Part shown: piece after piece, positions 1 through 59,606 of the stretch | Position numbering within the stretch: the first letter of the stretch is position 1 | How the letters are laid out: each line of letters opens with the position of its first letter | Assembly: GCA_030765265.1 (NCBI GenBank) | Contig: JAVCCZ010000040.1 | Span: 1 to 59,606 of the forward strand | Reading direction: 5' to 3' | From: Candidatus Erginobacter occultus | GTDB taxonomy: Bacteria; Auribacterota; Erginobacteria; Erginobacterales; Erginobacteraceae | DNA: 59,606 nucleotides | Notes under the pieces: generated by a model | Seen by the model: the letters and a program-made list of their open reading frames with translations, nothing else | Databases searched by the model: none | What the model was told of the DNA's origin: nothing | Translations under genes and position numbers: made by a program

Positions 1-304
1 CGCCCCCGGTGGAGAGGTCCATCACCGTGTCGGCCCCGGCCGCCACGGCAGCCGCGACCTTCTCCAGTTCCCCTTCGTAGTCGATCGCCTGGGGGGAGGT
101 CCCGAGGTTGGCGTTGACCTTGACCCGCAGCCCCCGCCCGATCCCGCAGGGCTTTCTCACCTCCCGGACCCGGTTGGCCGGGACCACGATCGTGCCATCG
201 GCCAGACCCTGGAGGATCGCCTCGAGCGGGACCCCTTCCAGCTTGGCCGCCAGTTCCACGGCCGGGGTGGGCCGGCCTTTCTTGGCCTCGGTGACCGCGT
301 TCAT
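1..304 (-). CDS. thiC: phosphomethylpyrimidine synthase ThiC, N-terminal part (gene runs off the left edge)
   Basis: Manual minus-strand translation from the ATG at 302-304 gives [24 protein letters not shown]...[14 protein letters not shown]...[13 protein letters not shown], a ThiC N-terminal signature. It is absent from the ORF track because it is open-ended. The start overlaps the hldC stop (ATGA at 301-304). Confidence 0.8.
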
Positions 305-795
305 ATCTCCACCCGGGATCGTCCCTGTTCGGTGATCTTCTCCAGCAGGGCGCTGGTCGAGCGGCCGGGGACCAGGGGGACAATCAACACCCTCCCCCCG
401 GCGGCCTCGACCTCTTCCGCCCCGGCGATCTCTTCCCGTTTCCAGTCCCCCCCCTTGACCAGGACCTCCGGGCCAAGGGAAACGATCAAATCCCGGGGGG
501 TCGGCTGATCGAAGATCACCACGTAATCGACCATCTCCAGCGCCGCCAGCAGTTCGGCCCGCTCCGCCTCGGGGACCAGGGGGCGGCCCTCGCCTTTCAA
601 ACCCTTCACCGAGCGGTCGCTGTTTAAGCCGACCACCAGCAGATCCCCGGCCGCCCGGGCCCGGCGGAGGTAGCGGACGTGGCCGGCGTGGAGAAGGTCG
701 AAGCAGCCATTGGTGAAGACGACTTTCTGCCCCGAGCGCCGGAGTTTCTCCAGGACCGGGAGCAACTGAGGGAGCGTTCTGATTTTTTCCTTCAT
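301..795 (-). CDS. hldC: D-glycero-beta-D-manno-heptose 1-phosphate adenylyltransferase (RfaE domain II type cytidylyltransferase fold)
   Basis: [38 protein letters not shown] and LVKGGDW motifs. ATGA overlap with gmhA upstream. Confidence 0.8.
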
Positions 796-1358
796 CCGGC
801 GAAAGCCTCCTCGACCAGGTCGCAGAGGATATGATAGACCACGGTCTGCCCCTCCTGGATACGGGCGGTATCCGCGGCGGGGACGACCAGGGCCAGGTCG
901 ACCTCGCCGGCCAGTTTCCCCCCGTCCTTCCCGAGCAGGGCGCAGGTCTTCAGCCCCGCCGCTTTCGCCGCCCGCACGGCGATGACGAGGTTGGGGGAGT
1001 TGCCGCTGGTGGAGATCGCCAGCAGGAGGTCGCCCGGCCGGCCGAGAGCCTCGACCTGGCGGCGGAAGACCTCGTCGTAGGAGTAATCGTTGGCCAGGGC
1101 GGTCAGGATCGAGGTGTCGGTGGTCAGGGCGATCGCCGCCAGGGCCGGCCGCTCCCGCTTGAACCTCCCCACCAGCTCGGCGGCGATATGCTGGGCGTCG
1201 GCTGCCGAACCGCCGTTTCCGCAGATCAGGATCTTCCCCCCGGATTTAAGCGAGTCGATCAACTGCCGGGCCGCGGCGGCGATCTCCGGGGACAGGCCCC
1301 GGAGTTTTGCTCCCAGACAAAGGTTCTCTTCCAGGGCCTCGATAATCTTCTTTTCCAT
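792..1358 (-). CDS. gmhA: phosphoheptose isomerase (SIS domain)
   Basis: [22 protein letters not shown] and ISTSGNSPN motifs. Adjacent and overlapping with hldC. Confidence 0.9.
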
Positions 1359-1376
1359 AATTAAATTCCGTCCGGG

Positions 1377-2732
1377 TTACTGGATTATATCCTTTTTCAG
1401 GGGCCACTTGTATTCGTCCTCCCCTTTCAGATAGGGGTCGTTCCCGATCGAGTCGGGGATGGGGACGTTGACGAACTTCCGGTAGGAGTAATGGGGTATC
1501 GCCCCCGCCCCCCCGATGGTGTAGATATACTCGTCGATGAACTCCTGGGTCGGACCTTCCAGGCCGTTGATGAATTCCAGCGGGACCTTCCTCTCCCGGG
1601 CGGCGATATTGGCCAGGTCGGTCAGGTTGGTGGTGACCCGGGTCTTGATCTTTTCCAGGATCACCGACTTCTGGTGAGCGCCGTCCAGCATCGCCTTCAC
1701 GGCGGCAAAGCCGACCATATAGGCTTCGCAGGCGTCCTGCCGGGAGACCAGATTACTTCTCTGGATATGCTGGGGAGCGAGGACGGCTTCCTTGATCTTC
1801 CCCAGCAGCCCGGGGATCTTCAGCTCCTGCTTGATCAACCCGGCCAAAAAGATGCAGGGGGCGAAAGATTCCGCCCGGCCGTGCTGGATATTTCCGTGGT
1901 CGTCGGTGACCAAGTTGCCCGAATGAATCTCGGCCAGGCTTTTCCCGGTCTTCTTGTCGGTCAGGTCCTCCTGGACCACGATCACCGCTTCGCCCTGCCG
2001 GGAGATGACTTTTTCCAGCTCGGCGAGAAATTCCTCCCGGTCAAAGGGGATCTCCTTGCTCAAGATAATGTGGGGCGGATAATCCGGCCGGATATCGCCC
2101 ATCGGATCGACCTTGGCGAAGGCGGTCCCCTGGGCCAGCCAGCCCGCTTTCCTCCCCATCACCTGGTAGATCACCACCGGGATGATGCTGGGAGCGGAGA
2201 CCACCTCCCCGTTGATTTTATAATTCCCCCAGACCCGGTAGGAGGAGAAATCGCTGTGGACGTTCTTGAGGGCAATCGCGTTGTAAAGGGTGGCCGAACC
2301 GTAGCCGGGGCAGTGATGGGTAACCGGGAGGTCGTTGTCCACCGTCTTGATGGCGTGGATGGCCTTGACCCCGCACTCGGCGGTCAGACCGAGGAGCTGG
2401 TCGGCGCTGTCATTGCCGCCGATATAGACCACTCCGTCGATCCCCAGGGCGTCGAGGTTCCGGGCCATCACCCGGTACTGATCGGGCTTGGGCTTGATCC
2501 GGGTGGTCCGCAGCCCGGCCCCGGGTCCGGTGAAGGTAAAGGCCATCGCGTTGATCCGGCTGAGATCGACGATATTCCCCTCGATGTTGGCGTTGAGCAG
2601 CCCCTCAAGGCCGTTGAACATTCCGTAAACCTCGATCCCGGCCTTCTGGGCGGCGTCGACCACCCCGGCGACTTCCCAGTCGATGACCGGGGTCGGTCCG
2701 CCCGATTCGCCGACGATAATTCTTTTGACCAT
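1377..2732 (-). CDS. 6-phosphofructokinase family protein (long form; ATP versus PPi dependence not decidable here)
   Basis: PFK-family motifs IVGESGGPTP, YIGGNDS, KTVDNDL and MGRKAGWLA. The start is moved to the ATG at 2730-2732, which is preceded by AAGGAGG. The track ORF extends to 2780. Confidence 0.85.
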   Translation of the reverse strand: MVKRIIVGESGGPTPVIDWEVAGVVDAAQKAGIEVYGMFNGLEGLLNANIEGNIVDLSRINAMAFTFTGPGAGLRTTRIKPKPDQYRVMARNLDALGIDGVVYIGGNDSADQLLGLTAECGVKAIHAIKTVDNDLPVTHHCPGYGSATLYNAIALKNVHSDFSSYRVWGNYKINGEVVSAPSIIPVVIYQVMGRKAGWLAQGTAFAKVDPMGDIRPDYPPHIILSKEIPFDREEFLAELEKVISRQGEAVIVVQEDLTDKKTGKSLAEIHSGNLVTDDHGNIQHGRAESFAPCIFLAGLIKQELKIPGLLGKIKEAVLAPQHIQRSNLVSRQDACEAYMVGFAAVKAMLDGAHQKSVILEKIKTRVTTNLTDLANIAARERKVPLEFINGLEGPTQEFIDEYIYTIGGAGAIPHYSYRKFVNVPIPDSIGNDPYLKGEDEYKWPLKKDIIQ

Positions 2733-2780
2733 TGTTGATTCCTCCTTGAACTGGATACAGGATGCCAGAATCCTGTTCAC

Positions 2781-2822
2781 TGCTTACTGGTTACTGATTA
2801 CCGATTACTGCTCACTGATTGC
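2781..2822. repeat. tandem heptamer array, 6 units (TGCTTAC TGGTTAC TGATTAC CGATTAC TGCTCAC TGATTGC)
   Basis: Read directly. It fills the gap between the pepP stop and the PFK start. It belongs to the same family as 4836, 12416, 33252, 34968 and 37096. Confidence 0.9.
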
Positions 2823-2830
2823 CGTCCTTT

Positions 2831-3925
2831 CTACCACTCCAGCAGACAGCTTTCCAGGTTTTTCGGGGCGGCGGTAAGAACCTCGCAGCCTTTGGCGGTG
2901 ACCAGGACGGTATCCTCGATCCGGATCCCCCCCCAGCCGGGGATGTAGACCCCGGGTTCGACGGTGAAGACCATCCCCTCCTCCAAAACTTCTCCGGAAC
3001 GGGCAGTGACCGACGGCCGTTCGTGCACTTCCAGACCAACCCCGTGGCCCAGGCCGTGGCCGAAATATTCTCCGTAGCCCCGGTCCGCCAGGTACCCGCG
3101 GGCCAGGCCGTCGAGGTCGGAAGCCCGGACTCCGGGCCGGATCGCCCGGAGGACTTTTTTCTGGGCGGCCAGGACCGCCCGGTAGACAGTCTTAAACCGC
3201 CGGGGAAAATCCCCCCCGGCCAGGGTCCTGGTCAGGTCGGCGTTGTAGTAGTTCCACTTCCCCCCGAGGTCGAGAAGGCAGATCTCCCCCCGATTGAACC
3301 GGCGGGCGGACGCGGCGGCGTGGGGGTGGGAGCTGTGCTCTCCTCCGGCCGCGATCGGGGGAAAAGCCGGTTCTCCGCCGGCCCGGAAAAACTCCGCCGA
3401 CAGACGGCGGGCGAGCTCCGCCTCGCTCATCCCCGGCCGGACCGATCCCCGGGCCCGGCCGAGGACCCGGACGGTCCGGGCGGCGGCAATCCGGAGGGAG
3501 GAGATCTCATCGGGATCCTTGATCACCCGAAGGCCGCCCACCAGTTTCCCGGCCGGGGAAAGCCGCTTCCCCGAGAGGAGATCTTTCAGCCGCCGCCAGG
3601 CGTCCCAGCTGATATCTTCCTCCTCGAACCCGATCCGCCGGAGCCGTTCTTCCCGAACCAGGTCGGCCGCCGCTTCGGACAGAGAGGCGGAGACGCGGAG
3701 CCGAAGCCGGCAGCCCAAAGCCAGTTCCTCCTCCGCCTGCTCCCGGTAACGGAAGTCGCTGATCAGGAAAACGCGATTCTCCGTAACCAGGAGGAGACTG
3801 TCGCCGCCGGTAAAACCGGAGAAATAATAGACATTCTCCCTTTTCCCGAGCAGGAGCGAATCGAGGGAGGATTCGGCCAACCGGGAGCGGAGTCTCCGGA
3901 TCCGGCCGGGGTGATCGAAAACCAT
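2831..3925 (-). CDS. pepP: Xaa-Pro aminopeptidase (peptidase M24 family)
   Basis: M24 metal-ligand motifs HGLGHGVGLEVHE and TVEPGVYIPGWGGIRIEDTVLVT, with a creatinase-like N-terminal domain. Confidence 0.85.
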   Translation of the reverse strand: MVFDHPGRIRRLRSRLAESSLDSLLLGKRENVYYFSGFTGGDSLLLVTENRVFLISDFRYREQAEEELALGCRLRLRVSASLSEAAADLVREERLRRIGFEEEDISWDAWRRLKDLLSGKRLSPAGKLVGGLRVIKDPDEISSLRIAAARTVRVLGRARGSVRPGMSEAELARRLSAEFFRAGGEPAFPPIAAGGEHSSHPHAAASARRFNRGEICLLDLGGKWNYYNADLTRTLAGGDFPRRFKTVYRAVLAAQKKVLRAIRPGVRASDLDGLARGYLADRGYGEYFGHGLGHGVGLEVHERPSVTARSGEVLEEGMVFTVEPGVYIPGWGGIRIEDTVLVTAKGCEVLTAAPKNLESCLLEW

Positions 3926-3926
3926 C

Positions 3927-4382
3927 TCAATCTTCTCCGCGGACCAGACCCACCGCCGCCCGCAGCCCCAGCCGGTAACTGGCCGGTCCGAAGCCGGTGA
4001 CCTGCCCGGCCGCAGCCGGGGCGATCAGGGAGCGGCGGCGGAAATCCTCCCGGCGGTGGATGTTGGAGAGATGGACCTCGACCGCCGGGATCGGGACCGC
4101 GGCCAGGGCGTCCCGGATGGCGACACTGGTATGGGTATAGGCGGCCGGGTTGATCACGATCGCGTCGGCCCGCTCCGGGGACGAGCCGATCAGGTCGACG
4201 ATCTCCCCCTCGTGATTGGACTGGACGATCGTCAACTCGGCTCCCACCGCTTCCGCCTCCTCCTCCAGCCGGCGATCGATCTCCTCCAGGGAGAGTTTAC
4301 CGTAGACCTCCACCTCCCGCCGGCCCAGCAGCTGGAGGTTGGGCCCGTGAATGACCAGAACTCGAACCGGTTTGGGTTGCAT
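3927..4382 (-). CDS. aroQ: type II 3-dehydroquinate dehydratase
   Basis: [47 protein letters not shown] and [11 protein letters not shown] motifs. Confidence 0.92.
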
Positions 4383-4433
4383 ATCCTTCCCCCCGTCTCC
4401 TTAATAATAATTGCGCGCTGACTGTCTTTCCCG

Positions 4434-4492
4434 TCGCTATCGCTATCGGGATCGGGGGCTAAGGAAAAAATCGATCCCGATAGCGATAGCGA
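4434..4492. repeat. 21-bp perfect-stem hairpin built from hexamer repeats (TCGCTATCGCTATCGGGATCG / CGATCCCGATAGCGATAGCGA, 17-nt loop)
   Basis: The arms at 4434-4454 and 4472-4492 are exact reverse complements. It lies in the intergenic region between the Trm112-like gene and aroQ. Confidence 0.85.
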
Positions 4493-4551
4493 TCCCGATA
4501 GGGATAAAATTGCCAACCGGGAAACCAGTTTATCCCGGAAAGAGTTTCTGC

Positions 4552-4761
4552 TCAGGCGGAGGGTTTCTCCGCTTCCTCGATCAGCATCACCGGGATATCG
4601 TCCTTGATCGAGTAGATCAGGCCGCAGGGTTCGCCCCGCTTGAACTCGCGGGTCTCCCGGTTCTGGTCGAGGCAGATCAATTTCTGGTTTTCTTCGTCGT
4701 AGCGGAGCCCGGACTTGCAGGCCGGGCAGGCGAGAATTTCCAACAGTTCCTGGTCGATCAT
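4552..4761 (-). CDS. Trm112/UPF0434 family small zinc-ribbon-like protein
   Basis: LLEILACPACKSGL ... IPVMLIEEA pattern typical of the Trm112p-like family; 69 aa. Confidence 0.7.
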   Translation of the reverse strand: MIDQELLEILACPACKSGLRYDEENQKLICLDQNRETREFKRGEPCGLIYSIKDDIPVMLIEEAEKPSA

Positions 4762-4835
4762 CGGCTTTCTCCTCTTTTTATTGTGACCAATTTTCCCCGG
4801 CGGCGCGTGCGCATCGGACGCGTCGGACCGCCCAC

Positions 4836-4870
4836 TGCTTACTGATTACCGATTACTGATTACCGATTAC
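4836..4870. repeat. tandem heptamer array, 5 units (TGCTTAC TGATTAC CGATTAC TGATTAC CGATTAC)
   Basis: Read directly. It contains the rmlD stop codon (4853-4855) and encodes its last residues ..IGNQ. Confidence 0.9.
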
Positions 4871-5734
4871 CGTTTCCCCAATCCCCAAAACAAACTCCCG
4901 GACGGCTTCCGGCCAGGATCGCGGGGACTTCCCGGTGATCTCCCGGTAGCGATCCAGGGAGAGGACCGAGTAGCGGGGCCGGGGGGCCGGGCGGGCCAGC
5001 TTCTCGCTGGAGACCGGGACCACCTCGGCTTCGATGCCGGCGGTCTTGACGACAAAGGCGGCGTATTCGTACCAGGAACAGTCCCCCCGGTTGGTCAGGT
5101 GGACGATCCCGGAGGCGTCGCGGGCGATCAACTCCCCGAACCCGGCGGCCAGGTCGCGGGCCGAGGTGGGGGATCCCCGCTGGTCGGAAACCACCTCCAA
5201 CCGCCGGTTCCCGGCGGCCGCCTTCAGGATCGTCTGGGGAAAGTTTTTCCCCCCGGTTCCGAAAAGCCAGGAGGTCCGCACAATCAGGAAACCGCCTCCG
5301 GCCGACGCCACCGCCTCTTCCCCCCCCCGCTTGCTCGCCCCGTAAACACTGAGCGGACGTGGGGGGTCGTCCTCCCGGTAGGGTTCGGTCTTTTCCCCGT
5401 CAAAGACAAAATCAGTGCTGACCTGGAGCAGCTTGATATCCCGGTCCCGGCAGGCCCGGGCCAGGTTACCGGGACCGGCGGCGTTAACCTTCCAGGCCCG
5501 GTCGGGGTCAGCCTGGCAACCGTCGACATCCGTGTTCGCGGCGGCGTTGATCACCCAGCCGGGACGGAATTTCTCCAGGGTCGCCCTGACCTGTTCCGGC
5601 CGGGTAATGTCGCAGCTGTCGAGATCGGCCCCGGAGACCGGGAACCGGGAGTCGAGAACTTTCCGGCACTCCCGGCCCAATAAGCCGCGGTGACCGATGA
5701 CCAGGATGGATGGGGTTGGTGGCATATTGAACAA
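4853..5734 (-). CDS. rfbD: dTDP-4-dehydrorhamnose reductase
   Basis: RmlD-type short-chain reductase with N-terminal ILVIGHRGLLG Rossmann motif, VYGASK and RTSWLFG. Sits next to rmlB. Confidence 0.88.
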   Translation of the reverse strand: MFNMPPTPSILVIGHRGLLGRECRKVLDSRFPVSGADLDSCDITRPEQVRATLEKFRPGWVINAAANTDVDGCQADPDRAWKVNAAGPGNLARACRDRDIKLLQVSTDFVFDGEKTEPYREDDPPRPLSVYGASKRGGEEAVASAGGGFLIVRTSWLFGTGGKNFPQTILKAAAGNRRLEVVSDQRGSPTSARDLAAGFGELIARDASGIVHLTNRGDCSWYEYAAFVVKTAGIEAEVVPVSSEKLARPAPRPRYSVLSLDRYREITGKSPRSWPEAVREFVLGIGETVIGNQ

Positions 5735-5835
5735 TTAGTCTAACGATTCCGAGAGTATTTCGATCCCGACCCTGTCCGCCGTAGCCTTGGCGAAGGCGGA
5801 TAGCGACGGCCGAACAGGACGGGGGTTGAGCGGCT

Positions 5836-6843
5836 TTACCGGTTGCCGTACTGTTTCTTGTAGTATTCCTTGAACTCCCCGCTCTTGATCTTTTCCCACC
5901 ACCAGCGGTTGTCCCGGTACCAGGCGATCGTCGTCTCCAATTCGGCGGCAAAGTCCGCCTCCGGTTCCCAGCCGAGTTTTTTCAGCTTGGAAGAGTCCAG
6001 CGCGTAGCGGCGGTCGTGCCCTTCCCGGTCCCGGACCCGCCGGATCAGGGTTTCCGGGAGCTGGAGAAATTCCAGGATCCGCGCGGTCAGCTCTCGGTTG
6101 GTGAGGAGGTTCCCGCCCCCGATGTTGTAGGTCTCCCCTTTCTCCCCCCGGGAGATCAGCAGGTCGATCGCCGAGCAATGATCCCGGACGAAGAGCCAAT
6201 CCCGGACATTGAGTCCGTCGCCGTACAGCGGGAGGGGGATGGAGTCGAGGGCGTTGGTGACGAAGAGCGGGATCACCTTTTCCGGGTACTGGTAGGGGCC
6301 GAAGTTATTCGAGGCCCGGGTGATGATGACCGGGAGGTCGTAAGTAGCGAAGTAGGAATAGGCCAGCCGGTCGGCCCCGGCCTTGCTGGCGGCATAGGGG
6401 TTGCGGGGCATCAGGGGATCCCGCTCGTTACTGAAGCCCTCCTCCACCGAGCCGTAAACCTCGTCGGTGGAGATCTGGACGAAACACCCCACTCCGTGCC
6501 GCCGGGCGGCCTCGAGGAGTGTGTAGGTGCCGTAGATATCGGTCCGGATGAAATCGTCGGGGTCGCCGATCGAGCGGTCGACGTGGGTCTCGGCGGCAAA
6601 GTTGACCGCCACGTCCAGCCCTTCTTGGAAGAGTCCGTCCACCAGCTCGAGATCGGCGATATCTCCCCTGACGAAACGGTAGTTCGGCCGGTCGGCGATG
6701 CCTTTGAGGTTATCGAGGTTGCCGGCGTAGGTCAGCTTGTCGAGGTTGATGATCTCGTCTTGGGGGTGCTTCTCCGCCAGGTAATGGATGAAATTGGAGC
6801 CGATGAAGCCGGCCCCACCGGTTACCAGAATTTTCCTGCTCAT
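5836..6843 (-). CDS. rfbB: dTDP-glucose 4,6-dehydratase
   Basis: ILVTGGAGFIGSNF, STDEVYG, PYAASKA, and the characteristic RYALDSSK and WYRDNRWWW tail. Confidence 0.93.
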   Translation of the reverse strand: MSRKILVTGGAGFIGSNFIHYLAEKHPQDEIINLDKLTYAGNLDNLKGIADRPNYRFVRGDIADLELVDGLFQEGLDVAVNFAAETHVDRSIGDPDDFIRTDIYGTYTLLEAARRHGVGCFVQISTDEVYGSVEEGFSNERDPLMPRNPYAASKAGADRLAYSYFATYDLPVIITRASNNFGPYQYPEKVIPLFVTNALDSIPLPLYGDGLNVRDWLFVRDHCSAIDLLISRGEKGETYNIGGGNLLTNRELTARILEFLQLPETLIRRVRDREGHDRRYALDSSKLKKLGWEPEADFAAELETTIAWYRDNRWWWEKIKSGEFKEYYKKQYGNR

Positions 6844-6931
6844 TGCTTAATCCTTTTTCGAGTTGCCGGGTGAGAACTCTTCGAGCGACTCTTCCGTACG
6901 GGGGAAGATACCAGAGGCCGCGGACCCGGGA

Positions 6932-7669
6932 TCAGCCGGACAGCCGGTTGGCGCCGCCATCGGCCACTTGTTTGTTGACCTGGAACCAGCCCTCGATCGA
7001 GGAACCGGCGTCGGCCCACCAACCGTCGAGAATATCGTAGGTCATACTCCCGTCCTCGATATACATATTGTTGACATCGGTGATCTCCAGTTCGCCCCGG
7101 TCGGAAGGGGAGAGATTCTTAATCCGGTCGAAGACCCCGCCGTCGTACATATAGATCCCGATCACCGCGAAGTTGGTGGAGGGATCTTTCGGCTTCTCGA
7201 TAATCGTCTTCACCCGGTCGCCGTCGAGGACCGCCACCCCGTAATCCGAGGGGTTGGGGACCTCCTTCAGCAGTATCCGGGCTCCCTGCTCCTGATCCCG
7301 GAAGGCCCGGACCGGGGCGAGGATGTCCTTCTCGATCACGTTATCTCCCAGCATCACCAGGATCTTTTCCCCCTCGGCGAAATGCTCGGCCAGGCTGAGC
7401 GCGTCGGCGATACCCCCCTCCCCTTCCTGATAGGCGTAGCGGAGCCATTTCAAGCCGAAAGCCCGGCCGTTACCTAACAGCCGGAGGAAATCCCCGGCGT
7501 TGTTCCCGCCGGTCACGACCATAATATCCTCGATCCCGGCGTTGACCAGGGTCTGAACCGGGTAGTAGATCATCGGCTTGTCGTAGATCGGCAGCAGGTG
7601 CTTGTTGGTGATGGTGGTCAGGGGTGCCAGGCGGGTCCCCAGGCCTCCGGCCAGGATGACTCCTTTCAT
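6932..7669 (-). CDS. sugar-1-phosphate nucleotidyltransferase, RmlA-like short form (probable glucose-1-phosphate thymidylyltransferase)
   Basis: MKGVILAGGLGTRLAPLTTITNKHLLPIYDKPMIYYP N-terminal signature. Located in the rml context. Confidence 0.8.
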   Translation of the reverse strand: MKGVILAGGLGTRLAPLTTITNKHLLPIYDKPMIYYPVQTLVNAGIEDIMVVTGGNNAGDFLRLLGNGRAFGLKWLRYAYQEGEGGIADALSLAEHFAEGEKILVMLGDNVIEKDILAPVRAFRDQEQGARILLKEVPNPSDYGVAVLDGDRVKTIIEKPKDPSTNFAVIGIYMYDGGVFDRIKNLSPSDRGELEITDVNNMYIEDGSMTYDILDGWWADAGSSIEGWFQVNKQVADGGANRLSG

Positions 7670-8760
7670 AATGAAAACTCCTTTTCGTTTGGCATTGGAA
7701 TAATGGCTTCGTCCGGACCGAGGGCCGGGAGCTCGCGGTGAAAGCCGAGGGTGTCCTTGAAGATGTAAATCACCCCCCCGATCAGCGAGGAGACAAGATA
7801 GAGGAAGTAAAAGGTCAGGGAAATAACCAGGGCGCCCGGCTCGCCGACCCCCTCCAGGGCGCCGAAGAAGATGATGAACCCCATCTCCCGGGTCCCGATT
7901 CCGGCAAAGGAGACCGGGACGGACATAATCACCGCGATCGGGGGGAGAAAAAGAAAAAAGTAGAGGATCGAGATCGAGGGGAGCTTCCCCGGGGGAAGCG
8001 GGGAGAGGGGGGAGGTGAAAGCCAGGGAAAGCATCCAGGAGGCGGTGACGATCATCACCCAGATCCCGGTGGAGATCAGCAGGGTTTTGAGGAGAACGCC
8101 GGGGTGTTCCTTGTAGAGGTAGAGCGCCTCGTGCAGCTGGCGGATCTTTTCCCCGATCTTCCCCCAGCGGGCCAGGGAGAAGAAAAAATTCATCACCCGG
8201 TCGTTGAAGACCAGGAGGAAAAACAACCCGAGAAAAATCGTCACCCCGCCGACGATGAGAAAAACCGGGAGGGCGTAAGGACGGGTGGCGGGAAGGGACC
8301 AGAGGGTTCTCCCCCCGAAGAGGCAGGCGGCGGTCGCCACCACGCAGAGGCCCCCCATCCCCATCAACCGGTCGAGGAGGACGGAGATAAAGGCCACCGC
8401 GCCCTTCCCGGTCGCCCGGGAGAGGTAATAGGCCTTGACCACGTCACCCCCCACCGTGGAAGGGAGAAAATTATTGAAGAACATCCCCATCAGGTAATAC
8501 ATAAAAACACTGGACCGGCTCAGCCTGACCCCCCGGGCGGCCAGGAGCATCCCCCAGCGCACCGAACCGATCGCCAGGAGCGCGAAGAGGATAAAAAACG
8601 CCCCCACCAGCCAGCCGTAACTCATATCGGCCCAGTATTTCAGGAGCTGGGAAAGTTCGTGTTCAGCGGAGATCCGGTAAAAGATATAACCGATCAGGGC
8701 AAAACTGATCGCGATCCGGAGAATTAAAAACAGCTTCTTCTTCAATGACTCTTTCATCAA
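7666..8760 (-). CDS. flippase-like membrane protein (LPG-synthase TM / UPF0104 family)
   Basis: Polytopic protein. The pattern RWGMLL ... FFNNFLPSTVGGDVVKAYYL is typical of UPF0104. ATGA overlap with the rmlA-like gene. Confidence 0.7.
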   Translation of the reverse strand: MMKESLKKKLFLILRIAISFALIGYIFYRISAEHELSQLLKYWADMSYGWLVGAFFILFALLAIGSVRWGMLLAARGVRLSRSSVFMYYLMGMFFNNFLPSTVGGDVVKAYYLSRATGKGAVAFISVLLDRLMGMGGLCVVATAACLFGGRTLWSLPATRPYALPVFLIVGGVTIFLGLFFLLVFNDRVMNFFFSLARWGKIGEKIRQLHEALYLYKEHPGVLLKTLLISTGIWVMIVTASWMLSLAFTSPLSPLPPGKLPSISILYFFLFLPPIAVIMSVPVSFAGIGTREMGFIIFFGALEGVGEPGALVISLTFYFLYLVSSLIGGVIYIFKDTLGFHRELPALGPDEAIIPMPNEKEFSL

Positions 8761-8817
8761 TAACCCGGGTTCCCCGGCGATAATAATTAACGGATCGATC
8801 CGACCGGACGGGAAATA

Positions 8818-8850
8818 ACCATCCGCCCAACCCGCTTAATCCGCGGTTTA
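8818..8850. repeat. half copy of the GCGGATT-nonamer element ('REP-A'), reverse orientation
   Basis: The reverse complement reads AAACCGCGGATTAAGCGGGTTGGGCGGATGG, matching the left halves of the elements at 28126 and 42894. Confidence 0.7.
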
Positions 8851-8913
8851 GCAAGTCCTCCGAAAGTCTAAGTTCATAGTACAATCCGCTCGATTAGTCC
8901 AGCGAAAAGCTGT

Positions 8914-10029
8914 TCAACGCCAGACCGGTTTCCCGAGCCCGGAGAAATAGACGAAAAACGCCTTCAGGGCGGCCCCGTTGAGGAGGCAGAAGGTCAGGGG
9001 GACGGACAACAACTTCCCCGGCTTCCGGCCCCGGAGGACGGCCAGCCAGCCGGCGGCGGCCAGGCCGTAAAAGATCGCCTGGAGATAAAATACCGGCCGC
9101 AGGGCCGCCGGGCCAAAGAGCGAGGAGAACAGCAACCCGAGCAGGGCGAAGGGGACCAGGAGCCGGCAGAGCTTATGGGAGATCAGCTGGAAGGCGATCT
9201 TCGATTTGAACAGCCACCGCGCCCGGGCGAAGGCCTGGTAGTTGCCGGCCAGGGTCCGCACCTTGCGCCGGAACTCGCTTCTCAAGTCGGTGTGTCTTTC
9301 CTCAAAAGCCAGGGCCCGGCTTTCAAAATAGATCCGGTAACCTTTTCGCAGCGGGGAGAGGGGGAGGAGGAAGTCGTCGAGGACGGTATCTTCGGGGAGG
9401 GGGGAGAAGAGCTCCCGGCGGAGCGCCCAGATCGCCCCGGTGGCCCCGACGGTGGAATAAAGCCGGCTCTCCCTTTCCCGGATGAATTTCTCCAGCCGCC
9501 AGTACCAGTCAACCGACAATTCACCCCCGGCCGCCGCTTCCTCCCTGAGGACCAGGGCTCCGCTGACCGCACCCACCCCGGGGTCGGAGAAACCGGCCAG
9601 GAGCAGATTCAGCGCTTCCGGGGAAAAAAAGGCGCTGGCGTCGGTAAAGACAATTATCTCCCCGGAGAGCCCCGGCGCCGCCCGGTTGATGGCGCTCATC
9701 TTCCCCCGGTGTTCCGGGTAGGCCTCCAGGCGGACCGAGCGGGAGAGAAAAGGCCGGACCAGCTCCGCCGTCCGGTCGCTGGAACCGTCGGAGGCGACCA
9801 CGATCTCCAGTTTCTCTTCCGGGTAGTCCAGGGACAGCGCGTTCTTAAGCTTTTTGACAATCACCTCCTGCTCGTTATATACCGGGATCAGGATACTGAC
9901 CCGGGGCCGGGGACGGCCGGAGTAATCCGGGCGGGGATTTCTCCCCAACGTCAGCCCCAGGAGAACGAGCGGGTACCCGAGGTAGGCATACATAATCAGC
10001 AGAGCTGAAATTATAAACAGGATCTCCAT
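8914..10029 (-). CDS. membrane-associated family 2 glycosyltransferase
   Basis: VSILIPVYNEQEVI, VASDGSSDRT and FTDASAFF (DxD-like), with N- and C-terminal TM segments. Confidence 0.85.
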   Translation of the reverse strand: MEILFIISALLIMYAYLGYPLVLLGLTLGRNPRPDYSGRPRPRVSILIPVYNEQEVIVKKLKNALSLDYPEEKLEIVVASDGSSDRTAELVRPFLSRSVRLEAYPEHRGKMSAINRAAPGLSGEIIVFTDASAFFSPEALNLLLAGFSDPGVGAVSGALVLREEAAAGGELSVDWYWRLEKFIRERESRLYSTVGATGAIWALRRELFSPLPEDTVLDDFLLPLSPLRKGYRIYFESRALAFEERHTDLRSEFRRKVRTLAGNYQAFARARWLFKSKIAFQLISHKLCRLLVPFALLGLLFSSLFGPAALRPVFYLQAIFYGLAAAGWLAVLRGRKPGKLLSVPLTFCLLNGAALKAFFVYFSGLGKPVWR

Positions 10030-10083
10030 CTCGGAAATTCCCTTCCCGTCGCACGGGCGGGCTAAATAAAATCAATATACGGC

Positions 10084-10111
10084 TTGACAGCGGCAGGGAG
10101 AGGTTTAGTAT
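10084..10111 (+). promoter_or_regulatory. candidate sigma70-type promoter (TTGACA, 16 nt, TAGTAT) for the 10177 operon
   Basis: TTGACA at 10084-10089 and TAGTAT at 10106-10111 lie in the divergent intergenic region. An AGGAG RBS precedes the ATG at 10177. Confidence 0.35.
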
Positions 10112-10176
10112 CTTACTGTAGCCGAATAATAACGCCATTCTTTTTTATCTTACTATCGTCATCAGGAGAATAAGCT

Positions 10177-11016
10177 ATGGCTCCCGAAGAAATCGAAGAC
10201 AGGAAAACCAATCCGAAAGCGGAAAATTCCCCGAAACCGGAAACCCCGGCATCAGACGGCCGGCCCGGCCCGGCCCGGATAATTTTCCCGGTGGTTATCG
10301 GGCTGCTGATTGTGGCGGCCATCGCCCTCTTCGCCAAGACCCGCTCGCAATCGGCCAAACTGGAAGAGGAGGCCCGGGCCCGGCAGATCGCCCAGGAACA
10401 GGCCGCCGACCTGGAACGGGACCTCTCCGACCGGCTGCGGGAACTCAACGACATCTCCGACCAGCTCCGGATGACGGAGGCCGTCCGCGGCCAGCTCCAG
10501 GAAGAAGTGGTGGAGCTGCGGGCCGGCCGGACCCAGCTCCAGTCCCGGGTCGAGACGCTGCAGAACCAGAACGAGAGCCTCGACGAACGGCTTCAGGCGG
10601 AACAAGCCTCTTTGGCCGAACTGCGCCAGGATTTCCAGGAGAGCCGGGACGCGCAGAAACGCTACCTGGAGCAGATCGAAAAGCTGCTGGAAGACAAAAG
10701 CGAACTCCAGGACCGCCTGGCCCGGAAACCGGCGGTGGATATGCCGGGGCTGCTGGTCACCGATGGACGGGAGGATTTCCCGGCGCTCCGGGGGACCATC
10801 CTCAAAGTCAACTCCGATTATGACTTCGTGGTGATCAACCGGGGGAGCGGCGATGGGGTGGTCGCCGGCGTCCGGTTCCGTGTCCTCGACGACGACCAGG
10901 AAGTCGGAGAAGTAACAGCGACCCGGGTCCTGCCGGATATGACGGTAGCCGATATCAATCCCGCCCTGACTCACCGCCAGCTGAAGACCGGCTTCACCGT
11001 CCTGGTTGATGAATAG
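10177..11016 (+). CDS. single-pass membrane protein with long coiled coil and a C-terminal beta-rich domain (function unknown)
   Basis: TM segment IIFPVVIGLLIVAAIALF followed by heptad-rich sequence (LEEEARARQIAQEQAADLERDL...LQSRVETLQNQNESL...). Overlaps the next gene by 11 nt. Confidence 0.6.
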   Translation: MAPEEIEDRKTNPKAENSPKPETPASDGRPGPARIIFPVVIGLLIVAAIALFAKTRSQSAKLEEEARARQIAQEQAADLERDLSDRLRELNDISDQLRMTEAVRGQLQEEVVELRAGRTQLQSRVETLQNQNESLDERLQAEQASLAELRQDFQESRDAQKRYLEQIEKLLEDKSELQDRLARKPAVDMPGLLVTDGREDFPALRGTILKVNSDYDFVVINRGSGDGVVAGVRFRVLDDDQEVGEVTATRVLPDMTVADINPALTHRQLKTGFTVLVDE

Positions 11017-12409
11017 CAAGAGCCGGACTCCCAAACTCGCCCTGATCCTCGGTTCGCTGACCATAGACTCGATCCTGGTCCTCGGCGCGGAAATCGCCGG
11101 GTTCTTTCTCCGGTTCGGGAGAACCGAAGGACCCTTCCCCCGGCCCAACTTCGCCGACTTTCTCAAGATCATCCTCCCGATCATCGTCCTCCGGCTGCTC
11201 TGTTTCTTTATCTACGGCCTCTACGATAAGCCGAAGTACAAGACCACGTACGACACCGTCCTCAACATCATCAAGGCCACCACCGCCAGCACCCTGGTGA
11301 TTATGGTGGCGGCCTTCCTCTTCCGGGCTTTCGCCTATCCCCGGACGGTTATCTTCTACTCCTGGTTTCTGACCATAATTTTGATCATCGCCTGGCGGAT
11401 ACTGGCCCGGAGGCTGATCAACCTGGTGCTGGGGAAGGACTATTTCATCTCCCATACTTTGATCGTCGGCACCGACCACTCCGCCCAGCGGATCGCCACC
11501 CGGTTGCTCCGGGAGGCTCATATCTCCCGGAGGCTGGTCGGGTTCATCAGCCTGAGCCGGACCGCCGACCCCCAGCCGGAGAACCCGTTCCACCTGGGCG
11601 GGATTGACGAAATCCCCCGTCTGATCGACCTCTACCCGATCGACGAAGTGGTGATCGCCAGCCAGATGCCGAAAGAAACCGTCCTCTCGATCTTCGCCCT
11701 CTTCAGCCAGACCGACGTCGTCTTCCGGATCGTCCCCAGTCTCTACGAGGCAACCATCGGCTCGATGGCCGGGTCCCCGACCGAACTGGTCCCGATGATC
11801 AGCCCGATCTCCAACCGGGTAATCCGCTACAAGGATTTAAAGCGGCTGATCGATACCGCGGCCTCCATCCTCGGCCTGATTATCTTCTCTCCCCTGCTGC
11901 TTTTGATCGCCCTGGCGGTTAAACTCTCCTCTTCCGGCCCGGTCCTCTACCGCCAGGAACGGGCGGGGCTTCACGGCCAGCCTTTCCTGGTCTATAAATT
12001 CCGGACGATGTTCGCCGACAGCGAAGCCGACGGCCCGGAGTTCGCCCGTCCCAACGATCCCCGGTGCACCAGGGTGGGTAGATTCCTGCGGAGATTCCGG
12101 CTCGACGAACTGCCCCAGCTCTACAACGTCCTGATCAACGAGATGAGCCTGATCGGACCCCGCCCGGAGCGGCCGTATTTTGTCCGGGAACTGGTGGAGA
12201 AAATCCCCTTTTACGCCGAGCGGCTGGAAGTCAAACCAGGGATCACCGGCTGGGCCCAGGTGACCTATGGCTATTCCACTTCGACCACCGAACACCGGGA
12301 GAAGCTGCTCTACGACATCTTTTACCTGGAGAATATGTCTTTCGCCCTCGATGTTTTGATCGTAATCAAGACCCTGGGAGTGATCTTGCGGGGGAAAGGA
12401 GCTCAGTAA
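11006..12409 (+). CDS. EPS priming polyprenyl-phosphate sugar-phosphate transferase (WbaP/EpsB-like bacterial sugar transferase)
   Basis: N-terminal TM bundle plus a C-terminal catalytic domain: KRLIDTAASILGL, GPVLYRQERAG, FLVYKFRTM, DELPQLYNVL, LIGPRPERP and GITGWAQV. Confidence 0.9.
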   Translation: MMNSKSRTPKLALILGSLTIDSILVLGAEIAGFFLRFGRTEGPFPRPNFADFLKIILPIIVLRLLCFFIYGLYDKPKYKTTYDTVLNIIKATTASTLVIMVAAFLFRAFAYPRTVIFYSWFLTIILIIAWRILARRLINLVLGKDYFISHTLIVGTDHSAQRIATRLLREAHISRRLVGFISLSRTADPQPENPFHLGGIDEIPRLIDLYPIDEVVIASQMPKETVLSIFALFSQTDVVFRIVPSLYEATIGSMAGSPTELVPMISPISNRVIRYKDLKRLIDTAASILGLIIFSPLLLLIALAVKLSSSGPVLYRQERAGLHGQPFLVYKFRTMFADSEADGPEFARPNDPRCTRVGRFLRRFRLDELPQLYNVLINEMSLIGPRPERPYFVRELVEKIPFYAERLEVKPGITGWAQVTYGYSTSTTEHREKLLYDIFYLENMSFALDVLIVIKTLGVILRGKGAQ

Positions 12410-12415
12410 GAGAAG

Positions 12416-12436
12416 GTGATCGGTAATCAGTAATCG
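12416..12436. repeat. tandem heptamer array, 3 units, opposite orientation (GTGATCG GTAATCA GTAATCG)
   Basis: Read directly. It lies between convergent genes and contains the epsI stop (12427-12429). It encodes ..ATDY. Confidence 0.85.
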
Positions 12437-13086
12437 GTGGCCTGGTCACTTTTCAGCAGGTACTGCTCGAGGGCGGGGAGGAGGGAGCGGGCGAAGTCGG
12501 CGACCATCTCGTCTCCGATCTCCGGGTCGAACGCCCCCTCCACCGAAACCCGGACCAGCAGCGCCGGCCGGGGCTCTCCCAGCAGGATATTGCCGATAAT
12601 CAGTAGCTGCTGGCGGTAATAGTCCCCGAGGATTGTCTCCCCGTAGGTATACCAGTAATAGACCAGGCTCTTCCCCCGCGGCCCGAGAAAGACCATCCGA
12701 TGGGCCGGAACCATCCCCCCCGCCCATTCGACGGACTTTTGGCCCCGCTCCACCATCTCGGTCCGGCCCCCAACGTAGCAGTACTTCGGGGGGTGGAAAC
12801 TCGCCCGGTTGGAGGAACACTCGAGGATATAGAGGTAGAGGAACCGGTCTCCCTGCCGGTAGAGGCGGAGGAGGAGGTTATCGGTCCCGAGAATCGCCCG
12901 GTCCCGGGCCGAGACCGGGATATCCTCCCCGCTCCAGTCCCCGATCTTCAGGGGAAGCCGGTCAAGGTCCCCGGCGGGGAGAATGTCCTCCCGCCCCCGT
13001 TCGAGCAGCCAGCCCAGGAACCCGGACGCCAGGACCAGGAAGAGACAGCAGAAATATGCCCGCCTTCCGGTTAACGGAGCAGCCAT
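12427..13086 (-). CDS. epsI: exosortase-associated EpsI family protein
   Basis: N-terminal TM segment, then LPLKIGDWSGEDIPVS, FHPPKYCYVGG and LVYYWYTYGE, as in EpsI. Overlaps the exosortase stop by 16 nt. Confidence 0.75.
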   Translation of the reverse strand: MAAPLTGRRAYFCCLFLVLASGFLGWLLERGREDILPAGDLDRLPLKIGDWSGEDIPVSARDRAILGTDNLLLRLYRQGDRFLYLYILECSSNRASFHPPKYCYVGGRTEMVERGQKSVEWAGGMVPAHRMVFLGPRGKSLVYYWYTYGETILGDYYRQQLLIIGNILLGEPRPALLVRVSVEGAFDPEIGDEMVADFARSLLPALEQYLLKSDQATDY

Positions 13087-13946
13087 CGCGCCACCTGAAG
13101 AAAGATTAAGAAACAGAACAGGAAGATCCCGATCCCCAGAGCGATATGCCAGAACCCGGAGAGGATACCCGGCCCGGCCGTCTGGCGGAGAACGATCAGG
13201 CTGACGACCCGGAGGAGGTTGCTTAAGGGGGCGAGCAGCACGGCGGCCGCGAAGAGAACCGTCCGGCGGGGAAAGCTCAAGGGGAGGAGGAGTGCGAAAA
13301 ACCCGCCCAGGGCGCCGAAGGAAAAGAGCGACCGCAGTCCGCTGCAGGGGTCCCCGATCTTCAAGGTCTCCCCGGGGGGGCCGGAGGGAAGAATAATCTC
13401 GATCCCGCTGTGGACAATCGGGATTCCCAGCAATCTCCCCAGGGCAACCCCGGCGTCGACGGCCGCGGTCTTGAGCCGGAAAGTGATGGCGATGATCCAG
13501 ATCCCCGGGAGCGGGATCATCAAGACGGTCAAGAGCAGCGGTCCGACCAGGTACCGGGCCCGGCCGAAGCCGAACCGGGCCAGGACCAGGCTGAAGACCA
13601 CCACCGGCAGCGCGGCCGCGGAAAGAAAGTTGATCCCGAATAACCGGGCCAGGAGATGAAGGGCCAGAGCCGGGACCAGGATGACCAGGCCGGACCGGCT
13701 CGGCCGGGGGGGGACGGCGAGGATAAGCTCCCGGCGCCGGTAGATCAGGAACGCGATTGCCGCCGGGATCAGCCAGCCGTGGCCGTAATAGGAGTTCTCC
13801 TCGAAAAACCGGGCGTTCATCCAGACCAGGGTGGGATAGAACAGGAAGATGACCGCGGCCGCCATCAGGGAAAAGGAGGCGATCATTTTTCCCCGACCGG
13901 AGCAGCCTCCGCTCTCCCCGGCAACGGCAAGGGCGACCGGTCTCAT
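13071..13946 (-). CDS. exosortase (EpsH/Xrt family transpeptidase)
   Basis: Polytopic protein with IGDPCSGLRSLFSF (catalytic Cys), NLLRV (Arg) and FWHIALG (His). The start is set at the ATG at 13944-13946, which forms an ATGA overlap with the deacetylase stop. The track ORF runs to 14030. Confidence 0.85.
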   Translation of the reverse strand: MRPVALAVAGESGGCSGRGKMIASFSLMAAAVIFLFYPTLVWMNARFFEENSYYGHGWLIPAAIAFLIYRRRELILAVPPRPSRSGLVILVPALALHLLARLFGINFLSAAALPVVVFSLVLARFGFGRARYLVGPLLLTVLMIPLPGIWIIAITFRLKTAAVDAGVALGRLLGIPIVHSGIEIILPSGPPGETLKIGDPCSGLRSLFSFGALGGFFALLLPLSFPRRTVLFAAAVLLAPLSNLLRVVSLIVLRQTAGPGILSGFWHIALGIGIFLFCFLIFLQVARWLLR

Positions 13947-14728
13947 CGCCCCTCCTCCCCCGGCCGGCGGTGGCGGAGCCGGAAGAGATCCCGCAGGGAT
14001 TCGGCCAGGTAGATCTTCCCGTACCCCCACCCCCGGCCGGAGAGGAGGGCCCGGAATTCTCTTGTGGAGATCCCGGCCCGGATCGGAAACCGGCGGAGCC
14101 GGAAGGGATCGGTCCGGAGAGTATTGAAGCCCGGACGGGAGGTGCAGAGCCCGCGGTAGCCGGCCCTGCGGGCCAGCCGGGGAAGGGCCGGGGGCAGGTA
14201 GCCCCGGGGGAGGGAGAAATGTTCCGCTTTCAGGGCGAGATTTTCCGCCAGCAGCCGGCGGGACTCCTCCAGTTCCCAGCGGAGGTCCGTCTCACCCCGC
14301 TGGGCCATCAGTTCGTGGTTAAGACCGTGGGAACCGATCTCCATCCCGGCGTCCCGGAGCCGGGCGGCCTCATCCCAGGTCAGCATCCCCGGCCGGCCCA
14401 GGTGGGAGACACTGAGGAAGAAGGCGGCCCGGAAGCCAAAGGAACGAAGCAGGGGAAAGGCATCCGTGAGGTTATCGGCGTAGCCGTCGTCGAAGGTCAG
14501 GATGACCGGACGGGGAGGAAGCTTCCCCCTCCCCTCGCGGGCCGCAGCCAGGTCTTTCGGGAGGATCGGAGTCCAGGCGCCGGAGAGAAGGACGGAGAGG
14601 TGGTCTGAGAAAACCGCCGGGGAGACCCGGTAGCCGATCGGCCGGCAGGCGGGGGGGAGTTCCCCGTACTCCCCGGAGTCGGAGACGCTGTGGTACATCA
14701 GGATGGGAATATTTAACCGCGGGTTCAT
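13943..14728 (-). CDS. polysaccharide deacetylase family protein
   Basis: ILMYHSVSD, ILTFDDGYADN and GSHGLNHE motifs (NodB fold). Confidence 0.85.
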   Translation of the reverse strand: MNPRLNIPILMYHSVSDSGEYGELPPACRPIGYRVSPAVFSDHLSVLLSGAWTPILPKDLAAAREGRGKLPPRPVILTFDDGYADNLTDAFPLLRSFGFRAAFFLSVSHLGRPGMLTWDEAARLRDAGMEIGSHGLNHELMAQRGETDLRWELEESRRLLAENLALKAEHFSLPRGYLPPALPRLARRAGYRGLCTSRPGFNTLRTDPFRLRRFPIRAGISTREFRALLSGRGWGYGKIYLAESLRDLFRLRHRRPGEEGR

Positions 14729-14775
14729 TGATTTTCGATAGCGATATTAATTCAACCGGTCTGGATTGGCCATCA

Positions 14776-14805
14776 ATCGGGATCGGGATCGCTATCGCTA
14801 TCGAT
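14776..14805. repeat. tandem hexamer array (ATCGGG ATCGGG ATCGCT ATCGCT ATCGAT)
   Basis: Read directly. Same motif family as the 4434 hairpin and 46273. TCGATAGCGATA at 14735-14746 is the reverse complement of 14793-14804. Confidence 0.85.
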
Positions 14806-14808
14806 CGG

Positions 14809-15690
14809 CTATTTGGGACTCTGGCGAAGTTTATCCCCCGCCGGCCGGAACTCGAAGAGGGTGATCTCCGGCGGGCAGAGGAACCGGACCGGGAGCGCCT
14901 TGGGGGCGATCCCCCGGTTGACATAAAGGACCCCTCCCCCGAGGGAGTAGAGTCCCCGGATATACTTCGACCGGCCGAAATACCGGTGAAAGATCGCCGG
15001 CCAGCCGGGCAGACCGATCAAACCCCCGTGGGTATCCCCGGAGAGGACCAGGTCGGCGCCTCTCTCGATCAGCAGCGGGGCCAGGTCGGGGTCATAGGAG
15101 AGGAAGATCAGGGGCGCTCCGGCCGGCAGGTCTTCCAGGATACGGTCGATCTTTTCCGTCACCCCCGGAACCTCGTAACCGGGGAAATCGATCCCCGCCA
15201 GGTAGAATATCTCCCCCCGCCGTCCGGCCATCGGCAGGCATTTTCCTCCGACCAGGGAGAGGCCGGCCCGCTTCCATCGCTCTTCATACCCTCCCGGGGG
15301 CAGGTAGATCCGGTCGGAATTGCCGAGGATGGCGTAACTCCAGATCCGGGGACGGAACTTTTTTACCAGTTCCTCCACCAGTTCCGGGGCCGCGGCTTCC
15401 ACCAGGTCGCCGGTGATCAGGATGATATCCGGTTCGATCCGGTTGAGCTTCCGGACCAGTTCCCTTTCCCGGAACCCCAGGCCGCCTTTCAGGTGGAGGT
15501 CGGAGATCTGGGCGATGGTCATCCCGGCCAGGGGCCCGGAGAGTCGTTCGTCCTCGATGATCACCCGCTCGACGACGATCCAGTTCGGCTCCAGAACCAG
15601 GGCGGTGAAGATGAGGAACCCGAGGACGGCGGCCGCCGAACCTCCGAACATAACCGCAACCAGCAGAATCTTTCGCCCCCTCCTCCTCAT
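14809..15690 (-). CDS. membrane-anchored metallophosphoesterase (calcineurin-like)
   Basis: N-terminal TM segment, then ISDLHL, ILITGDLVE and LSGDTHGG motifs. ATGA overlap with the upstream gene. Confidence 0.8.
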   Translation of the reverse strand: MRRRGRKILLVAVMFGGSAAAVLGFLIFTALVLEPNWIVVERVIIEDERLSGPLAGMTIAQISDLHLKGGLGFRERELVRKLNRIEPDIILITGDLVEAAAPELVEELVKKFRPRIWSYAILGNSDRIYLPPGGYEERWKRAGLSLVGGKCLPMAGRRGEIFYLAGIDFPGYEVPGVTEKIDRILEDLPAGAPLIFLSYDPDLAPLLIERGADLVLSGDTHGGLIGLPGWPAIFHRYFGRSKYIRGLYSLGGGVLYVNRGIAPKALPVRFLCPPEITLFEFRPAGDKLRQSPK

Positions 15691-17174
15691 TCGACCGTGA
15701 TCGTCCCCACCTCCCAGTTTTGGATCTCGAGATTGGTATAGGGCTGCTTGATGTAGTCAACCGGCCCTTCCGCCTGCATCACGTTGATCACCTCCTGCCG
15801 CCCGTCGTAGGCCATCCAGTCATCGATCTTGACATAACCACTTCCCGGGGAATCGGCGACGACATAGAGACCGGCCCGGACGACATAGGTCCCGGGGGGG
15901 GCGTCGGCCGAAATCATCAGGGGTCCGGAATCGACCGCCGCCTCCTCGTTCAACCGCCAGTTCCGGATCGGGGGAGTGAGACCGACGTCGGAACCGATAT
16001 TACCGGCCATATCGTTGACCCGGTAAACGTGGGTAAAGAGCTTATGGCGCTGAAAGATCGGCTGGTCGATAGTGAAGATGAACCGGATCAGGAAGGGACG
16101 GCCCCGCTCGACCTCTTCGGGCGCCTCCATCCGGACAAAGGTCACCGCCGGCTTCCCGGTCGGCTGGCCCCGGGAGATCAGCCGGAGGCCGGAGATATAG
16201 AAGGTGAAGGGGGTGGACGGGTTGACCAGGAAAAACTTTATCCGGCTGATCGCGCTGACGTTGATGGAACCGCTGAGATCGACCGTGGAGATCTCCAACC
16301 GTTCGGTCCGGCCCGAGGCCAGGGGGAAGGTTTTCTCGTAAACCCGTCCCGACCGGTCGGTAATCTGGAACCGCAAACTCCCCCCGCGGTTATCCGGGGG
16401 AAGATGTAGATTGAGCCGGAGGGTGTCGTAGGTCGACCAGTCGGCCCGGTCGGGGCGGAGGTTGAAGAAATTCTGAAGGATCACCCCCGGGTACTCGGCC
16501 ATCCCGGGGAGGATGGTAACCCGGACGGCGGAGACCGTCTCTTCGGCTTCGTCCTGGTAGCCCATAAACTCCACCCGCGCGCCCAGGGTCTCCCAGAAGA
16601 CGATCTCCGCCTCGCTGTCAAAGGCGATCAGGTCAAACTCGCTGGGACCATCCGGGTCGGCCCTTTCCGTAGCGGCCACCGTCAGCCGTCCGATGATGAA
16701 GTTCTCGATCTCGGGGTTGAGGTAGGGTTCCCGGACGTAGAGGACCACGTCCTCTTCCCGGACAATCCGGAGCAGGCCGGCCCGGATGTCGTATTCGCCC
16801 GGCTCGAGGTTGAAGGGGATCGCCAGGTCGAAGGGCCCCGCCTCCGCCACCTGGTTGACGTCCCAGCGCCGGGTGGAGTTGCGGGGGGAGAAATCGGCGT
16901 TGAGCACGGTATCGGTCTGCCCGGGGCGGACCAGGTGGAAGAATACCTTCAGGTTCTCCTCCAGGGGGCTGGTCGCCTTGAAGAAGAGGCTGCCGCTGAC
17001 CAGCTGCCCCTGGGCGATTACGGTTTGCAGGTTGAAACTGATCAATTCCAGCCGGGGGTCGCCATCCCGGACCTCGGTCCGGGAAGTCCCGTATCCCTGC
17101 CCGAAAAGGAGGTTGGGTAAAAGTGCCGGCAGGATAACCAGCGCCAATCCGGTTAACAGCGCCATCTTTTTCAT
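15687..17174 (-). CDS. secreted protein with two copies of an uncharacterised ~120-aa domain
   Basis: Signal peptide MKKMALLTGLALVILPALLPNLLFG. The internal repeat ends in PGEYDIRAGL...PYLNPEIENFIIGRLTV and PGTYVVRAGL...PYTNLEIQNWEVGTITV. Confidence 0.7.
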   Translation of the reverse strand: MKKMALLTGLALVILPALLPNLLFGQGYGTSRTEVRDGDPRLELISFNLQTVIAQGQLVSGSLFFKATSPLEENLKVFFHLVRPGQTDTVLNADFSPRNSTRRWDVNQVAEAGPFDLAIPFNLEPGEYDIRAGLLRIVREEDVVLYVREPYLNPEIENFIIGRLTVAATERADPDGPSEFDLIAFDSEAEIVFWETLGARVEFMGYQDEAEETVSAVRVTILPGMAEYPGVILQNFFNLRPDRADWSTYDTLRLNLHLPPDNRGGSLRFQITDRSGRVYEKTFPLASGRTERLEISTVDLSGSINVSAISRIKFFLVNPSTPFTFYISGLRLISRGQPTGKPAVTFVRMEAPEEVERGRPFLIRFIFTIDQPIFQRHKLFTHVYRVNDMAGNIGSDVGLTPPIRNWRLNEEAAVDSGPLMISADAPPGTYVVRAGLYVVADSPGSGYVKIDDWMAYDGRQEVINVMQAEGPVDYIKQPYTNLEIQNWEVGTITVE

Positions 17175-17258
17175 TGTCCTTCCCTCGGCCGACGGCCGGT
17201 TGCGGAGATCGTTGAACTAAGATCCTTAGCCCTAAATTTTTTCCGAGAAAATTTTATA

Positions 17259-18293
17259 TCACATCCCGCCCCCGGCGGTCACGTTAATTTCCGAAACCTG
17301 GAAGCCCTCGATCTCCGGGTTGTCGTAGGGCTGGAAGACCAGCTCCTCCCCCCGGACGCTGAAAACCGGCTGGGCGAGGATCGCCTCCAGGTCGTAGGTG
17401 CCGGGCGGGAGGGCGGCGGGGATTGCCACCGGGAACGGTCCGACCTTGGCCAGCCGGCCCGGACGCCAGCGGCTGGTCGGGGTGGGAGGGTCGATCCGGC
17501 CGAGCGGGAAGAGGGTTTCTCCTTGGCGGAGCCGGAGCAGGAGGGTATTGTCGCCCGAGAGCTGACGGTTAACCAGGAAATAAAAGACCGCCTCCACCTC
17601 TTCCCCCGGCCGGACCGACGAGGGAAACTGCAGCCCCATAAACTTGACCAGCCCGGCGGGGGGGCGGGGAAGACCGGGGGCGGGGAAGGAGAAATCGATC
17701 AGGTAGAGGTCGGTGGCGGTGGCCGGCTCCCAGAGGAAGAGATTGAGATAACCGACCCGGCTCAGGTCGAGCCGGGAAGCGATGTCCCGGACCGGCACCG
17801 TGACCGCCGTCCGGGTCCGGGCCGGGATCTCCTGGTCCCGCTGGAAGCTGTGCCCGGAGGTATCCTTGACCTTGATCTTGAGGTTGACCGTCCAGGTCTG
17901 GGGGTTATAGACCGAGAAGGAGAGACTCTCCGCCCCCCGCCAGTCCATCACCCCCATCGTCTCGTCGGTCAGAAGCAGGCCGGGTGAGCCGGAAGGCCGG
18001 TAGGTGACCCGGACCCAGGTTTCATCCGTCCCCCAGAGCGCGGGGACCGCCTCCAAACTGGCCCCCGAAGTCTTCCAGACCTCCAGGTCCCCCGGATCGG
18101 CGAAGGAGAAGCTGACACCCGCCATCTCCCGGGGTTTGAAGACCGAGACCAGGGCCTGGGGTTCCCGCTTCAGCCGGCGGAAAAAACCGGGGATATTTCC
18201 CAGCCGTTCCCGGAAGAAAAGGAGAAGAACGACGACGATCAGGAACCCCCAGAGCAGGTGGAGTGAGAGCCGGAATAAACTTTTTCTTTCCAT
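17259..18293 (-). CDS. membrane-anchored protein carrying a third copy of the same domain
   Basis: N-terminal TM segment LHLLWGFLIVVVLLLFF. The C-terminus reads PTSRWRPG...GPFPVAIP...PPGTYDLEAIL...PYDNPEIEGFQVSEINV. Confidence 0.65.
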   Translation of the reverse strand: MERKSLFRLSLHLLWGFLIVVVLLLFFRERLGNIPGFFRRLKREPQALVSVFKPREMAGVSFSFADPGDLEVWKTSGASLEAVPALWGTDETWVRVTYRPSGSPGLLLTDETMGVMDWRGAESLSFSVYNPQTWTVNLKIKVKDTSGHSFQRDQEIPARTRTAVTVPVRDIASRLDLSRVGYLNLFLWEPATATDLYLIDFSFPAPGLPRPPAGLVKFMGLQFPSSVRPGEEVEAVFYFLVNRQLSGDNTLLLRLRQGETLFPLGRIDPPTPTSRWRPGRLAKVGPFPVAIPAALPPGTYDLEAILAQPVFSVRGEELVFQPYDNPEIEGFQVSEINVTAGGGM

Positions 18294-18574
18294 CTCCAGA
18301 CCAATAATGTTATGCTTTTAAACTGAAATAAACGGTGGTTGCCCCTTTGCCGACTCTGGCGGGATAACAGGCAACCGGAAGATAGCAAATTACCCCGTGA
18401 TTGTCAAATCGCCCCTCGCGTGCAGTCGGTGAGAAAAGTTCTCTTTACAAGATACTCCGCTATGGGATACATTGCATTCTCGAAGATGACATCAGGCAGC
18501 GGACCGGGGAGTTCAATCCCGCTCCCTTCCGCTACTTTATAATTATTATTGGGGTATCGGGGAGGCTTCAGGCA

Positions 18575-19402
18575 ATGCTCAAGACATCTGTCGGAATCAT
18601 CACTTCCATATTTCTGCTCGCCGGGATCTTTTCCCCCGCCCGGCTGGGCGCCCAATCCGCGGAAAAGGCCGATCGCACGGGGCTGGAGAGCGTCTGGAAG
18701 AAGTCGGGGCGGACGACCGGGGTGATTGATTACCCTTACAGCCCCCAGCCGGGAATTTACGGGGGGAAGACCGTCCGGGAGTGGGGAAACCGGGGCTATA
18801 TCTTCATCAACCCGCGGGCCGATGAGTTTATCCGCCGCCGGCCGTCCCCCAAGATCGACCGGGAAGAGGTCGTCCTGGAAACCGAGGACTGCCGGGAAGT
18901 CCGCGAGGGACTGCTCAACGAGGTCGCCGCCAACGAACAGCTCCGCCGGGAACGAGACCGGCTGTCGGAAGAACTCCAGACGGCGGAGCAGATCGCCGAG
19001 GACCGGGGGCTGATGATCGAGGCCCTGGAATTCCAGATCGAGGAACTGGAACCCGCTTCCGTCCCCGCCGGCGCCTGGACCGAACCCCGGACTGCCGACC
19101 GCGGCCCGGATGCGCCGGGATCGTCGGTCGAGCAGGTCGGCACTTATATGGTCAGGGAGGGCGACAGTCTCTGGAAGATCGCCGGCCTGCCCGGGATCTA
19201 CAACGATCCCTATCGCTGGCTCCTCCTCTATCACGCCAACCGGGACCAGATCTTCCTCCCCGATTTGATCTACCCGGGGATGGTCCTCCTGGTCCCCCGT
19301 TACCGGGAACTGGAGGAAAAGACAACCCCGCTCCCGGATGTTGAGCCGGGCGCGGAAGAAGCCGAAGCATTGGAAGTCACCCCCGATTACGAGGAAGAAT
19401 AA
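18575..19402 (+). CDS. secreted coiled-coil protein with a C-terminal LysM peptidoglycan-binding domain
   Basis: The start is moved to the ATG at 18575 (GGGGAGG upstream). Signal peptide MLKTSVGIITSIFLLAGIFSPARLGAQS. LysM: YMVREGDSLWKIAG...YPGMVLLVP. Its TAA stop abuts the next ATG. Confidence 0.75.
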   Translation: MLKTSVGIITSIFLLAGIFSPARLGAQSAEKADRTGLESVWKKSGRTTGVIDYPYSPQPGIYGGKTVREWGNRGYIFINPRADEFIRRRPSPKIDREEVVLETEDCREVREGLLNEVAANEQLRRERDRLSEELQTAEQIAEDRGLMIEALEFQIEELEPASVPAGAWTEPRTADRGPDAPGSSVEQVGTYMVREGDSLWKIAGLPGIYNDPYRWLLLYHANRDQIFLPDLIYPGMVLLVPRYRELEEKTTPLPDVEPGAEEAEALEVTPDYEEE

Positions 19403-21481
19403 ATGGCGCGGATCAAGCTATTCAGCCGGGTAGTTCGGATCGCGGTCGTCCCGGCGGTTCTCTTCTGCCTCCCGGTCATTTCCGCCCGCTCCCAGACCGG
19501 ATCCTACGGGAGAGAGTACGCCGTCAGCCTGGAGAACTCGCTGCAATCCAAGCTCGACAACCTGATCGGGCCCCGCCGGAGCATCGTCAGCGTCGAGGTC
19601 ACCGTCTCCGACCCCTTTGCCCGCCGGGACGAAGACGCCGCCCGGGTGCTGGAAAGGCTGCCGGGGATCCGGATCCGGCAACCCGACCCCGGCGCGGAGA
19701 TGATGACCAGCCCCATCTCCAGCATCCATATCGCGGTCGAAGTCGATGAAGGCCTTCCCCCGGAGGATATCGGGACCGCGGAAGAGCCGGGAAGGATCCA
19801 GGAAGCCGTGGCCCGCTGGGCCCGGCTCAACCGGACCCGGGGCGATACCCTCCAGATCATCCCCCGACCGGCCGGATATTTCGCCCCCCCGCCCGAAGAT
19901 AAGCAGAGCTATATCCTCTATTCCCTCCTCGCCCTGATCGCCCTTTTGATCCTGATCGCCGCCATCTACTTCCCGATGCGGAAGGCGAAGGGAGGGGGAG
20001 GAGGCAGCGGCGAGGGCGGGGTGGTAGTCGGAGGGATGAAACTTTCCGAGGAAGAACGCAAACAGCGGCGGGCCGAGCTGGAAGAACTGAAGAAAGCCCT
20101 CTCCGGGATCTCCAGCGACACCCGGGAAGCCACCCTCTCCGGGATCAAGGAACTGATGGAACTCCAGGTCGGGGGGGGCGGCGGCGGCGGGCGGGTCGAT
20201 GTCGGCATCCTCGAAGAAATCCGCGACCTTTTGAGCAGCCCCGCCCAGGAATCGGACGCGCTGCTGACCGAGATGAGGGATACCCTCTCCGATCTCCTCG
20301 ACGAGCAGCGGAGACGCGGAGGGGGCGGAGGAGCCGCGCCCGGCGCCCCGGCGGCGGCCCCGGGAACGGCCCCGGCGGCCGCTGCCGCTTCGGCGGGGGA
20401 AGGAGGTTTCGGCGGTGGCGGCGGCGGTGGACAGGTCATCCAGGTTCTGGGCAACCTGGAGGAACTGATGACCCAGCAGCTGGAGCGGGCCCCCAGCCTG
20501 GTCGACCAGCCCTTTAAATACATCAAGTCAACCGACCCGGAGGATATCATCCTTCTGATCAAGGACGAGGAGCCGAAACTGGCGGCGGCCGTCCTCTCCC
20601 AGCTCGACCCCCAGACCTCGGCCTCGGTCTTCGAGGCGCTCGACGAGGAAAAACAGTTCGAGATGGCCCGGGCGATGACCCAGTTGACCGAGGAAGAGGA
20701 TATGGCCGACGAGATCAAGGACTTCCTGGAGCGGAAGCTGAAGATCGTCCGCCTGCGGAAGGACTACCAGCCGGTGACCGGGGTCCGGGTCCTGGCGGAT
20801 ATGCTCTCCTCCAGCCGCTACGCGATGGCCAAGGTTTTGCTGGAGAAGATGGAAGGGAAGAACCCGGCGATGGCCGCCGACGTCCGCAAAAGGATGTTCC
20901 TCTTCGAGGACATCAAGACCCTGGAAGATAAGGACGTGGAGACCCTGATCCACAACCTGAACATCGAGGTCCTGGCCGCCTCTTTGGTTGACGTCCCCGA
21001 AGACGTCAGCTCGAAGTTCTTGAAGAATATGACCGAGAAGGGCCGCGCCCGGCTGGAAGAGGATATGGAGGCGGTCAAGAAGGTCCAGATCGAGGAAGAG
21101 GGGCAAGAACTTCCCTTCAACGAGGCGATGCTGGCCGTCGACCAGTCGATTATCGACGAGATCTTCCGGACCATTGACCGGACCACCTTGAAGATGGCGC
21201 TGCGGGGGGGCTCGGAAGAGGTCCAGTCGAAGTTCTTCAGCGGGTTGACCGAGCGGGCGGCGGCGATGCTCAAGGAAGACCTGACGGTGATGGGAGGTAT
21301 CCCCCACTCCCGGGCGGTGGAGGCCCAGGAAGAGATTATGGAGGTGCTGCGGAAACTCTCCAGCAAGACCCTCTCCGCCCAGCACGAGATCATCGCCGTC
21401 ATCCGCAAGCTCTCTCACGACGGCCTGATCACCGTCCCCCACTTCCAGGACGAGGCCGGAAAAGAATCCGAGGAAAAATGA
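19403..21481 (+). CDS. membrane-anchored FliG-domain protein (FliF/YscJ-like periplasmic module, TM helix, Gly-rich linkers, FliG middle and C-terminal domains)
   Basis: Residues ~370-450, FKYIKSTDPEDIILLIKDEEPKLAAAVLSQLDP..., parallel E. coli FliG ..LIRDEHPQIIATIL... MFLFEDI is at 498-504. IDRTTLKMALRGGSEEVQSKFFSGLTERAAAMLKEDL...AQEEIMEVLRKL parallels the FliG C domain. The second TM helix is at ~169-192. Confidence 0.75.
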   Translation: MARIKLFSRVVRIAVVPAVLFCLPVISARSQTGSYGREYAVSLENSLQSKLDNLIGPRRSIVSVEVTVSDPFARRDEDAARVLERLPGIRIRQPDPGAEMMTSPISSIHIAVEVDEGLPPEDIGTAEEPGRIQEAVARWARLNRTRGDTLQIIPRPAGYFAPPPEDKQSYILYSLLALIALLILIAAIYFPMRKAKGGGGGSGEGGVVVGGMKLSEEERKQRRAELEELKKALSGISSDTREATLSGIKELMELQVGGGGGGGRVDVGILEEIRDLLSSPAQESDALLTEMRDTLSDLLDEQRRRGGGGGAAPGAPAAAPGTAPAAAAASAGEGGFGGGGGGGQVIQVLGNLEELMTQQLERAPSLVDQPFKYIKSTDPEDIILLIKDEEPKLAAAVLSQLDPQTSASVFEALDEEKQFEMARAMTQLTEEEDMADEIKDFLERKLKIVRLRKDYQPVTGVRVLADMLSSSRYAMAKVLLEKMEGKNPAMAADVRKRMFLFEDIKTLEDKDVETLIHNLNIEVLAASLVDVPEDVSSKFLKNMTEKGRARLEEDMEAVKKVQIEEEGQELPFNEAMLAVDQSIIDEIFRTIDRTTLKMALRGGSEEVQSKFFSGLTERAAAMLKEDLTVMGGIPHSRAVEAQEEIMEVLRKLSSKTLSAQHEIIAVIRKLSHDGLITVPHFQDEAGKESEEK

Positions 21482-21678
21482 TCAAGTTAACCAGGCTCAA
21501 CGGGCAGGAACTGGTCATCAACGCCGAGATGATCGAGCGGATGGAGGCCAAACCGGACACGATCATTACCCTGACCACCGGGGAACAGTATATCGTTCAG
21601 GATTCAGTCGATCAGATTATCGCCAAGGTTACCCATTACAAGCAGGAGATCAACCTCCCGCAAAAGAACCAACCATAG
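21478..21678 (+). CDS. flbD: FlbD family protein
   Basis: MIKLTRLNGQELVINAEMIERMEAKPDTIITLTTGEQYIVQDS matches the FlbD signature. 4-nt overlap with the upstream gene. Confidence 0.8.
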   Translation: MIKLTRLNGQELVINAEMIERMEAKPDTIITLTTGEQYIVQDSVDQIIAKVTHYKQEINLPQKNQP

Positions 21679-21689
21679 GGTAAAGCACT

Positions 21690-22442
21690 ATGCGCCTCAG
21701 TACCATCCTCGGCTTCATCGTTGGAATAACGGTTATTTTTCTTTCCATCTATCTCCGCGGCCCGGAGATGCTCCCTTACTTTCTCAACCCACCCTCGTTC
21801 GTGATCGTCTTCGGGGGGACGGCGGCCGCGGTGATGATCAACTTCAGTTTCTACCAAATCGTCAGCGGCCTCAAGGCCTTCCGTTTCACTATGGTCGGGA
21901 AGGTGATGGACCCGGAAGCGGTGATCAACCTGATCGTGGAGATGGCGGTCAAGGCGAGGAAGGAAGGCTTTATGTCGATCCGGGATCTCTCGACCAAGGG
22001 CCGCTATCCCCTGCTCGACATCGGGGTCGACCTGGTGGCCGACGGGACCGACCCGGGGATCACCCGGGGGATTATGGAGACGGTCTCCGACTACCTGCAT
22101 ATGAAGATCGGCGCCGACGAGCGGCTCTGGCGGGATGTCGGGGTCTACGCCCCGCTTTACGGGATGGTCGGGACCCTGATCGGGCTGATTATGCTCCTGC
22201 GGACCCTGACCGATCCCCAGACCATCGCCCCGAATATGTCGGTCGCCCTGATGACCACCTTCTACGGGATTCTCTTCGCCGGGATGATCTGTATGCCGGT
22301 GGCGGGGAAGATCCGGGTCTATAATACCAATATGGCCCTGTCCCGGGAGATCATCATCGAGGGGATCGCCTCGATCCAGGCCGGCGACAACTCTCAGATC
22401 GTCCGGGAGAAGCTCCGCGCCTACCTGGCCGGCCGGCAGTAA
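21690..22442 (+). CDS. motA: MotA/PomA-type stator channel protein
   Basis: Four-TM layout. APLYGMVGTLIGLI and ALMTTFYGILFAGMICMPVAGKI carry the two conserved prolines of MotA. Confidence 0.88.
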   Translation: MRLSTILGFIVGITVIFLSIYLRGPEMLPYFLNPPSFVIVFGGTAAAVMINFSFYQIVSGLKAFRFTMVGKVMDPEAVINLIVEMAVKARKEGFMSIRDLSTKGRYPLLDIGVDLVADGTDPGITRGIMETVSDYLHMKIGADERLWRDVGVYAPLYGMVGTLIGLIMLLRTLTDPQTIAPNMSVALMTTFYGILFAGMICMPVAGKIRVYNTNMALSREIIIEGIASIQAGDNSQIVREKLRAYLAGRQ

Positions 22443-22497
22443 TTCCGGCGGGCGGCCCCGTTTGGTCCGGGAAACCTTTCCCGGGAGGAGAAACACT

Positions 22498-23313
22498 ATG
22501 GCCGACGATACCGAACTCACCCCCCAGGTCGAACACGAGCGGTTCGCCATTGATTCCGGGAGCGAGGGCATCGGACGCGACTGGCCCCCGGATTGGATGG
22601 TCACTTACTCCGATATGACCACCATCCTGATGACCTTCTTCGTCCTCTGGTATTCCCTGACCGTGGCCGGGATCGACGAGGACCTGCTGAAGATGCGGGA
22701 ACAGGATGACGCCGATATCGTCCGGGGGATGGCCGAAGAGAGCCAGATGGATTTCGTCACCGAGGAGGAGTACCGGATCCTGACCCAGTTCCAGCTCCTC
22801 CCCCGCGAGCAGCAGGAGACCGTCCTCTCCGAGTTGGGGACCCTGCGGCTGAAGGCGGAAGAGGTGATGGAGTTTGTCCGGATGGGGAGGATGGAGGGCG
22901 ACGTCGAGCTTAAGGTGACGGCGGAGGATATCGTGATCATCCCCACCGCGCCGCTGGTCTTCCGGGAAGGCCGGGCGGAAATCCGGGAGACTTTCTACCC
23001 CATACTCGACAAGATCGCCTGGCTGATCGAGGAGACCGGGGCCTCGGTCCGGATCGAGGGGCATACCGACTCGACCCCGATCCACCCCCGACACCGGCAG
23101 AGGTTTCCCAGCAACTGGGAACTCTCCGCCACCCGGGCGATCGCGGTCGCCAATTATTTCATCGACCGGGGCGATATCCCCCCTGAACAGATATCGGCCG
23201 CCGCCTACGGCCCTTCCCGGCCCAAGTATCCCGACGACGATCCCGAGCTGAGGGGGCGCAACCGCCGGGTTGAATTCCATATCTACCTTGGATCCGAGAC
23301 GGCCGGGAGTTGA
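22498..23313 (+). CDS. motB: MotB-type stator protein (OmpA-like peptidoglycan-binding C-terminus), paralogue 1
   Basis: DWMVTYSDMTTILMTFFVLWY (TM helix with the conserved Asp). EGHTDSTP...SNWELSATRA...NRRVEF (OmpA-like). The start is set at the ATG at 22498, after GGAGGAG. Confidence 0.85.
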   Translation: MADDTELTPQVEHERFAIDSGSEGIGRDWPPDWMVTYSDMTTILMTFFVLWYSLTVAGIDEDLLKMREQDDADIVRGMAEESQMDFVTEEEYRILTQFQLLPREQQETVLSELGTLRLKAEEVMEFVRMGRMEGDVELKVTAEDIVIIPTAPLVFREGRAEIRETFYPILDKIAWLIEETGASVRIEGHTDSTPIHPRHRQRFPSNWELSATRAIAVANYFIDRGDIPPEQISAAAYGPSRPKYPDDDPELRGRNRRVEFHIYLGSETAGS

Positions 23314-23332
23314 ACCCGGCCGAACCCCGATT

Positions 23333-24157
23333 ATGCCTCACAGGAGAGCGAAAACCGACCCGGATAGCGGATCCTCCGACTGGCCGCCGGAGTGGATGAC
23401 CACCTACTCCGATATGGCCACCTTGATGATGACTTTCTTCATCATCCTCTCCACGATGCTGGCCTTGAAGATCCCGGTGACCTGGATCGCCGGGGACCGG
23501 ATGATCCAGTTGAGCGACCGGAGAATCGAGGACGCGATCGACGTCGAGCTGAGCCGGGAGGAGCAGGAACTCCTGGAGAGAATCCGGGATCTGCGGGAAC
23601 AGCAGATGCGGGAGCTGGCCAAGATCGACGAGATGCGGCGGATGGCCAAGGAGATCCAGCAGTACATCATCGACGCCAACTTAAGCCGCTTTGTCCGGGT
23701 CGACGTCAGTAAGTGGAAGCTGAAGATCGTCCCCCTCGCCCCCTTCCTCTTCCGCCCCGCCTCCGCCGACCTGAGGCCGGAGGGGAAGGTGTTCCTCGAC
23801 CTGCTGGCCCGGGTCTTTCTTCACGGCCCGGACGCCGAGGTCCGGATCGGGGGGCATACCGACGACATCCCGATCAACACCCCCCGCTACCCTTCCAACT
23901 GGGAGTTGAGCTGCGCCCGGGCGACCTCGGTGATGCGCTACCTGATCGACGAACACGGGGTCGAGCCCGCCATCCTCAGCGCAATCGGCTACGGCCCCCA
24001 CCAGCCGGCGGCGTCCAACGAGACCCCCGAAGGAAGGGCGATGAACCGGCGGGTGGAAATCGAGATCGTTCAGCGCCCGGGAGATTCCCTGGGATCGCTG
24101 TCCGCCGCCGCCGGCTCCGAACCCGCGGAATCGGCCCTGAACGCGGGCCGGGATTGA
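23333..24157 (+). CDS. MotB-type stator protein, paralogue 2
   Basis: EWMTTYSDMATLMMTFFIIL and GGHTDDIPI...SNWELSCARA...NRRVEIEI. The start is uncertain: ATG at 23333, or TTG at 23270 overlapping paralogue 1. Confidence 0.8.
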   Translation: MPHRRAKTDPDSGSSDWPPEWMTTYSDMATLMMTFFIILSTMLALKIPVTWIAGDRMIQLSDRRIEDAIDVELSREEQELLERIRDLREQQMRELAKIDEMRRMAKEIQQYIIDANLSRFVRVDVSKWKLKIVPLAPFLFRPASADLRPEGKVFLDLLARVFLHGPDAEVRIGGHTDDIPINTPRYPSNWELSCARATSVMRYLIDEHGVEPAILSAIGYGPHQPAASNETPEGRAMNRRVEIEIVQRPGDSLGSLSAAAGSEPAESALNAGRD

Positions 24158-24372
24158 GTGATCTCGTTCTGTTCCCGGTAGACCCTGGCCATCTTTTTAA
24201 TCCCCCGGCCCAGGACCAGGCCGAGCAGAATCCCCACCGCCGCTCCCAGGATTAAAACCGCCGCGATCCTTCCCCGGGAGAGCCGGGGGATCTTTTCCTC
24301 GGCCCGACCGCCGGCCACCCGGGTCTTGACCCGGATCTTCCGTTTTTCTTCAACTGGTGGCAATTCGTTCAT
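24070..24372 (-). CDS. possible small single-TM protein
   Basis: MNELPPVEEKRKIRVK...IAAVLILGAAVGILLGLVLG. Its 3' end overlaps motB2 convergently by 88 nt, and it has no recognisable family. Confidence 0.3.
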   Translation of the reverse strand: MNELPPVEEKRKIRVKTRVAGGRAEEKIPRLSRGRIAAVLILGAAVGILLGLVLGRGIKKMARVYREQNEITQSRPAFRADSAGSEPAAADSDPRESPGR

Positions 24373-25489
24373 CGGTTTCTTTCGACTGCTGCCGGCGCCG
24401 CCGGTAAAGGTTTTCGTAGGCGTCAATCATCCCCCGCATCCCGTAACCGGCGGCGACGGTTTTCCCCGCCGCCTTCCCCAACCGTTCTCCCAGTTCCGGA
24501 TGATTGAGAACCTTCTCAATCGCCCCGGCCAGTTCATTGCCGTCCCGGGGCGGGACCAGGAGACCGTTCTCGCCGTCATTGATCAGATCCGGACACCCCC
24601 CGACCGAGGTTGCCACCACCGGGCGTTTTAGGGCCATCGCTTCGAGAAGCGAGATCGGCAGACCCTCCCGGATCGAGCTGAGGAGAAAGAGATCTCCCCG
24701 GCCGATAATCTCCACCGCGTCCGGCCGGGAGCCGAGGAGAAGCACCCGGCCGGCCAGGCCCCGCTCCCGGATCTCCTTTTCCAGCTCGCCGCGCAGTTCC
24801 CCCTCGCCGAGGAGGAGGAAGTAGGCATCAGCCCGGCGGGAGACAACGAGTTCGGCGGCCGCGAGGAGATAGCGATGGCCTTTCTTCGGGGTGAGGGCGG
24901 CCGCGGTCACCACAATCTTTGCCGCCGCCGGAAGCTTTAGTTCGCGCCAAAAAGACTCGGGATCGGATCCCGGTCGGAGCCGGTCGGTATTCAAGCCGTT
25001 GACGATCACCTCGACCTTGCCCGGATCGATCCGGCAGCGGGAGATCAGCGATTGCCGGACCGGCGCCGAGACGGCGATAAAACGATCGGTCCGGAAAGAG
25101 AGCAGAAAGTCCAAGGCCCGGCGAAGGGGATTTTTCCATTCCGACATATTATGCTCGGTCCGCAGCAGCCGGACCCGGGGGAAGAAGAGCGCCGCCGCCC
25201 ACCCCCAGAGATGGCTGGAGAAGAGATGGGTCTGGATCACGTCCACCCGCCGCTCCCGGATCAGCCCGAGCAGCCGGCGGAAACCGGAGAGATCAAGGAA
25301 AGATTTTCTACCCAGGATAAAGACCGGAACCCCGATCGTTTCCAGCATTTCCGCCACCCCCCCGCCCCGGGTCAGGGCGCAGACCAGGAAATCGAACTCC
25401 CCCCGGTCTCCTTGTTGGACCAGGTCATAGACCACCATCTCCGCTCCTTCCCGGGGAAGGCTGTCGATAATGTGAAGTACAGTTGTCAT
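24350..25489 (-). CDS. family 4 glycosyltransferase (GT-B)
   Basis: VLHIIDSLPREGAE N-terminus and the C-terminal EGLPISLLEAMALKRPVVATSVGG motif. Confidence 0.88.
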   Translation of the reverse strand: MTTVLHIIDSLPREGAEMVVYDLVQQGDRGEFDFLVCALTRGGGVAEMLETIGVPVFILGRKSFLDLSGFRRLLGLIRERRVDVIQTHLFSSHLWGWAAALFFPRVRLLRTEHNMSEWKNPLRRALDFLLSFRTDRFIAVSAPVRQSLISRCRIDPGKVEVIVNGLNTDRLRPGSDPESFWRELKLPAAAKIVVTAAALTPKKGHRYLLAAAELVVSRRADAYFLLLGEGELRGELEKEIRERGLAGRVLLLGSRPDAVEIIGRGDLFLLSSIREGLPISLLEAMALKRPVVATSVGGCPDLINDGENGLLVPPRDGNELAGAIEKVLNHPELGERLGKAAGKTVAAGYGMRGMIDAYENLYRRRRQQSKETDERIATS

Positions 25490-25576
25490 CGGGAGTGGGG
25501 AGTAGTATCCGGAGCCGGGATGCTTGTTCCTCTATTCTGGATTCTGACTTCGGGATTCCGACTTCTGAATTCTTCC

Positions 25577-26407
25577 CTACAGTCTCTTGCCGGCCATTCG
25601 TTGCCAGAGGCGGTGGGGAAGATCGAAACCGCCCCGGAGCTTCAAGAGAAAATCTTCCCGGTCATCATCGCCCGAGATCTCGGTCCGCCGGAGCAGAAAG
25701 AGATCTCCGTCCGGCCGGTTGACCCCCGGGCGGACGGTCACCGCCCCCCGGTAGCCGGCAGCCCGGACCAGTCCGGCGAGGACGGAATCGGCCTTTCCCC
25801 GCGGATAGGCGAACCACTCCGGGCGCGTACCCAGCTTCCGCTCGATCACCGCCGCGCTTTCGACGATCTCCGTCTCCGCCTCGGCCCGGTCCAGGCCGGT
25901 CAGCTCGCGGTGGGACAGGGAATGGGAACCGACCTCCACCCTCCCCTTCCCCATCTCGGCCAGCATCTCCCAGGAAAGTGAACGGGAGATTTCCCCCCTC
26001 CCCCGGTAGCGGTCGAGTTCGACCCGGCCCTCGATGAAACCGGGAACGACAAAGACCGTCGCCGGCAGGGAGCGCCGCCTTAAAATGGGGAAGACATTAT
26101 CATAAAAATCCCGGTATCCGTCATCAAAAGTCAGAACCACCGCCGGTTCCCTCCGTTCTCGATCCGGCCCGCCGCCGGCAAAGGCCGCGGAGAGGGTCTT
26201 CACCGGCCGGCCGCTCTGGAGGAGAAGATCCATCTGCCGGGCAAACTCCCCCGGGACCACGGCCAGCCGGTCCCCAGGGATCTCGGCCACCCGGTGATAC
26301 ATCAGAACCCGGACCTCGCCGGCCCGGCGTCCGGCGGGCGCGAGGGACGCCAAGCGGGGGAGAACCTTCCGTAACCGCCTCCGGAAAAACAAATCAAGCG
26401 CACTCAT
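25577..26407 (-). CDS. polysaccharide deacetylase family protein
   Basis: VLMYHRV, VLTFDDGYRDF and GSHSLSH motifs. The start is moved to the ATG at 26405-26407. The track ORF extends into the upstream gene. Confidence 0.8.
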   Translation of the reverse strand: MSALDLFFRRRLRKVLPRLASLAPAGRRAGEVRVLMYHRVAEIPGDRLAVVPGEFARQMDLLLQSGRPVKTLSAAFAGGGPDRERREPAVVLTFDDGYRDFYDNVFPILRRRSLPATVFVVPGFIEGRVELDRYRGRGEISRSLSWEMLAEMGKGRVEVGSHSLSHRELTGLDRAEAETEIVESAAVIERKLGTRPEWFAYPRGKADSVLAGLVRAAGYRGAVTVRPGVNRPDGDLFLLRRTEISGDDDREDFLLKLRGGFDLPHRLWQRMAGKRL

Positions 26408-27500
26408 AATATAGTTCCCGGTACCTTCGACACATCGCCTCCAGGGTAAAATCCTCCCTGACCCGTTTCTCTCCCGCCCGGCCGAGCCGTTGGCGCATCC
26501 GGGGATTCCGGGCCAGTTCTTCGATCCGGGCCGCCAGCCGCTGACGGTCCCCCGGGGGGACCAGAAAACCGCTCTCCCCCGCGACAATCACTTCCGGGTT
26601 GGCCCCGACCGCTGAGGCGATCACCGGGCGACCCCGGACCATCGCCTCGATCAGGGAGTTGGAGAACCCTTCGGCCAGGGAGGGGAGGACATAGATGTCC
26701 AGAGCCCGAAGGAACTCCCCCGGTTGGGCCGTCTCCCCGGAAAAACTGACCCGCCCGGCCAGCCGCTCGCCCCGAACCAGCTCCCCCAGTTCTTCCCGGC
26801 AACCGGGATCCAGCGTCCGACCGGCCACCCGGAGCTCCCAGTCGATCTCCGGGGGAAGCAGACGCAACGCCTCCAACAGGAACCGGTATCCCTTGACCGG
26901 CCGGATGTTGCCGAGGGCCCCGATGACGATCCTCCCCGCCTCCCCGGCGGGGCGGGCCGGGTTCTCTTCCCCGCCCGGCACCTCGACCCCGTTGTAGATC
27001 AGGGCAATCTTTCCCGCTCTCACCCTTTCCCGGCGACGGAGGTACTCGACCACCTCCCGGGAGTTGGCGGTGATCTTCCGGGTCAGGGGGTTGACCGCGC
27101 GGTGGGCAAGGATATGGCGGCCGGTCTTCCAGAAGCCGGTGTCCCGGCGGCTGGTGATCACCGGGGTCCCGGTAAGGAAACCGGCCGGGGGAGCGACCAG
27201 GTTGGCGGCGAAGAGATAGGAGTGGACCAGATCGATCTCTCGCCGGCGGATGATCTCTTTTAAACCCGCGACCGCCCGGAGAAACCGGGAACCGATTATG
27301 TTCTCCAGTTCCAGAGATTCCACCCCGATCCCCTCCCCCGCCAGTTCCGCCGCCAGCGGGCCTTTCTTCAGCAGGCAGCAGAGAACCGGCACGATCTCCC
27401 GGCGGTCGAAGCGGGGCAGCAACTCCCGCAGATGGCGCTGGGCCCCCGCCCGGACCATCTTGTCGATCACGTAGAGGATTCTTCGGGGCCGGGAGGTCAT
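26394..27500 (-). CDS. family 4 glycosyltransferase (GT-B)
   Basis: RILYVIDKMVRAGAQ N-terminus and EGFSNSLIEAMVRGRPVIASAVG. The start at 27498-27500 forms an ATGA overlap with the upstream stop. Confidence 0.85.
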   Translation of the reverse strand: MTSRPRRILYVIDKMVRAGAQRHLRELLPRFDRREIVPVLCCLLKKGPLAAELAGEGIGVESLELENIIGSRFLRAVAGLKEIIRRREIDLVHSYLFAANLVAPPAGFLTGTPVITSRRDTGFWKTGRHILAHRAVNPLTRKITANSREVVEYLRRRERVRAGKIALIYNGVEVPGGEENPARPAGEAGRIVIGALGNIRPVKGYRFLLEALRLLPPEIDWELRVAGRTLDPGCREELGELVRGERLAGRVSFSGETAQPGEFLRALDIYVLPSLAEGFSNSLIEAMVRGRPVIASAVGANPEVIVAGESGFLVPPGDRQRLAARIEELARNPRMRQRLGRAGEKRVREDFTLEAMCRRYRELYYECA

Positions 27501-28105
27501 TCCTGGATTTCCGGGCGGAGAAGAACCGTCTCCCCTTCCCGGAGGTAACTCCGGCCGCACCGCCGGCAGAGAGCCGATCTATCCCGGAAATCCAGCCGCT
27601 CGCCGCAGGCGCAGATCCACCCCCGGAGGCCGGCCGGGTTGCCGTAAACCAGGGCAAAATCCGGGACGTCCCGGGTCACCACCGCCCCGGCGCCGATGAA
27701 GGCCGAGCGCCCGATCGTCCGACCGCAGACCACGGTAGCGTTGGCCCCGATGCTGGACGAGCGCTTGACCAGGGTCTTCAAGTAAAATCCGCTCCCCCGC
27801 TGGGGAAACTCGCTCCGGGGGTCAAGGACGTTGGTGAAGACCATTGAGGGGCCGCAGAAGACGTAATCCTCCAGTTCCACCCCCTCGTAAACCGAGACGT
27901 TGTTCTGGATCTTGACGTAATCGCCGATTTTCACGTTACCGGCGATATTCACATTCTGCCCGATCGAGCAGCCCCGCCCGATCCGGGCCCCCGGCTGGAT
28001 ATGGCTGAAGTGCCAGATCTTGGTCCCCTCCCCGATCTCGGCCCCGGGGTCGACGTAACTCGATTCGTGGACGAAATAACCGCCATCTGCTGTTTTTTCG
28101 GTCAT
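27497..28105 (-). CDS. left-handed beta-helix (hexapeptide) N-acetyltransferase, WbpD/WxcM-like, with a C-terminal Cys4 ribbon
   Basis: Hexapeptide repeats IGEGTKIWHFSHIQPGARIGRGCSIGQNVNIAGNVKIGDYVKIQNNVSV. C-terminal CACGERL...CRRCG. Confidence 0.8.
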   Translation of the reverse strand: MTEKTADGGYFVHESSYVDPGAEIGEGTKIWHFSHIQPGARIGRGCSIGQNVNIAGNVKIGDYVKIQNNVSVYEGVELEDYVFCGPSMVFTNVLDPRSEFPQRGSGFYLKTLVKRSSSIGANATVVCGRTIGRSAFIGAGAVVTRDVPDFALVYGNPAGLRGWICACGERLDFRDRSALCRRCGRSYLREGETVLLRPEIQE

Positions 28106-28125
28106 TTTTCCCCTCGCTTCTGGTT

Positions 28126-28193
28126 AACCGCGGATTGAGCGGATTGGGCGGATTATTTTCTTTCAATCAGCATAATCCGCCGAATCCGTGGTT
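28126..28193. repeat. REP-A element: three GCGGATT nonamers plus an inverted partner (AACCGCGGATT...AATCCGTGGTT)
   Basis: Read directly. It fills the gap between the oxidoreductase stop and the acetyltransferase start, and is homologous to 42894-42955 and 8818-8850. Confidence 0.8.
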
Positions 28194-29217
28194 ATTTCTT
28201 CTCGGCCGCGCTGCCGAGTTCGATCGCCCGGCCGCCTTCTTCCAGGGAGCGCTGGGCGGCTTCCAGGACCGCGACCACCGCCAGGCCGTTGCGGCCGTCG
28301 GTCAGCGGGCGGTGGCGTTTTTTGACGCAGTCCAGGAAGTGGCCGGTCTCGGCCCGCAGGGGCTCCCCGGCCTTAACCCAGGGGATCTGGACATCCCCGT
28401 AGCGGAGGTTGAGATACTCCCCGTAAGTATCGTAGGCCAGGTTCTCCGGGACCCCCTTGTCGTAGATCCGGATCGGCTCGGCGCCGGCCATATCGTCGAA
28501 GACCAGCATCTTTTTCGACCCGACAATGGTCAGCTTCCTCACCTTGTGAGGGTCGAGCCAGCTGACGTGAAGGTGGGCCATCACCCCGTCGGCGAAGCTG
28601 ATGGTGATGAAGGCGACGTCGGCCACCCGGTCCTGAATATAGGACCCCCCCCGGGCGGAGACCGCCGCCGCCGGGCGCCCGATCAGGTAGAGGGCGACCG
28701 AGACGTCGTGAGGGGCGAAGGTCCAGAGCGCGTTCTCGCTCCGGCGGATCTTGCCCAGGTTCAGCCGCTGGCTGTAGAGGTAATAGAGGTTGCCGATCGT
28801 CCCCGCCTCGACTTCCTCCTTCAGTTTTTCCACCGCCGGGTGGTAGAGCAGGAGGTGACCGACCATCAGGATCAGGTCCCGCTCCTCAGCCATTTGGCAG
28901 AGGTGCCGGCAGTCGGCGGCGGTCAGGGCCATCGGCTTCTCGACGAAGACATCCTTCCCGGCTTGCAGGCAGTCGCGGGCGATGGCGAAGTGGCTCGCAC
29001 CCGGGGTAGCCACCACCACGCCCTGAATATCCGGGTGGGAGAGGATATCGGCATAGTCATCGGTCAGGGTCATCTCCGGGTATTTCTCCCCGGCGGCGGC
29101 GCGGCGTTCTTCCACCTTGTCGGCGGCGATCAGTACCTCCGCCTCCGGCTGTTCCTGGAAGTTGCGGAGCAGATTCTTCCCCCACCCCCCGACCCCGATA
29201 ATTCCCAGCTTGATCAT
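28192..29217 (-). CDS. Gfo/Idh/MocA family oxidoreductase (WbpB-like nucleotide-sugar dehydrogenase)
   Basis: MIKLGIIGVGGWGKN Rossmann start and DVFVEKPMA. Paired with the LbH acetyltransferase. Confidence 0.82.
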   Translation of the reverse strand: MIKLGIIGVGGWGKNLLRNFQEQPEAEVLIAADKVEERRAAAGEKYPEMTLTDDYADILSHPDIQGVVVATPGASHFAIARDCLQAGKDVFVEKPMALTAADCRHLCQMAEERDLILMVGHLLLYHPAVEKLKEEVEAGTIGNLYYLYSQRLNLGKIRRSENALWTFAPHDVSVALYLIGRPAAAVSARGGSYIQDRVADVAFITISFADGVMAHLHVSWLDPHKVRKLTIVGSKKMLVFDDMAGAEPIRIYDKGVPENLAYDTYGEYLNLRYGDVQIPWVKAGEPLRAETGHFLDCVKKRHRPLTDGRNGLAVVAVLEAAQRSLEEGGRAIELGSAAEKK

Positions 29218-29256
29218 AGTCTTCTCCTTTTTGACTGGATGAACAGGATAGTTTTA

Positions 29257-29387
29257 GACAGGATAACAGAATTTACCGGATAGGGAGAATAGAGTGTTGG
29301 AGTGTTGGGTAACCAGTAACCAATACTCCATCATTCCATCACTCCAACCCTACAGCTTTTCCATCCCGTCGATCCTGTTATCCCGTC
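29257..29387. repeat. TIR-bounded intergenic element ('REP-B'): GACAGGATAACAG...CTGTTATCCCGTC around 8-mer tandem repeats
   Basis: The left arm 29257-29286 and right arm 29360-29387 are imperfect reverse complements. The interior contains GTGTTGGA GTGTTGGG and CCATCATT CCATCACT CCAACCC. Confidence 0.65.
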
Positions 29388-29397
29388 TATTTTTTCC

Positions 29398-30624
29398 TCA
29401 GTCCGGGGAAGCGCCGAAGAGGGCGGCGATGGCGGCGGCGGTCTTCTTGATATCCCACTTTTCCTCAATCTTCTTCCGGCCGGCCCGGCCGTAGGTTTCC
29501 AGCAGTTCCCGCTCCCGGCTCACCTTCCGGACCAGGCCGGCGATCGCCTCCGGGTCCCGTTCGGGGATGGAGAATCCGCAGGGCGGATCCTCGATCAACT
29601 CCGGAAGCGAGGGCAGGGGCGTGCAGGCGACCGGGACCCCAACCGCCAGCGACTCCAGCAGGACATTGGGGATCCCCCAGTGAATCCTCAAGACCGCCGG
29701 GAGGATAAAGAGGTCGGACCAGCGGTAATGTTCGGGCATCTCGTCCTGGGCCTGGTAGCCGGTGAAAGTAATATAACCGTTCAACTCCTTCTCCTCCACC
29801 ATTTTCCTCAACCGCCTCTCCAGGTAACCTCCCCCGACGATCCGGCAGCGAAATTCGAAGTTCTCCCGCCTCAAGATCTCCCCGGCGGCGATCAGGTACT
29901 CGAACCCCTTGCAGTCGAATAAGCTCCCCACGGAAAGAATCCGGAACGGTCCGCCCTCACCCGCGCCGCCGCCGGGGACGCTCTTGGGCAGGTAATGGGA
30001 AAGGTCGACGCCGTGGTAAACCACCCTGATCTTTTCCGGGGCGGTTTCCGGGGCCAGGGAGGCAAGGTAGCGCCGGTTATCTTCGGTGCAGGTGATGACG
30101 AAGTCCGCCTCCCGGATCTTGTCGGCCAGGCCGGCGGTCTTGACGTGAATATCGTGGGCGTGGCCGGTAAAGCTGAACGGGATCCCGTTGATCCGGGAGA
30201 TAACCAGGGCGGTCAGGGCCGGGTAGGTAGCCCACTGCCCGTGGACCCGGGTGACCTTTTGCCCCCGGCAGATCCGGGCGAAATATACCGCCTGGGGGAG
30301 GAGAATCAGCGACTTGAGGAGGAACTCAGGATCGGAACGGTTGAGCCGGATTACCAGGCCGAGCAACCTGAGATATAACCCGGGCCGGGAAAAGCCCAGT
30401 CGGAAGTTCTCCCCCAGTACGGTCCGGGCAGCGAACAGGGCGGAGTAAAATGTCCTGCCGGCCAGCCGCTTGGAGATCGAATGCTGAACCGGGTCGCGGC
30501 GGGGCCGCTTGAGCGAGAAGACGCGGAGATCGAGCCGGCTGTCCAGTTCCACCATTTCCCGGAGGAGGAAGACCTCGTCGTAGCAGGGGAACTGGGAAAA
30601 GATCATCGCGACTTTCGGTTTCAT
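29398..30624 (-). CDS. family 4 glycosyltransferase (WcaL-like)
   Basis: MKPKVAMIFSQFPCYDEVFLLRE N-terminus typical of WcaL-like GT4, and C-terminal PNVLLESLAVGVPV. Confidence 0.85.
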   Translation of the reverse strand: MKPKVAMIFSQFPCYDEVFLLREMVELDSRLDLRVFSLKRPRRDPVQHSISKRLAGRTFYSALFAARTVLGENFRLGFSRPGLYLRLLGLVIRLNRSDPEFLLKSLILLPQAVYFARICRGQKVTRVHGQWATYPALTALVISRINGIPFSFTGHAHDIHVKTAGLADKIREADFVITCTEDNRRYLASLAPETAPEKIRVVYHGVDLSHYLPKSVPGGGAGEGGPFRILSVGSLFDCKGFEYLIAAGEILRRENFEFRCRIVGGGYLERRLRKMVEEKELNGYITFTGYQAQDEMPEHYRWSDLFILPAVLRIHWGIPNVLLESLAVGVPVACTPLPSLPELIEDPPCGFSIPERDPEAIAGLVRKVSRERELLETYGRAGRKKIEEKWDIKKTAAAIAALFGASPD

Positions 30625-30639
30625 CGGAGAGAGATCGGA

Positions 30640-32166
30640 TCAGCCGCCCTCCGGCCGGCGGGCGGGGAAAGGCAGAGTCGAGAGCAGCTGGCGGAAAATG
30701 ATCCGGTCGCCTTCGGTGATCGTCCCCAATCCGTAAAGGAGGACGCCGTAAACCACCGCGCTGGTCGCCAGGACCACCCCGGGAGGGAAGTCGAGAATCC
30801 CCTGCCAGCGGACCAGCCCCCCGGTCACGGCGGCCGCCAGGACCGGGCGCCAGAGGTTGCGGGCCAGAAGCCCCCGCCGGTATTCCCGGCGCAAAATCGC
30901 CGAGAGGGCCGCCAGGAGAAAAAGCTGGGCGGCGAAGAGCGCGACCGGACCCCCGGCCACCCCGATCAGGCGGATCCCCGATCCGGGGCCGTAGGATCCG
31001 ATTACCGGGACCGGGGAAAAGCGGGAAAAGAGCGAGCTGAAGATATACGCCCCCGCCCCGTTGAGGAGAGCGGCGGCGCCGACCACCAGGGCGAAGAGCC
31101 ATTCCTTGCGGGAGGCGACCATCGCGTTAAAGAGGAGGTAATTCTGGGGCATCAGCAGGATCACCAGGCCCAGCAGCTTGAAGACCGGGATGGCATCGAG
31201 GTACTGTTCCCCGAAGAGGAGGAGGATCAACTCGTCCCCGAGAAAGAAACAATAGAGAACCAGAAGCAGCGAGAGGATATAGAAATACCGGCTCAAGGTC
31301 CGGGTGATCTTGACCAGCCGGTCCCGGTCGGAGCGGTAGAGCCGAGAGAGCAACGGGAAGATCGCTCCCATTATCGCGATGATCACGGTGCTCTCCAGTG
31401 CCAGGTAAGGGAGCGTGGCCACGCTGTACTGCCCCGCCCCCGGGGAGCCGACCGTCTTCTGGAGGACGATCCGGGTCACCTCGTGAAAAGAGTTGAAGAA
31501 GACCGCCAGCCCGATCGGCAGACCGCCGACAATCAGGAGTCCGACCAGCCCCCGGTCGAAGCGGAGCCGGGTGCCGGGGAATTTCTTCACGGCCAGATAC
31601 CAGGCGAAAACCACGAACCCGGCGGTGGCCAGCAGGTAGAGAAAGGCGATCCGCACCACCCCCCAACCGAGATAGACGGCGAAAAAGACCAACAACATCA
31701 GGGCCAGGTCCTTGACGGAGTTGGCCAGGGCCTCGTACCCCATCTTCTCCCGGGAGCGGAACTGGATGATGAAGTTGGAGCCGATCGAGGAGAGGAGGTA
31801 GATCCCCAGGGCGATAAAGACCAGCCAGGCGATCTCGGCGCGATAGCCGAGCCCGTAAACCAGGACCAGGGCGGCCAGAACGCTGCCGGCGGAGAGGAAA
31901 ACCTGGATGATGAGAACGGTCCCCAGGTAGCGCCCGATCTCCCGGGGCCGGGGGGAGCACTCCCGGATGGCGATCTGGCTCATCCCCAGGGAACAGAGGA
32001 TGGTCAGGAGGGCGGCCAGGGAGCGGGCCACGGACCAGTTGCCGTAATGGAGATCGCCGAGGTAGCGGGCCAGGACCACGCCGATAGCCATCGAGAGGAG
32101 GAGCCGGACCCCCCGGCTGAGGATCAGGGCGGCGGTATTCCCGGTCAGCCGCTTGATCTCGCTCAT
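30640..32166 (-). CDS. wzx: polysaccharide flippase (Wzx, MOP superfamily)
   Basis: ~12-14 TM segments. The N-terminus LTGNTAALILSRGVRLLLSMAIGVVLARYLG is typical of Wzx-type transporters. Confidence 0.8.
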   Translation of the reverse strand: MSEIKRLTGNTAALILSRGVRLLLSMAIGVVLARYLGDLHYGNWSVARSLAALLTILCSLGMSQIAIRECSPRPREIGRYLGTVLIIQVFLSAGSVLAALVLVYGLGYRAEIAWLVFIALGIYLLSSIGSNFIIQFRSREKMGYEALANSVKDLALMLLVFFAVYLGWGVVRIAFLYLLATAGFVVFAWYLAVKKFPGTRLRFDRGLVGLLIVGGLPIGLAVFFNSFHEVTRIVLQKTVGSPGAGQYSVATLPYLALESTVIIAIMGAIFPLLSRLYRSDRDRLVKITRTLSRYFYILSLLLVLYCFFLGDELILLLFGEQYLDAIPVFKLLGLVILLMPQNYLLFNAMVASRKEWLFALVVGAAALLNGAGAYIFSSLFSRFSPVPVIGSYGPGSGIRLIGVAGGPVALFAAQLFLLAALSAILRREYRRGLLARNLWRPVLAAAVTGGLVRWQGILDFPPGVVLATSAVVYGVLLYGLGTITEGDRIIFRQLLSTLPFPARRPEGG

Positions 32167-32169
32167 CGC

Positions 32170-33249
32170 TCACTCCCCCCCGGCCGCGGACCGGCCCAGT
32201 TCCGAGATCAGGGCGTCCACCACCTCATTGAAGGGGTAGCGCCCGATCACTTCTCCCCGCTTAAAGAGCAGGGCGGAATCTCTCCCCCCGGCGATCCCGA
32301 TCTCGGCCCGCCGGGCCTCCCCGGGCCCGTTGACCTCACACCCCATCACCGCCACCCGGCAGCCGGCCAGTCGCTCCTTGCCGGGTAGGATGTCCAGTTT
32401 CTCTTCCACCTCCCGGAGCAGGGACAGGAGGTCGATGCGGGTGCGGCCGCAGGTCGGGCAGCTGACGATCAGGGGGCCGAAGTTCCGTAAGCCCAGGGTC
32501 TGGAGGATCTCTTTAGCCGCCCGCACCTCCAGGACCGGGTCGGCGGAGAGAGAGACCCGGACCGTGTCGCCGAGCCCCTCGAGCAGGAGCATCGAGATCC
32601 CGATCGCCGAGCGGACGGTCCCGGGGAGTTCCGGACCGGCCTCGGTGATCCCGACGTGAAGCGGGTAATCGGTCCGGGCCGACAACAATCGGTAGGCTTC
32701 CCGGGAGGTGAAGACGTCGAAGGCCTTGACCGAGACCTTGATCTCCCCGTACCCCTCCCGCTCGATGGTCGCCACTTCCCGAAGCGCGGACGCGACCAGG
32801 GCCTCCGGGGTGGGGCCGCCGTACTTCTCCTCCAGCTCCCGGGAGAGAGACCCCTCGTTGGCCCCGACCCGGATCGGGAGCTTTCTTTCCCGGCAGGAAC
32901 GGACCACCTCCTTCACCTTCCAGGCCGCCCCGATATTCCCGGGGTTGATCCGCAGACCCGCCGCCCCGGCATCGGCGGCGGCCAGGGCCAGCCGGTGGTC
33001 GAAGTGGATATCGGCGATCACCGGCAGCGGGGAGCGGCAGCAGATCTCCTTCAGGGCCCCGCCGGCGGCCGAGTCGGGGACCGCGACCCGGACGATCTCG
33101 CAGCCGGCCGCCGCCAGGTGCTCGATCTGGCCGACGGTAGCCTCCACGTCCCGGGTATCGGTCTTGGTCATCGACTGGACCGAGATCTCCGCCCCGCCCC
33201 CCACCGGGACCATTCCCACCATCACCCGTCGAGTCCGCCTTCTTTCCAT
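32170..33249 (-). CDS. ispG: 4-hydroxy-3-methylbut-2-en-1-yl diphosphate synthase
   Basis: RRTRRVMVGMVPVGGGAEISVQSMTKTDT, RINPGNIG and VSCPTCGRT. ATG at 33247-33249 is preferred over the track GTG at 33258. Confidence 0.92.
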   Translation of the reverse strand: MERRRTRRVMVGMVPVGGGAEISVQSMTKTDTRDVEATVGQIEHLAAAGCEIVRVAVPDSAAGGALKEICCRSPLPVIADIHFDHRLALAAADAGAAGLRINPGNIGAAWKVKEVVRSCRERKLPIRVGANEGSLSRELEEKYGGPTPEALVASALREVATIEREGYGEIKVSVKAFDVFTSREAYRLLSARTDYPLHVGITEAGPELPGTVRSAIGISMLLLEGLGDTVRVSLSADPVLEVRAAKEILQTLGLRNFGPLIVSCPTCGRTRIDLLSLLREVEEKLDILPGKERLAGCRVAVMGCEVNGPGEARRAEIGIAGGRDSALLFKRGEVIGRYPFNEVVDALISELGRSAAGGE

Positions 33250-33251
33250 AC

Positions 33252-33279
33252 CGATCACTGATTACTGATAACCGATTAC
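33252..33279. repeat. tandem heptamer array, 4 units (CGATCAC TGATTAC TGATAAC CGATTAC)
   Basis: Read directly, between the rseP stop and the ispG start. Confidence 0.85.
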
Positions 33280-33284
33280 GGTCC

Positions 33285-34910
33285 TTAATACCCCAGGAGG
33301 CGCAGGACATCCTTGTAGGTGATGAGCAGAATCAAGACGGCGATCACCGCCAGTCCGACCTGCTGGGCGGCCAGGGTCACCCGGGGCGGCAGCGGGCGGC
33401 GGATTATCCCTTCCACCCCGAAAAAAAGTAGATGCCCGCCGTCGAGGACCGGGAGGGGGACCAGGTTGATCAACCCGAGATTGACGCTGATTAAGGCCAG
33501 CAGGGCGAGGAATTCCGAAAGGCCCCGGACGTAACTGGTCACCTGGAAGATCATCACCGGCCCCCCGACCGCCGCGCCGCCCAGACGCCCGGTCACCAAA
33601 AGATAAAAAACCTCCAGCACCTCCCCCGCCCTCTCCACCCCCATCCGTAAACCGGCCGGAATCGCCGCCAAGCCATAATAACGGATCAGGACCGGCTCAG
33701 GATCATAGGTTATGGTCACCCCCGGAAGAACGGCCCGGGAAGAGACCTCCAGTCCCACCGTGATCCGGGACGCCGGCTTGAGGACGAACCAACCGGAACG
33801 ATGAAAGGTCATAACCATCTCCTCCCCCTGGGAAGCCGAAGCGATCCGGCCGGCGACCTCTTCCGGATCCACCGGACGACCGCCGATCTCCACCACCCGG
33901 TCACCCTTTTTTAGTTTTCCGACCGCCCCTTCCGCCCGGGGATCGACCGCCGTAACCTGACCTCCCTCCAGGTACAGACCCGGGATATACGGAGAATATT
34001 CCGCGGGTACGGAGAACGAAAACTGTTCTCCCGTCTCCGGCCTGAAGATTTCCAGATTGAGCAGCTCGCCGGAAAATTCCTTGAGAAAATCCCCGACCGC
34101 GGCCGGGGCCAGCAAATCTTCACCGTTGAGGCTGACCAGAATATCGCCAGTCCGCAACCCGGCCCGGGCGGCCGGAGAATCCGTCTGCAGCCCCCAGACC
34201 GTCACTTTCCCGGCCGGAGAGATCCCGATCTGGGAGTAACCTATCCCCGGGAACCGTTCCGGGACCACTGCCACCGTTCGGGTTGGCCCTTCCCCCTCCA
34301 GGACCATCTCCAGTTCCTCCCCGGCCCGGGTTGCCCGGAGTTTCCGGCGCAGGTCCTCCCAGTCGCCCACCGGGCGGCCGGCGATCTCCCGGACCAGGTC
34401 GCCCGGCCGGATCCCGGCCCGCTCGGCCGGCATCCCCTCTTCAACCCAGCCGACCCGGGGTTCGGTGAGATAGCCGGGGGTCCGGATCCCGATCCGGGCG
34501 ATCAGGACGAAGAGACCTACCCCGAGCAGGAGATTCATTACCGGTCCGGCGGCGACGATCGCCGCTCGCTGGTGGAGCGGCTTTTTATCGAAACGCCGGT
34601 CCGGGGGGATATCTTTATTTTCTTCTTCCAGTTTTTTCCGGCCCTCCTCGTCGCCCGGAGGGAGATCTTCCTGGCCGGCCATTTTGACGTAGCCGCCCAG
34701 GGGCAGGATCCCGATCCCGTACTCGGTCTCCTTCCCCCGGAAACGGAAGATCTTCAATCCCCCGATATCGAAGCCGAGATAGAACTTCTTGACGTAAACC
34801 CCGAAGCGGCGGGCGAGGAGGAAATGACCGAGTTCGTGGACAAAGATCAGAATCCCGAGGAGGACGACGAACTTGGCGATGTTGATGATGGCGGGGGGGA
34901 TAGCGGGCAT
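33285..34910 (-). CDS. rseP: RIP metalloprotease RseP (site-2 protease, M50, multiple PDZ domains)
   Basis: HELGHFLLAR zinc motif, several PDZ-like GDxV/I segments, and C-terminal NLVPLPVLDGGH. Confidence 0.9.
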   Translation of the reverse strand: MPAIPPAIINIAKFVVLLGILIFVHELGHFLLARRFGVYVKKFYLGFDIGGLKIFRFRGKETEYGIGILPLGGYVKMAGQEDLPPGDEEGRKKLEEENKDIPPDRRFDKKPLHQRAAIVAAGPVMNLLLGVGLFVLIARIGIRTPGYLTEPRVGWVEEGMPAERAGIRPGDLVREIAGRPVGDWEDLRRKLRATRAGEELEMVLEGEGPTRTVAVVPERFPGIGYSQIGISPAGKVTVWGLQTDSPAARAGLRTGDILVSLNGEDLLAPAAVGDFLKEFSGELLNLEIFRPETGEQFSFSVPAEYSPYIPGLYLEGGQVTAVDPRAEGAVGKLKKGDRVVEIGGRPVDPEEVAGRIASASQGEEMVMTFHRSGWFVLKPASRITVGLEVSSRAVLPGVTITYDPEPVLIRYYGLAAIPAGLRMGVERAGEVLEVFYLLVTGRLGGAAVGGPVMIFQVTSYVRGLSEFLALLALISVNLGLINLVPLPVLDGGHLLFFGVEGIIRRPLPPRVTLAAQQVGLAVIAVLILLITYKDVLRLLGY

Positions 34911-34927
34911 TTTTAGTTACCTTTTGT

Positions 34928-34966
34928 GGGGATTGGGGATTGGGGAATAGGGAATAGGGAATAGGG
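34928..34966. repeat. G-tract heptamer array (GGGGATT x2, then GGGGAAT/AGGGAAT x3, GGG)
   Basis: Read directly. It has six G3-4 tracts separated by 3-4 nt, which fits a G-quadruplex-type pattern on the plus strand. Confidence 0.85.
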
Positions 34967-34967
34967 C

Positions 34968-35037
34968 TGCTTACTGATCACTGATTACCGATTACTGATC
35001 ACCGATTACCGATTACTGATCACCGATTACCGATTAC
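34968..35037. repeat. tandem heptamer array, 10 units (TGCTTAC, TGATCAC, TGATTAC, CGATTAC...), the largest copy in the window
   Basis: Read directly. It contains the dxr stop codon (35027-35029) and encodes ..GNR. Confidence 0.92.
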
Positions 35038-36190
35038 CTTCCTCTCTCCCGATGATCTCTTTGGCCCGATTCCGGGCCCAGCGGTCGGCGCGCAAAATAG
35101 CTTCAAGATCGGGTTCGGCCGCCACCCGGTGGCCGGCCATTACCGCCTCCACCACCTCCATTATTTTCAGAAAAGAGATCTTCCCGGCCAGGAAGGCTTC
35201 CCCGGCGGCCTCGTTGGCGGCGTTCAGGACCGCCGGCATCGTCCCTCCCTCCCGGCCGGCCCGGAGGGCCAGGTCGAGGGCGGGGAAGAGTTCGCGGTCC
35301 GGTTCGCGGAAGGTCAGCCCCTCGAGTTCGCTGAGGATAGTTTGGCGAAAAGGCCGGGGGCAACGGTCGGGGTAATAAAGCGCGCAGGAGATCGGCAGCC
35401 GCATATCCGGGAGACTGAGCTGGGCCAGAAGCGACCCGTCGTTGGTCTCGATCAGGGAGTGGACGATCGACTGGGGGTGGATTACCACCTCGATCCGATC
35501 GAGGGGGACGGAGAAAAGCCAGTGGGCCTCCAGCACCTCCAGACCCTTGTTCATCATCGTGGCCGAGTCAAGGCTGACCTTCTTCCCCATCTTCCAGCGG
35601 GGGTGGGCCAGGGCCGCCGCCGGGGCGGCGGCGGCCATTTCATCCCGGGAGACGTCGAGGAAAGGCCCCCCGGAGGCGGTGAGGATAAGCCGCCTCACCT
35701 CCCGCGGCTGCTCCCCCCGCAGGCACTGGAAGATCGCCGAGTGCTCGCTGTCCACCGGGAGGATCCGGCTCCCGCTCCGGGCGGCGGCCGCCATCGCCAG
35801 TTCCCCGGCCGCGACCAGGATCTCCTTGGAGGCGAGGGCGATATCCTTGCCCCTCTCGATGGCCGCCAGGGTGGGGAGCAGGGCGGCCGTCCCCGGGACC
35901 GCGACCACCACCAGGTCGGCGTCGGGGTCGGCGGCGAGTTCGACCATCCCCTCCTCTCCCTCCAGAACCGTTACCCCGGCGCCGGTCTTCCGCCGGAGCT
36001 TTTCCGCCCGGCCGGATCCGGCCACCGCCAGACGGCGGGGGGAGAACTCGGCGGCCTGCCGCTCTAAGAGTTCGATATTGTTCCCGGCGGCCAGTCCGAG
36101 CAGGGAAAAGGATTTCCGGTCGCTCCGGATCACGTCGAGGGTATTGGCCCCGATCGAACCGGTAGAGCCGAGGATGACGACATTTTTCAC
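35027..36190 (-). CDS. dxr: 1-deoxy-D-xylulose 5-phosphate reductoisomerase
   Basis: VVILGSTGSIGANTLDV, LASKE, PVDSEHSAIFQC and GGPF motifs. Confidence 0.93.
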   Translation of the reverse strand: MKNVVILGSTGSIGANTLDVIRSDRKSFSLLGLAAGNNIELLERQAAEFSPRRLAVAGSGRAEKLRRKTGAGVTVLEGEEGMVELAADPDADLVVVAVPGTAALLPTLAAIERGKDIALASKEILVAAGELAMAAAARSGSRILPVDSEHSAIFQCLRGEQPREVRRLILTASGGPFLDVSRDEMAAAAPAAALAHPRWKMGKKVSLDSATMMNKGLEVLEAHWLFSVPLDRIEVVIHPQSIVHSLIETNDGSLLAQLSLPDMRLPISCALYYPDRCPRPFRQTILSELEGLTFREPDRELFPALDLALRAGREGGTMPAVLNAANEAAGEAFLAGKISFLKIMEVVEAVMAGHRVAAEPDLEAILRADRWARNRAKEIIGREEGNR

Positions 36191-37050
36191 AGTTTCAGGA
36201 CCAGTTTCATATAGAAATAGAGCAAGGGAGCGGTAAAGAAGAGACTGTCGAGGAGGTCGAGGATCCCCCCCATCCCGGGGAGGGTTTGCCCGGAATCCTT
36301 CCTCCCGGCCGAACGCTTCAGGAGCGACTCCGCCAGATCGCCGAGGACCGCCGCCGTCCCCAATACCAGTCCCAGGGTCAGGGACGCCGGCCAGCTTAAA
36401 TTGGTGAGGGAGAAGAGGTACTTCCCGGCCACCGCGCTCGCCCCCCCGGCCAGCACCCCCAGCACCGCCCCCTCGACGGTCTTCCCCGGGCTGATCCGGG
36501 GGATCAGCTTGGTCCGCCCCCAGCGGGAGCCGAGGAAGTAGGCGGCGCTGTCGTTGACCTTGACCACCAGGACCAGGAAAAAGATATAGAATCTCCCCTC
36601 CCCGGCGGCGGCGGAGCCGGCGGGGAAGTAATAATTGATCCGGGGAAAGAAGGAGAAGAGCCAGGCAACGTAGATGATCCCGGCCAGGGTGGTGCTGATC
36701 CGGATGATCGCCTCCGCTCCGTCGGACCGGGTGGCCTGGAAGAGGAAGAGTCCGGCCACGATCAGGAAGAGAATCGCGTCCCCGCGGGAACTTCCGATGA
36801 AGCCGGAAAAATGGAGGGGGAGCGCGCCGGGCCCGAGGGCGCCGATAAAGACCGAGGAGAAGAGACAGAGCCCGCCGATAATCCCCATCGAGCGGATCCC
36901 CCCGGTCATCCGGGTGAATTCCCGCAGACCCAGGCCGACAAAGAGGTTACCGACCAGGAAGAAGAGGATCGGGGCCCGATCGCTGAAATAGATCACCCCG
37001 ATCAGGATCAGGATCAGGGGGATGGCGGTCATTACTCTGGTTCTGGACAT
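36187..37050 (-). CDS. cdsA: phosphatidate cytidylyltransferase
   Basis: Polytopic protein with NDSAAYFLGSRWGRTKL, ISPGKTVEG and the C-terminal GGILDLLDS motif. Confidence 0.88.
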   Translation of the reverse strand: MSRTRVMTAIPLILILIGVIYFSDRAPILFFLVGNLFVGLGLREFTRMTGGIRSMGIIGGLCLFSSVFIGALGPGALPLHFSGFIGSSRGDAILFLIVAGLFLFQATRSDGAEAIIRISTTLAGIIYVAWLFSFFPRINYYFPAGSAAAGEGRFYIFFLVLVVKVNDSAAYFLGSRWGRTKLIPRISPGKTVEGAVLGVLAGGASAVAGKYLFSLTNLSWPASLTLGLVLGTAAVLGDLAESLLKRSAGRKDSGQTLPGMGGILDLLDSLFFTAPLLYFYMKLVLKL

Positions 37051-37095
37051 TGCGCTGGTTCTCTCTTTTCCAATTCCCGGTGTCGGACGGTCGGC

Positions 37096-37123
37096 CGATT
37101 ATCGATTACTGATTACCGATTAC
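37096..37123. repeat. tandem heptamer array, 4 units (CGATTAT CGATTAC TGATTAC CGATTAC), followed by C-tract heptamers at 37127-37146
   Basis: Read directly. It contains the uppS stop (37113-37115). The uppS tail ..GNGDSNR is repeat-encoded. Confidence 0.88.
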
Positions 37124-37847
37124 TGTCCCCATTCCCCAACCCCCCAAACCTCCTCTCCCGATTCTGATAATCGGCGATCGCTTTCAATAGGCGCTCCTTA
37201 TCGAAATCCGGCCAGCAGTCCTCGGTCACCCAGAACTCGGTGTAGGAGATCTGCCAGAGGAGAAAGTTGCTGACCCGCATCTCCCCGCTGGTCCGGATCA
37301 AAAGATCGGGATCCGGGAGATCGGGGTCGTAAAGATAACGGGAGAATAACTTCTCGTCGATATTTTCCGGATCGAGCTCCCCCTTCCGGCATTCTTCCGC
37401 GATCCGCCGGACCCCGTCAGCAATCTCCGAACGGCCGCCGTAGTTGAGGGCCAGGGTCAACGTGAGACCGGTATGCCCGGAGGTGGCGGCGATGGTCCGG
37501 GAGAGGGATTTTTGGACGGAAACGGGAAATTCCTCAAGCCGGCCGATCGCCCGCAGCCGGATATTGTTCCTGCGCATCAGGGGCAGTTCGTTCTTCAGGT
37601 ACTCCTTCAGGTAGCGCATCAGCCCCTGGATCTCCCGCCGGGGGCGGCGCCAGTTCTCCACCGAGAAGGCGTAAAGGGTCAGGTATCCGATCCCGATCTC
37701 GGCGGCGGCGGTGGTTACCCGCCGGACCGCTTCCGCCCCCTCCCGGTGCCCTTCCAGGCGGGACAGCCCCCGGGCCCGGGCCCAGCGGCCGTTGCCGTCC
37801 ATTATGACGGCAATATGCCGGGGAAGTTTTGCGGTCTTCTCGTTCAT
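37113..37847 (-). CDS. uppS: undecaprenyl diphosphate synthase (cis-isoprenyl transferase)
   Basis: HIAVIMDGNGRWA, LTLYAFSVENWRRP and RTSGEMRVSNFLLWQ motifs. The start is moved to the ATG at 37845-37847. Confidence 0.92.
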   Translation of the reverse strand: MNEKTAKLPRHIAVIMDGNGRWARARGLSRLEGHREGAEAVRRVTTAAAEIGIGYLTLYAFSVENWRRPRREIQGLMRYLKEYLKNELPLMRRNNIRLRAIGRLEEFPVSVQKSLSRTIAATSGHTGLTLTLALNYGGRSEIADGVRRIAEECRKGELDPENIDEKLFSRYLYDPDLPDPDLLIRTSGEMRVSNFLLWQISYTEFWVTEDCWPDFDKERLLKAIADYQNRERRFGGLGNGDSNR

Positions 37848-37920
37848 TTTTCGGAACGCGCACTGAAGCCGCCGGCCGGGAAAACCCGCGCCGGCCAGGA
37901 ACAATACTTCACGGACCGTC

Positions 37921-39180
37921 TCAGGCGGCCTGGAGCGAAGAGGAACTCAGGGGAGAATCCCCCCGGCGGAACTTTTTCAGGAGCGTCCGGGTCAACTGGA
38001 AGGTTTTCAGGTCGGTCCGGGAGGGGATCTCGTACATCACGTCGAGCATCACCCTCTCCAAAATGCTGCGGAGGGCCCGGGCCCCGGTACCCTTGCGGAT
38101 CGCTTCCTCGGCCAGAAACTCCAGCGCTCCCCGGGTATAAGTAAACTCCACTCCTTCCATCTCCAGCAGCCGGGTGTACTGTTTCAGGAGGGAGTTTTTC
38201 GGCTCGGTCAGGATATTGACCAGGTCCGCCTTTCCCAGGTCGTAGAGAGCGGTCGAGACCGGAAGCCGCCCGATGAACTCCGGGATCAACCCGTACCTGA
38301 TCAGGTCCTCCGGTTCCGCCAGTGAGAGGAGGTCGCCCCGTTTCAACTTCCGGTCCTTGGTACCGGATGATTCAAACCCGATCACCCGGTTCCCCAGCCG
38401 CTGCCGGACCAGGTTTTCCAGGCCGGTGAACGCCCCCCCGCAGATAAAGAGGATATTGGTGGTATCGACCTGGATAAACTCCTGGTGGGGGTGTTTCCTC
38501 CCCCCCTTGGGGGGGACGTTGCAGACCGTCCCCTCGAAGATCTTCAGCAGCGCCTGCTGGACCCCTTCCCCGGAGACGTCCCGGGTAATCGAAACATTCT
38601 CGGTCCTCCGGGAGATCTTGTCGATCTCGTCGATATAGACGATCCCGATCTGGGCCCGGGAGACATCGTACTCGGCGGCCTGGAGGAGGCGGAGAATGAT
38701 ATTTTCCACGTCCTCCCCCACGTAGCCGGCCTCGGTGGTGGTGGTGGCGTCGGCGATGGCAAAGGGGACGTGGAGGCAGCGGGCCAGGGTCCGGGCCAGA
38801 AGGGTCTTGCCCGAACCGGTGGGGACGAGCATCAGGATGTTGCTCTTCTCCAGTTCGACCGCGCTGGTTTTCTCCGATTCCCGGATCCGCTTGTAATGAT
38901 TATGGACCGCCACCGCCAGGGTCTTCTTGGCCAGTTCCTGGCCGATCACGTAGCCGTCGAGGTAATCCTTGATCTCCCGGGGCGGGGGGGTGCGGGCGGG
39001 GAGAGCCGGCTTCTTCGACTTGGGCTTGGTTTTCTTCTCCTCCAGCATCTCGGAACAGAGCCGGACGCAATTCTCGCAGATCAAGCCTTCCCGACCGGTG
39101 ATCAGGCGGCCGACCCGGTCGGCGGGAAGGCCGCAGAATGAGCAATGGGGAGGAGGCGGAGGTTGGGGGGTGGCGGCCAT
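37921..39180 (-). CDS. clpX: ATP-dependent Clp protease ATP-binding subunit ClpX
   Basis: Zinc ribbon CSFCG...CENC, Walker A PTGSGKT, and IVYIDEIDK. The start at 39178-39180 follows GAAGGAG. Confidence 0.95.
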
Positions 39181-39184
39181 CGTT

Positions 39185-39793
39185 TTATTTCTCCTTCTTT
39201 CGGGCGACCACGGTATCAACCAGTCCGTACTCCCGGGCCTCTTCGGCGGTCATAAAGAAATCCCGGTCGGCGTCCTTCTCGATCTTGGCCAGGTCCTGGC
39301 CGGTGTGGAAGGCCATCAGCTCGTTGAGCTTCTCCCGGAGCCGGAGAATCTCCCGGGCCTGGATGCTGATGTCGGCCGCCGCACCCTGGGTGCCGCCCCA
39401 GGGCTGGTGGATCATAATCCGGGCGTGGGGAAGGGCGAACCTTTTCTTCTTCGCTCCCGCCGCCAGCAGCAGCGCCCCCATACTGCTGGCCTGGCCCACG
39501 CAGTAGGTGGTGACGTCGCAGCGGACGAACTGCATCGTGTCATAAATCGCCAGACCGGCCGTCACCGCCCCTCCCGGGGTGTTGATGTAGAGGCTGATGT
39601 CCTTCTCCGGATCCTCCATCTGGAGATAAAGGAGCTGGGCGACCACCAGGTTGGAGACCCCGTCGTCGATCGGGGTCCCGATGAAGATGATCCGGTCCTT
39701 GAGGAGCCGGGAAAATATATCGTAGGCCCGTTCCATCCGGCCGGTCTGTTCGACGACCATCGGGACAAGCTGCGCGGAAGTTGTACTCATCAT
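39185..39793 (-). CDS. clpP: ATP-dependent Clp protease proteolytic subunit
   Basis: [30 protein letters not shown] and MIHQP motifs. ATGA overlap with tig. Confidence 0.95.
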
Positions 39794-41064
39794 TTGTCTC
39801 CTTCTTGGTCTTTGATCCGGGCCTGCTCGATAACGAAGTCCAGGGCCCGCCGGCGGATCAGCCGGTCCAACAGGACGGGGATCTGCCCTCTCTCCTCCAG
39901 GGCCTGCCGCAGTTGAGCGGGCGGAACTCCCTCCCGCTGGGCCAGCCGGGATACCTCTTCGCCCAGGGCCCGGGGCTCAAGCTCGAGGGTTTCCGCCCGG
40001 GCGATCTCCCGGAGGATAAAGACCAGGCGAAGTTCCTTCTCCGACTCCAGCCGGGCGGACTTGGTTACTTTCTCGTCCGGCGGGGCTTCACTCTCTTCCG
40101 GCGGCCGGCCCGTCATCCGCCGGTAATCCTCCAACCGGTTCTCGACCAGGTTTTCCAGGGCGGATGGGGGCAGGGGAAAATCGTATCCCTGGAGGAGTAA
40201 TTCGCCGGCCTGGCTCTCCAATTCCCGCCGAGCCTGCGATTCGCGAGACCGGGCGATATCTTCCCGGATCTGCTTTCTCAGTTCCTCCAGCCCCGCGTAC
40301 TCGCCCCAGCCGCGGGCCCATTCGTCATCCACTTCCGGGAGAACTCGTTTCTTGATCTCCCGGAGACGGACCGGGAAGACCGGGGGGGCGGTCTCGGGAC
40401 TCTCCTCGCCGGAACCGGGAAGGGATACTTTCCGCTCCTGCCCCGGTTCCAGGCCGATCAACTGGGCGCCGACCCCGTGGTCTTCGTCTTCGGATATTTC
40501 CAGCAGGGCCCCTTCCACCCACTGTTGATCCTCCCGTCCGGGGGGGAGATAATCGACCAGCGCCCAGTCCCCGGCCGCGGCCGGCCGCGGCGGCTCGGTA
40601 ACATACTCCGCCTTCCGCTCCCGGAGATCATCGATCACCCGGTCGATATCGCCATCCTCGACCGGGGTGATCTTCCGTTTCAATTTCAATCCCCGGTATT
40701 CCTTCAACTGCACCGGCGGACTGATCTCCACCCGGGCCTTGAAATTCAGCGGGCCGCCCTCCGGCCAATCGACATCGTCGATCTCGGGGGAGCCCAGCAC
40801 CCGGAAATCCTGCTTCTGGAGCGCTTCCTCGCAGGCCTTCTGGAGACAGTTCTCGATCGTCCGCGACCGGGCATCGGCGGCAAAATGTTTCTCCAGCACC
40901 CGCCGGGGTGCCTTCCCGGGGCGGAAGCCGGGGATCCGGCACCCGCTCCCGAGATTTTTATAGACGGACGATAGTTCTTCCTCCATCGCCTCCGGGGGAA
41001 CTTCAATCAGCAACTCCCGCCGGCAGGGATGGGTTTCATTCACGGACACGGATGGCATAGTCAT
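39790..41064 (-). CDS. tig: trigger factor
   Basis: N-terminal ribosome-binding region ..[18 protein letters not shown] and the conserved tig-clpP-clpX order. The start at 41062-41064 follows AAGGA. Confidence 0.88.
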
Positions 41065-41173
41065 TATCCTTCTTAATAAAATGGTTGATACGACGCTTCT
41101 CCCGGCCGGACTTCCCCTGATTACCTTTCGGCCGAAACCGCCAAAACGCCATATCAACCCGGGCTAAGAACAG

Positions 41174-41245
41174 AGCGGGAGACGGGATTTGAACCCGCGA
41201 CAGCCACGTTGCCAACGTGGGGCTCTACCACTGAGCTACTCCCGC
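41174..41245 (-). tRNA. tRNA with anticodon loop TTGGCAA (anticodon GGC, Ala by the code) but a Gly-like acceptor stem; isotype uncertain
   Basis: GCGGGAGTAGCTCAGTGGTAGAGC C CCACG TTGGCAA CGTGG CTGTC GCGGG TTCAAAT CCCGT CTCCCGC T. The cloverleaf was folded by hand. No CCA is encoded. Confidence 0.8.
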
Positions 41246-41460
41246 TGATTATTTTTCGGCTCCCCGAAAAGGCGGGGGAGTCGAAAAAATAATAGTGAAA
41301 GCCACTTGCAATTCAATGATTCAGAACTGGCGCAAATTTTATTCGATAATCAAGGAAGGAATTTACGCTATCCCCGGCAATTAATCAATATCAAATATTT
41401 CCCCAGAATATTCCCCCAAAGAGTACCCCCCGACATTTAATTTTTCGCAAATAAATTAAA

Positions 41461-41542
41461 TGGGCGAAGGGAGATTTGAACTCCCACCCCCGAAGGGACT
41501 GGATCCTAAATCCAGCGCGTATGCCAGTTCCGCCATTCGCCC
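41461..41542 (-). tRNA. tRNA-Leu (anticodon TAG), class II with long variable arm
   Basis: GGGCGAATGGCGGAACTGGCATACGCG CTGGA TTTAGGA TCCAG TCCCTTCGGGGGT GGGAGTTCAAATCTCCC TTCGCCC A. Confidence 0.88.
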
Positions 41543-41554
41543 AACTGGTTATTT

Positions 41555-41838
41555 GACGGGATAACCGGATAAAAGTCGGATAGAAATGTGGATATCAGCT
41601 CGCCGAGTATCGGTCAGCACGCCCACTTGTATTCTTAAGGAGAGCATAAAATAGTTTGCGTGTCATTGCGAGGAGCGCAGCGACGAAGCAATCTTAACTT
41701 GCTGCCCAGTAAGAGATTGCTTCGCTGCGCGCGCAATGACATTGTTCGGAAATGCAATCTATATCCTGCCCTGGTTAATAAAACGTTTTGAAAGCACCGA
41801 TTATTATACCCCTATCCTGTAGATCCTGTTATCCTGTC
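41555..41838. repeat. REP-B-type TIR pair (GACGGGATAACCGGAT...ATCCTGTTATCCTGTC) enclosing ~225 nt of AT-richer DNA
   Basis: The left arm 41555-41583 and right arm 41809-41838 are imperfect reverse complements and match the arms of the 29257-29387 element. Confidence 0.55.
41662..41740. repeat. imperfect palindrome GTCATTGCG..GCGCAGCGACGAAGCAATCT / AGATTGCTTCGCTGCGCGCGCAATGAC
   Basis: Arms at 41662-41694 and 41714-41740 with a 19-nt loop. It sits inside the REP-B pair. Confidence 0.75.
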
Positions 41839-41888
41839 TGATTTAAGTGACTTACCATAAGAACTATTTAATTTCAAGGAGACAATCA

Positions 41889-42758
41889 GTGAGCGAGAGA
41901 CCGAAGATCACCACCCTGATCGCCGACGCCGACAATACCCTCTATAACTGGGTTGAGTATATCGTCCCCTGCCTGGAGACGATGGTCAACCATCTTTCCC
42001 GCCGGACCGGGCTCGATCCCGACCGGATCGCCGAATCGTTCAAGGAGGTATTTGAAAAGTACCGGACCAACGAGTATCCCTTCGTCCTCCAGGAGGCGGA
42101 AATCTTCGCCGAACTCCGCCGGGACTTTCCCCGCTTTCAGGAGGAACTGATCAAGCCCACCCGGGCGCTCTTCCACCGGACCCGGAAGGAAAACCTCCGG
42201 CTCTATCCCGGGGTGGCGGAAACCCTCTGGACCCTGATCAATCGCGGGATCAAGGTGATCGTCCTCAGCGACGCCCCCGCTTTCTCCGCCGAACAACGGC
42301 TGGAGCACCTGGGCCTCTCCCCCTATATCTGGGCCCTCTACGCCCTGGAGACCTATCCCCTGCCGGAAGCGGCCGATCTTGAGCAGGCAATCATCAACCG
42401 GATCCGGACCGGGTTCTACCGTTCCCGGATCGGCAAGGTGGTCGAGCTGCCCCTGGAGTATGAGAAGCCGAACCCGGCCGGCCTGCAGCGGCTGCTGGAC
42501 GAGGAAGGGATCTCGCCCCGGGAGACGATTCTGGTCGGCGACAACCCGAAGAAGGACATCCGGATCGCCAGGGAACTGGGGCTGCTCGATGTCTGGGCCC
42601 GCTACGGCACCGTCATCTCCCCGGAGATGCGGGCCAAGCTGAACCATTACTCGGCGGCCTCGATCCAGAAACGCAATGTCGCCGGGGAGGGCGAAATCTC
42701 CTCCCCCCCGACCCACACTATCGATGCTTTCCCCGAGATTATCCGGCTGTTTGACTGA
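41889..42758 (+). CDS. HAD superfamily hydrolase
   Basis: LIADADNTLYNW (DxD nucleophile motif), VLSDAP, KPNP and VGDNPKKDI. GTG at 41889 follows AAGGAG. The track ORF starts at 41847. Confidence 0.8.
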   Translation: MSERPKITTLIADADNTLYNWVEYIVPCLETMVNHLSRRTGLDPDRIAESFKEVFEKYRTNEYPFVLQEAEIFAELRRDFPRFQEELIKPTRALFHRTRKENLRLYPGVAETLWTLINRGIKVIVLSDAPAFSAEQRLEHLGLSPYIWALYALETYPLPEAADLEQAIINRIRTGFYRSRIGKVVELPLEYEKPNPAGLQRLLDEEGISPRETILVGDNPKKDIRIARELGLLDVWARYGTVISPEMRAKLNHYSAASIQKRNVAGEGEISSPPTHTIDAFPEIIRLFD

Positions 42759-42775
42759 TCCTGGTCGATCCCGAT

Positions 42776-42809
42776 AAAAAGAGCGGCCCCGCCGGGGCCG
42801 CTCTTTTTT
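42776..42809. terminator. bidirectional intrinsic terminator (AAAAAGAGCGGCCCC GCC GGGGCCGCTCTTTTTT)
   Basis: 11-bp GC-rich stem flanked by an A-run and a T-run, 18 nt after the HAD stop. Confidence 0.85.
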
Positions 42810-42810
42810 A

Positions 42811-42881
42811 CTGCGGGACCAGGATTCGAACCTGGGCTAAGTGATCCAGAGTCACCCGTCCTACCACTAGACGATCCCGCA
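42811..42881 (-). tRNA. tRNA-Gln (anticodon CTG)
   Basis: TGCGGGA TC GTCT AGTGGTA GGAC G GGTGA CTCTGGA TCACT TAGC CCAGG TTCGAAT CCTGG TCCCGCA G. U1:A72 and G73 are as expected for Gln. Confidence 0.85.
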
Positions 42882-42893
42882 TTAAATAATCTC

Positions 42894-42955
42894 AACCGCG
42901 GATTAAGCGGATAGGGCGGACTACAAAAGCCGAAAAATCCGCTCAATCAGCGGTT
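42894..42955. repeat. REP-A element (AACCGCGGATTAAGCGGATAGGGCGGA...AATCCGCTCAATCAGCGGTT)
   Basis: Homologous to 28126-28193. It lies directly upstream of the tRNA-Gln 5' end. Confidence 0.75.
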
Positions 42956-43007
42956 ACAAATTTATCACATCCGCGGATGAGCTTCAAGGCCCCCGAAAAC
43001 CGGGGGG

Positions 43008-43568
43008 TTATTCCTCCATCCGCTCGCCCGGGGGAACTTCACTTTCGGAGAGTTGGGCGATGTAGGGCAGATGGCGATAGCGGTCGCGGTAATCGAGGCC
43101 ATAGCCGTAAATAAATACGTCGGGGATCTCGAAACCGATATAATCGGCCCGGACATCGATCACCCGCCGGACCTCTTTCTGCAGAAGCACGCAGATCTTT
43201 ACCGTCCGGGGATTGAACTTCGTCAGGTGCTCCTTCACCCAGCCCAGGGTCCGCCCGGAGTCAAGGATATCGTCCACCACCAGGACATCCTTATCCCGGA
43301 TATCGATACTGATCTCCTTCTCCAGGTTGATCACCCCCAGAGAGGTCCGGGAGTGGCCGTAACTGCTGACCCCGATAAAATCAAAGGCCAGCGGCCGGGA
43401 GAAGCCCCTGACCAGGTCGGCCAAAAAAAGCACACTTCCCTTGAGGACCGCGACCACCACCAGGTCCTTCTCCCGATAATCCTGCTCGATGGCTTCCACC
43501 ATCTGCCGGATCCGCTCCCCGATCTCGCCCGAAGAGAAGAGAACGCCGGATTCTCGATCAGGTTTCAA
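43008..43568 (-). CDS. hpt: hypoxanthine phosphoribosyltransferase
   Basis: VVVAVLKGSVLFLADL, VLVVDDILDSGRTL and GYGLDYRDRYRHLPYI. TTG start at 43566-43568 after GGGGGAAGAG. The longer track ORF overlaps the rubredoxin gene. Confidence 0.85.
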   Translation of the reverse strand: MKPDRESGVLFSSGEIGERIRQMVEAIEQDYREKDLVVVAVLKGSVLFLADLVRGFSRPLAFDFIGVSSYGHSRTSLGVINLEKEISIDIRDKDVLVVDDILDSGRTLGWVKEHLTKFNPRTVKICVLLQKEVRRVIDVRADYIGFEIPDVFIYGYGLDYRDRYRHLPYIAQLSESEVPPGERMEE

Positions 43569-43593
43569 ATCTCTTCCCCCCGCACTGACGGCA

Positions 43594-43755
43594 CTATTCC
43601 AGTTCCTCGAACTGATCCTTCCCGACCCCGCAGACCGGGCAGACCCAGTCATCGGGGAGATCCGCGAACGAAGTCCCGGGGTCGATTCCCCCATCCGGAT
43701 CTCCCGCGGCGGGATCATAAACATAACCGCAGACCGAACATTCCCATTTTTTCAT
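43594..43755 (-). CDS. rub: rubredoxin (53 aa; below the ORF-track size cut-off)
   Basis: Manual translation gives [53 protein letters not shown], with both CxxCG knuckles. GAGGAGG lies upstream. Confidence 0.88.
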
Positions 43756-43844
43756 AACGCGCCTCCTCGAAGGTTGGTACCAAGACTGAATGGTGAATTT
43801 AATATGGTCGAAATGCCGGCGGGAGTCAAGATCAGAACCAAATT

Positions 43845-44972
43845 CTAACTTATTTCCTGGTCCCCCAGCTGCCGGAGCAGTTCTTTCTGGCGGGCGGACA
43901 GTTTCCGGGGTATGGCGACATCAACGGTGACGAAGAGATCCCCCTTCCGATCCGCCCCGGTCCGGGGCGCTCCCTGCCGGCGGAGCCTCAGCACCGTCCC
44001 CGGCTGGGTTCCCGGGGGAATCTTCAAGGCGGCTTCGCCGGTCAGGGTCCGGACGGCCGCCTTCCCGCCCAGGGAGGCGGTAACCATATCGACCGAAACC
44101 CGGGTATAAAGATCGGCGCCTTTCCGGGTGAACCGGGGATCGTCGCCGACCTCCACCCGTAAGATCAGATCCCCCGGAGGACCTCCCCCCGGCCCCGGCT
44201 CTCCCTGGCCGGGAAGGCGGATCTTCGCCCCCGGGGAAATTCCGGCGGGGATCTTCACCGATACCTTTTTGGCAACCGGGGCCGTTCCCCGGCCCCCGCA
44301 ACGGGGACAGGGTTGGGTAATGACCATCCCCTTGCCGTAGCAGCGGGGGCAGGGCCGGCTGATCCCGAATCCTCCCTGGGTCATCGTGACCGTTCCGCTC
44401 CCCCCACACTGGGGGCAGGGTTCGGGGGTGGTGCCCGGGGCCGCTCCGGTGCCGGAGCATTCGGGACAGACCTGGGAACGCTGAACGGTCAGGCGGACCT
44501 TCCCTCCCGCGATCGCCTGGTCGAAGCTGATGGTGACCGCGGAAGAGATATCCCGCCCCCGCTGGGGGGCGGCCCGGGCCTGGCGGAAGTGGGAACCCTG
44601 GTCCATAAACTGGCTGAAGATATCCCCCAGCCCGCCCATCCCCCCCAGGTCTTCGTAGTTAACTCTCCGGCTCTTGGGGCCGGCACCGCCGAAAAGATCG
44701 TTCAGATCGACCCCGGCGCCGCCGAAATCGAACCCCCCGGGGCGGAAACCCTGGCTGAAGGCCGACTTCATCTGGTCGTACTGCTTCCGTTTCTTCTCGT
44801 CGCCGAGGATATCGTAAGCCTGGGATATCTCCTTGAAACGTTCCTCCGCCTGGGGGTCGCCGGGATGGGTATCCGGATGGCAGCCCTTGGCCAGTTTCCG
44901 GTAGGCCTTCTTGATCTCTTCGGGAGCAGCGGTCCGGGGGACCCCGAGGATCTTGTAATAATCTTTTTCCAT
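43845..44972 (-). CDS. dnaJ: molecular chaperone DnaJ
   Basis: J domain DYYKILGV...HPD, G/F-rich region, and four CxxCxGxG zinc-finger repeats. Confidence 0.93.
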
Positions 44973-45075
44973 TATAAAACAGCTATCTTCTCTCGATGAT
45001 ATACTGTTCTCGCATTATCCAATGAGAACCACTCCCGCCGGAACCACGAAGATCAGTGAAATATCCGGTTCAAGG

Positions 45076-46245
45076 TCAGAATGAAGTTTCGCCGGTGGTC
45101 TTTTCAGCTAAAAGATCCCGGTACATATCCCGGGTCCGGGCGGCGATCGAGTCCCAGCTGAACATCTCCTCCACCCGCCGCCGCCCCCGCTTCCCCATCT
45201 CCGCGGACAGATCGGGATTTTTCAGCAGCCGGTTGACGGCGGCGGCGATCTGCCCGGAATCGGCGGGATCGACCAGGATCCCGGTCTCTTCCGGGACCAC
45301 CACTTCCGGGATCCCCCCGACCGCGCTGGCCACCACCGGAGTCTCGCAGGCCATCGCCTCCAGGTTGATGATTCCGAAGGGCTCATATACCGAGGGGCAG
45401 ATAAAGACCCGGGCGGAGGAGTAAAGCTCGACGTTCTTCACGTCGCCCAGGTTCTCGTGGATCCAGATGATGTTCTTCTTCCCCTTCACCTTCTCCATCA
45501 TCCGGTTCTCGTAATCCTTGGTATCGGCCCCCATCGCTTCCAGGACCACCTGGACCGGGATGTCGTCGGCGGCGTCGATCAGGTATTCCATCCCCTTCTG
45601 GGCGGTTGGACGCCCGACAAAGAGGACATAATCCTCGGCGATCCCGTAGCGCTCCCGCAACTCGTTACTCAGGGGCCGGCGGTTCCAGGTCTCGAGATCG
45701 ATCCCGTTGTGGATCACCGTGATCCGCGCGGGATCAACGGAGAAATTATTCAGGATATCTTCCTTCATCATCTTGGAGACCGCCACCACCCGGTCGGCGT
45801 TCTCCAGGCCGACCTTTTCGATCCAGGTGCTGACGTTATACCCTTCGGCCAACTGATCGAACTTCCAGGGCCGCAGCGGCTCCAGGCTGTGACTGGTCGC
45901 CACGTAGGGGACGTTGTAGAGCTTCCGGGCCAGGAAGCCGGCCAGGTGGGCGTACCAGGTGTGGGTATGGACTACCTCGGCGTCGATCCGGTCCATCAGA
46001 AGCAACAGGTCGGTAAAGACGGTGTTGAAGAGCGAATCGAACTTCGGCTGATCGGTGCAGTGCAGCTTCGGTTCCGGCCGGTACCCGGTCACGCTGAGAG
46101 AGCCGTCACGGATCTCCTGATCCCCGAAACAGCGGACATCGACTTCCATCATCTTGGCCAGACAGCGGGAGAGCTCCCGGATGTGAACCCCGGCCCCGCC
46201 GTAAACATTGGGCGGATATTCCCGGGTGATAAAGGTGACTTTCAT
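45076..46245 (-). CDS. GT4 glucosyltransferase of the actinobacterial GlgA/GlgM type (probable alpha-maltose-1-phosphate synthase)
   Basis: MKVTFITREYPPNVYGGAGVHIRELS start and C-terminal PSVYEPFGIINLEAMACETPVVASAVGG. Sits next to glgE. Confidence 0.75.
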   Translation of the reverse strand: MKVTFITREYPPNVYGGAGVHIRELSRCLAKMMEVDVRCFGDQEIRDGSLSVTGYRPEPKLHCTDQPKFDSLFNTVFTDLLLLMDRIDAEVVHTHTWYAHLAGFLARKLYNVPYVATSHSLEPLRPWKFDQLAEGYNVSTWIEKVGLENADRVVAVSKMMKEDILNNFSVDPARITVIHNGIDLETWNRRPLSNELRERYGIAEDYVLFVGRPTAQKGMEYLIDAADDIPVQVVLEAMGADTKDYENRMMEKVKGKKNIIWIHENLGDVKNVELYSSARVFICPSVYEPFGIINLEAMACETPVVASAVGGIPEVVVPEETGILVDPADSGQIAAAVNRLLKNPDLSAEMGKRGRRRVEEMFSWDSIAARTRDMYRDLLAEKTTGETSF

Positions 46246-46272
46246 ATCTTCCTCCTCGGTATTAATATTTCA

Positions 46273-46290
46273 ATCGGTATCGCTATCGAA
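46273..46290. repeat. tandem hexamers ATCGGT ATCGCT ATCGAA
   Basis: Read directly. Same family as 4434 and 14776. Confidence 0.75.
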
Positions 46291-46337
46291 GTCCGGCCGG
46301 CCGATCACGCTGTTGAAATTACCGACCTTCCCATTTC

Positions 46338-46372
46338 CCAATATCCAATAGCCAACAAGGAATATCCAATAT
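46338..46372. repeat. tandem heptamers CCAATAT CCAATAG CCAACAA GGAATAT CCAATAT, with an inverted partner at 46436-46464
   Basis: Read directly. GGCTATTCCTTGTTGAATATTGGATATTT (46436-46464) is an imperfect reverse complement. Confidence 0.8.
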
Positions 46373-46468
46373 CCGGGTCCCGACCTCCCGAACTTATTCC
46401 GGGATGGAAGATACTATCGCTTTACCTTCTTCCCTGGCTATTCCTTGTTGAATATTGGATATTTAATT

Positions 46469-48193
46469 CTAAATCCTCCAGATCGCCGCCGGGTTTTTCT
46501 TCGGGTCGAGGGTGACGTACTGTTCCCTCCCCCGCCAGGTTGACCGTTTCCCGGTGATCAACTCCCGGACCGGATACTTCTCTCCGGAGGAGATCCCCAG
46601 CAGCTCAAGCGGTACCGTGACCCGTCCCGTGTGGGCGGCGAAGGGATCGAGGTTGACGGCGGCCAGGATCCGGTTTTTCCCGTCCGGGGAAACCTTCCCG
46701 AAAAACAGGATCGCCTCGTCGGTGGAATTGAAAAACCGGAGGTTATCGTAATACTGCAGGGCGGGGTTAGCCTTCCGGATCCGGTTCAATTTGGCGATAT
46801 AACCTTTAATATTGCCGGCCCGGTTCCAGTTCCGGACCTTGACCTGATACTTTTCCGAGTCGTGGTAGGATTCTTTCCCCGGGACCAGGGGCTCGTTCTC
46901 CAGCAGCTCGTAGCCGCTGTACATCCCGTAAAGCGGGCAGATGGCGGCGGCCAGGGCGATCCGGAGCATAAAGGCCGGCTTCCCTCCTTGCTGGAGGATC
47001 TCGGAGAGAATGTCCGGGGTATTGACGAAGCAGTTGACCCGAAGAAATTCCTTGAGGTAGGAACCGGTCAACTTGAAGAAATACTCGATCAGCTCGTTCT
47101 TCCCGGTCCGCCAGGTGAAATAGCTGTAGGATTGGGAAAAACCGCACCGGGCCAGTTCTTCCAGGTGATCGTAGTCGGTGAAGGCTTCAGCCAAAAAGAT
47201 AGTCTCCGGGTAAATACTCTTGACCTCCCGGATCAGCCACTCCCAGAACTCGTCCGGCTTGGTGTGGGGGTTGTCGACCCGGAAGGTACCGACCCCGTTG
47301 GCGGCCCAGAAGAGAAAGATATCCTTGACCGCTTCCCACATCTCCTCGCGGTCGGCGGGGTAGAAATTCAGGGGACAGACATCCTGGTACTTCTTGGGCG
47401 GATTCTCGGCGTAGCGGATGGTCCCGTCGGGGTTGTGAAAAAACCAGCTGGGATGTTCCTTCACCCAGGGATGATCGGGAGAGCAGTTGCTGGTAAAATC
47501 GAGCGCGACCTCAAACCCGGCCTTCCGGGCGGTTCGGGCGAACCGGCGAAAATCTTCCAGCGTCCCCAGGTCCGGGTGGACGGCGGTATGACCCCCGGTT
47601 GCGTCTCCTACCGACCAAGGGACCCCGGGATCGCCGGGGCGGGCGGTCAGGCTGTTGTTCTTCCCCTTCCGGTTGGTCTTTCCGATCGGGTGGATCGGGG
47701 GGAGATAGATGACGTTGAAACCCATCCGCTTGATATCGGGCAGGCGACGCTCGCAATCCCGGAAGGTCCCGTGCTTTCCCTCGACCTTTCCCTGGGAGCG
47801 GGGGAAGAACTCATACCAGGCGGCGAACCGGGCCCGCGGGGGCTCGACATATACCTCGAGATCCCTCCCGTAGCGGATCGGAGTACGGCCGGGAAGGCGA
47901 ACCTCGACCGAGTATTGAAAAATCCCCGAAGCCGGGAAGTGAATCTCCCCCCGAAAGGTATCCCCGTCGGTTTTTTTCATCGCTACCGACGACCAGGGAG
48001 ATTTTTTCGGCTTAATCATCCGGTAAAGCAGCCGGACCCGGCCGGCCGGCGCGCCCGGGATATCGGCGGTAACCGCCAGTGGACGGTCGGTCTCCCTCTT
48101 GACCGGGTACCGGCCGCCGGCGATCTCCGGATACAGATTGCGAATAACTATGTCGGCTTTCTTCCCTTCCGCCGTTTTTCCTGGTTTTTTCAT
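46469..48193 (-). CDS. glgE: alpha-1,4-glucan:maltose-1-phosphate maltosyltransferase
   Basis: N-terminal IVIRNLYPEIAGGRYPVKR (DUF3416-type) plus a GH13 catalytic core (GFNVIYLPPIHP, FRVDNPHTKP, FLAEAFT). The start is moved to the ATG at 48191-48193. Confidence 0.85.
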   Translation of the reverse strand: MKKPGKTAEGKKADIVIRNLYPEIAGGRYPVKRETDRPLAVTADIPGAPAGRVRLLYRMIKPKKSPWSSVAMKKTDGDTFRGEIHFPASGIFQYSVEVRLPGRTPIRYGRDLEVYVEPPRARFAAWYEFFPRSQGKVEGKHGTFRDCERRLPDIKRMGFNVIYLPPIHPIGKTNRKGKNNSLTARPGDPGVPWSVGDATGGHTAVHPDLGTLEDFRRFARTARKAGFEVALDFTSNCSPDHPWVKEHPSWFFHNPDGTIRYAENPPKKYQDVCPLNFYPADREEMWEAVKDIFLFWAANGVGTFRVDNPHTKPDEFWEWLIREVKSIYPETIFLAEAFTDYDHLEELARCGFSQSYSYFTWRTGKNELIEYFFKLTGSYLKEFLRVNCFVNTPDILSEILQQGGKPAFMLRIALAAAICPLYGMYSGYELLENEPLVPGKESYHDSEKYQVKVRNWNRAGNIKGYIAKLNRIRKANPALQYYDNLRFFNSTDEAILFFGKVSPDGKNRILAAVNLDPFAAHTGRVTVPLELLGISSGEKYPVRELITGKRSTWRGREQYVTLDPKKNPAAIWRI

Positions 48194-48402
48194 TCTGTCG
48201 GATCTCCCGCCGATTAAGGGCCAGAATTGGTTTTCGGGGAAATAGCCCATCCCGGACACTGGCGAGCGGGCTGAGATAGTGGCTACTATAGAGAAGAGAG
48301 CCCGGTTCCTCAAGCATATTTTCTCCCAGTCGCCTTTGGCCGGCACCGGCGAATAAATTTTACCCCGGGGAGCCCGGTTGATATATGATATATTCATCCT
48401 CA

Positions 48403-49836
48403 ATGAAGATACTCCATCGCTACATACTGTTCAGCGTTACCGGGACATTCCTGATCACCCTCCTGGTTTTGATTGGGATCCTCTGTCTCGGCAACCTCCT
48501 GAAAATTGCCGATCTCATCCTCCGGGGGATGAACCCGGTTTTGATCCTGAAATTTTTCGGTTTCCTGGTCATCAGTCTCCTCGAGTACGCTATCCCGATG
48601 GGGATCCTGACCGCCGCCATACTGGTCTTCGGACGTCTCTCCGCCGACAACGAGATAACCGGGATGCGGGCCTGCGGAATCGGGCTGCGGGGAATCATCA
48701 GCCCGGTCATCTTCCTCGGCCTGGTCTTGACCCTGATCTGCCTTTACCTCCAGAATACCGCCATTCCCAATTACGGCTTCGCCACCCGGCGACTGAAGGC
48801 CCAGATCGGGCTCCAGGATCCGGACGCGCTGCTCCAGCCGGGGGAGACGATCTCCCTCCCCGGTTACACGATCAACTTCGACCGCAAGGAGGACGGTTAT
48901 CTGCACCGGGTCCAGATCAACCAGTACGACCGCCGGGAACTGGTCAGCATCATCTTCGCGAAGAAGGCGGCGATCGAACTTGACCGGAAAAAGGAAAGTT
49001 TTAATCTCAAGCTGATTGACGGAACGGTGGAAGAGATCGTCGACCGGGACAACCCCCAGATCCGGACCACCACCTCTTTCGGGGTCTTCAACTACCCGAT
49101 CAGCCTGAAAAAGCTCTACGCTTCGGGAGAGGTATCTGATGCCTCCAAGCGGAAAAAAGATATGACCAGCGGTGAACTTCTGAACCGCCGCCGGGAATTG
49201 CTGGAAGCAAAATACACGGCCGCAAAAAAACTGGGAATAGCTCGGCGTGAACTGTCCGGCCTGGCGGAAATTCGACAAACCCGGGAACTATCTGCCGCCC
49301 AAGAATGGGCGGCCGCTGCTCTGATAATTTTTCCATCCTCTGGTTTTCTGTCTCTACCTTATCATCAAAACTATTGGCCGGGAGAGCTGTTTGCAGCAAA
49401 AAAGGATACAGTCAGAAATATAATGGATCCAATGGTCCGCAACTTGGCAACTTCCCAAACGAAACAACTTGCCCAGGCCACCACCAAACTGTCGCAAAAA
49501 CGGAATGACTTTCAACGGCTGAGCGGGCAACACCTTAATCTGGAAAAAGAGATTTCCCTCCATACTACAGAATTTCAGAAACGCCTCTCCCTCTCGGCAG
49601 CCTGTCTCTCGATGATCTTTATCAGCATCCCTCTGGCGATCCAGTCCCGCCGGGGGGAAAAAACCATCGGGATGGTCCTGAGCCTGGCGCTGATTTTTGT
49701 CTTTTACATCTTCATCGCTTACGCCGACGCCGTCGGCGGGGAACCGGAAAAATTTCCCTATCTGATCGTCTGGCTGCCCAACCTGCTTTTCACCGTGATC
49801 GGCGGTTTCTGGATGATAAAATTTACTCGTATCTAA
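48403..49836 (+). CDS. lptF: LptF/LptG family LPS export permease with a long insertion
   Basis: MKILHRYILFSVTGTF start, EITGMRACGIG, and the C-terminal TM bundle. It is ~110-140 aa longer than lptG downstream. Confidence 0.8.
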   Translation: MKILHRYILFSVTGTFLITLLVLIGILCLGNLLKIADLILRGMNPVLILKFFGFLVISLLEYAIPMGILTAAILVFGRLSADNEITGMRACGIGLRGIISPVIFLGLVLTLICLYLQNTAIPNYGFATRRLKAQIGLQDPDALLQPGETISLPGYTINFDRKEDGYLHRVQINQYDRRELVSIIFAKKAAIELDRKKESFNLKLIDGTVEEIVDRDNPQIRTTTSFGVFNYPISLKKLYASGEVSDASKRKKDMTSGELLNRRRELLEAKYTAAKKLGIARRELSGLAEIRQTRELSAAQEWAAAALIIFPSSGFLSLPYHQNYWPGELFAAKKDTVRNIMDPMVRNLATSQTKQLAQATTKLSQKRNDFQRLSGQHLNLEKEISLHTTEFQKRLSLSAACLSMIFISIPLAIQSRRGEKTIGMVLSLALIFVFYIFIAYADAVGGEPEKFPYLIVWLPNLLFTVIGGFWMIKFTRI

Positions 49837-49903
49837 TTTGATTCCGCCCCGGGGAACTTCCCCGGGCGGGATATTCCTCAACTCATAAACTTCTCTCATC
49901 CCG

Positions 49904-50977
49904 ATGCGGATACTTGACCGTTACATCTCCACCCGCTTTCTCATCCCCTTTATCTATTGCCTGGTCGGGTTCAGTATGCTCTTCGTGATCGGGGACCTCT
50001 TCGAAAATCTCGATGATTTTATCGAAAGCCCCGGCTGGTTCCTGGTGGCCCTGCGCTACTACCTGCTCTACATCCCTTCCATCTTCGGCTATATCACGGC
50101 GGTGGCGATCCTCCTCGCCCTCCTCTCCTCCCTGGGACTGCTCCAAAAATACAATGAAATCTCGGCGATGCGGTCAGCCGGGGTCAGCGTCTACCGGATC
50201 TCGGCCCCCCTGCTTTTGCTCGCTTTCCTGATCAGCCTGGCCGTCTTTTACGTCAACGAAGAAGTGGTCCCGGACGCCCTGAGGGAAAGCCGGGAATTAA
50301 AAAACCAGCACCAGGGAGCTGATTACGAGCGGGTTTTAAACAACGTCACTTATCTCAACCGGGCCACCAACCAATTATTTTATTTCAAAGCCTTCCGGCC
50401 GGGTAACAATACCGGGGAGGGGGTGACGATTCACGACCTGAGGGCGGACGGAAGCCCCTCTCGCCGGATCAGCGCCCGGGAAGCGGCCTGGCTGGACGGG
50501 ACCTGGTGGCTCTTCGACGGAGTTATCTACAGTTATCCTCTCAACGATATCCCGATCAAGCAGGATCTCTCGAAAAAATCCTTTGATTTTGAGGTCCATC
50601 CGGTCGACCTCGTCCAGAGCGAAGAGGAACTGGCCTACCGCGGCTACCTTGAACTCCGGGAAACCCTGGAGCGGAGGGCCGGTTACCCGGCCGTGATCCT
50701 GCGCCCGATGCGGGTCGAGCTCCAGCAGAAGCTCGCTCTTCCCATCGCCTGCCTGATTATGGGGATGCTCGGGGTGACCTTCGGCCTGAAATCCGGCCGG
50801 GGGGGGATGCTGGCCGGGGTGGGGATCAGCCTGGTTTTGAGCTTCCTCTATTACGTCGTTTATTCCATCACCGGGGCCCTGGGCAACCAGGGTTATCTCG
50901 CCCCCTGGCTGGCCGCCTGGGCGGCCAACATCGTCTTCGGGGGGATCGGGCTCTGGGTTTTTTTACGCCTCAACTGA
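49904..50977 (+). CDS. lptG: LptF/LptG family LPS export permease
   Basis: [16 protein letters not shown] start, [11 protein letters not shown], and six TM segments. Confidence 0.85.
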
Positions 50978-51137
50978 GCCCACCCGGCGTTTTCTCCGGC
51001 GGTTTTGGGGTTGTTTAATCCGGTCGGATAGGCTACCTTCTACCGTTAATCCCCGGCACGATTTACTTCATCCAGGACTTCGGAAGCCGGGATACTCCGG
51101 AGAAAAAGCGTTCAATCCAGCAGGAGAAATAATCGTT

Positions 51138-52544
<1,407 letters not shown>

Positions 52545-52566
52545 CAGCACATTCTTGTCGGTACGC

Positions 52567-52595
52567 AAAACGCCCCCGGCTGCCGGGGGCGTTTT
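52567..52595. terminator. bidirectional intrinsic terminator (AAAACGCCCCCGG CTG CCGGGGGCGTTTT)
   Basis: 10-bp GC stem with flanking A/T runs, between the convergent ahcY and ArnT-like genes. Confidence 0.85.
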
Positions 52596-52731
52596 CTTAT
52601 AAGAGCTTGCCTACCGGATCGCTCTTAGAAGGTCTCCTTCCCCGATCCGGAGTTCAATGCCTTTCGCCGAAGGAGCGCGAACCGGGTAGGCGCAATGAAG
52701 ACACGGTTTGCCGAACGGGACCGCAAGTTGT

Positions 52732-54450
52732 CTATATCTCGCCGTTCTCCGGACAGGCAGGGTCCGGAGAACAAGAAGATCTGCCCGCGCAGCAAAATAC
52801 CGCCATCGTGAAGCCGCAACCGGTTTTGACAAACAGCGGCCGGGGTAGAAAAGGCTGATACTCGATATATCGATCGTTATCGAGAACCAGAATTACGCTT
52901 TCCCCCTTCGGTGTTTTCGCGAGCATTTCATTAAATTGCCTGAAGTTTATAAAACGCTTCCGGGCGTCCGGATACTGCAGGCCATACTCCAATTCCCCCT
53001 CCGACTCCAGGAGGATAATGTCGCTGCGATCGTAATACCAGCCAAGGGCAGAGATGCAGTAGTTGTCGGAAACCAGGATGGTCGAGGCAGTGATCCGGGA
53101 AACATTGTCCAAAAAGAATTTCTCCGGAGCCTTCCCGTCCAGCCCGATCTCCGGAAATATGAAATGACTGCTGAACATAAGCAGTACCGGGGCCGAGCAG
53201 AAAAGCACGATCTTTCGTCGAGGTTTGTTTTGCTTCACCGCCAGGAGCAGGAAAAGCGCCCAAACCAACAGCCCGTTGACGGCGATGACCAATTTCCAGA
53301 TTTCCATACCATTGAAGATTGCGGGGACCGGGGTGTCGAAGACTTCGATAACCGCCAAACCGGCCACCGCGGCAATTAATATCGTCAGCAGAAAAACGCT
53401 GCCGGCATTGAAGAGGCGACTTTTTCCCGCCTTCAGGTATTCCAGGATGCCGAGGCTCGCGATAATCGCCAGGGGCGGAAAGCAGGGCAGGATATACGTG
53501 ATGAGCTTGCCCCGCGACGCCGAGTAAAAAAGAAAGGAGGAAAGAAACCAGCAGACGGCGAAACGGGTAAGCGAACCCCGAAATCGGTTCCTGATCAGCC
53601 TGGATAATGCCGCGGGCAGGAGCGCCAGTCCCGGTAACGCCCCCACGATTATGACGGGAAGAAAGAACCAGATCGGCTCGGGATGCTGGGGGTCATTACC
53701 CATAAAGCGATTGATATGTTCGGTCCAGAAAAAATAGTGCCAGAAATCCCCCTCGCGAAAATGGATTGTCAGCCCCCAGGGCAGCGCCACCAGAATCGCG
53801 CAGGCGAGCGCTATCCAGCAGTCCCCGATAAATTCCCGCGCGCCCTTATTCCAGAATAAATAGGGGACGATCACGACGACCGGAAGCGCAAAGGCGAGGA
53901 AGCCTTTGGAGAGAAAGGCCAGTCCCAGGCAGACGCCGCCCAGGGCCATCCACATCTTTCTCCGGCCGGATTGATCGGCCGAAGAGGCGGCAAATAACGA
54001 GGCCAGGGTGACGGTTGTGAACAGAGAAAAAACGCCGTCGAGAATATTGGTGGTCCCGATCCCGAAGACTTCCAGAAAAGTGAGGTAAATTACCGCCGAA
54101 TAGATGCCCGCCCGGCGCCGCCGCCCGGCTCTCCAGACCAGCAGGCAGATGATCAACCCTGATATTCCCACCGCCAGGGCCGACGGGAACCGGATGGCGA
54201 AGGAATTTTTCCCGAAAAGCCCGATCGACGCCGCGGTCAGCCAGTAACCCAGTACCGGTTTCTCGAAATAGCGCAGGCCGTTGAGATGAGGAACCACCCA
54301 GTCCCCGGTAGCCAGCATCTCCCGGGGAATTTCCGCGTAGCGCGATTCGTCGGGGAGGATTATCGGGCGAACGCCCAGAGGGATAACGTAGAGGAAAAGA
54401 AACAGGGAGATAACTCCCGAAACGGATAAATAGACAATGCTTCTCTTCAC
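52732..54450 (-). CDS. ArnT-like lipid-linked sugar transferase (GT83 / PMT_2 family)
   Basis: PDESRYAEIPREMLATGDWVVPHLNGLRYFEKPVLGYWL signature and >10 TM segments. Visibly lower GC than the flanks. Confidence 0.82.
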   Translation of the reverse strand: MKRSIVYLSVSGVISLFLFLYVIPLGVRPIILPDESRYAEIPREMLATGDWVVPHLNGLRYFEKPVLGYWLTAASIGLFGKNSFAIRFPSALAVGISGLIICLLVWRAGRRRRAGIYSAVIYLTFLEVFGIGTTNILDGVFSLFTTVTLASLFAASSADQSGRRKMWMALGGVCLGLAFLSKGFLAFALPVVVIVPYLFWNKGAREFIGDCWIALACAILVALPWGLTIHFREGDFWHYFFWTEHINRFMGNDPQHPEPIWFFLPVIIVGALPGLALLPAALSRLIRNRFRGSLTRFAVCWFLSSFLFYSASRGKLITYILPCFPPLAIIASLGILEYLKAGKSRLFNAGSVFLLTILIAAVAGLAVIEVFDTPVPAIFNGMEIWKLVIAVNGLLVWALFLLLAVKQNKPRRKIVLFCSAPVLLMFSSHFIFPEIGLDGKAPEKFFLDNVSRITASTILVSDNYCISALGWYYDRSDIILLESEGELEYGLQYPDARKRFINFRQFNEMLAKTPKGESVILVLDNDRYIEYQPFLPRPLFVKTGCGFTMAVFCCAGRSSCSPDPACPENGEI

Positions 54451-54526
54451 CTCGCGAAACCTTCCCCGGATTTCTCCTCGGCGGCGGTCGTCAGGACTGG
54501 GATAACTGAACGGGCATCTTAGGCGA

Positions 54527-54558
54527 GGGAAGATGATGGAACAGTTACGGGAAGATTA
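54527..54558. promoter_or_regulatory. direct repeat GGGAAGATGA / GGGAAGATTA spaced 22 bp, 77-108 nt upstream of the ArnT-like start (candidate response-regulator box)
   Basis: The repeats at 54527-54536 and 54549-54558 match at 9 of 10 positions. The location between HK and the ArnT-like gene suggests a regulatory site. No binding data are available. Confidence 0.25.
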
Positions 54559-54643
54559 CCTTTTGGTCAGCAAGGGGCGCCAGGAGGCCGGGCGCACCGG
54601 TTCCTAAGCGGGTATCCCCGGACCGGAGAAAGGCTGGCGACCC

Positions 54644-56065
54644 TTATTCCCGGGAATCCGGGGAAGAAGGTCGGGGCAGGGTGATGGTGAATTCACTCCC
54701 CGTCCCGGGGTTACTCTCGACGGAGATATCCCCCCCGTGAGAGCGGATGATGGAGCGAGCCAGGCTGAGACCCAGCCCACTCCCTTCGCGAGTACGATTC
54801 TGCTGCCCGCGAAAGAATCGTTCGAAAATATGGGGCAATTCAGCGGGGGGGATTCCCATTCCGGTATCGCTGATGGAAATCCTTATCTGCTCCCCGCCGG
54901 CGTCGGCGGCCAGGACGACCGTCCCGCCGGCCCGGGTGTATTTAAGGGCGTTGTCCAGGAGATTGGCCAGAGCTCTCTGCATCTTGCGTATATCTCCCGG
55001 AATAATGATATCGGGCAGTGTCTTAACGGTGAGGACGATACTCTCTTCTTCGGCTACCGGCTGAAAAAGATCACCGGTTTCTTTCAGCATTTCAGAAATA
55101 TTGATCTCGGTGATATTGCTTTTTGCCACCCCGGCATCCATCTCGGAAATATCCAGCATGGTGTTGATCATCTGGAGCAGGCGGTCGCATTCCTCGACGG
55201 TGCTGCCGCCCATCGACCGATAATCTTCCACGGTATCTTTGCCGGCAAGCATTGTTTCCGCCAGGCCGCGGATTCGGGTGATGGGACTCCTGAGGTCGTG
55301 GGCGATATTGTCGTTCACCTCTTTCATCCCGGTGATCAGAGTTTGAATCCTATCCAGCATATCGTTGAAGATTTCGGCTAAATGATCGATCTCATCGCCG
55401 GTTCCTCTGACCGGAACGCGGTGCTTAAATCCCCCGCCGGTTATCCTGATCGCGGTTCTGGTAACCTCTTGTACTCCGCCCAGGGCCCGGCGACCCATAA
55501 ACCATCCAACGACAACCGTTACGGAGATGCCGAATAACAGTACGGCGACAAAGTTGCGCCAAAAGACTTCCATAAACTCCGCTTCCGCCCTGAGGGTCTG
55601 GCCTATCTCCATAATCACCCCGGGGCCGATCAGGGCGTGGATTATCCGGGTCATATGATGGTCCCCCGGAATGAATTCCGTCGTCCAAGCCACCTTCTTT
55701 CCCCCGGTCAGTTGCAACTGGCCGAGCTGCGGAAGATAGCTTCCCCATTCGGCCATATCTGATGAAGCCAGCGTCAAACCGGTGGGCGTGACCAGACGAA
55801 AGAATATTTTGTTGTCTCCGTGGGCAGTCTCCTCACGAATAATTTCGTCTTTTATCTCCTCGAGCCCCTCGGCAGCCAGCAGGACCCGGCTTTCTTCCGC
55901 TTCAGCCTCCAGGTAGTCGTCGATTCGCCCATAGATGTAGGAGCGGATCATGAAATAGAGCAGCGCAAAGAGGATCAGGGTCACCAGGGCAAAGACCCCG
56001 GCATACCACAGTGCCAGACGAAAGACCAGCGAACGCCGGAATTTAGTCATTCTCTTTAATAACAT
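54644..56065 (-). CDS. sensor histidine kinase (2 TM, periplasmic loop, HAMP, HisKA, HATPase_c)
   Basis: H-box IAHDLRSPITRI, N-box LLDNALKYT, and G-boxes DTGMGI and GSGLGLS. Confidence 0.9.
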   Translation of the reverse strand: MLLKRMTKFRRSLVFRLALWYAGVFALVTLILFALLYFMIRSYIYGRIDDYLEAEAEESRVLLAAEGLEEIKDEIIREETAHGDNKIFFRLVTPTGLTLASSDMAEWGSYLPQLGQLQLTGGKKVAWTTEFIPGDHHMTRIIHALIGPGVIMEIGQTLRAEAEFMEVFWRNFVAVLLFGISVTVVVGWFMGRRALGGVQEVTRTAIRITGGGFKHRVPVRGTGDEIDHLAEIFNDMLDRIQTLITGMKEVNDNIAHDLRSPITRIRGLAETMLAGKDTVEDYRSMGGSTVEECDRLLQMINTMLDISEMDAGVAKSNITEINISEMLKETGDLFQPVAEEESIVLTVKTLPDIIIPGDIRKMQRALANLLDNALKYTRAGGTVVLAADAGGEQIRISISDTGMGIPPAELPHIFERFFRGQQNRTREGSGLGLSLARSIIRSHGGDISVESNPGTGSEFTITLPRPSSPDSRE

Positions 56066-56720
56066 AACCGACTCCCCGAACGGTATGGATCAACTTCCTG
56101 GCAAATCCCTGGTCGATCTTCCCCCGCAAGCGATTCACCCTGACTTCAACCACGTTGCTCATCGGATCGAAATTATAGTTCCAGACGTGTTCCATAATCA
56201 TAGTTTTGGAAACCACTCTTCCGGTGTTCCGGAGCAGATACTCCAGGAGAGAAAATTCACGGGGCTGAAGTTCGATTTCCCGTTCCTCCCTCACCACTTC
56301 ACGTTTGATGAGATCCATAGTCAAATCGGCGACTTTGAGCACCGTGGTCTCGGGCGCTCCGCTGGCCCGGCGGATCAGCGCCTGCACCCGGGCCAATAAC
56401 TCGGAGAAGGCAAAGGGCTTGGGCAAGTAATCGTCGCTCCCCATTTGCAGGCCCTGGATGCGATCCTCGACGGAGCGCTTGGCGCTCAAGATGATAATCG
56501 GGAGGGATTTTTTGACGCGGCGCACTTTCTCCACCAGGGCTAAGCCATCCAGTCCCGGAATCATAATGTCCACAATCGCCGCGTCGTAGGATTCGGAGAG
56601 GGCGAGGTGCAGGCCATCTATGCCGTTGTCCGCCGGGGCCACCGCAAAACCCGCCTGGATGAGGCCCTGCGAGACAAATTTCGCGATTTTGATGTCATCC
56701 TCAACCAGAAGAATTCGCAT
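56043..56720 (-). CDS. OmpR/PhoB family response regulator
   Basis: MRILLVEDD, DAAIVDIMIPGLDG, and the winged-helix C-terminus VHTVRGVGY. ATG at 56718-56720 follows AAGGAGG. Overlaps the HK start. Confidence 0.92.
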   Translation of the reverse strand: MRILLVEDDIKIAKFVSQGLIQAGFAVAPADNGIDGLHLALSESYDAAIVDIMIPGLDGLALVEKVRRVKKSLPIIILSAKRSVEDRIQGLQMGSDDYLPKPFAFSELLARVQALIRRASGAPETTVLKVADLTMDLIKREVVREEREIELQPREFSLLEYLLRNTGRVVSKTMIMEHVWNYNFDPMSNVVEVRVNRLRGKIDQGFARKLIHTVRGVGYVIKEND

Positions 56721-56900
56721 CTCGTCCTCCTTCAACTTATCTTATCCGGCAGGAGAAACTGATCATACCATAGATGTCCGGGCCGGCGGCAAATTACCAA
56801 TTGATAATATCCACGTCATCTTATCGTCAGCTGAATTTGTTAGAAAAAGCCTCGTTATTCAGAAATCGGGTCTCCTCCACATTCGGCAGGCGGTGAGAAA

Positions 56901-57731
56901 TTGTCCGGAAGATCTCAAGTCCGAGTAAAAATATATCGGTTTATCTTCCTGGGAACGGTTCTCTCGGTACTGGAAGGTTGCGGCACCTTCCGCGACGGGG
57001 AAAACCTGATGTCAGACATAACCCTCTGCCCGGATTTGCCTCGCTTTCTCGCCGCGGCGCGGGAGGCCGCTCTTGATCCCGATACCTGGGCCCCGGCCAT
57101 CGGAGCCGGCATCATGTCGATCGATGACTGGGATGGAAAGGTTTCTACCTGGGCCTGCGGGCACCATCCGGTTTTCGGTTCCCGCCAGAAGGCCCTGGAT
57201 GCCAGTGATTGGCTCCGCGATGGACTCAGCTTCTGGTCATACATCACTACGGCATTCCCCCCCTATGAAGGGAACACTACCGCCAGGAAGGTGGGCAATA
57301 AGAGCATCGAATTGCTTGTTAATTTCGGCACCTTCGAAGCTGTCGGGGCGACTACCGATGGACTCAAGCGACTTACCGATCGGACCAGGCCCGATGGCTC
57401 GAACAGGATGAGTTTTCCTTCCGCGCACGCTTCTCGAGCTTTTACCGCCGCCGCCTTTGCCAGCGCTAATTTGCGGATCTCGCCTATGGCCGAACCTTAT
57501 GACGCCATCTTAGCTTATACCGGTCGCGGAGCTGCCTGGCTGACCGGCTGGGCGAGGATTGAAGGAGGAAAGCACTATCCCACGGATGTGCTGGCTTCGG
57601 CCTGCCTGGCTAATTTTTTCACGGTTTTGATCCATCGGACGTTCATCAGCCGGGAGAGAGAAGACAGTATAACCATCGCTGTCATCCCGATCGGAAGGGG
57701 CATCCAGTCTGTGATCCGGGTAAATTTTTGA
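56901..57731 (+). CDS. PAP2 (type 2 phosphatidic acid phosphatase) family protein, possible lipid A/undecaprenyl-PP phosphatase
   Basis: PAP2 motifs KRLTDRTRP, FPSAHAS and GGKHYPTDV. The start is uncertain: a TTG at 56901 gives a signal-like FIFLGTVLSVLEGC. Confidence 0.75.
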   Translation: MSGRSQVRVKIYRFIFLGTVLSVLEGCGTFRDGENLMSDITLCPDLPRFLAAAREAALDPDTWAPAIGAGIMSIDDWDGKVSTWACGHHPVFGSRQKALDASDWLRDGLSFWSYITTAFPPYEGNTTARKVGNKSIELLVNFGTFEAVGATTDGLKRLTDRTRPDGSNRMSFPSAHASRAFTAAAFASANLRISPMAEPYDAILAYTGRGAAWLTGWARIEGGKHYPTDVLASACLANFFTVLIHRTFISREREDSITIAVIPIGRGIQSVIRVNF

Positions 57732-57828
57732 TCCGACGGAAATAGATAGCCGCGGGAACCGTGGACGGGAGGATAGGGTCCGAAAAGTGGGGGTATCCCG
57801 GCCACGGTTTAAGCAGGTGTTTGATGTC

Positions 57829-58197
57829 TTATCTAATTTGATCTTCTACTGCTTTATTCAGAGTCTTTTCCGACTCTATTAGTTTTTTATATTTCGATTC
57901 TATTTTTTCTATGTCCCTGGATAGAATTGCTTTTAATAAATCGCCTTCCATTTCAGCAACGTCAATTCTGCGATAGTAATCCATAGTCTCTTTAAGATGG
58001 GCTATAACAATTCTACCTGTTAAGATCGGATGATTGTTTGTCACATTGGCATCATCAAATCGGGTGCCGTGTTCAAGTTCGACCTCCAATCCTTTCCGGA
58101 ACTCGACGAGAGGAATATCCATTGATTTCGTATTGACAATTGTAAGTATTTTGACCCCTTCTTCTTCAGAAATCGATCGGTCGGTTTTTCCGTCCAA
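57829..58197 (-). CDS. DUF5661-like protein (EF.KGLEVELEHG ... IAHLKE..DYY motif); the true 5' end may be the ATG at 58265 via a frame change
   Basis: LVEFRKGLEVELEHGTRFD...IVIAHLKETMDYYRRI, in a very AT-rich ORF. The family assignment is from memory of the motif and has not been searched. Confidence 0.55.
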   Translation of the reverse strand: MDGKTDRSISEEEGVKILTIVNTKSMDIPLVEFRKGLEVELEHGTRFDDANVTNNHPILTGRIVIAHLKETMDYYRRIDVAEMEGDLLKAILSRDIEKIESKYKKLIESEKTLNKAVEDQIR

Positions 58198-58417
58198 TCG
58201 ATCAACCCAATTGATTTGCAGATATTTTTTACCTCTTTGGTGGTAACGTATTCGGGCATATTCATAATTTTTTCCTTAAGTTTTTTGCATCTAAAGACCG
58301 CAAGCCGAAGACCCGGGCGCGCAGTTTGCTTTGACCCCCTATAGAGCCGCCGTCCCCGGCACCTCGATCCTGAGAATGGTTCTGATCCTTCGCGGGCGCG
58401 GATACAAATCCGCACCA

Positions 58418-58460
58418 AGACAAGGCCCCGCCCCGCATTTAGCGGGGCGGGGCCTTGTCT
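58418..58460. other. 19-bp perfect GC-rich stem-loop downstream of metK (AGACAAGGCCCCGCCCCGC ATTTA GCGGGGCGGGGCCTTGTCT)
   Basis: The arms are exact reverse complements. There is no clear U-tract on either strand, so its terminator status is uncertain. Confidence 0.6.
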
Positions 58461-58499
58461 ATCACAGACAGGGATATCTGCTGCCCCAGAGAGCCTGGG

Positions 58500-59606
58500 C
58501 TACAGGCCGGCGGCCTTCTTCAGCTCGTCCACCCGGTCGGTCTTCTCCCAGGTGAAGCCCTCGTCCTCCCGCCCGAAGTGCCCGTAGGCGGCGGTGGGGC
58601 GGTAGATCGGCCGGAGCAGGTCGAGCATCTCGATGATCCCCCGGGGCCGGAGAGCGAAAACCTCCCGGACAATCCTCACCAGATCGTCGTCGTCGAACTT
58701 GCTGGTGCCGTGGGCGTTGACGTAGACCGAGACCGGGTCGGCAACCCCGATCGCGTAGGCCAGCTGGATCTCGCAGCGGTCGGCCAGCCCGGCGGCCACA
58801 ATGTTCTTGGCGATGTAGCGGCACATATAGGATGCCGACCGGTCAACCTTGGAGGGGTCCTTCCCGGAGAAGGCTCCCCCGCCGTGGGGCGCCTCGCCGC
58901 CGTAGGTGTCGACGATGATCTTGCGGCCGGTCATCCCGGTATCGCACTGCGGGCCGCCGATCACGAACTTCCCGGTCCCGTTGACGATCCAGACCGTCTC
59001 CCCTTCCCGGAAATCATCCTTTAAGACCGGCTTGATCACCTCGTCGCAGATCGCCTGCTTCGCCTCCCGGGCCATCAATTCCCCGGTTGGGTCGAGGACC
59101 TCGGTGGTATGCTGGGTGGCAATCACCACCCGGGGTATGGCCACCACCTTTCCGTCCCGGTACTCCGCCGTCACCTGTGACTTCCCGTCCGGGCCCAACC
59201 AGGGGAGGATCTTCTCCTTGCGGACCTCGGCCAGCCTCCGGCAGAGACGATGGGCCATCATAATCGGGAGGGGCATCAGTTCCTCGGTTTCCCGGCAGGC
59301 GTAGCCGACCATCAATCCCTGATCGCCGGCGCCCTGTTCCTTATGTTCGCCTTTCCCCTCGGTCACCCCCTGGGAGATGTCCGGGGACTGGTGGCCGATG
59401 GCGTTGAGGATAGCGCAGCTCTTGTAGTCGAAACCGTAGCGGGGATCGGTGTAACCGATATCCTTGACCACCCCCCGGACCAGTTCCGGAACGTCGATGA
59501 AGGTGGTGGTGGTGATCTCCCCGCCGACAATCGCCAAACCGGCGGTGATGAAGGTCTCGCAGGCCACCCGGCCGGCGGGATCGTCGGTCAGGACTTTATC
59601 CAAGAC
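58500..59606 (-). CDS. metK: S-adenosylmethionine synthase, C-terminal ~370 aa (gene runs off the right edge)
   Basis: [49 protein letters not shown] and the C-terminal YGHFGR. Confidence 0.95.

Follow-up and report, generated by a model that had tools for sequence, protein, structure and literature searches.

A FliF–FliG fusion with its own stator genes suggests a reduced, flagellum-derived motor in the envelope of Candidatus Erginobacter occultus

In a 59,606-nt stretch of DNA from the uncultured PVC-group bacterium Candidatus Erginobacter occultus (hereafter the window), six plus-strand ORFs form an operon encoding a LysM protein, a 692-aa rotor protein, FlbD, MotA and two MotB paralogues (Table 1). 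We propose, with a probability of roughly 0.55, that they specify a reduced, flagellum-derived rotary motor made of rotor and stators only, working in the envelope and probably on surface polysaccharide. No description of such a stand-alone rotor–stator module was found in the literature searched.

The original prediction of six packed same-strand ORFs was recovered with the same boundaries and junctions. The LysM gene stop abuts the rotor gene ATG at 19402/19403, the rotor and FlbD genes overlap by 4 nt (ATGA, 21478-21481) and the remaining gaps are 11, 55 and 19 nt. The identities then assigned to the products (LysM, FliG_M/C, FlbD, MotA and two MotB/OmpA proteins) all have Pfam matches, and the flanks are indeed an exosortase/EPS operon and a glycan-assembly (GT4/deacetylase/flippase) cluster. 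Promoter-like sites, by consensus match only, lie on both strands of the divergent intergenic region: TTGACA-17-TATCTT at 18407-18379 on the minus strand (10/12) and TTTACA-18-TACATT at 18444-18473 on the plus strand (9/12). The window gave no sign of a PEP-CTERM substrate, a point against the proposed reading.

Table 1. Coordinates of the rotor–stator operon, its domains and its neighbouring features in the window
Feature	Position	Strand	Remarks
495-aa secreted beta-rich protein, signal peptide, domains A-B-A'	15687..17174	-	Usual module companion
344-aa protein, N-terminal TM anchor (hydrophobic aa 4-32), domains B-A'	17259..18293	-	Paralogue of the 495-aa protein
Divergent intergenic region, 281 bp	18294..18574	.	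Promoter-like sites on both strands
Periplasmic LysM protein	18575-19402	+	ATG 9 nt after GGGAGG
Rotor protein, 692 aa	19403-21481	+	ORF; Pfam FliG_M + FliG_C
Rotor aa 1-31: signal peptide or TM1	19403..19495	+	Hydrophobic segment aa 4-29
Rotor aa 32-166: periplasmic FliF RBM3-like split ring-building domain	19496..19900	+	AF2 model + Foldseek
Rotor aa 167-195: TM2	19901..19987	+	Family alignment + hydrophobicity
Rotor aa 196-368: Gly/Ala-rich linker	19988..20506	+	Two conserved helices
Rotor aa 369-494: FliG middle domain	20507..20884	+	Pfam FliG_M 1.2e-12
Rotor aa 495-566: copy 1 of duplicated unit	20885..21100	+	MFLFEDI hinge, ARM_C-like, torque-helix-like; NMTEKGRARLEEDMEAV
Rotor aa 567-692: copy 2, canonical torque helix + rest of FliG_C + stop	21101..21481	+	Pfam, alignments
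FlbD/SwrD, 66 aa	21478-21678	+	Pfam FlbD 1.6e-27, full length
MotA, flagellar-type stator A subunit, PomA/MotP-like	21690-22442	+	Pfam MotA_ExbB 1.3e-20; NCBIfam PomA 1.2e-54
MotB paralogue 1 (TM Asp, plug, OmpA-like)	22498-23313	+	ATG inside ORF opening at 22462
MotB paralogue 2	23333-24157	+	ATG inside ORF opening at 23270
Terminator-like hairpin 3' of motB2	24270..24290	+	Consensus match only; 8 pairs, 6 G-C, then T-rich tail

A FliF–FliG fusion as rotor

The 692-aa protein is a FliF–FliG fusion, because its N-terminal domain resembles the RBM3 of FliF. From the N-terminus it comprises a signal/TM1 segment, a periplasmic RBM3-like (S-ring) domain, TM2, a long linker, FliG_M and FliG_C. The RBM3-like domain has an alpha-beta-[insert]-beta-alpha-beta fold in an AF2 model (m322ff9d1b739; core pLDDT ~80-86, mean 68), and its best 17 Foldseek matches in the PDB are all FliF MS-ring, S-ring or RBM3 structures (E 6.7e-4 to 1.2e-2, probability 0.97-1.00) at moderate TM scores of ~0.45-0.55. 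Pfam YscJ_FliF_C matches 9 of 12 N-regions of the family (best 6.8e-6); the domain in the window scores E 0.09 and 13.7 bits, under the 23.8-bit cut-off. A Bacillota FliF also finds the N-domain of one family fusion (L024) by tblastn (E 2.6e-5). Residue Q31 is invariant in the family alignment, and basic residues come right after the nearly invariant TM2, on its cytoplasmic flank. The protein had been predicted to be a membrane-anchored FliG; the FliG domains stand, and the mere anchor gives way to two hydrophobic segments enclosing a FliF-like, ring-building periplasmic domain.

Residues ~370-692, proposed earlier as the FliG part, score strongly against FliG models. FliG_M aligns by profile to T. 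maritima FliG (1lkv), and Pfam FliG_C (4.5e-35) is matched in two stretches. The hinge/ARM_C/torque-helix unit is duplicated (self-alignment score 68 vs 25.2 +/- 5.0 for shuffles, z = 8.5), and alignment with PDB structures shows a gap at copy 1. Torque-helix residues K610, R618, E625, D626 and R637 are invariant in the family, and the MFxF hinge is kept. MotA R90/E98 are stated to pair with FliG D289/R281 (PMC7564593).

Several canonical parts are missing. The linker stands where FliF_C and FliG_N would be, and neither there nor elsewhere in the protein does Pfam find FliG_N; the rotor protein is thus predicted to be incapable of docking on a separate FliF. RBM1 and RBM2 are lacking (no Pfam YscJ_FliF match), and the FliM-binding EHPQ motif reads EEPK in the window, at a site unconserved across the wider family alignment.

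Stator subunits and periplasmic partners

The stator proteins are of flagellar type. FlbD retains N15, I19, E23, P26, D27 and T28, the conserved residues of SwrD (PMC13232269). MotA scores 132-145 bits against the MotA and PomA of solved flagellar stators in the PDB and retains R89/K90; the MotA prolines and the MotB TM Asp (YSDM in each paralogue) were both seen, as originally claimed. The position of PomA-E96/E. coli-E98 is R or K throughout the family, and therefore the MotA–FliG interface is not fully canonical. MotB2 is 36% identical to MotB1, and both match Pfam OmpA (8e-19 and 3e-18) and MotB_plug (6e-9 and 4e-10). ZorA models did not match MotA. An Exb/Tol-type A subunit was rejected, TolQ reaching only E 0.0047 vs 1e-54 for PomA.

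The LysM protein carries a signal peptide, a conserved N-domain, a coiled coil and a C-terminal LysM (Pfam 1.5e-4, 22.1 bits vs a cut-off of 20.9). Together with the two OmpA-like domains, it accounts for the three peptidoglycan-binding domains expected of the operon. About 39 full-length clusters were found, and wherever a family locus covers that stretch, L036-L039 included, the gene just before the fusion gene is a LysM relative.

The 344-aa gene opens an operon divergent from the rotor–stator operon, and its product and the 495-aa protein are paralogues (hhalign 99.9%, E 1.9e-37). In most family loci, among them the distant L035, L038 and L039, the 495-aa gene adjoins the rotor–stator operon; adjacency of the two beta-rich genes is missing in one clade. 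The 495-aa protein has no match in Pfam, PDB or PADLOC. Agarase_CBM and DUF4832 appear as weak hints for it, each in single family members. These two usual companions (15687-18293, minus strand) had gone unnoticed in the original prediction, as had the RBM3-like N-domain and the FliG_C duplication.

A conserved module in polysaccharide loci

For the rotor module family, 27 protein clusters and 11 GTDB species (PVC group, Auribacterota) were found, with the six genes throughout. They stay together from 95% down to ~30% rotor-protein identity; the module appears to be kept as one unit and, as had been proposed, to be self-contained. Identity across loci is 65-92% for MotA, 60-87% for FlbD, 48-81% for the fusion and 42-69% for LysM, and the tandem MotB1 and MotB2 are retained in every family locus long enough, including L035 and L039. 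Beyond the family, more distant RBM3–FliG fusions, from independent families, occur with MotA and MotB in other contexts. Most of them have FlbD as well (present in L040/L041, absent from L043), and some of these sister modules adjoin giant ORFs.

Other flagellar genes are missing from the surroundings. None of the ~50 ORFs outside the operon is flagellar by Pfam, in line with the original prediction for the window, and a search of 431 kb of family loci, with 174 canonical flagellar-locus ORFs as queries, gave no further flagellar gene. This bears on whether the operon is the ordinary stator locus of a conventional flagellum encoded elsewhere, its fusion co-assembling with or replacing part of the FliF/FliG ring. 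MotA, MotB and FlbD are all flagellar-type, a natural full-length FliF–FliG fusion exists (P0103), an artificial full-frame Salmonella fusion is reported to assemble rings (PMC6079021), and two such fusions are reported to permit flagellar assembly and rotation still (PMC4768692). We nevertheless find this reading unlikely, as the fusion lacks RBM1/RBM2, FliG_N and the EHPQ motif, and where loci lie on large contigs (436, 201, 161 and 115 kb) the genes within 10 kb each side include EPS genes but no flagellar ones. In the canonical Clostridia loci compared here, moreover, fliG and, ~4.6 kb further downstream, flbD-motA-motB share one cluster. Of seven Auribacterota MAGs discussed in PMC9324843, at least one is said to encode flagella, which would favour a conventional flagellum, and six others are said to be without, which speaks against it.

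In most family loci the pair of beta-rich secreted paralogues lies upstream of the module, and EPS genes border it on either side. Such EPS genes flank the module in L001, L003/4, L007/8, L015-L021 and L035; L005 is an exception, with ddl-ftsQAZ upstream. An envelope or surface-polymer role fits this synteny with polysaccharide genes in nearly all loci. The original interpretation as a whole is partly supported, by these neighbours, the conservation of the module, its three peptidoglycan-binding domains, the missing FliG_N and EHPQ, and the kept torque charges.

The same context raises the question of a sensor rather than an actuator, in which the rotor–stator pair would read out ion-motive force, stress on the envelope or contact with a surface, and so regulate exopolysaccharide production. 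The Caulobacter motor has a filament-independent tactile role in holdfast synthesis, and Bacillus has a FliG–EpsE clutch; such a sensor would be comparable to either. The module lies within EPS loci and has a divergent promoter region in common with them, and in distant relatives the fusion gene has response regulators and a hybrid histidine kinase beside it (L036) or a PilZ protein nearby (L043). A sensor nonetheless appears doubtful: the conserved eight-gene set holds no GGDEF, kinase or receiver output domain, the strictly kept torque-helix charges, two MotBs and FlbD point to force generation, and a periplasmic RBM3 ring with a LysM partner is not obviously needed.

Comparison with known motors

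The module shares with the flagellar motor core an RBM3-type ring domain and FliG_M and FliG_C domains that hold the torque-helix charges and the MFxF hinge. Its MotA is PomA-like and has the conserved prolines, its MotBs combine a TM Asp with a plug and an OmpA domain, and the FlbD residues are kept. The gene order looks like a collapsed Firmicute/spirochaete operon, fliF-fliG-[fliHIJ...flgDE]-flbD-motA-motB. It differs in joining FliF and FliG in one polypeptide, in lacking RBM1, RBM2, FliG_N and EHPQ, in the duplicated FliG_C unit, in the basic E. coli E98-equivalent of MotA, in pairing two MotB paralogues with one MotA, and in having EPS neighbours, with C-ring, export, rod, hook and filament genes absent nearby.

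The closest precedent, set beside the module by description, is the Chlamydiaceae FliF–FliG fusion (Bergeron 2016, PMC4768692). It too is natural and belongs to a PVC-group lineage regarded as non-flagellated; behind its signal sequence come a shortened periplasmic RBM region, a second TM segment and, in the cytoplasm, a FliG-like domain. In contrast, it measures ~330 aa and keeps two RBM-like regions, one of them RBM2-like, and its FliG part is reported to be a FliG_M-like domain only. That paper names only FliF, FliL and FlhA among chlamydial flagellar genes, and hence lists no MotA, MotB or FlbD; an injectisome role is suspected. Engineered Salmonella and Vibrio fusions likewise form MS-ring-type rings from a covalent chain (PMC11481574; PMC6079021), and one of them, PDB 8z4d, is matched by the family profile. 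They are artificial, however, with all three RBMs and FliG_N, inside a complete flagellum.

ExbBD, TolQR, AglRQS, GldLM, ZorAB and SiiAB are also ion-driven A5B2-type motors for envelope tasks, and none has a FliG-type rotor. AglRQS also has two B-type subunits, and the giant adhesin served by SiiAB echoes the giant ORFs beside sister modules. The non-flagellar 5:2 A subunits are Exb/Tol-like ('GIT' in PMC12505986), whereas the module has a flagellar-type MotA and a plug-bearing, OmpA-anchored MotB. By analogy with such systems, MotA/MotB could act as a non-rotating energiser that passes force across the membrane to the periplasmic LysM and beta-rich proteins as ExbBD/TolQR would, the FliG part being a static docking platform in the cytoplasm, left over from the flagellum. 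Other 5:2 motors have non-rotary outputs (PMC9389320), the T1SS of SiiE, a giant adhesin, is served by the MotAB-like SiiAB (10.1101/641415), and giant ORFs accompany sister modules. We regard this as very unlikely, given the A-subunit scores for TolQ and PomA, B subunits that keep a flagellar plug and, in place of a TonB/TolA-type partner, an OmpA-type anchor, the ring-forming RBM3 fold, and conserved FliG-side charges that are those used for torque.

Proposed mechanism and outlook

In the preferred reading of a rotary envelope motor, the fusion protein would assemble via RBM3 into an inner-membrane ring with FliG built in as its track. This ring would be turned by MotA pentamers, each surrounding a MotB dimer, with ion-motive force acting through the MotA–FliG charge interface. 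The dimers may each pair MotB1 with MotB2, since both paralogues are always kept; we infer these three features, ring, rotation and heterodimer. The OmpA-like domains of MotB would anchor the stators to peptidoglycan, FlbD/SwrD would assist them, and the LysM/coiled-coil protein would be a peptidoglycan-anchored periplasmic partner of the ring, as scaffold or bearing. With export gate, rod, hook and filament genes missing from the loci searched, the output would be rotation of, or force on, a periplasmic ring. The likeliest load may be a surface polysaccharide or envelope component from the flanking EPS genes, with the two beta-rich secreted paralogues as possible periplasmic or surface adaptors. 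If this is true, these bacteria would have put the flagellar rotor–stator core to a non-swimming use in the envelope.

Gene content of the region

The original prediction described six same-strand genes packed into one operon, and a reading of the ORFs of the window returned these genes, on the plus strand, and their junctions exactly. Pfam and NCBIfam matches for all six proteins agree with the domains that had been named (LysM, FliG, FlbD, MotA and two MotBs), the LysM match of the first protein being marginal in Pfam. The claim that no other flagellar gene is present in the 59.6 kb also stands: about 50 further ORFs were scanned and none is flagellar. Export apparatus (FlhA/B, FliPQR, FliHIJ), C-ring (FliM/N), rod, hook and filament genes are all absent from the window. 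Its other ORFs encode rhamnose-nucleotide enzymes, a GT2, a sugar transferase, the exosortase EpsH/EpsI, GT4s, two polysaccharide deacetylases, a Wzx-type flippase and a two-component system, along with isoprenoid enzymes, Clp, trigger factor, DnaJ and LptFG. No window ORF of at least 60 aa ends in a PEP-CTERM-like tail that would mark a substrate for the neighbouring exosortase.

The search was extended to 431 kb of related loci with canonical flagellar ORFs as probes, which came from the flanks of fliG (about 10 kb on each side) in seven canonical loci. Matches were confined to FliG, MotA, MotB and a single FliF segment. Where the window has its small antisense ORF, gene calling places a gene of 84-117 aa in four relatives' loci (L001, L004, L005 and L035).

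Positions of the features discussed in the window and in relatives' loci (L numbers)
Feature	Sequence	Positions	Strand	Remarks
Exosortase EpsH and EpsI	Window	12427-14030	-	
495-aa beta-rich protein	Window	15687-17174	-	Signal peptide, secreted
344-aa beta-rich protein	Window	17259-18293	-	N-terminal TM anchor
LysM gene	Window	18575-19402	+	
Rotor (fusion) gene	Window	19403-21481	+	692 aa
Duplicated hinge/ARM_C/torque-helix unit	Window	20885-21337	+	Rotor aa 495-566 and aa 567-645, in tandem
FlbD	Window	21478-21678	+	
MotA	Window	21690-22442	+	
MotA segment with E98 equivalent	Window	21954-21980	+	MotA aa 89-97
MotB1	Window	22498-23313	+	
MotB2	Window	23333-24157	+	
Small ORF	Window	24070-24426	-	118 aa, one hydrophobic segment, antisense overlap with motB2 3' end
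344-aa paralogue with divergent tail	L023	~8445	-	
Sister module	L040	9198-16324		
Sister module	L041	812-8337		
Sister-family locus with P0152 fusion	L042	1-11896		
Sister-family locus	L043	1-13238		

The rotor protein as a probable FliF–FliG fusion

The second gene of the operon encodes a 692-aa protein that appears to be a FliF–FliG fusion. Its C-terminal part is recognised by Pfam as FliG_C (120.6 bits, 4.5e-35, cut-off 23.3) and FliG_M (48.3 bits, 1.2e-12, cut-off 25) and by PDB FliG profiles at 2e-36, while its score against the NCBIfam FliG equivalog TIGR00207 (149.6 bits) lies below the cut-off of 226.7. FliG_N is absent from the protein, the sole match (19.9 bits, under the cut-off of 25) falling on a FliG_M repeat at aa 393-430. 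FliG_N is the domain that binds the FliF C-terminus, and the EHPQ(R) motif of FliG_M binds FliM. At this FliM-binding site, which reads EHPQ in the aligned T. maritima protein, the window protein and its close family have EEPK, and more distant members vary freely (EEPR, EDDR, EAAK, ENED or EDNQ).

In E. coli FliG, the torque-helix charges facing MotA are K264, R281, D288, D289 and R297. The torque-helix residues K610, R618, E625, D626 and R637 of the fusion, which a profile alignment places on the T. maritima SKRAAALLKDELE segment, do not vary among 26 sequences, and neither do M498, F499 and F501 of the MFxF hinge. These invariant functional residues, together with 48-95% identity across 26 intact proteins, rule out a pseudogene or relic. 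The hinge/ARM_C/torque-helix unit is moreover present as a tandem duplicate, with a self-alignment score of 68 against 25.2 ± 5.0 for shuffled sequences (z = 8.5), and this duplication explains why the Pfam and PDB alignments of the protein are split. From it, each rotor subunit may carry two torque helices. The duplication is found in the Auribacterota-type clade and in the distant fusions P0033-P0035, and is missing in P0038 and P0040-P0042.

The N-terminal part carries two hydrophobic segments (aa 4-29 and aa 167-195) separated by about 135 conserved residues. The second is followed by a linker rich in Gly and Ala, in which two helices are conserved, and then by FliG_M and FliG_C. The model of the periplasmic domain has a core with pLDDT of about 80-86, ordered as helix, strand, low-confidence insert, strand, helix, strand. 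With this model, the top 17 Foldseek matches in the PDB are all FliF MS-ring, S-ring or RBM3 structures (E 6.7e-4 to 1.2e-2, probability 0.97-1.00, TM about 0.45-0.55). With the full-length AF2 model, of low confidence (pLDDT 58) and used domain by domain only, FliG ranks first and FliF RBM3 next. By sequence the resemblance is weak in the window protein, whose N-domain reaches 13.7 bits against Pfam YscJ_FliF_C (cut-off 23.8), and clearer in the wider family: nine of 12 N-terminal regions match the model at E<=1 (best 6.8e-6), the sister-family proteins P0152 and P0181 exceed its cut-off, and the N-domain of the relative at locus L024 is matched by a Bacillota FliF at E 2.6e-5. A word-indexed search with the N-terminal alignment gave just three matches, swamped by words from the TM segments. 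RBM1 and RBM2 (Pfam YscJ_FliF) have no match in the rotor protein, the periplasmic region of which is only about 135 aa long.

A flagellar-type stator with FlbD

The stator encoded by the operon is of flagellar type. Its MotA matches Pfam MotA_ExbB at 1.3e-20 and solved MotA/PomA structures at 132-145 bits, with PomA as the top NCBIfam model (1.2e-54); it stays below the equivalog cut-offs (185 against 341 for PomA). Both prolines are retained, as is the R/K pair that corresponds to R90 of E. coli. One torque-generating charge of the canonical stator is E98 in E. coli and E96 in PomA. The equivalent residue is basic (R or K) throughout the 17 family sequences and is followed in nearly all of them by an acidic residue (D or E). 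R618, its partner on the FliG side, is unchanged. The interface thus appears similar to the canonical one without being identical to it.

The two MotB paralogues, 36% identical, each possess MotB_plug, an OmpA domain and the TM Asp (YSDM motif), and their top NCBIfam models are MotB, MotS and MotD, all under equivalog cut-offs. Both are kept in every family locus long enough to show them, which hints at a heterodimeric B pair. FlbD matches PF06289 at 95.3 bits (1.6e-27) over profile positions 1-58 of 59, and its translation keeps N15, I19, E23, P26, D27 and T28, the conserved residues of SwrD (PMC13232269).

Two known kinds of MotAB-like system were considered and rejected. For Zorya, PADLOC gave no match for MotA or for any partner (ZorC/D, ZorE), its only matches being to the OmpA-domain protein ZorB (61-80 bits). 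For a motor of the ExbBD/TolQR/AglRQS type, TolQ reaches E 0.0047 (16.7 bits) on NCBIfam, against 1.2e-54 for PomA.

Conservation and genomic context

Full-length relatives of the rotor protein number 27; they measure 686-710 aa at 51-95% identity and bear source labels such as 'PVC group bacterium' and 'Candidatus Auribacterota'. The protein is carried by 11 GTDB species-representative MAGs, and next in the GTDB ranking come ordinary FliGs, with 25-29% identity. Among the MAGs with the operon are GCA_964551475.1 (CAZKCI01), PWXJ01, PUNC01, CAZPMN01, CAWGIE01, CAYXKT01, JAXGWO01, JAZDIV01 and the bin to which JGI Ga0272443_10000011 belongs. Gene content was read from locus gene tables and a tblastn table over 39 loci. 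In family loci the LysM protein, fusion, FlbD, MotA, MotB1 and MotB2 always occur together, and identity to the window by tblastn ranges from 65-92% for MotA and 60-87% for FlbD to 48-81% for the fusion and 42-69% for the LysM protein.

In most family loci, two beta-rich proteins of about 340 and 490 aa open a divergent operon. Those of the window are paralogues (hhalign 99.9%) with nothing significant among PDB and Pfam profiles and no match among PADLOC families, and the pair accompanies the motor operon even in the distant relatives' loci L035, L038 and L039. The exception is a clade of five loci (L005, L010, L014, L018 and L022) where the two genes are not adjacent to the operon; in L005 the upstream genes are ddl-ftsQAZ. 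In locus L023, the 344-aa paralogue diverges from its relatives after about residue 185 and becomes Arg/Gly/Pro-rich, pointing to a frameshift or to misassembly of the MAG. Beyond the beta-rich pair, a metallophosphoesterase, a deacetylase and EpsH/EpsI lie upstream in family loci, and a GT4 and a deacetylase lie downstream. Judged by synteny only, the load of the motor is probably surface polysaccharide or another envelope component. The same neighbourhood would accommodate a sensor that responds to ion-motive force or contact and controls EPS, an alternative that we regard as unlikely.

Distant relatives and sister families

When 1.84 billion representatives were searched exhaustively with a profile, more distant fusions (P0033-P0042) of 560-667 aa emerged, some with the FliG_C duplication and others without it. 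Their contexts again hold a LysM-type protein, FlbD, MotA, a MotB pair and both beta-rich paralogues, accompanied by GH123-like, GT2 or Wza/Wzz/Wzy genes, and in the case of P0042 a hybrid kinase as neighbour instead. A sister module in L040 and L041 comprises, in this order, an AAA_16/AAA_22 protein, a fusion, a 985-aa protein with no Pfam match on record, FlbD, MotA and a single MotB, the 674-aa fusion combining YscJ_FliF_C, FliG_M, FliG_C and TPR. In the sister family of L043, an RBM3-FliG fusion adjoins an ORF of 16,931 aa and UPF0164/TPR proteins and is followed by MotA and MotB, with a PilZ protein nearby; in L042, the P0152 fusion follows an ORF of at least 3,521 aa, also with UPF0164/TPR proteins. 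None of these distant-fusion and sister-family loci holds other flagellar genes.

Other FliG relatives (P0054, P0102, P0103, P0113, P0124 and P0147) include natural FliM-FliG and FliN(FliMN_C)-FliG fusions, and a full-length FliF-FliG without FliG_N.

A proposed stand-alone rotary motor

The module has kept the parts that make and receive torque, and has lost those by which FliG would be joined to a separate FliF, the switch complex and the export machinery. This combination argues for a stand-alone rotary motor as the most likely reading, with ring assembly, rotation and subunit stoichiometry inferred. Fusion subunits would form an RBM3-templated ring in the inner membrane, to be turned by peptidoglycan-anchored MotA/MotB units, with FlbD as a putative stator helper and the LysM/coiled-coil protein as a candidate periplasmic partner. 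A non-rotating energiser of the Exb/Tol kind seems quite improbable. In canonical Clostridia loci, flbD-motA-motB lies about 4.6 kb downstream of fliG, so the order in the window looks like a collapsed canonical operon. The module could have originated by deletion of everything between fliG and flbD and joining of fliF to fliG.

To our knowledge, every known use of FliG and of flagellar-type MotAB is inside a flagellum, and the non-flagellar 5:2 motors that we know of all use other partners. The boldest reading, held at a probability of about 0.45, is that these loci encode the first FliG-rotor machine outside the flagellum. It would be a free-standing ion-driven motor (a FliF-RBM3/FliG ring with MotA/MotB and mostly FlbD) of cells that build no flagellum, and uncultured bacteria would have several versions of it. 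It would power work at the cell surface, on exopolysaccharide handling where the loci are of Auribacterota type and on giant surface proteins in the loci of the sister families. The lineage labels seen among the module versions are limited to the PVC group, Auribacterota and Omnitrophota. Under a rival explanation that we hold less likely, the operon would be the ordinary stator locus of a flagellum encoded elsewhere in the host genome. In a paper on Ace Lake MAGs (PMC9324843), flagella are reported for one Auribacterota MAG and for none of six others.

The module was found nowhere in the literature searched, which covered FliG-like, non-flagellar and orphan systems, as well as Omnitrophota and giant genes, and was partly noisy. 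A giant-gene preprint mentions neither MotA nor FliG. The portion consulted of a survey of MotAB relatives (PMC12505986) sets the flagellar group apart from generic transporters; in that portion FliG appears a single time, and a non-flagellar system with FliG is not described. Among published systems the chlamydial FliF–FliG fusion of CT719 type (PMC4768692), likened here by published architecture only, comes closest. The chlamydial protein is shorter, only a FliG_M-like part being reported, and no MotAB is listed among the flagellar genes of its organism.

A rotor and stator conserved on their own would show that the torque-generating core of the flagellum is able to live by itself, and would be relevant to the question of how evolution put the flagellar motor together or took it apart. 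Structural and single-molecule studies would gain a much simpler rotor, made of one protein, with no switch complex and no export gate. It would also indicate an unrecognised energy-driven step in the biology of surface polysaccharides or giant adhesins, in candidate phyla without cultured members.

Follow-up and report, generated by a model that had tools for sequence, protein, structure and literature searches.

A fusion of a FliF ring-building domain to duplicated FliG torque modules, encoded with flagellar-type stator genes in an exopolysaccharide locus

The rotor of the flagellar motor consists of two polypeptides, FliF in the MS-ring and FliG at the top of the C-ring, paired with MotAB or PomAB stators. 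FliF rings comprise about 33-34 subunits, and the FliF C-terminal tail is bound by FliG_N. In flagella, the RBM1 and RBM2 ring-building motifs of FliF, which make up the inner ring surrounding the export gate, together with its beta-collar, an insertion in RBM3, hold the export gate and the rod. Beyond flagella, 5:2 ion-driven motors are known to serve gliding adhesins and spore-coat polysaccharide. To our knowledge, none of the ExbBD, TolQR, GldLM, AglRQS and ZorAB motors has a FliG-type rotor, and coupling runs via the B-subunit or a TonB-, TolA- or GldM-like partner. A literature search for a natural FliF(RBM3)-FliG protein or a non-flagellar FliG-MotAB system found only engineered fusions and a chlamydial case. 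The latter is a natural FliF-FliG fusion of ~330 aa in the Chlamydiaceae (Bergeron 2016, PMC4768692). By its description, it retains RBM2 together with a single uncharacterised RBM-like stretch, the cytosolic portion resembles FliG_M alone, and no MotAB of its own is mentioned. The engineered fusions, full-frame and deletion constructs in Salmonella and Vibrio, show that a covalent joint is compatible with motor function; in the Salmonella deletion construct most of FliG_N is missing, and behaviour returns to normal with a Gly-rich linker placed at the joint (PMC7355467).

Here we describe a 59.6-kb window (the whole stretch of DNA analysed, 59,606 nucleotides) in which a single open reading frame (19403-21481, + strand, 692 aa, zero internal stops) joins the ring-building end of FliF to the torque-receiving part of FliG. 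From N- to C-terminus, the protein is laid out as follows:

19403..19489, +: N-terminal hydrophobic signal peptide or anchor, residues 1-29 (hydropathy peak 4-30)
19490..19897, +: periplasmic FliF RBM3-like ring-building domain, residues 30-165 (AlphaFold, Foldseek, hhalign)
19907..19978, +: single TM helix, residues 169-192, SYILY...YFPM (hydropathy, conservation, FliF alignment)
19982..20497, +: cytoplasmic Gly/Ala-rich tether, residues 194-365 (four Gly runs and an Ala/Pro-rich stretch between conserved helices)
20498..20893, +: FliG middle domain and M-C helix, residues 366-497 (Pfam FliG_M, T. maritima FliG alignment)
20894..21118, +: FliG_C module 1, residues 498-572 (MFLFEDI hinge, ARM_C, torque-type helix, beta-hairpin connector)
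21119..21367, +: FliG_C module 2, residues 573-655 (degenerate hinge PFNEAML, ARM_C, torque helix)
21368..21481, +: residues 656-692 and stop codon, possible extra last FliG helix and acidic tail (HMM, hhalign)

Hydropathy analysis of the protein gave only two hydrophobic peaks, at ~4-30 and 167-195. The first would be a signal peptide or anchor, with likely cleavage before Gln31, a residue that is invariant in all 27 homologs and stands behind an A/S-rich -3/-1 region. Residues 30-165 then follow the order alpha-beta-[insert]-beta-alpha-beta, and the AlphaFold model (core pLDDT 70-88) thereby matches the alpha-beta-beta-alpha-beta pattern proposed in the initial annotation; the full-length model is of low confidence (mean pLDDT 57.6). 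The insert, ~36 aa with a conserved LPG motif, replaces the beta-collar and is modelled with low confidence and contains one helix, and an RGDT motif of the FliF type stands before the last strand of the domain. Searching the PDB with a domain-only model in Foldseek, we obtained FliF S-ring/RBM3 chains for each of the best 17 matches (E 4.4e-4 to 1.6e-2, probability at least 0.98), the Vibrio S-ring structures 8z4d and 8z4g among them, with high RMSDs because the collar is missing. In hhalign, the domain alone matched the FliF alignment with a probability of 97.9% (E 5.1e-13), and the family profile including the TM helix at E 3e-19. Additionally, a profile search of 1.84 billion proteins retrieved genuine FliFs at their RBM3. 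It took profile-profile comparison, a large-library HMM search and fold comparison to reveal this relationship; a PDB sequence search with the N-domain profile returned nothing. Pfam YscJ_FliF_C matched weakly in 7 of 18 homologs, and word-indexed protein searches with the diverse N-domain profiles A3 and A6 gave zero or one match and hence yielded no phyletic names. What had first been noticed as a likeness to FliF/YscJ ring-building motifs can thus be narrowed to FliF RBM3, the builder of the S-ring, with which these comparisons show the periplasmic domain to be homologous.

The remainder of the FliF periplasmic region is not present. The alignment begins at FliF position ~230 in hhalign, leaving out RBM1 and RBM2 (the SctJ-homology region), and just ~30 residues, the signal peptide, lie ahead of the RBM3-like domain; the FliF collar aligns to gaps. 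The second hydropathy peak bears out the TM helix placed earlier at ~169-192. This helix carries a nearly invariant LILIAAIYFPMRK among homologs and aligns in hhalign with FliF TM2, of which it is the counterpart.

Behind the membrane runs the tether, ~170 aa long and with 38 Gly and 20 Ala in 173 residues, its four Gly runs lying exactly where they had been annotated (197-201, 257-263, 306-310 and 337-343). Its strongest helix spans residues 266-305 (GILEEIRDLL...LLTEMRDTLSDLLDEQRR), with columns L270-L299 invariant among homologs; pLDDT is low in the tether, and dN/dS is 0.08-0.15. Full-length hhalign is colinear through this stretch, as for a degenerate FliF C-tail/FliG_N, yet neither was significant in the isolated tether (E 0.017-0.26, probability <3%). 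Across ~20 fusion lineages, the canonical FliG HMM matches only from ~104 onward (106 in the window protein), and a Pfam FliG_N match at 1.2e-3 overlaps FliG_M. The protein was therefore rightly described as having no recognisable FliG_N. The accompanying idea that covalent fusion makes FliG_N dispensable is consistent with the motility of engineered Salmonella deletion fusions without most of this domain (PMC7355467).

The similarity of the protein to FliG goes far beyond chance: it matches canonical FliG in hhalign with a probability of 99.8% (E 5.5e-30), and T. maritima FliG_MC (1lkv) matches the fusion at 2.6e-30. Pfam assigns FliG_M (1.2e-12, residues 379-447) and FliG_C (4.5e-35, best stretch 575-654), while the curated equivalog NCBIfam TIGR00207 is not reached (149.6 bits versus a cut-off of 226.7). 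These Pfam scores and the T. maritima match uphold the C-terminal half as FliG over an MgtE_N-type identity, a candidate that we rejected at 6.3e-6 in Pfam and at rank 41 for the MgtE structure in Foldseek (E 0.17). Within FliG_M, where FKYIKSTDPEDIILLIKDEEPKLAAAVLSQLDP occupies residues 371-403, the FliM-binding EHPQR motif is lost: it reads E-E-P-K at 389-392, the replacement of EHPQ that had been pointed out previously, and the R160 equivalent is Ala. The key-residue table shows the EHPQ/R160 motif to be lost in almost every fusion examined; the 11 canonical FliGs keep EHPQ, EHVQ or ERNQ, plus R160.

MFLFEDI, found as annotated at 498-504 (MFLF at 498-501), opens the first FliG_C module. 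Two consecutive FliG C-terminal segments had been recognised in the initial annotation, and they represent a real duplication. Copy 1 (~505-562) and copy 2 (~577-634) match each other in hhalign with a probability of 95.8% (E 7.9e-9), each alone matches canonical FliG_C (2.1e-24 and 1.9e-18, respectively), and the repeat unit extends from the MFXF-like hinge to the end of the torque helix. The torque-type helix of module 1 keeps K546-x6-E553-D554, and that of module 2 keeps R618, E625 and D626, the last three being the equivalents of E. coli FliG R281/D288/D289 that the initial annotation had named; all of its positions in the protein were exact on recheck. Both sets are kept in most of ~20 divergent fusion lineages. 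The equivalent of FliG R297 is lost. Additionally, a second small duplication, of the FliG C-terminal helix, is suggested by sequence at 656-678, where a third HMM stretch aligns to FliG HMM positions 306-328 (E 0.33 and non-significant for the fusion of the window, against 0.0017-0.079 for homologs). In hhalign, 18 additional residues are inserted in the last helix.

The fusion is the second gene of an operon in the order LysM protein, fusion, FlbD/SwrD, PomA-like MotA and two MotB paralogs. Its surroundings comprise:

12427..14030, -: EpsI and XrtA-like exosortase, markers of an exopolysaccharide/PEP-CTERM locus (Pfam, NCBIfam)
15687..18293, -: two secreted paralogs without a known fold (495 and 344 aa), divergently transcribed, travelling with the cassette
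18444..18473, +: promoter-like site (sigma-70 consensus scan, 9/12 matches; weak evidence)
18575..19402, +: LysM protein, first operon gene, 275 aa (signal peptide, coiled coil, C-terminal LysM peptidoglycan-binding domain)
21478..21678, +: FlbD/SwrD-family protein, 66 aa (Pfam FlbD 1.6e-27)
21690..22442, +: stator A subunit, short PomA/MotP-type MotA (Pfam MotA_ExbB, MotA_N)
22498..23313, +: stator B (MotB) paralog 1 (Pfam MotB_plug, OmpA)
23333..24157, +: stator B (MotB) paralog 2 (Pfam MotB_plug, OmpA)
24270..24290, +: terminator-like hairpin after the operon (8-bp stem, 6 G-C pairs, T-rich tail; weak evidence)

The gene junctions are tight. The stop codon of the LysM gene, whose product matches Pfam LysM at 1.5e-4 and NCBIfam LysM peptidoglycan-binding at 6.3e-8, directly abuts the fusion ATG at 19403, and the FlbD/SwrD ATG overlaps the fusion stop codon. 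FlbD/SwrD, loss of which impairs torque in B. subtilis, is conserved in 11/11 loci. Each of the 10 Auribacterota-clade loci that include the region ahead of the fusion has the LysM gene there (L001-L008, L010 and L011; L009 starts inside the fusion gene and was left out of this count), and the C-terminal part of its product is also conserved in the distant L022 and L023. The MotA scores 1.2e-54 against NCBIfam PomA versus 4.7e-3 against TolQ, and its PDB matches are only flagellar MotA/PomA (best 3.2e-41). It keeps the equivalents of R90, P173 and P222, and the position aligned to Glu98 is Arg, with an acid (Asp/Glu, here Asp) at +1. Given this Arg and the loss of the FliG R297 equivalent, classical charge pairing is only partly kept. 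The two MotBs, 34-38% identical to each other (from cross-matches to related loci), have their Asp32 equivalents within WMVTYSDM and WMTTYSDM, respectively. Their ORFs were listed from TTG at 22462 and 23270, with likely starts at the ATGs at 22498 and 23333. NCBIfam equivalog scores of the stator genes are all below their cut-offs. By sequence, the operon encodes a flagellar-type stator, each MotB with a predicted channel Asp, plug and peptidoglycan-binding domain.

Upstream, the promoter-like site falls in the 18294-18574 gap between divergent genes. One or both secreted paralogs beyond it, for which Pfam, NCBIfam and the PDB gave zero matches, adjoin the cassette in 8 upstream-extending Auribacterota-clade loci (L002-L004, L006-L008, L010 and L011) and in the distant L023. 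The exosortase region matches Pfam Exosortase_EpsH (1.8e-49) and DUF3485, and NCBIfam exosortase and EpsI. Three ORFs first counted as unknown genes (2819-4000, 26404-27657 and 28135-29283) turned out to be spurious, each overlying a real gene that is read in a different frame or from the other strand.

Several features are common to the locus and the flagellar motor: RBM3 precedes TM2, as in FliF; FliG_M and FliG_C are present, along with an MFXF hinge and a torque helix that bears charges; MotA is of the PomA type and the MotBs have plug, Asp32 equivalent and peptidoglycan-binding domain; and an FlbD/SwrD gene is adjacent. The locus differs in that the rotor is one polypeptide without RBM1, RBM2, beta-collar, FliG_N and EHPQR, FliG_C is duplicated, there are two MotB paralogs, and polysaccharide synthesis genes, rather than export, rod, hook, switch or filament genes, lie nearby. 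The Chlamydiaceae protein is likewise a natural covalent joint of a shortened FliF and FliG, from the PVC group and from a genome without a full flagellum (PMC4768692). The present fusion, with RBM3 only, FliG_M plus two FliG_C modules and its own stator genes, is set apart from it by description. Unlike our protein, the engineered fusions are laboratory constructs that retain the full-length FliF periplasmic domains inside a complete flagellum. With ExbBD, TolQR, GldLM, AglRQS and ZorAB the common ground is the proposed logic of an inner-membrane MotAB-family ion motor powering a process in the periplasm, at the outer membrane or at the surface; here, in contrast, MotA groups with flagellar stators and its partner is a FliG torque module.

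The ORF is not an assembly chimera of two genes: the same full-length architecture recurs in independent assemblies, in 26 further protein clusters, and in 11 syntenic loci of PVC-group genomes (51-93% identity). Wherever these 11 loci reach far enough, the six-gene block sits inside the same EPS/exosortase locus, and L037 and L038 carry the block too. dN/dS of the fusion is ~0.2 overall, 0.05-0.07 in FliG_M and 0.07-0.33 in each FliG_C copy. More distant fusions of like design come from Electryoneota, from MAGs that carry the labels Omnitrophota and Planctomycetia and from further MAGs, and the protein, as judged by its sequence, belongs to a widespread family. Each of the seven distant loci examined has a MotA gene after the fusion, and MotB as well where the contig reaches far enough. 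The distant fusions often adjoin giant surface proteins, and their neighbours include giant adhesin-like proteins and PorP/SprF-like outer-membrane proteins. Other flagellar genes were found neither beside the fusion in any related locus retrieved nor within the 59.6-kb window. Ca. Electryonea clarkiae, one of the carriers, reportedly also possesses a separate and complete set of flagellar genes; for Auribacterota, flagella are reported in one MAG and their absence in others.

We consider it probable (roughly 0.6) that the fusion is a single-polypeptide rotor subunit of a reduced machine that derives from the flagellar motor and no longer belongs to a flagellum. For such a machine, ring formation, rotation and output are proposed from homology and gene neighbourhood. 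RBM3 would drive assembly of the subunits into a membrane ring, with the FliG_C modules arrayed as a ring on its cytoplasmic side. Ions flowing through MotA5MotB2 units would turn the MotA pentamers, and these would push the conserved charged torque helices, making the ring rotate. FliG_N would not be needed because FliF and FliG are covalently joined, no FliM/FliN switch ring would be attached because the EHPQR motif is gone, and since RBM1, RBM2 and the collar are absent, the output would not be a flagellar filament. The constant exosortase/polysaccharide embedding, a matter of synteny, points to a process in the periplasm or at the surface that involves a surface polymer, and the machine may act at the cell surface in making, exporting or arranging it. 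The closest analogy might be the GldLM or AglRQS motors that power surface adhesins. The peptidoglycan-binding LysM partner, if fixed to the ring, would speak against free rotation.

In a different reading, the fusion does not rotate and is a membrane scaffold or sensor: FliG_C would dock MotAB, and ion flux or load state would be read out to regulate exopolysaccharide, in a mechanosensing or clutch-like manner and in place of mechanical output. The location in an EPS locus fits this, as do the c-di-GMP parts that adjoin distant cassettes (L022 has a GGDEF response regulator and L025 a PilZ protein). Moreover, peptidoglycan would be the anchor of both the periplasmic LysM partner and the OmpA domains of the MotBs, and a long flexible Gly-rich tether is ill-suited to rigid torque transmission. 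Nonetheless, a scaffold would hardly account for RBM3 and torque-helix charges conserved across very divergent lineages, for purifying selection on both torque modules or for the presence of torque-associated FlbD/SwrD, and Pfam and NCBIfam reveal no output or signalling domain in the protein. We therefore regard this reading as unlikely.

More doubtful still is that the fusion is an authentic, strongly diverged MS-ring/FliG protein, working in a real flagellum with its remaining genes elsewhere in the genome. Indeed, all of its recognisable parts are flagellar, the FlbD-MotA-MotB order is also seen in clostridial flagellar clusters (L015, L018 and L021), and there is the one Auribacterota MAG reported to encode flagella. 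Against this, the domains that house the export gate and rod in FliF (RBM1, RBM2 and beta-collar) are missing along with the FliM-binding motif, no flagellar gene adjoins the fusion in the retrieved related loci or the window, and Ca. Electryonea clarkiae has a relative alongside a flagellar set that is reportedly complete. Finally, an artefact of assembly or annotation, or a functionless, decaying relic of a lost flagellum, which the origin from uncultured-organism assemblies, the low-complexity Gly/Ala runs and the plain FliG label might bring to mind, is effectively refuted by the recurrence of the full-length architecture in independent assemblies and genomes, the tight coupling of gene junctions, the low dN/dS and the invariant columns in every domain, linker included.

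Returning to the rotor subunit, a broader proposal, which we hold tentatively and at a little under even odds, is that it may be the first representative of a widespread and so far undescribed class of rotary motors outside flagella, with a one-polypeptide rotor and their own MotAB stators and without type III export, rod or switch, that different lineages use to power surface-polymer deployment. In Auribacterota, Omnitrophota-labelled and some Planctomycetia-labelled MAGs the polymer would be an exosortase-linked polysaccharide, and in Electryoneota and relatives giant FG-GAP/CHU_C adhesins would be deployed with PorP/SprF-like outer-membrane proteins. If true, the torque core of the flagellum (ring, FliG and MotAB) would exist and work as a self-contained module without secretion apparatus, filament and switch, redeployed at the cell surface. 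This would bear on the evolution of the flagellar motor and on the separability of its rotor-stator and export modules, provide a naturally minimal one-protein rotor for structural and single-molecule work, and suggest a new way to energise polysaccharide or adhesin deployment in poorly known phyla.

Databases name homologs of the fusion simply FliG. On fusion proteins this label can mislead genome-based motility predictions, and a recent survey has noted unexplained rotor proteins in non-motile genomes (PMC12199754).

The intact ORF at 19403-21481 (+) encodes a protein of 692 residues equivalent to the C-terminal half of FliF (a collar-less RBM3 and TM2), with a tether linking it to FliG_MC. 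Domain homologies, family and gene context support and extend the FliF-like/FliG fusion reading of the initial annotation, whose positions are all exact: the glycine runs (197-201, 257-263, 306-310, 337-343), the FliG_M-like stretch (371-403, with EEPK at 389-392), MFLFEDI (498-504), the TM segment (169-192) and R618, E625 and D626. Hydrophobicity peaks only twice, at ~4-30 and 167-195. Together with its cassette, the six-gene block described below, the fusion may represent a separate class of rotary machines that is widespread and non-flagellar; to this tentative reading we give a probability of roughly 0.45. Given that fliF and fliG are neighbours in the flagellar loci retrieved, the protein could plausibly have arisen when read-through fused the two genes and RBM1/RBM2 and the collar were lost afterwards.

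AlphaFold models, for which a 27-member alignment served as input, fold residues ~34-155 as alpha-beta-(insert)-beta-alpha-beta with a core pLDDT of 70-88. The resemblance to ring-building motifs previously noted here is borne out by the domain-only model, for which the top 17 PDB Foldseek matches are exclusively FliF S-ring/RBM3 chains of Salmonella and Vibrio (E 4.4e-4 to 1.6e-2, probability at least 0.98, TM-score ~0.5), with PrgK and EscJ ranking far below. The full-length model retrieves FliG first and FliF RBM3 chains again as a second tier. Pfam YscJ_FliF_C matches weakly in 7 of 18 homologs (best 5.5e-4). In hhalign comparisons with a FliF alignment, the N-domain alone reaches a probability of 97.9% (E 5.1e-13) and the broader family profile 99.2% (E 3e-19); the path follows alpha1-beta1, skips the beta-collar and continues along beta2-alpha2-beta3, with a shared RGDT motif, into TM2. 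Additionally, when 1.84 billion representative proteins were searched exhaustively with the N-domain profile HMM, 36 were retrieved; ten of these are ordinary FliF-type proteins (mostly 510-560 aa) matched exactly at RBM3.

Judged by its domain matches, the C-terminal half is without doubt FliG rather than an MgtE_N-type domain (Pfam FliG_C 4.5e-35 and FliG_M 1.2e-12 vs MgtE_N 6.3e-6). The family alignment matches ten canonical FliGs from flagellar loci with a probability of 99.8% (hhalign, E 5.5e-30), and the closest solved relative is T. maritima FliG_MC (1lkv, 2.6e-30). The 1lkv match is split into 369-516 and 586-653, thereby betraying an insertion, which by self-alignment is a tandem duplication. 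Indeed, the duplicated C-terminal ARM segment that had been annotated is recovered between ~505-562 and ~577-634 (probability 95.8%, E 7.9e-9), and copy 1 (residues 498-572) and copy 2 (573-655) align separately to canonical FliG_C (2.1e-24 and 1.9e-18). Each repeat begins with the MFXF hinge, which is MFLFEDI in copy 1 and has degenerated to PFNEAML in copy 2, and extends over ARM_C as far as the torque helix. A further 18 residues are inserted in the last helix; since residues 656-678 match the FliG C-terminal helix only weakly (E 0.33 in the window protein, 0.0017-0.079 in homologs), a second small duplication is suggested at most. Key residues were mapped onto E. coli FliG numbering with a reference sequence that agrees with the known positions of E125, R160, K264, R281, D288, D289 and R297. 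Positions 281/288/289 are R-E-D in copy 2, the torque-helix spacing originally proposed, and K-E-D in copy 1. The EHPQ/R160 FliM-binding motif is replaced by E-E-P-K/A and the R297 equivalent is lost. The fusion misses the NCBIfam FliG equivalog cut-off (149.6 vs 226.7 bits); databases name it "FliG" or "FliG C-terminal domain-containing protein".

The tether (residues 194-365) is 22% Gly and modelled with low confidence, and contains strongly conserved helices. Its segment 266-305 is nearly invariant, with a dN/dS of 0.08-0.15, and this conserved helix pair may be a partner-binding or inter-subunit site. The pair (window 20198-20317) is built on a repeated [IL]LE[ED]I[KR]..L-type motif (GILEEIRDLL ... 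LLTEMRDTL), still recognisable in the distant fusion proteins P0031, P0034, P0038 and P0046. In full-length alignments the tether is colinear with the FliF C-tail and FliG_N. Taken alone, it has no significant match to either, and in ~20 fusion lineages the canonical FliG HMM matched nothing before position ~104; therefore, the statement that the protein has no recognisable FliG_N stands. The view that FliG_N can be dispensed with once FliF and FliG are fused agrees with its absence in every natural fusion lineage examined, and with engineered fusions: Salmonella deletion fusions without most of FliG_N are still motile, and a Gly-rich linker at the joint of an engineered Salmonella fusion improves its behaviour (PMC7355467).

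The fusion is the second of six tightly packed genes on the + strand:

18575-19402, +, LysM protein; stop codon immediately followed by the fusion's ATG
19403-21481, +, fusion
21478-21678, +, FlbD/SwrD; start codon overlapping the fusion's stop codon
21690-22442, +, MotA
~22498-23313, +, MotB1
~23333-24157, +, MotB2

Weak evidence places a promoter-like site and a terminator-like hairpin at the flanks of the block. On its profile matches, MotA belongs to the flagellar stator subunits of the short PomA/MotP type (NCBIfam PomA 1.2e-54 vs TolQ 4.7e-3; PDB matches to MotA/PomA only) and keeps the equivalents of R90, P173 and P222. At the position of E. coli Glu98, all three clade MotAs compared (window, L007 and L011) have Arg followed by Asp/Glu (IRD/LRE), and clostridial flagellar MotAs retain Glu; the sequence of residues ~95-100 suggests that the charge pattern is shifted where rotor and stator meet. 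The Asp32 equivalent (channel Asp), the plug and the OmpA-like domain are present in both MotBs. Within 22462-24157 (+), the single MotA is followed by two MotB paralogs that are 34-38% identical (cross-matches to related loci). This order is kept in the Auribacterota-clade loci that reach far enough and in the distant fusion loci L022 and L023, and the pairing suggests heterodimeric B subunits or two stator types. Loss of FlbD/SwrD in B. subtilis impairs torque, MotA being its predicted, unvalidated partner (PMC13232269).

The block is embedded in an exopolysaccharide/exosortase locus with rmlABD-like genes, several glycosyltransferases, a Bac_transf priming transferase, deacetylases, a Wzx flippase and an XrtA-like exosortase with EpsI; the remainder of the window consists of housekeeping genes. 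Besides the cassette, no further flagellar gene occurs across the 59.6-kb window, and no Wza (Poly_export) or Wzc/Wzz export component is recognisable anywhere in 1-59606. In 11 related genome loci, block and surrounding locus are both kept wherever the loci extend far enough, and L037 and L038 likewise have the six-gene block. Among the kept surroundings are two secreted proteins, paralogs of each other and of unknown fold (15687-18293, -):

15687-17174, -, secreted paralog with N-terminal signal peptide or anchor
17259-18293, -, secreted paralog with N-terminal signal peptide or anchor

Transcribed divergently from the operon, they have a common C-terminal motif (PY.NxEI..F.VG.I.V) and no match in Pfam, NCBIfam or PDB. 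At least one of them lies beside the operon in clade loci reaching upstream and in L023, where a GH123-family protein has a module in common with them. Upstream of the priming transferase lies a gene (10177-11016, +) whose 279-aa product combines a single TM helix with a long coiled coil. This protein is kept in L007, L010 and partly L022, and may be a chain-length or co-polymerase-like component.

The N-domain search also brought up many more distant proteins of like design (430-670 aa in total): N-terminal RBM3-like domain, TM helix, low-complexity tether and FliG_MC. A MotA gene comes next in 7/7 of those looked up, and MotB then follows wherever the contig is long enough. EHPQR is lost in the distant lineages, most of which retain the R281/D288/D289 equivalents. 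P0031 and relatives have a duplicated FliG_C and a LysM-fusion-FlbD-MotA-MotB-MotB block, in a polysaccharide locus also with Wzy and a GGDEF regulator, from MAGs labelled Omnitrophota and Planctomycetia. In L022, whose fusion has relatives from Omnitrophota-labelled MAGs, a histidine kinase and a GGDEF response regulator lie directly upstream of the same block (6494-9160), a hint of c-di-GMP control. P0033 is accompanied by FlbD, MotA, two MotBs and homologs of both unknown secreted proteins. P0044, P0056 and P0040 also lie upstream of MotA, the last by tblastn only, on a 3.7-kb contig. P0047 adjoins a 16,931-aa ORF and a PilZ protein; in L025 (OZ218778.1, a 2.9-Mb MAG chromosome; 1-13238) the 16,931-aa ORF and a UPF0164/TPR outer-membrane protein are immediately upstream of fusion-MotA-MotB, with the PilZ-domain protein nearby. 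P0050 and relatives combine CoaE-fusion-MotA-MotB with a 1556-aa FG-GAP/CHU_C protein (weak Pfam match to CHU_C, a T9SS-type C-terminal domain) and a PorP/SprF-TPR outer-membrane protein, a pair reminiscent of the SprB/SprF gliding pair. This FCB-type cassette, from CoaE-fusion-MotA-MotB onward, occupies 9356-19196 of L027/L030 (OY769902.1). The P0050-type block recurs at 36-64% identity in six further loci (L031-L036), complete in three (L032, L034, L035) and partial on shorter loci. One carrier is Ca. Electryonea clarkiae, for which a complete flagellar gene set is reported (PMC9324843); the cassette there is an additional, paralogous system.

Building on what is established, that is the domain homologies, torque-helix charges, stator hallmarks, operon linkage, purifying selection and absence of switch and secretion parts, we propose that fusion subunits would assemble into a ring through RBM3, that MotA5B2 would drive its rotation via the FliG_C modules, and that the periplasmic face would be coupled to a surface-polymer process. 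Alternatively, the fusion might not rotate but dock stators as a sensor or regulator of EPS, which we consider unlikely. Less probable still is a divergent but true flagellar rotor: RBM1, RBM2 and the collar are missing, the FliM site is gone, and the gene context speaks against it. Within Auribacterota, flagella are reported for one MAG and reported to be lacking in others. Finally, an artefact or relic is effectively refuted, and the assembly-chimera alternative fails because the whole architecture is common to 26 other clusters at 90% identity (686-710 aa, 51-93% identical) from independent NCBI, JGI, ENA and Logan assemblies. Eleven species representatives in GTDB, entered as "PVC group bacterium" or "uncultured bacterium", carry the fusion, and one homolog is named Candidatus Auribacterota. 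Against three close orthologs, dN/dS is ~0.2 for the whole protein; FliG_M has 0.05-0.07, and the FliG_C copies each have 0.07-0.33.

The nearest functional analogies to the proposed rotary machine are the non-flagellar 5:2 motors GldLM, AglRQS, ExbBD and TolQR, none of which is known to have a FliG rotor. As a natural precedent, the Chlamydiaceae FliF-FliG fusion comes closest; it differs in that it contains RBM2 and an RBM-like segment, its FliG part is limited to FliG_M, and no stator of its own is described (PMC4768692). In full-text searches we found no description of the fusion architecture or cassette; a recent survey only mentions that some non-motile genomes contain rotor proteins for which there is no explanation (PMC12199754).

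Elsewhere in the window, which has 62% GC, three long ORFs rich in Pro, Gly and Arg (2819-4000, 26404-27657 and 28135-29283) are spurious, and real genes were found in their place:

2831-3925, -, M24 peptidase, under 2819-4000
26394-27560, -, GT4 glycosyltransferase, under 26404-27657
28192-29217, -, GFO/IDH/MocA oxidoreductase, under 28135-29283
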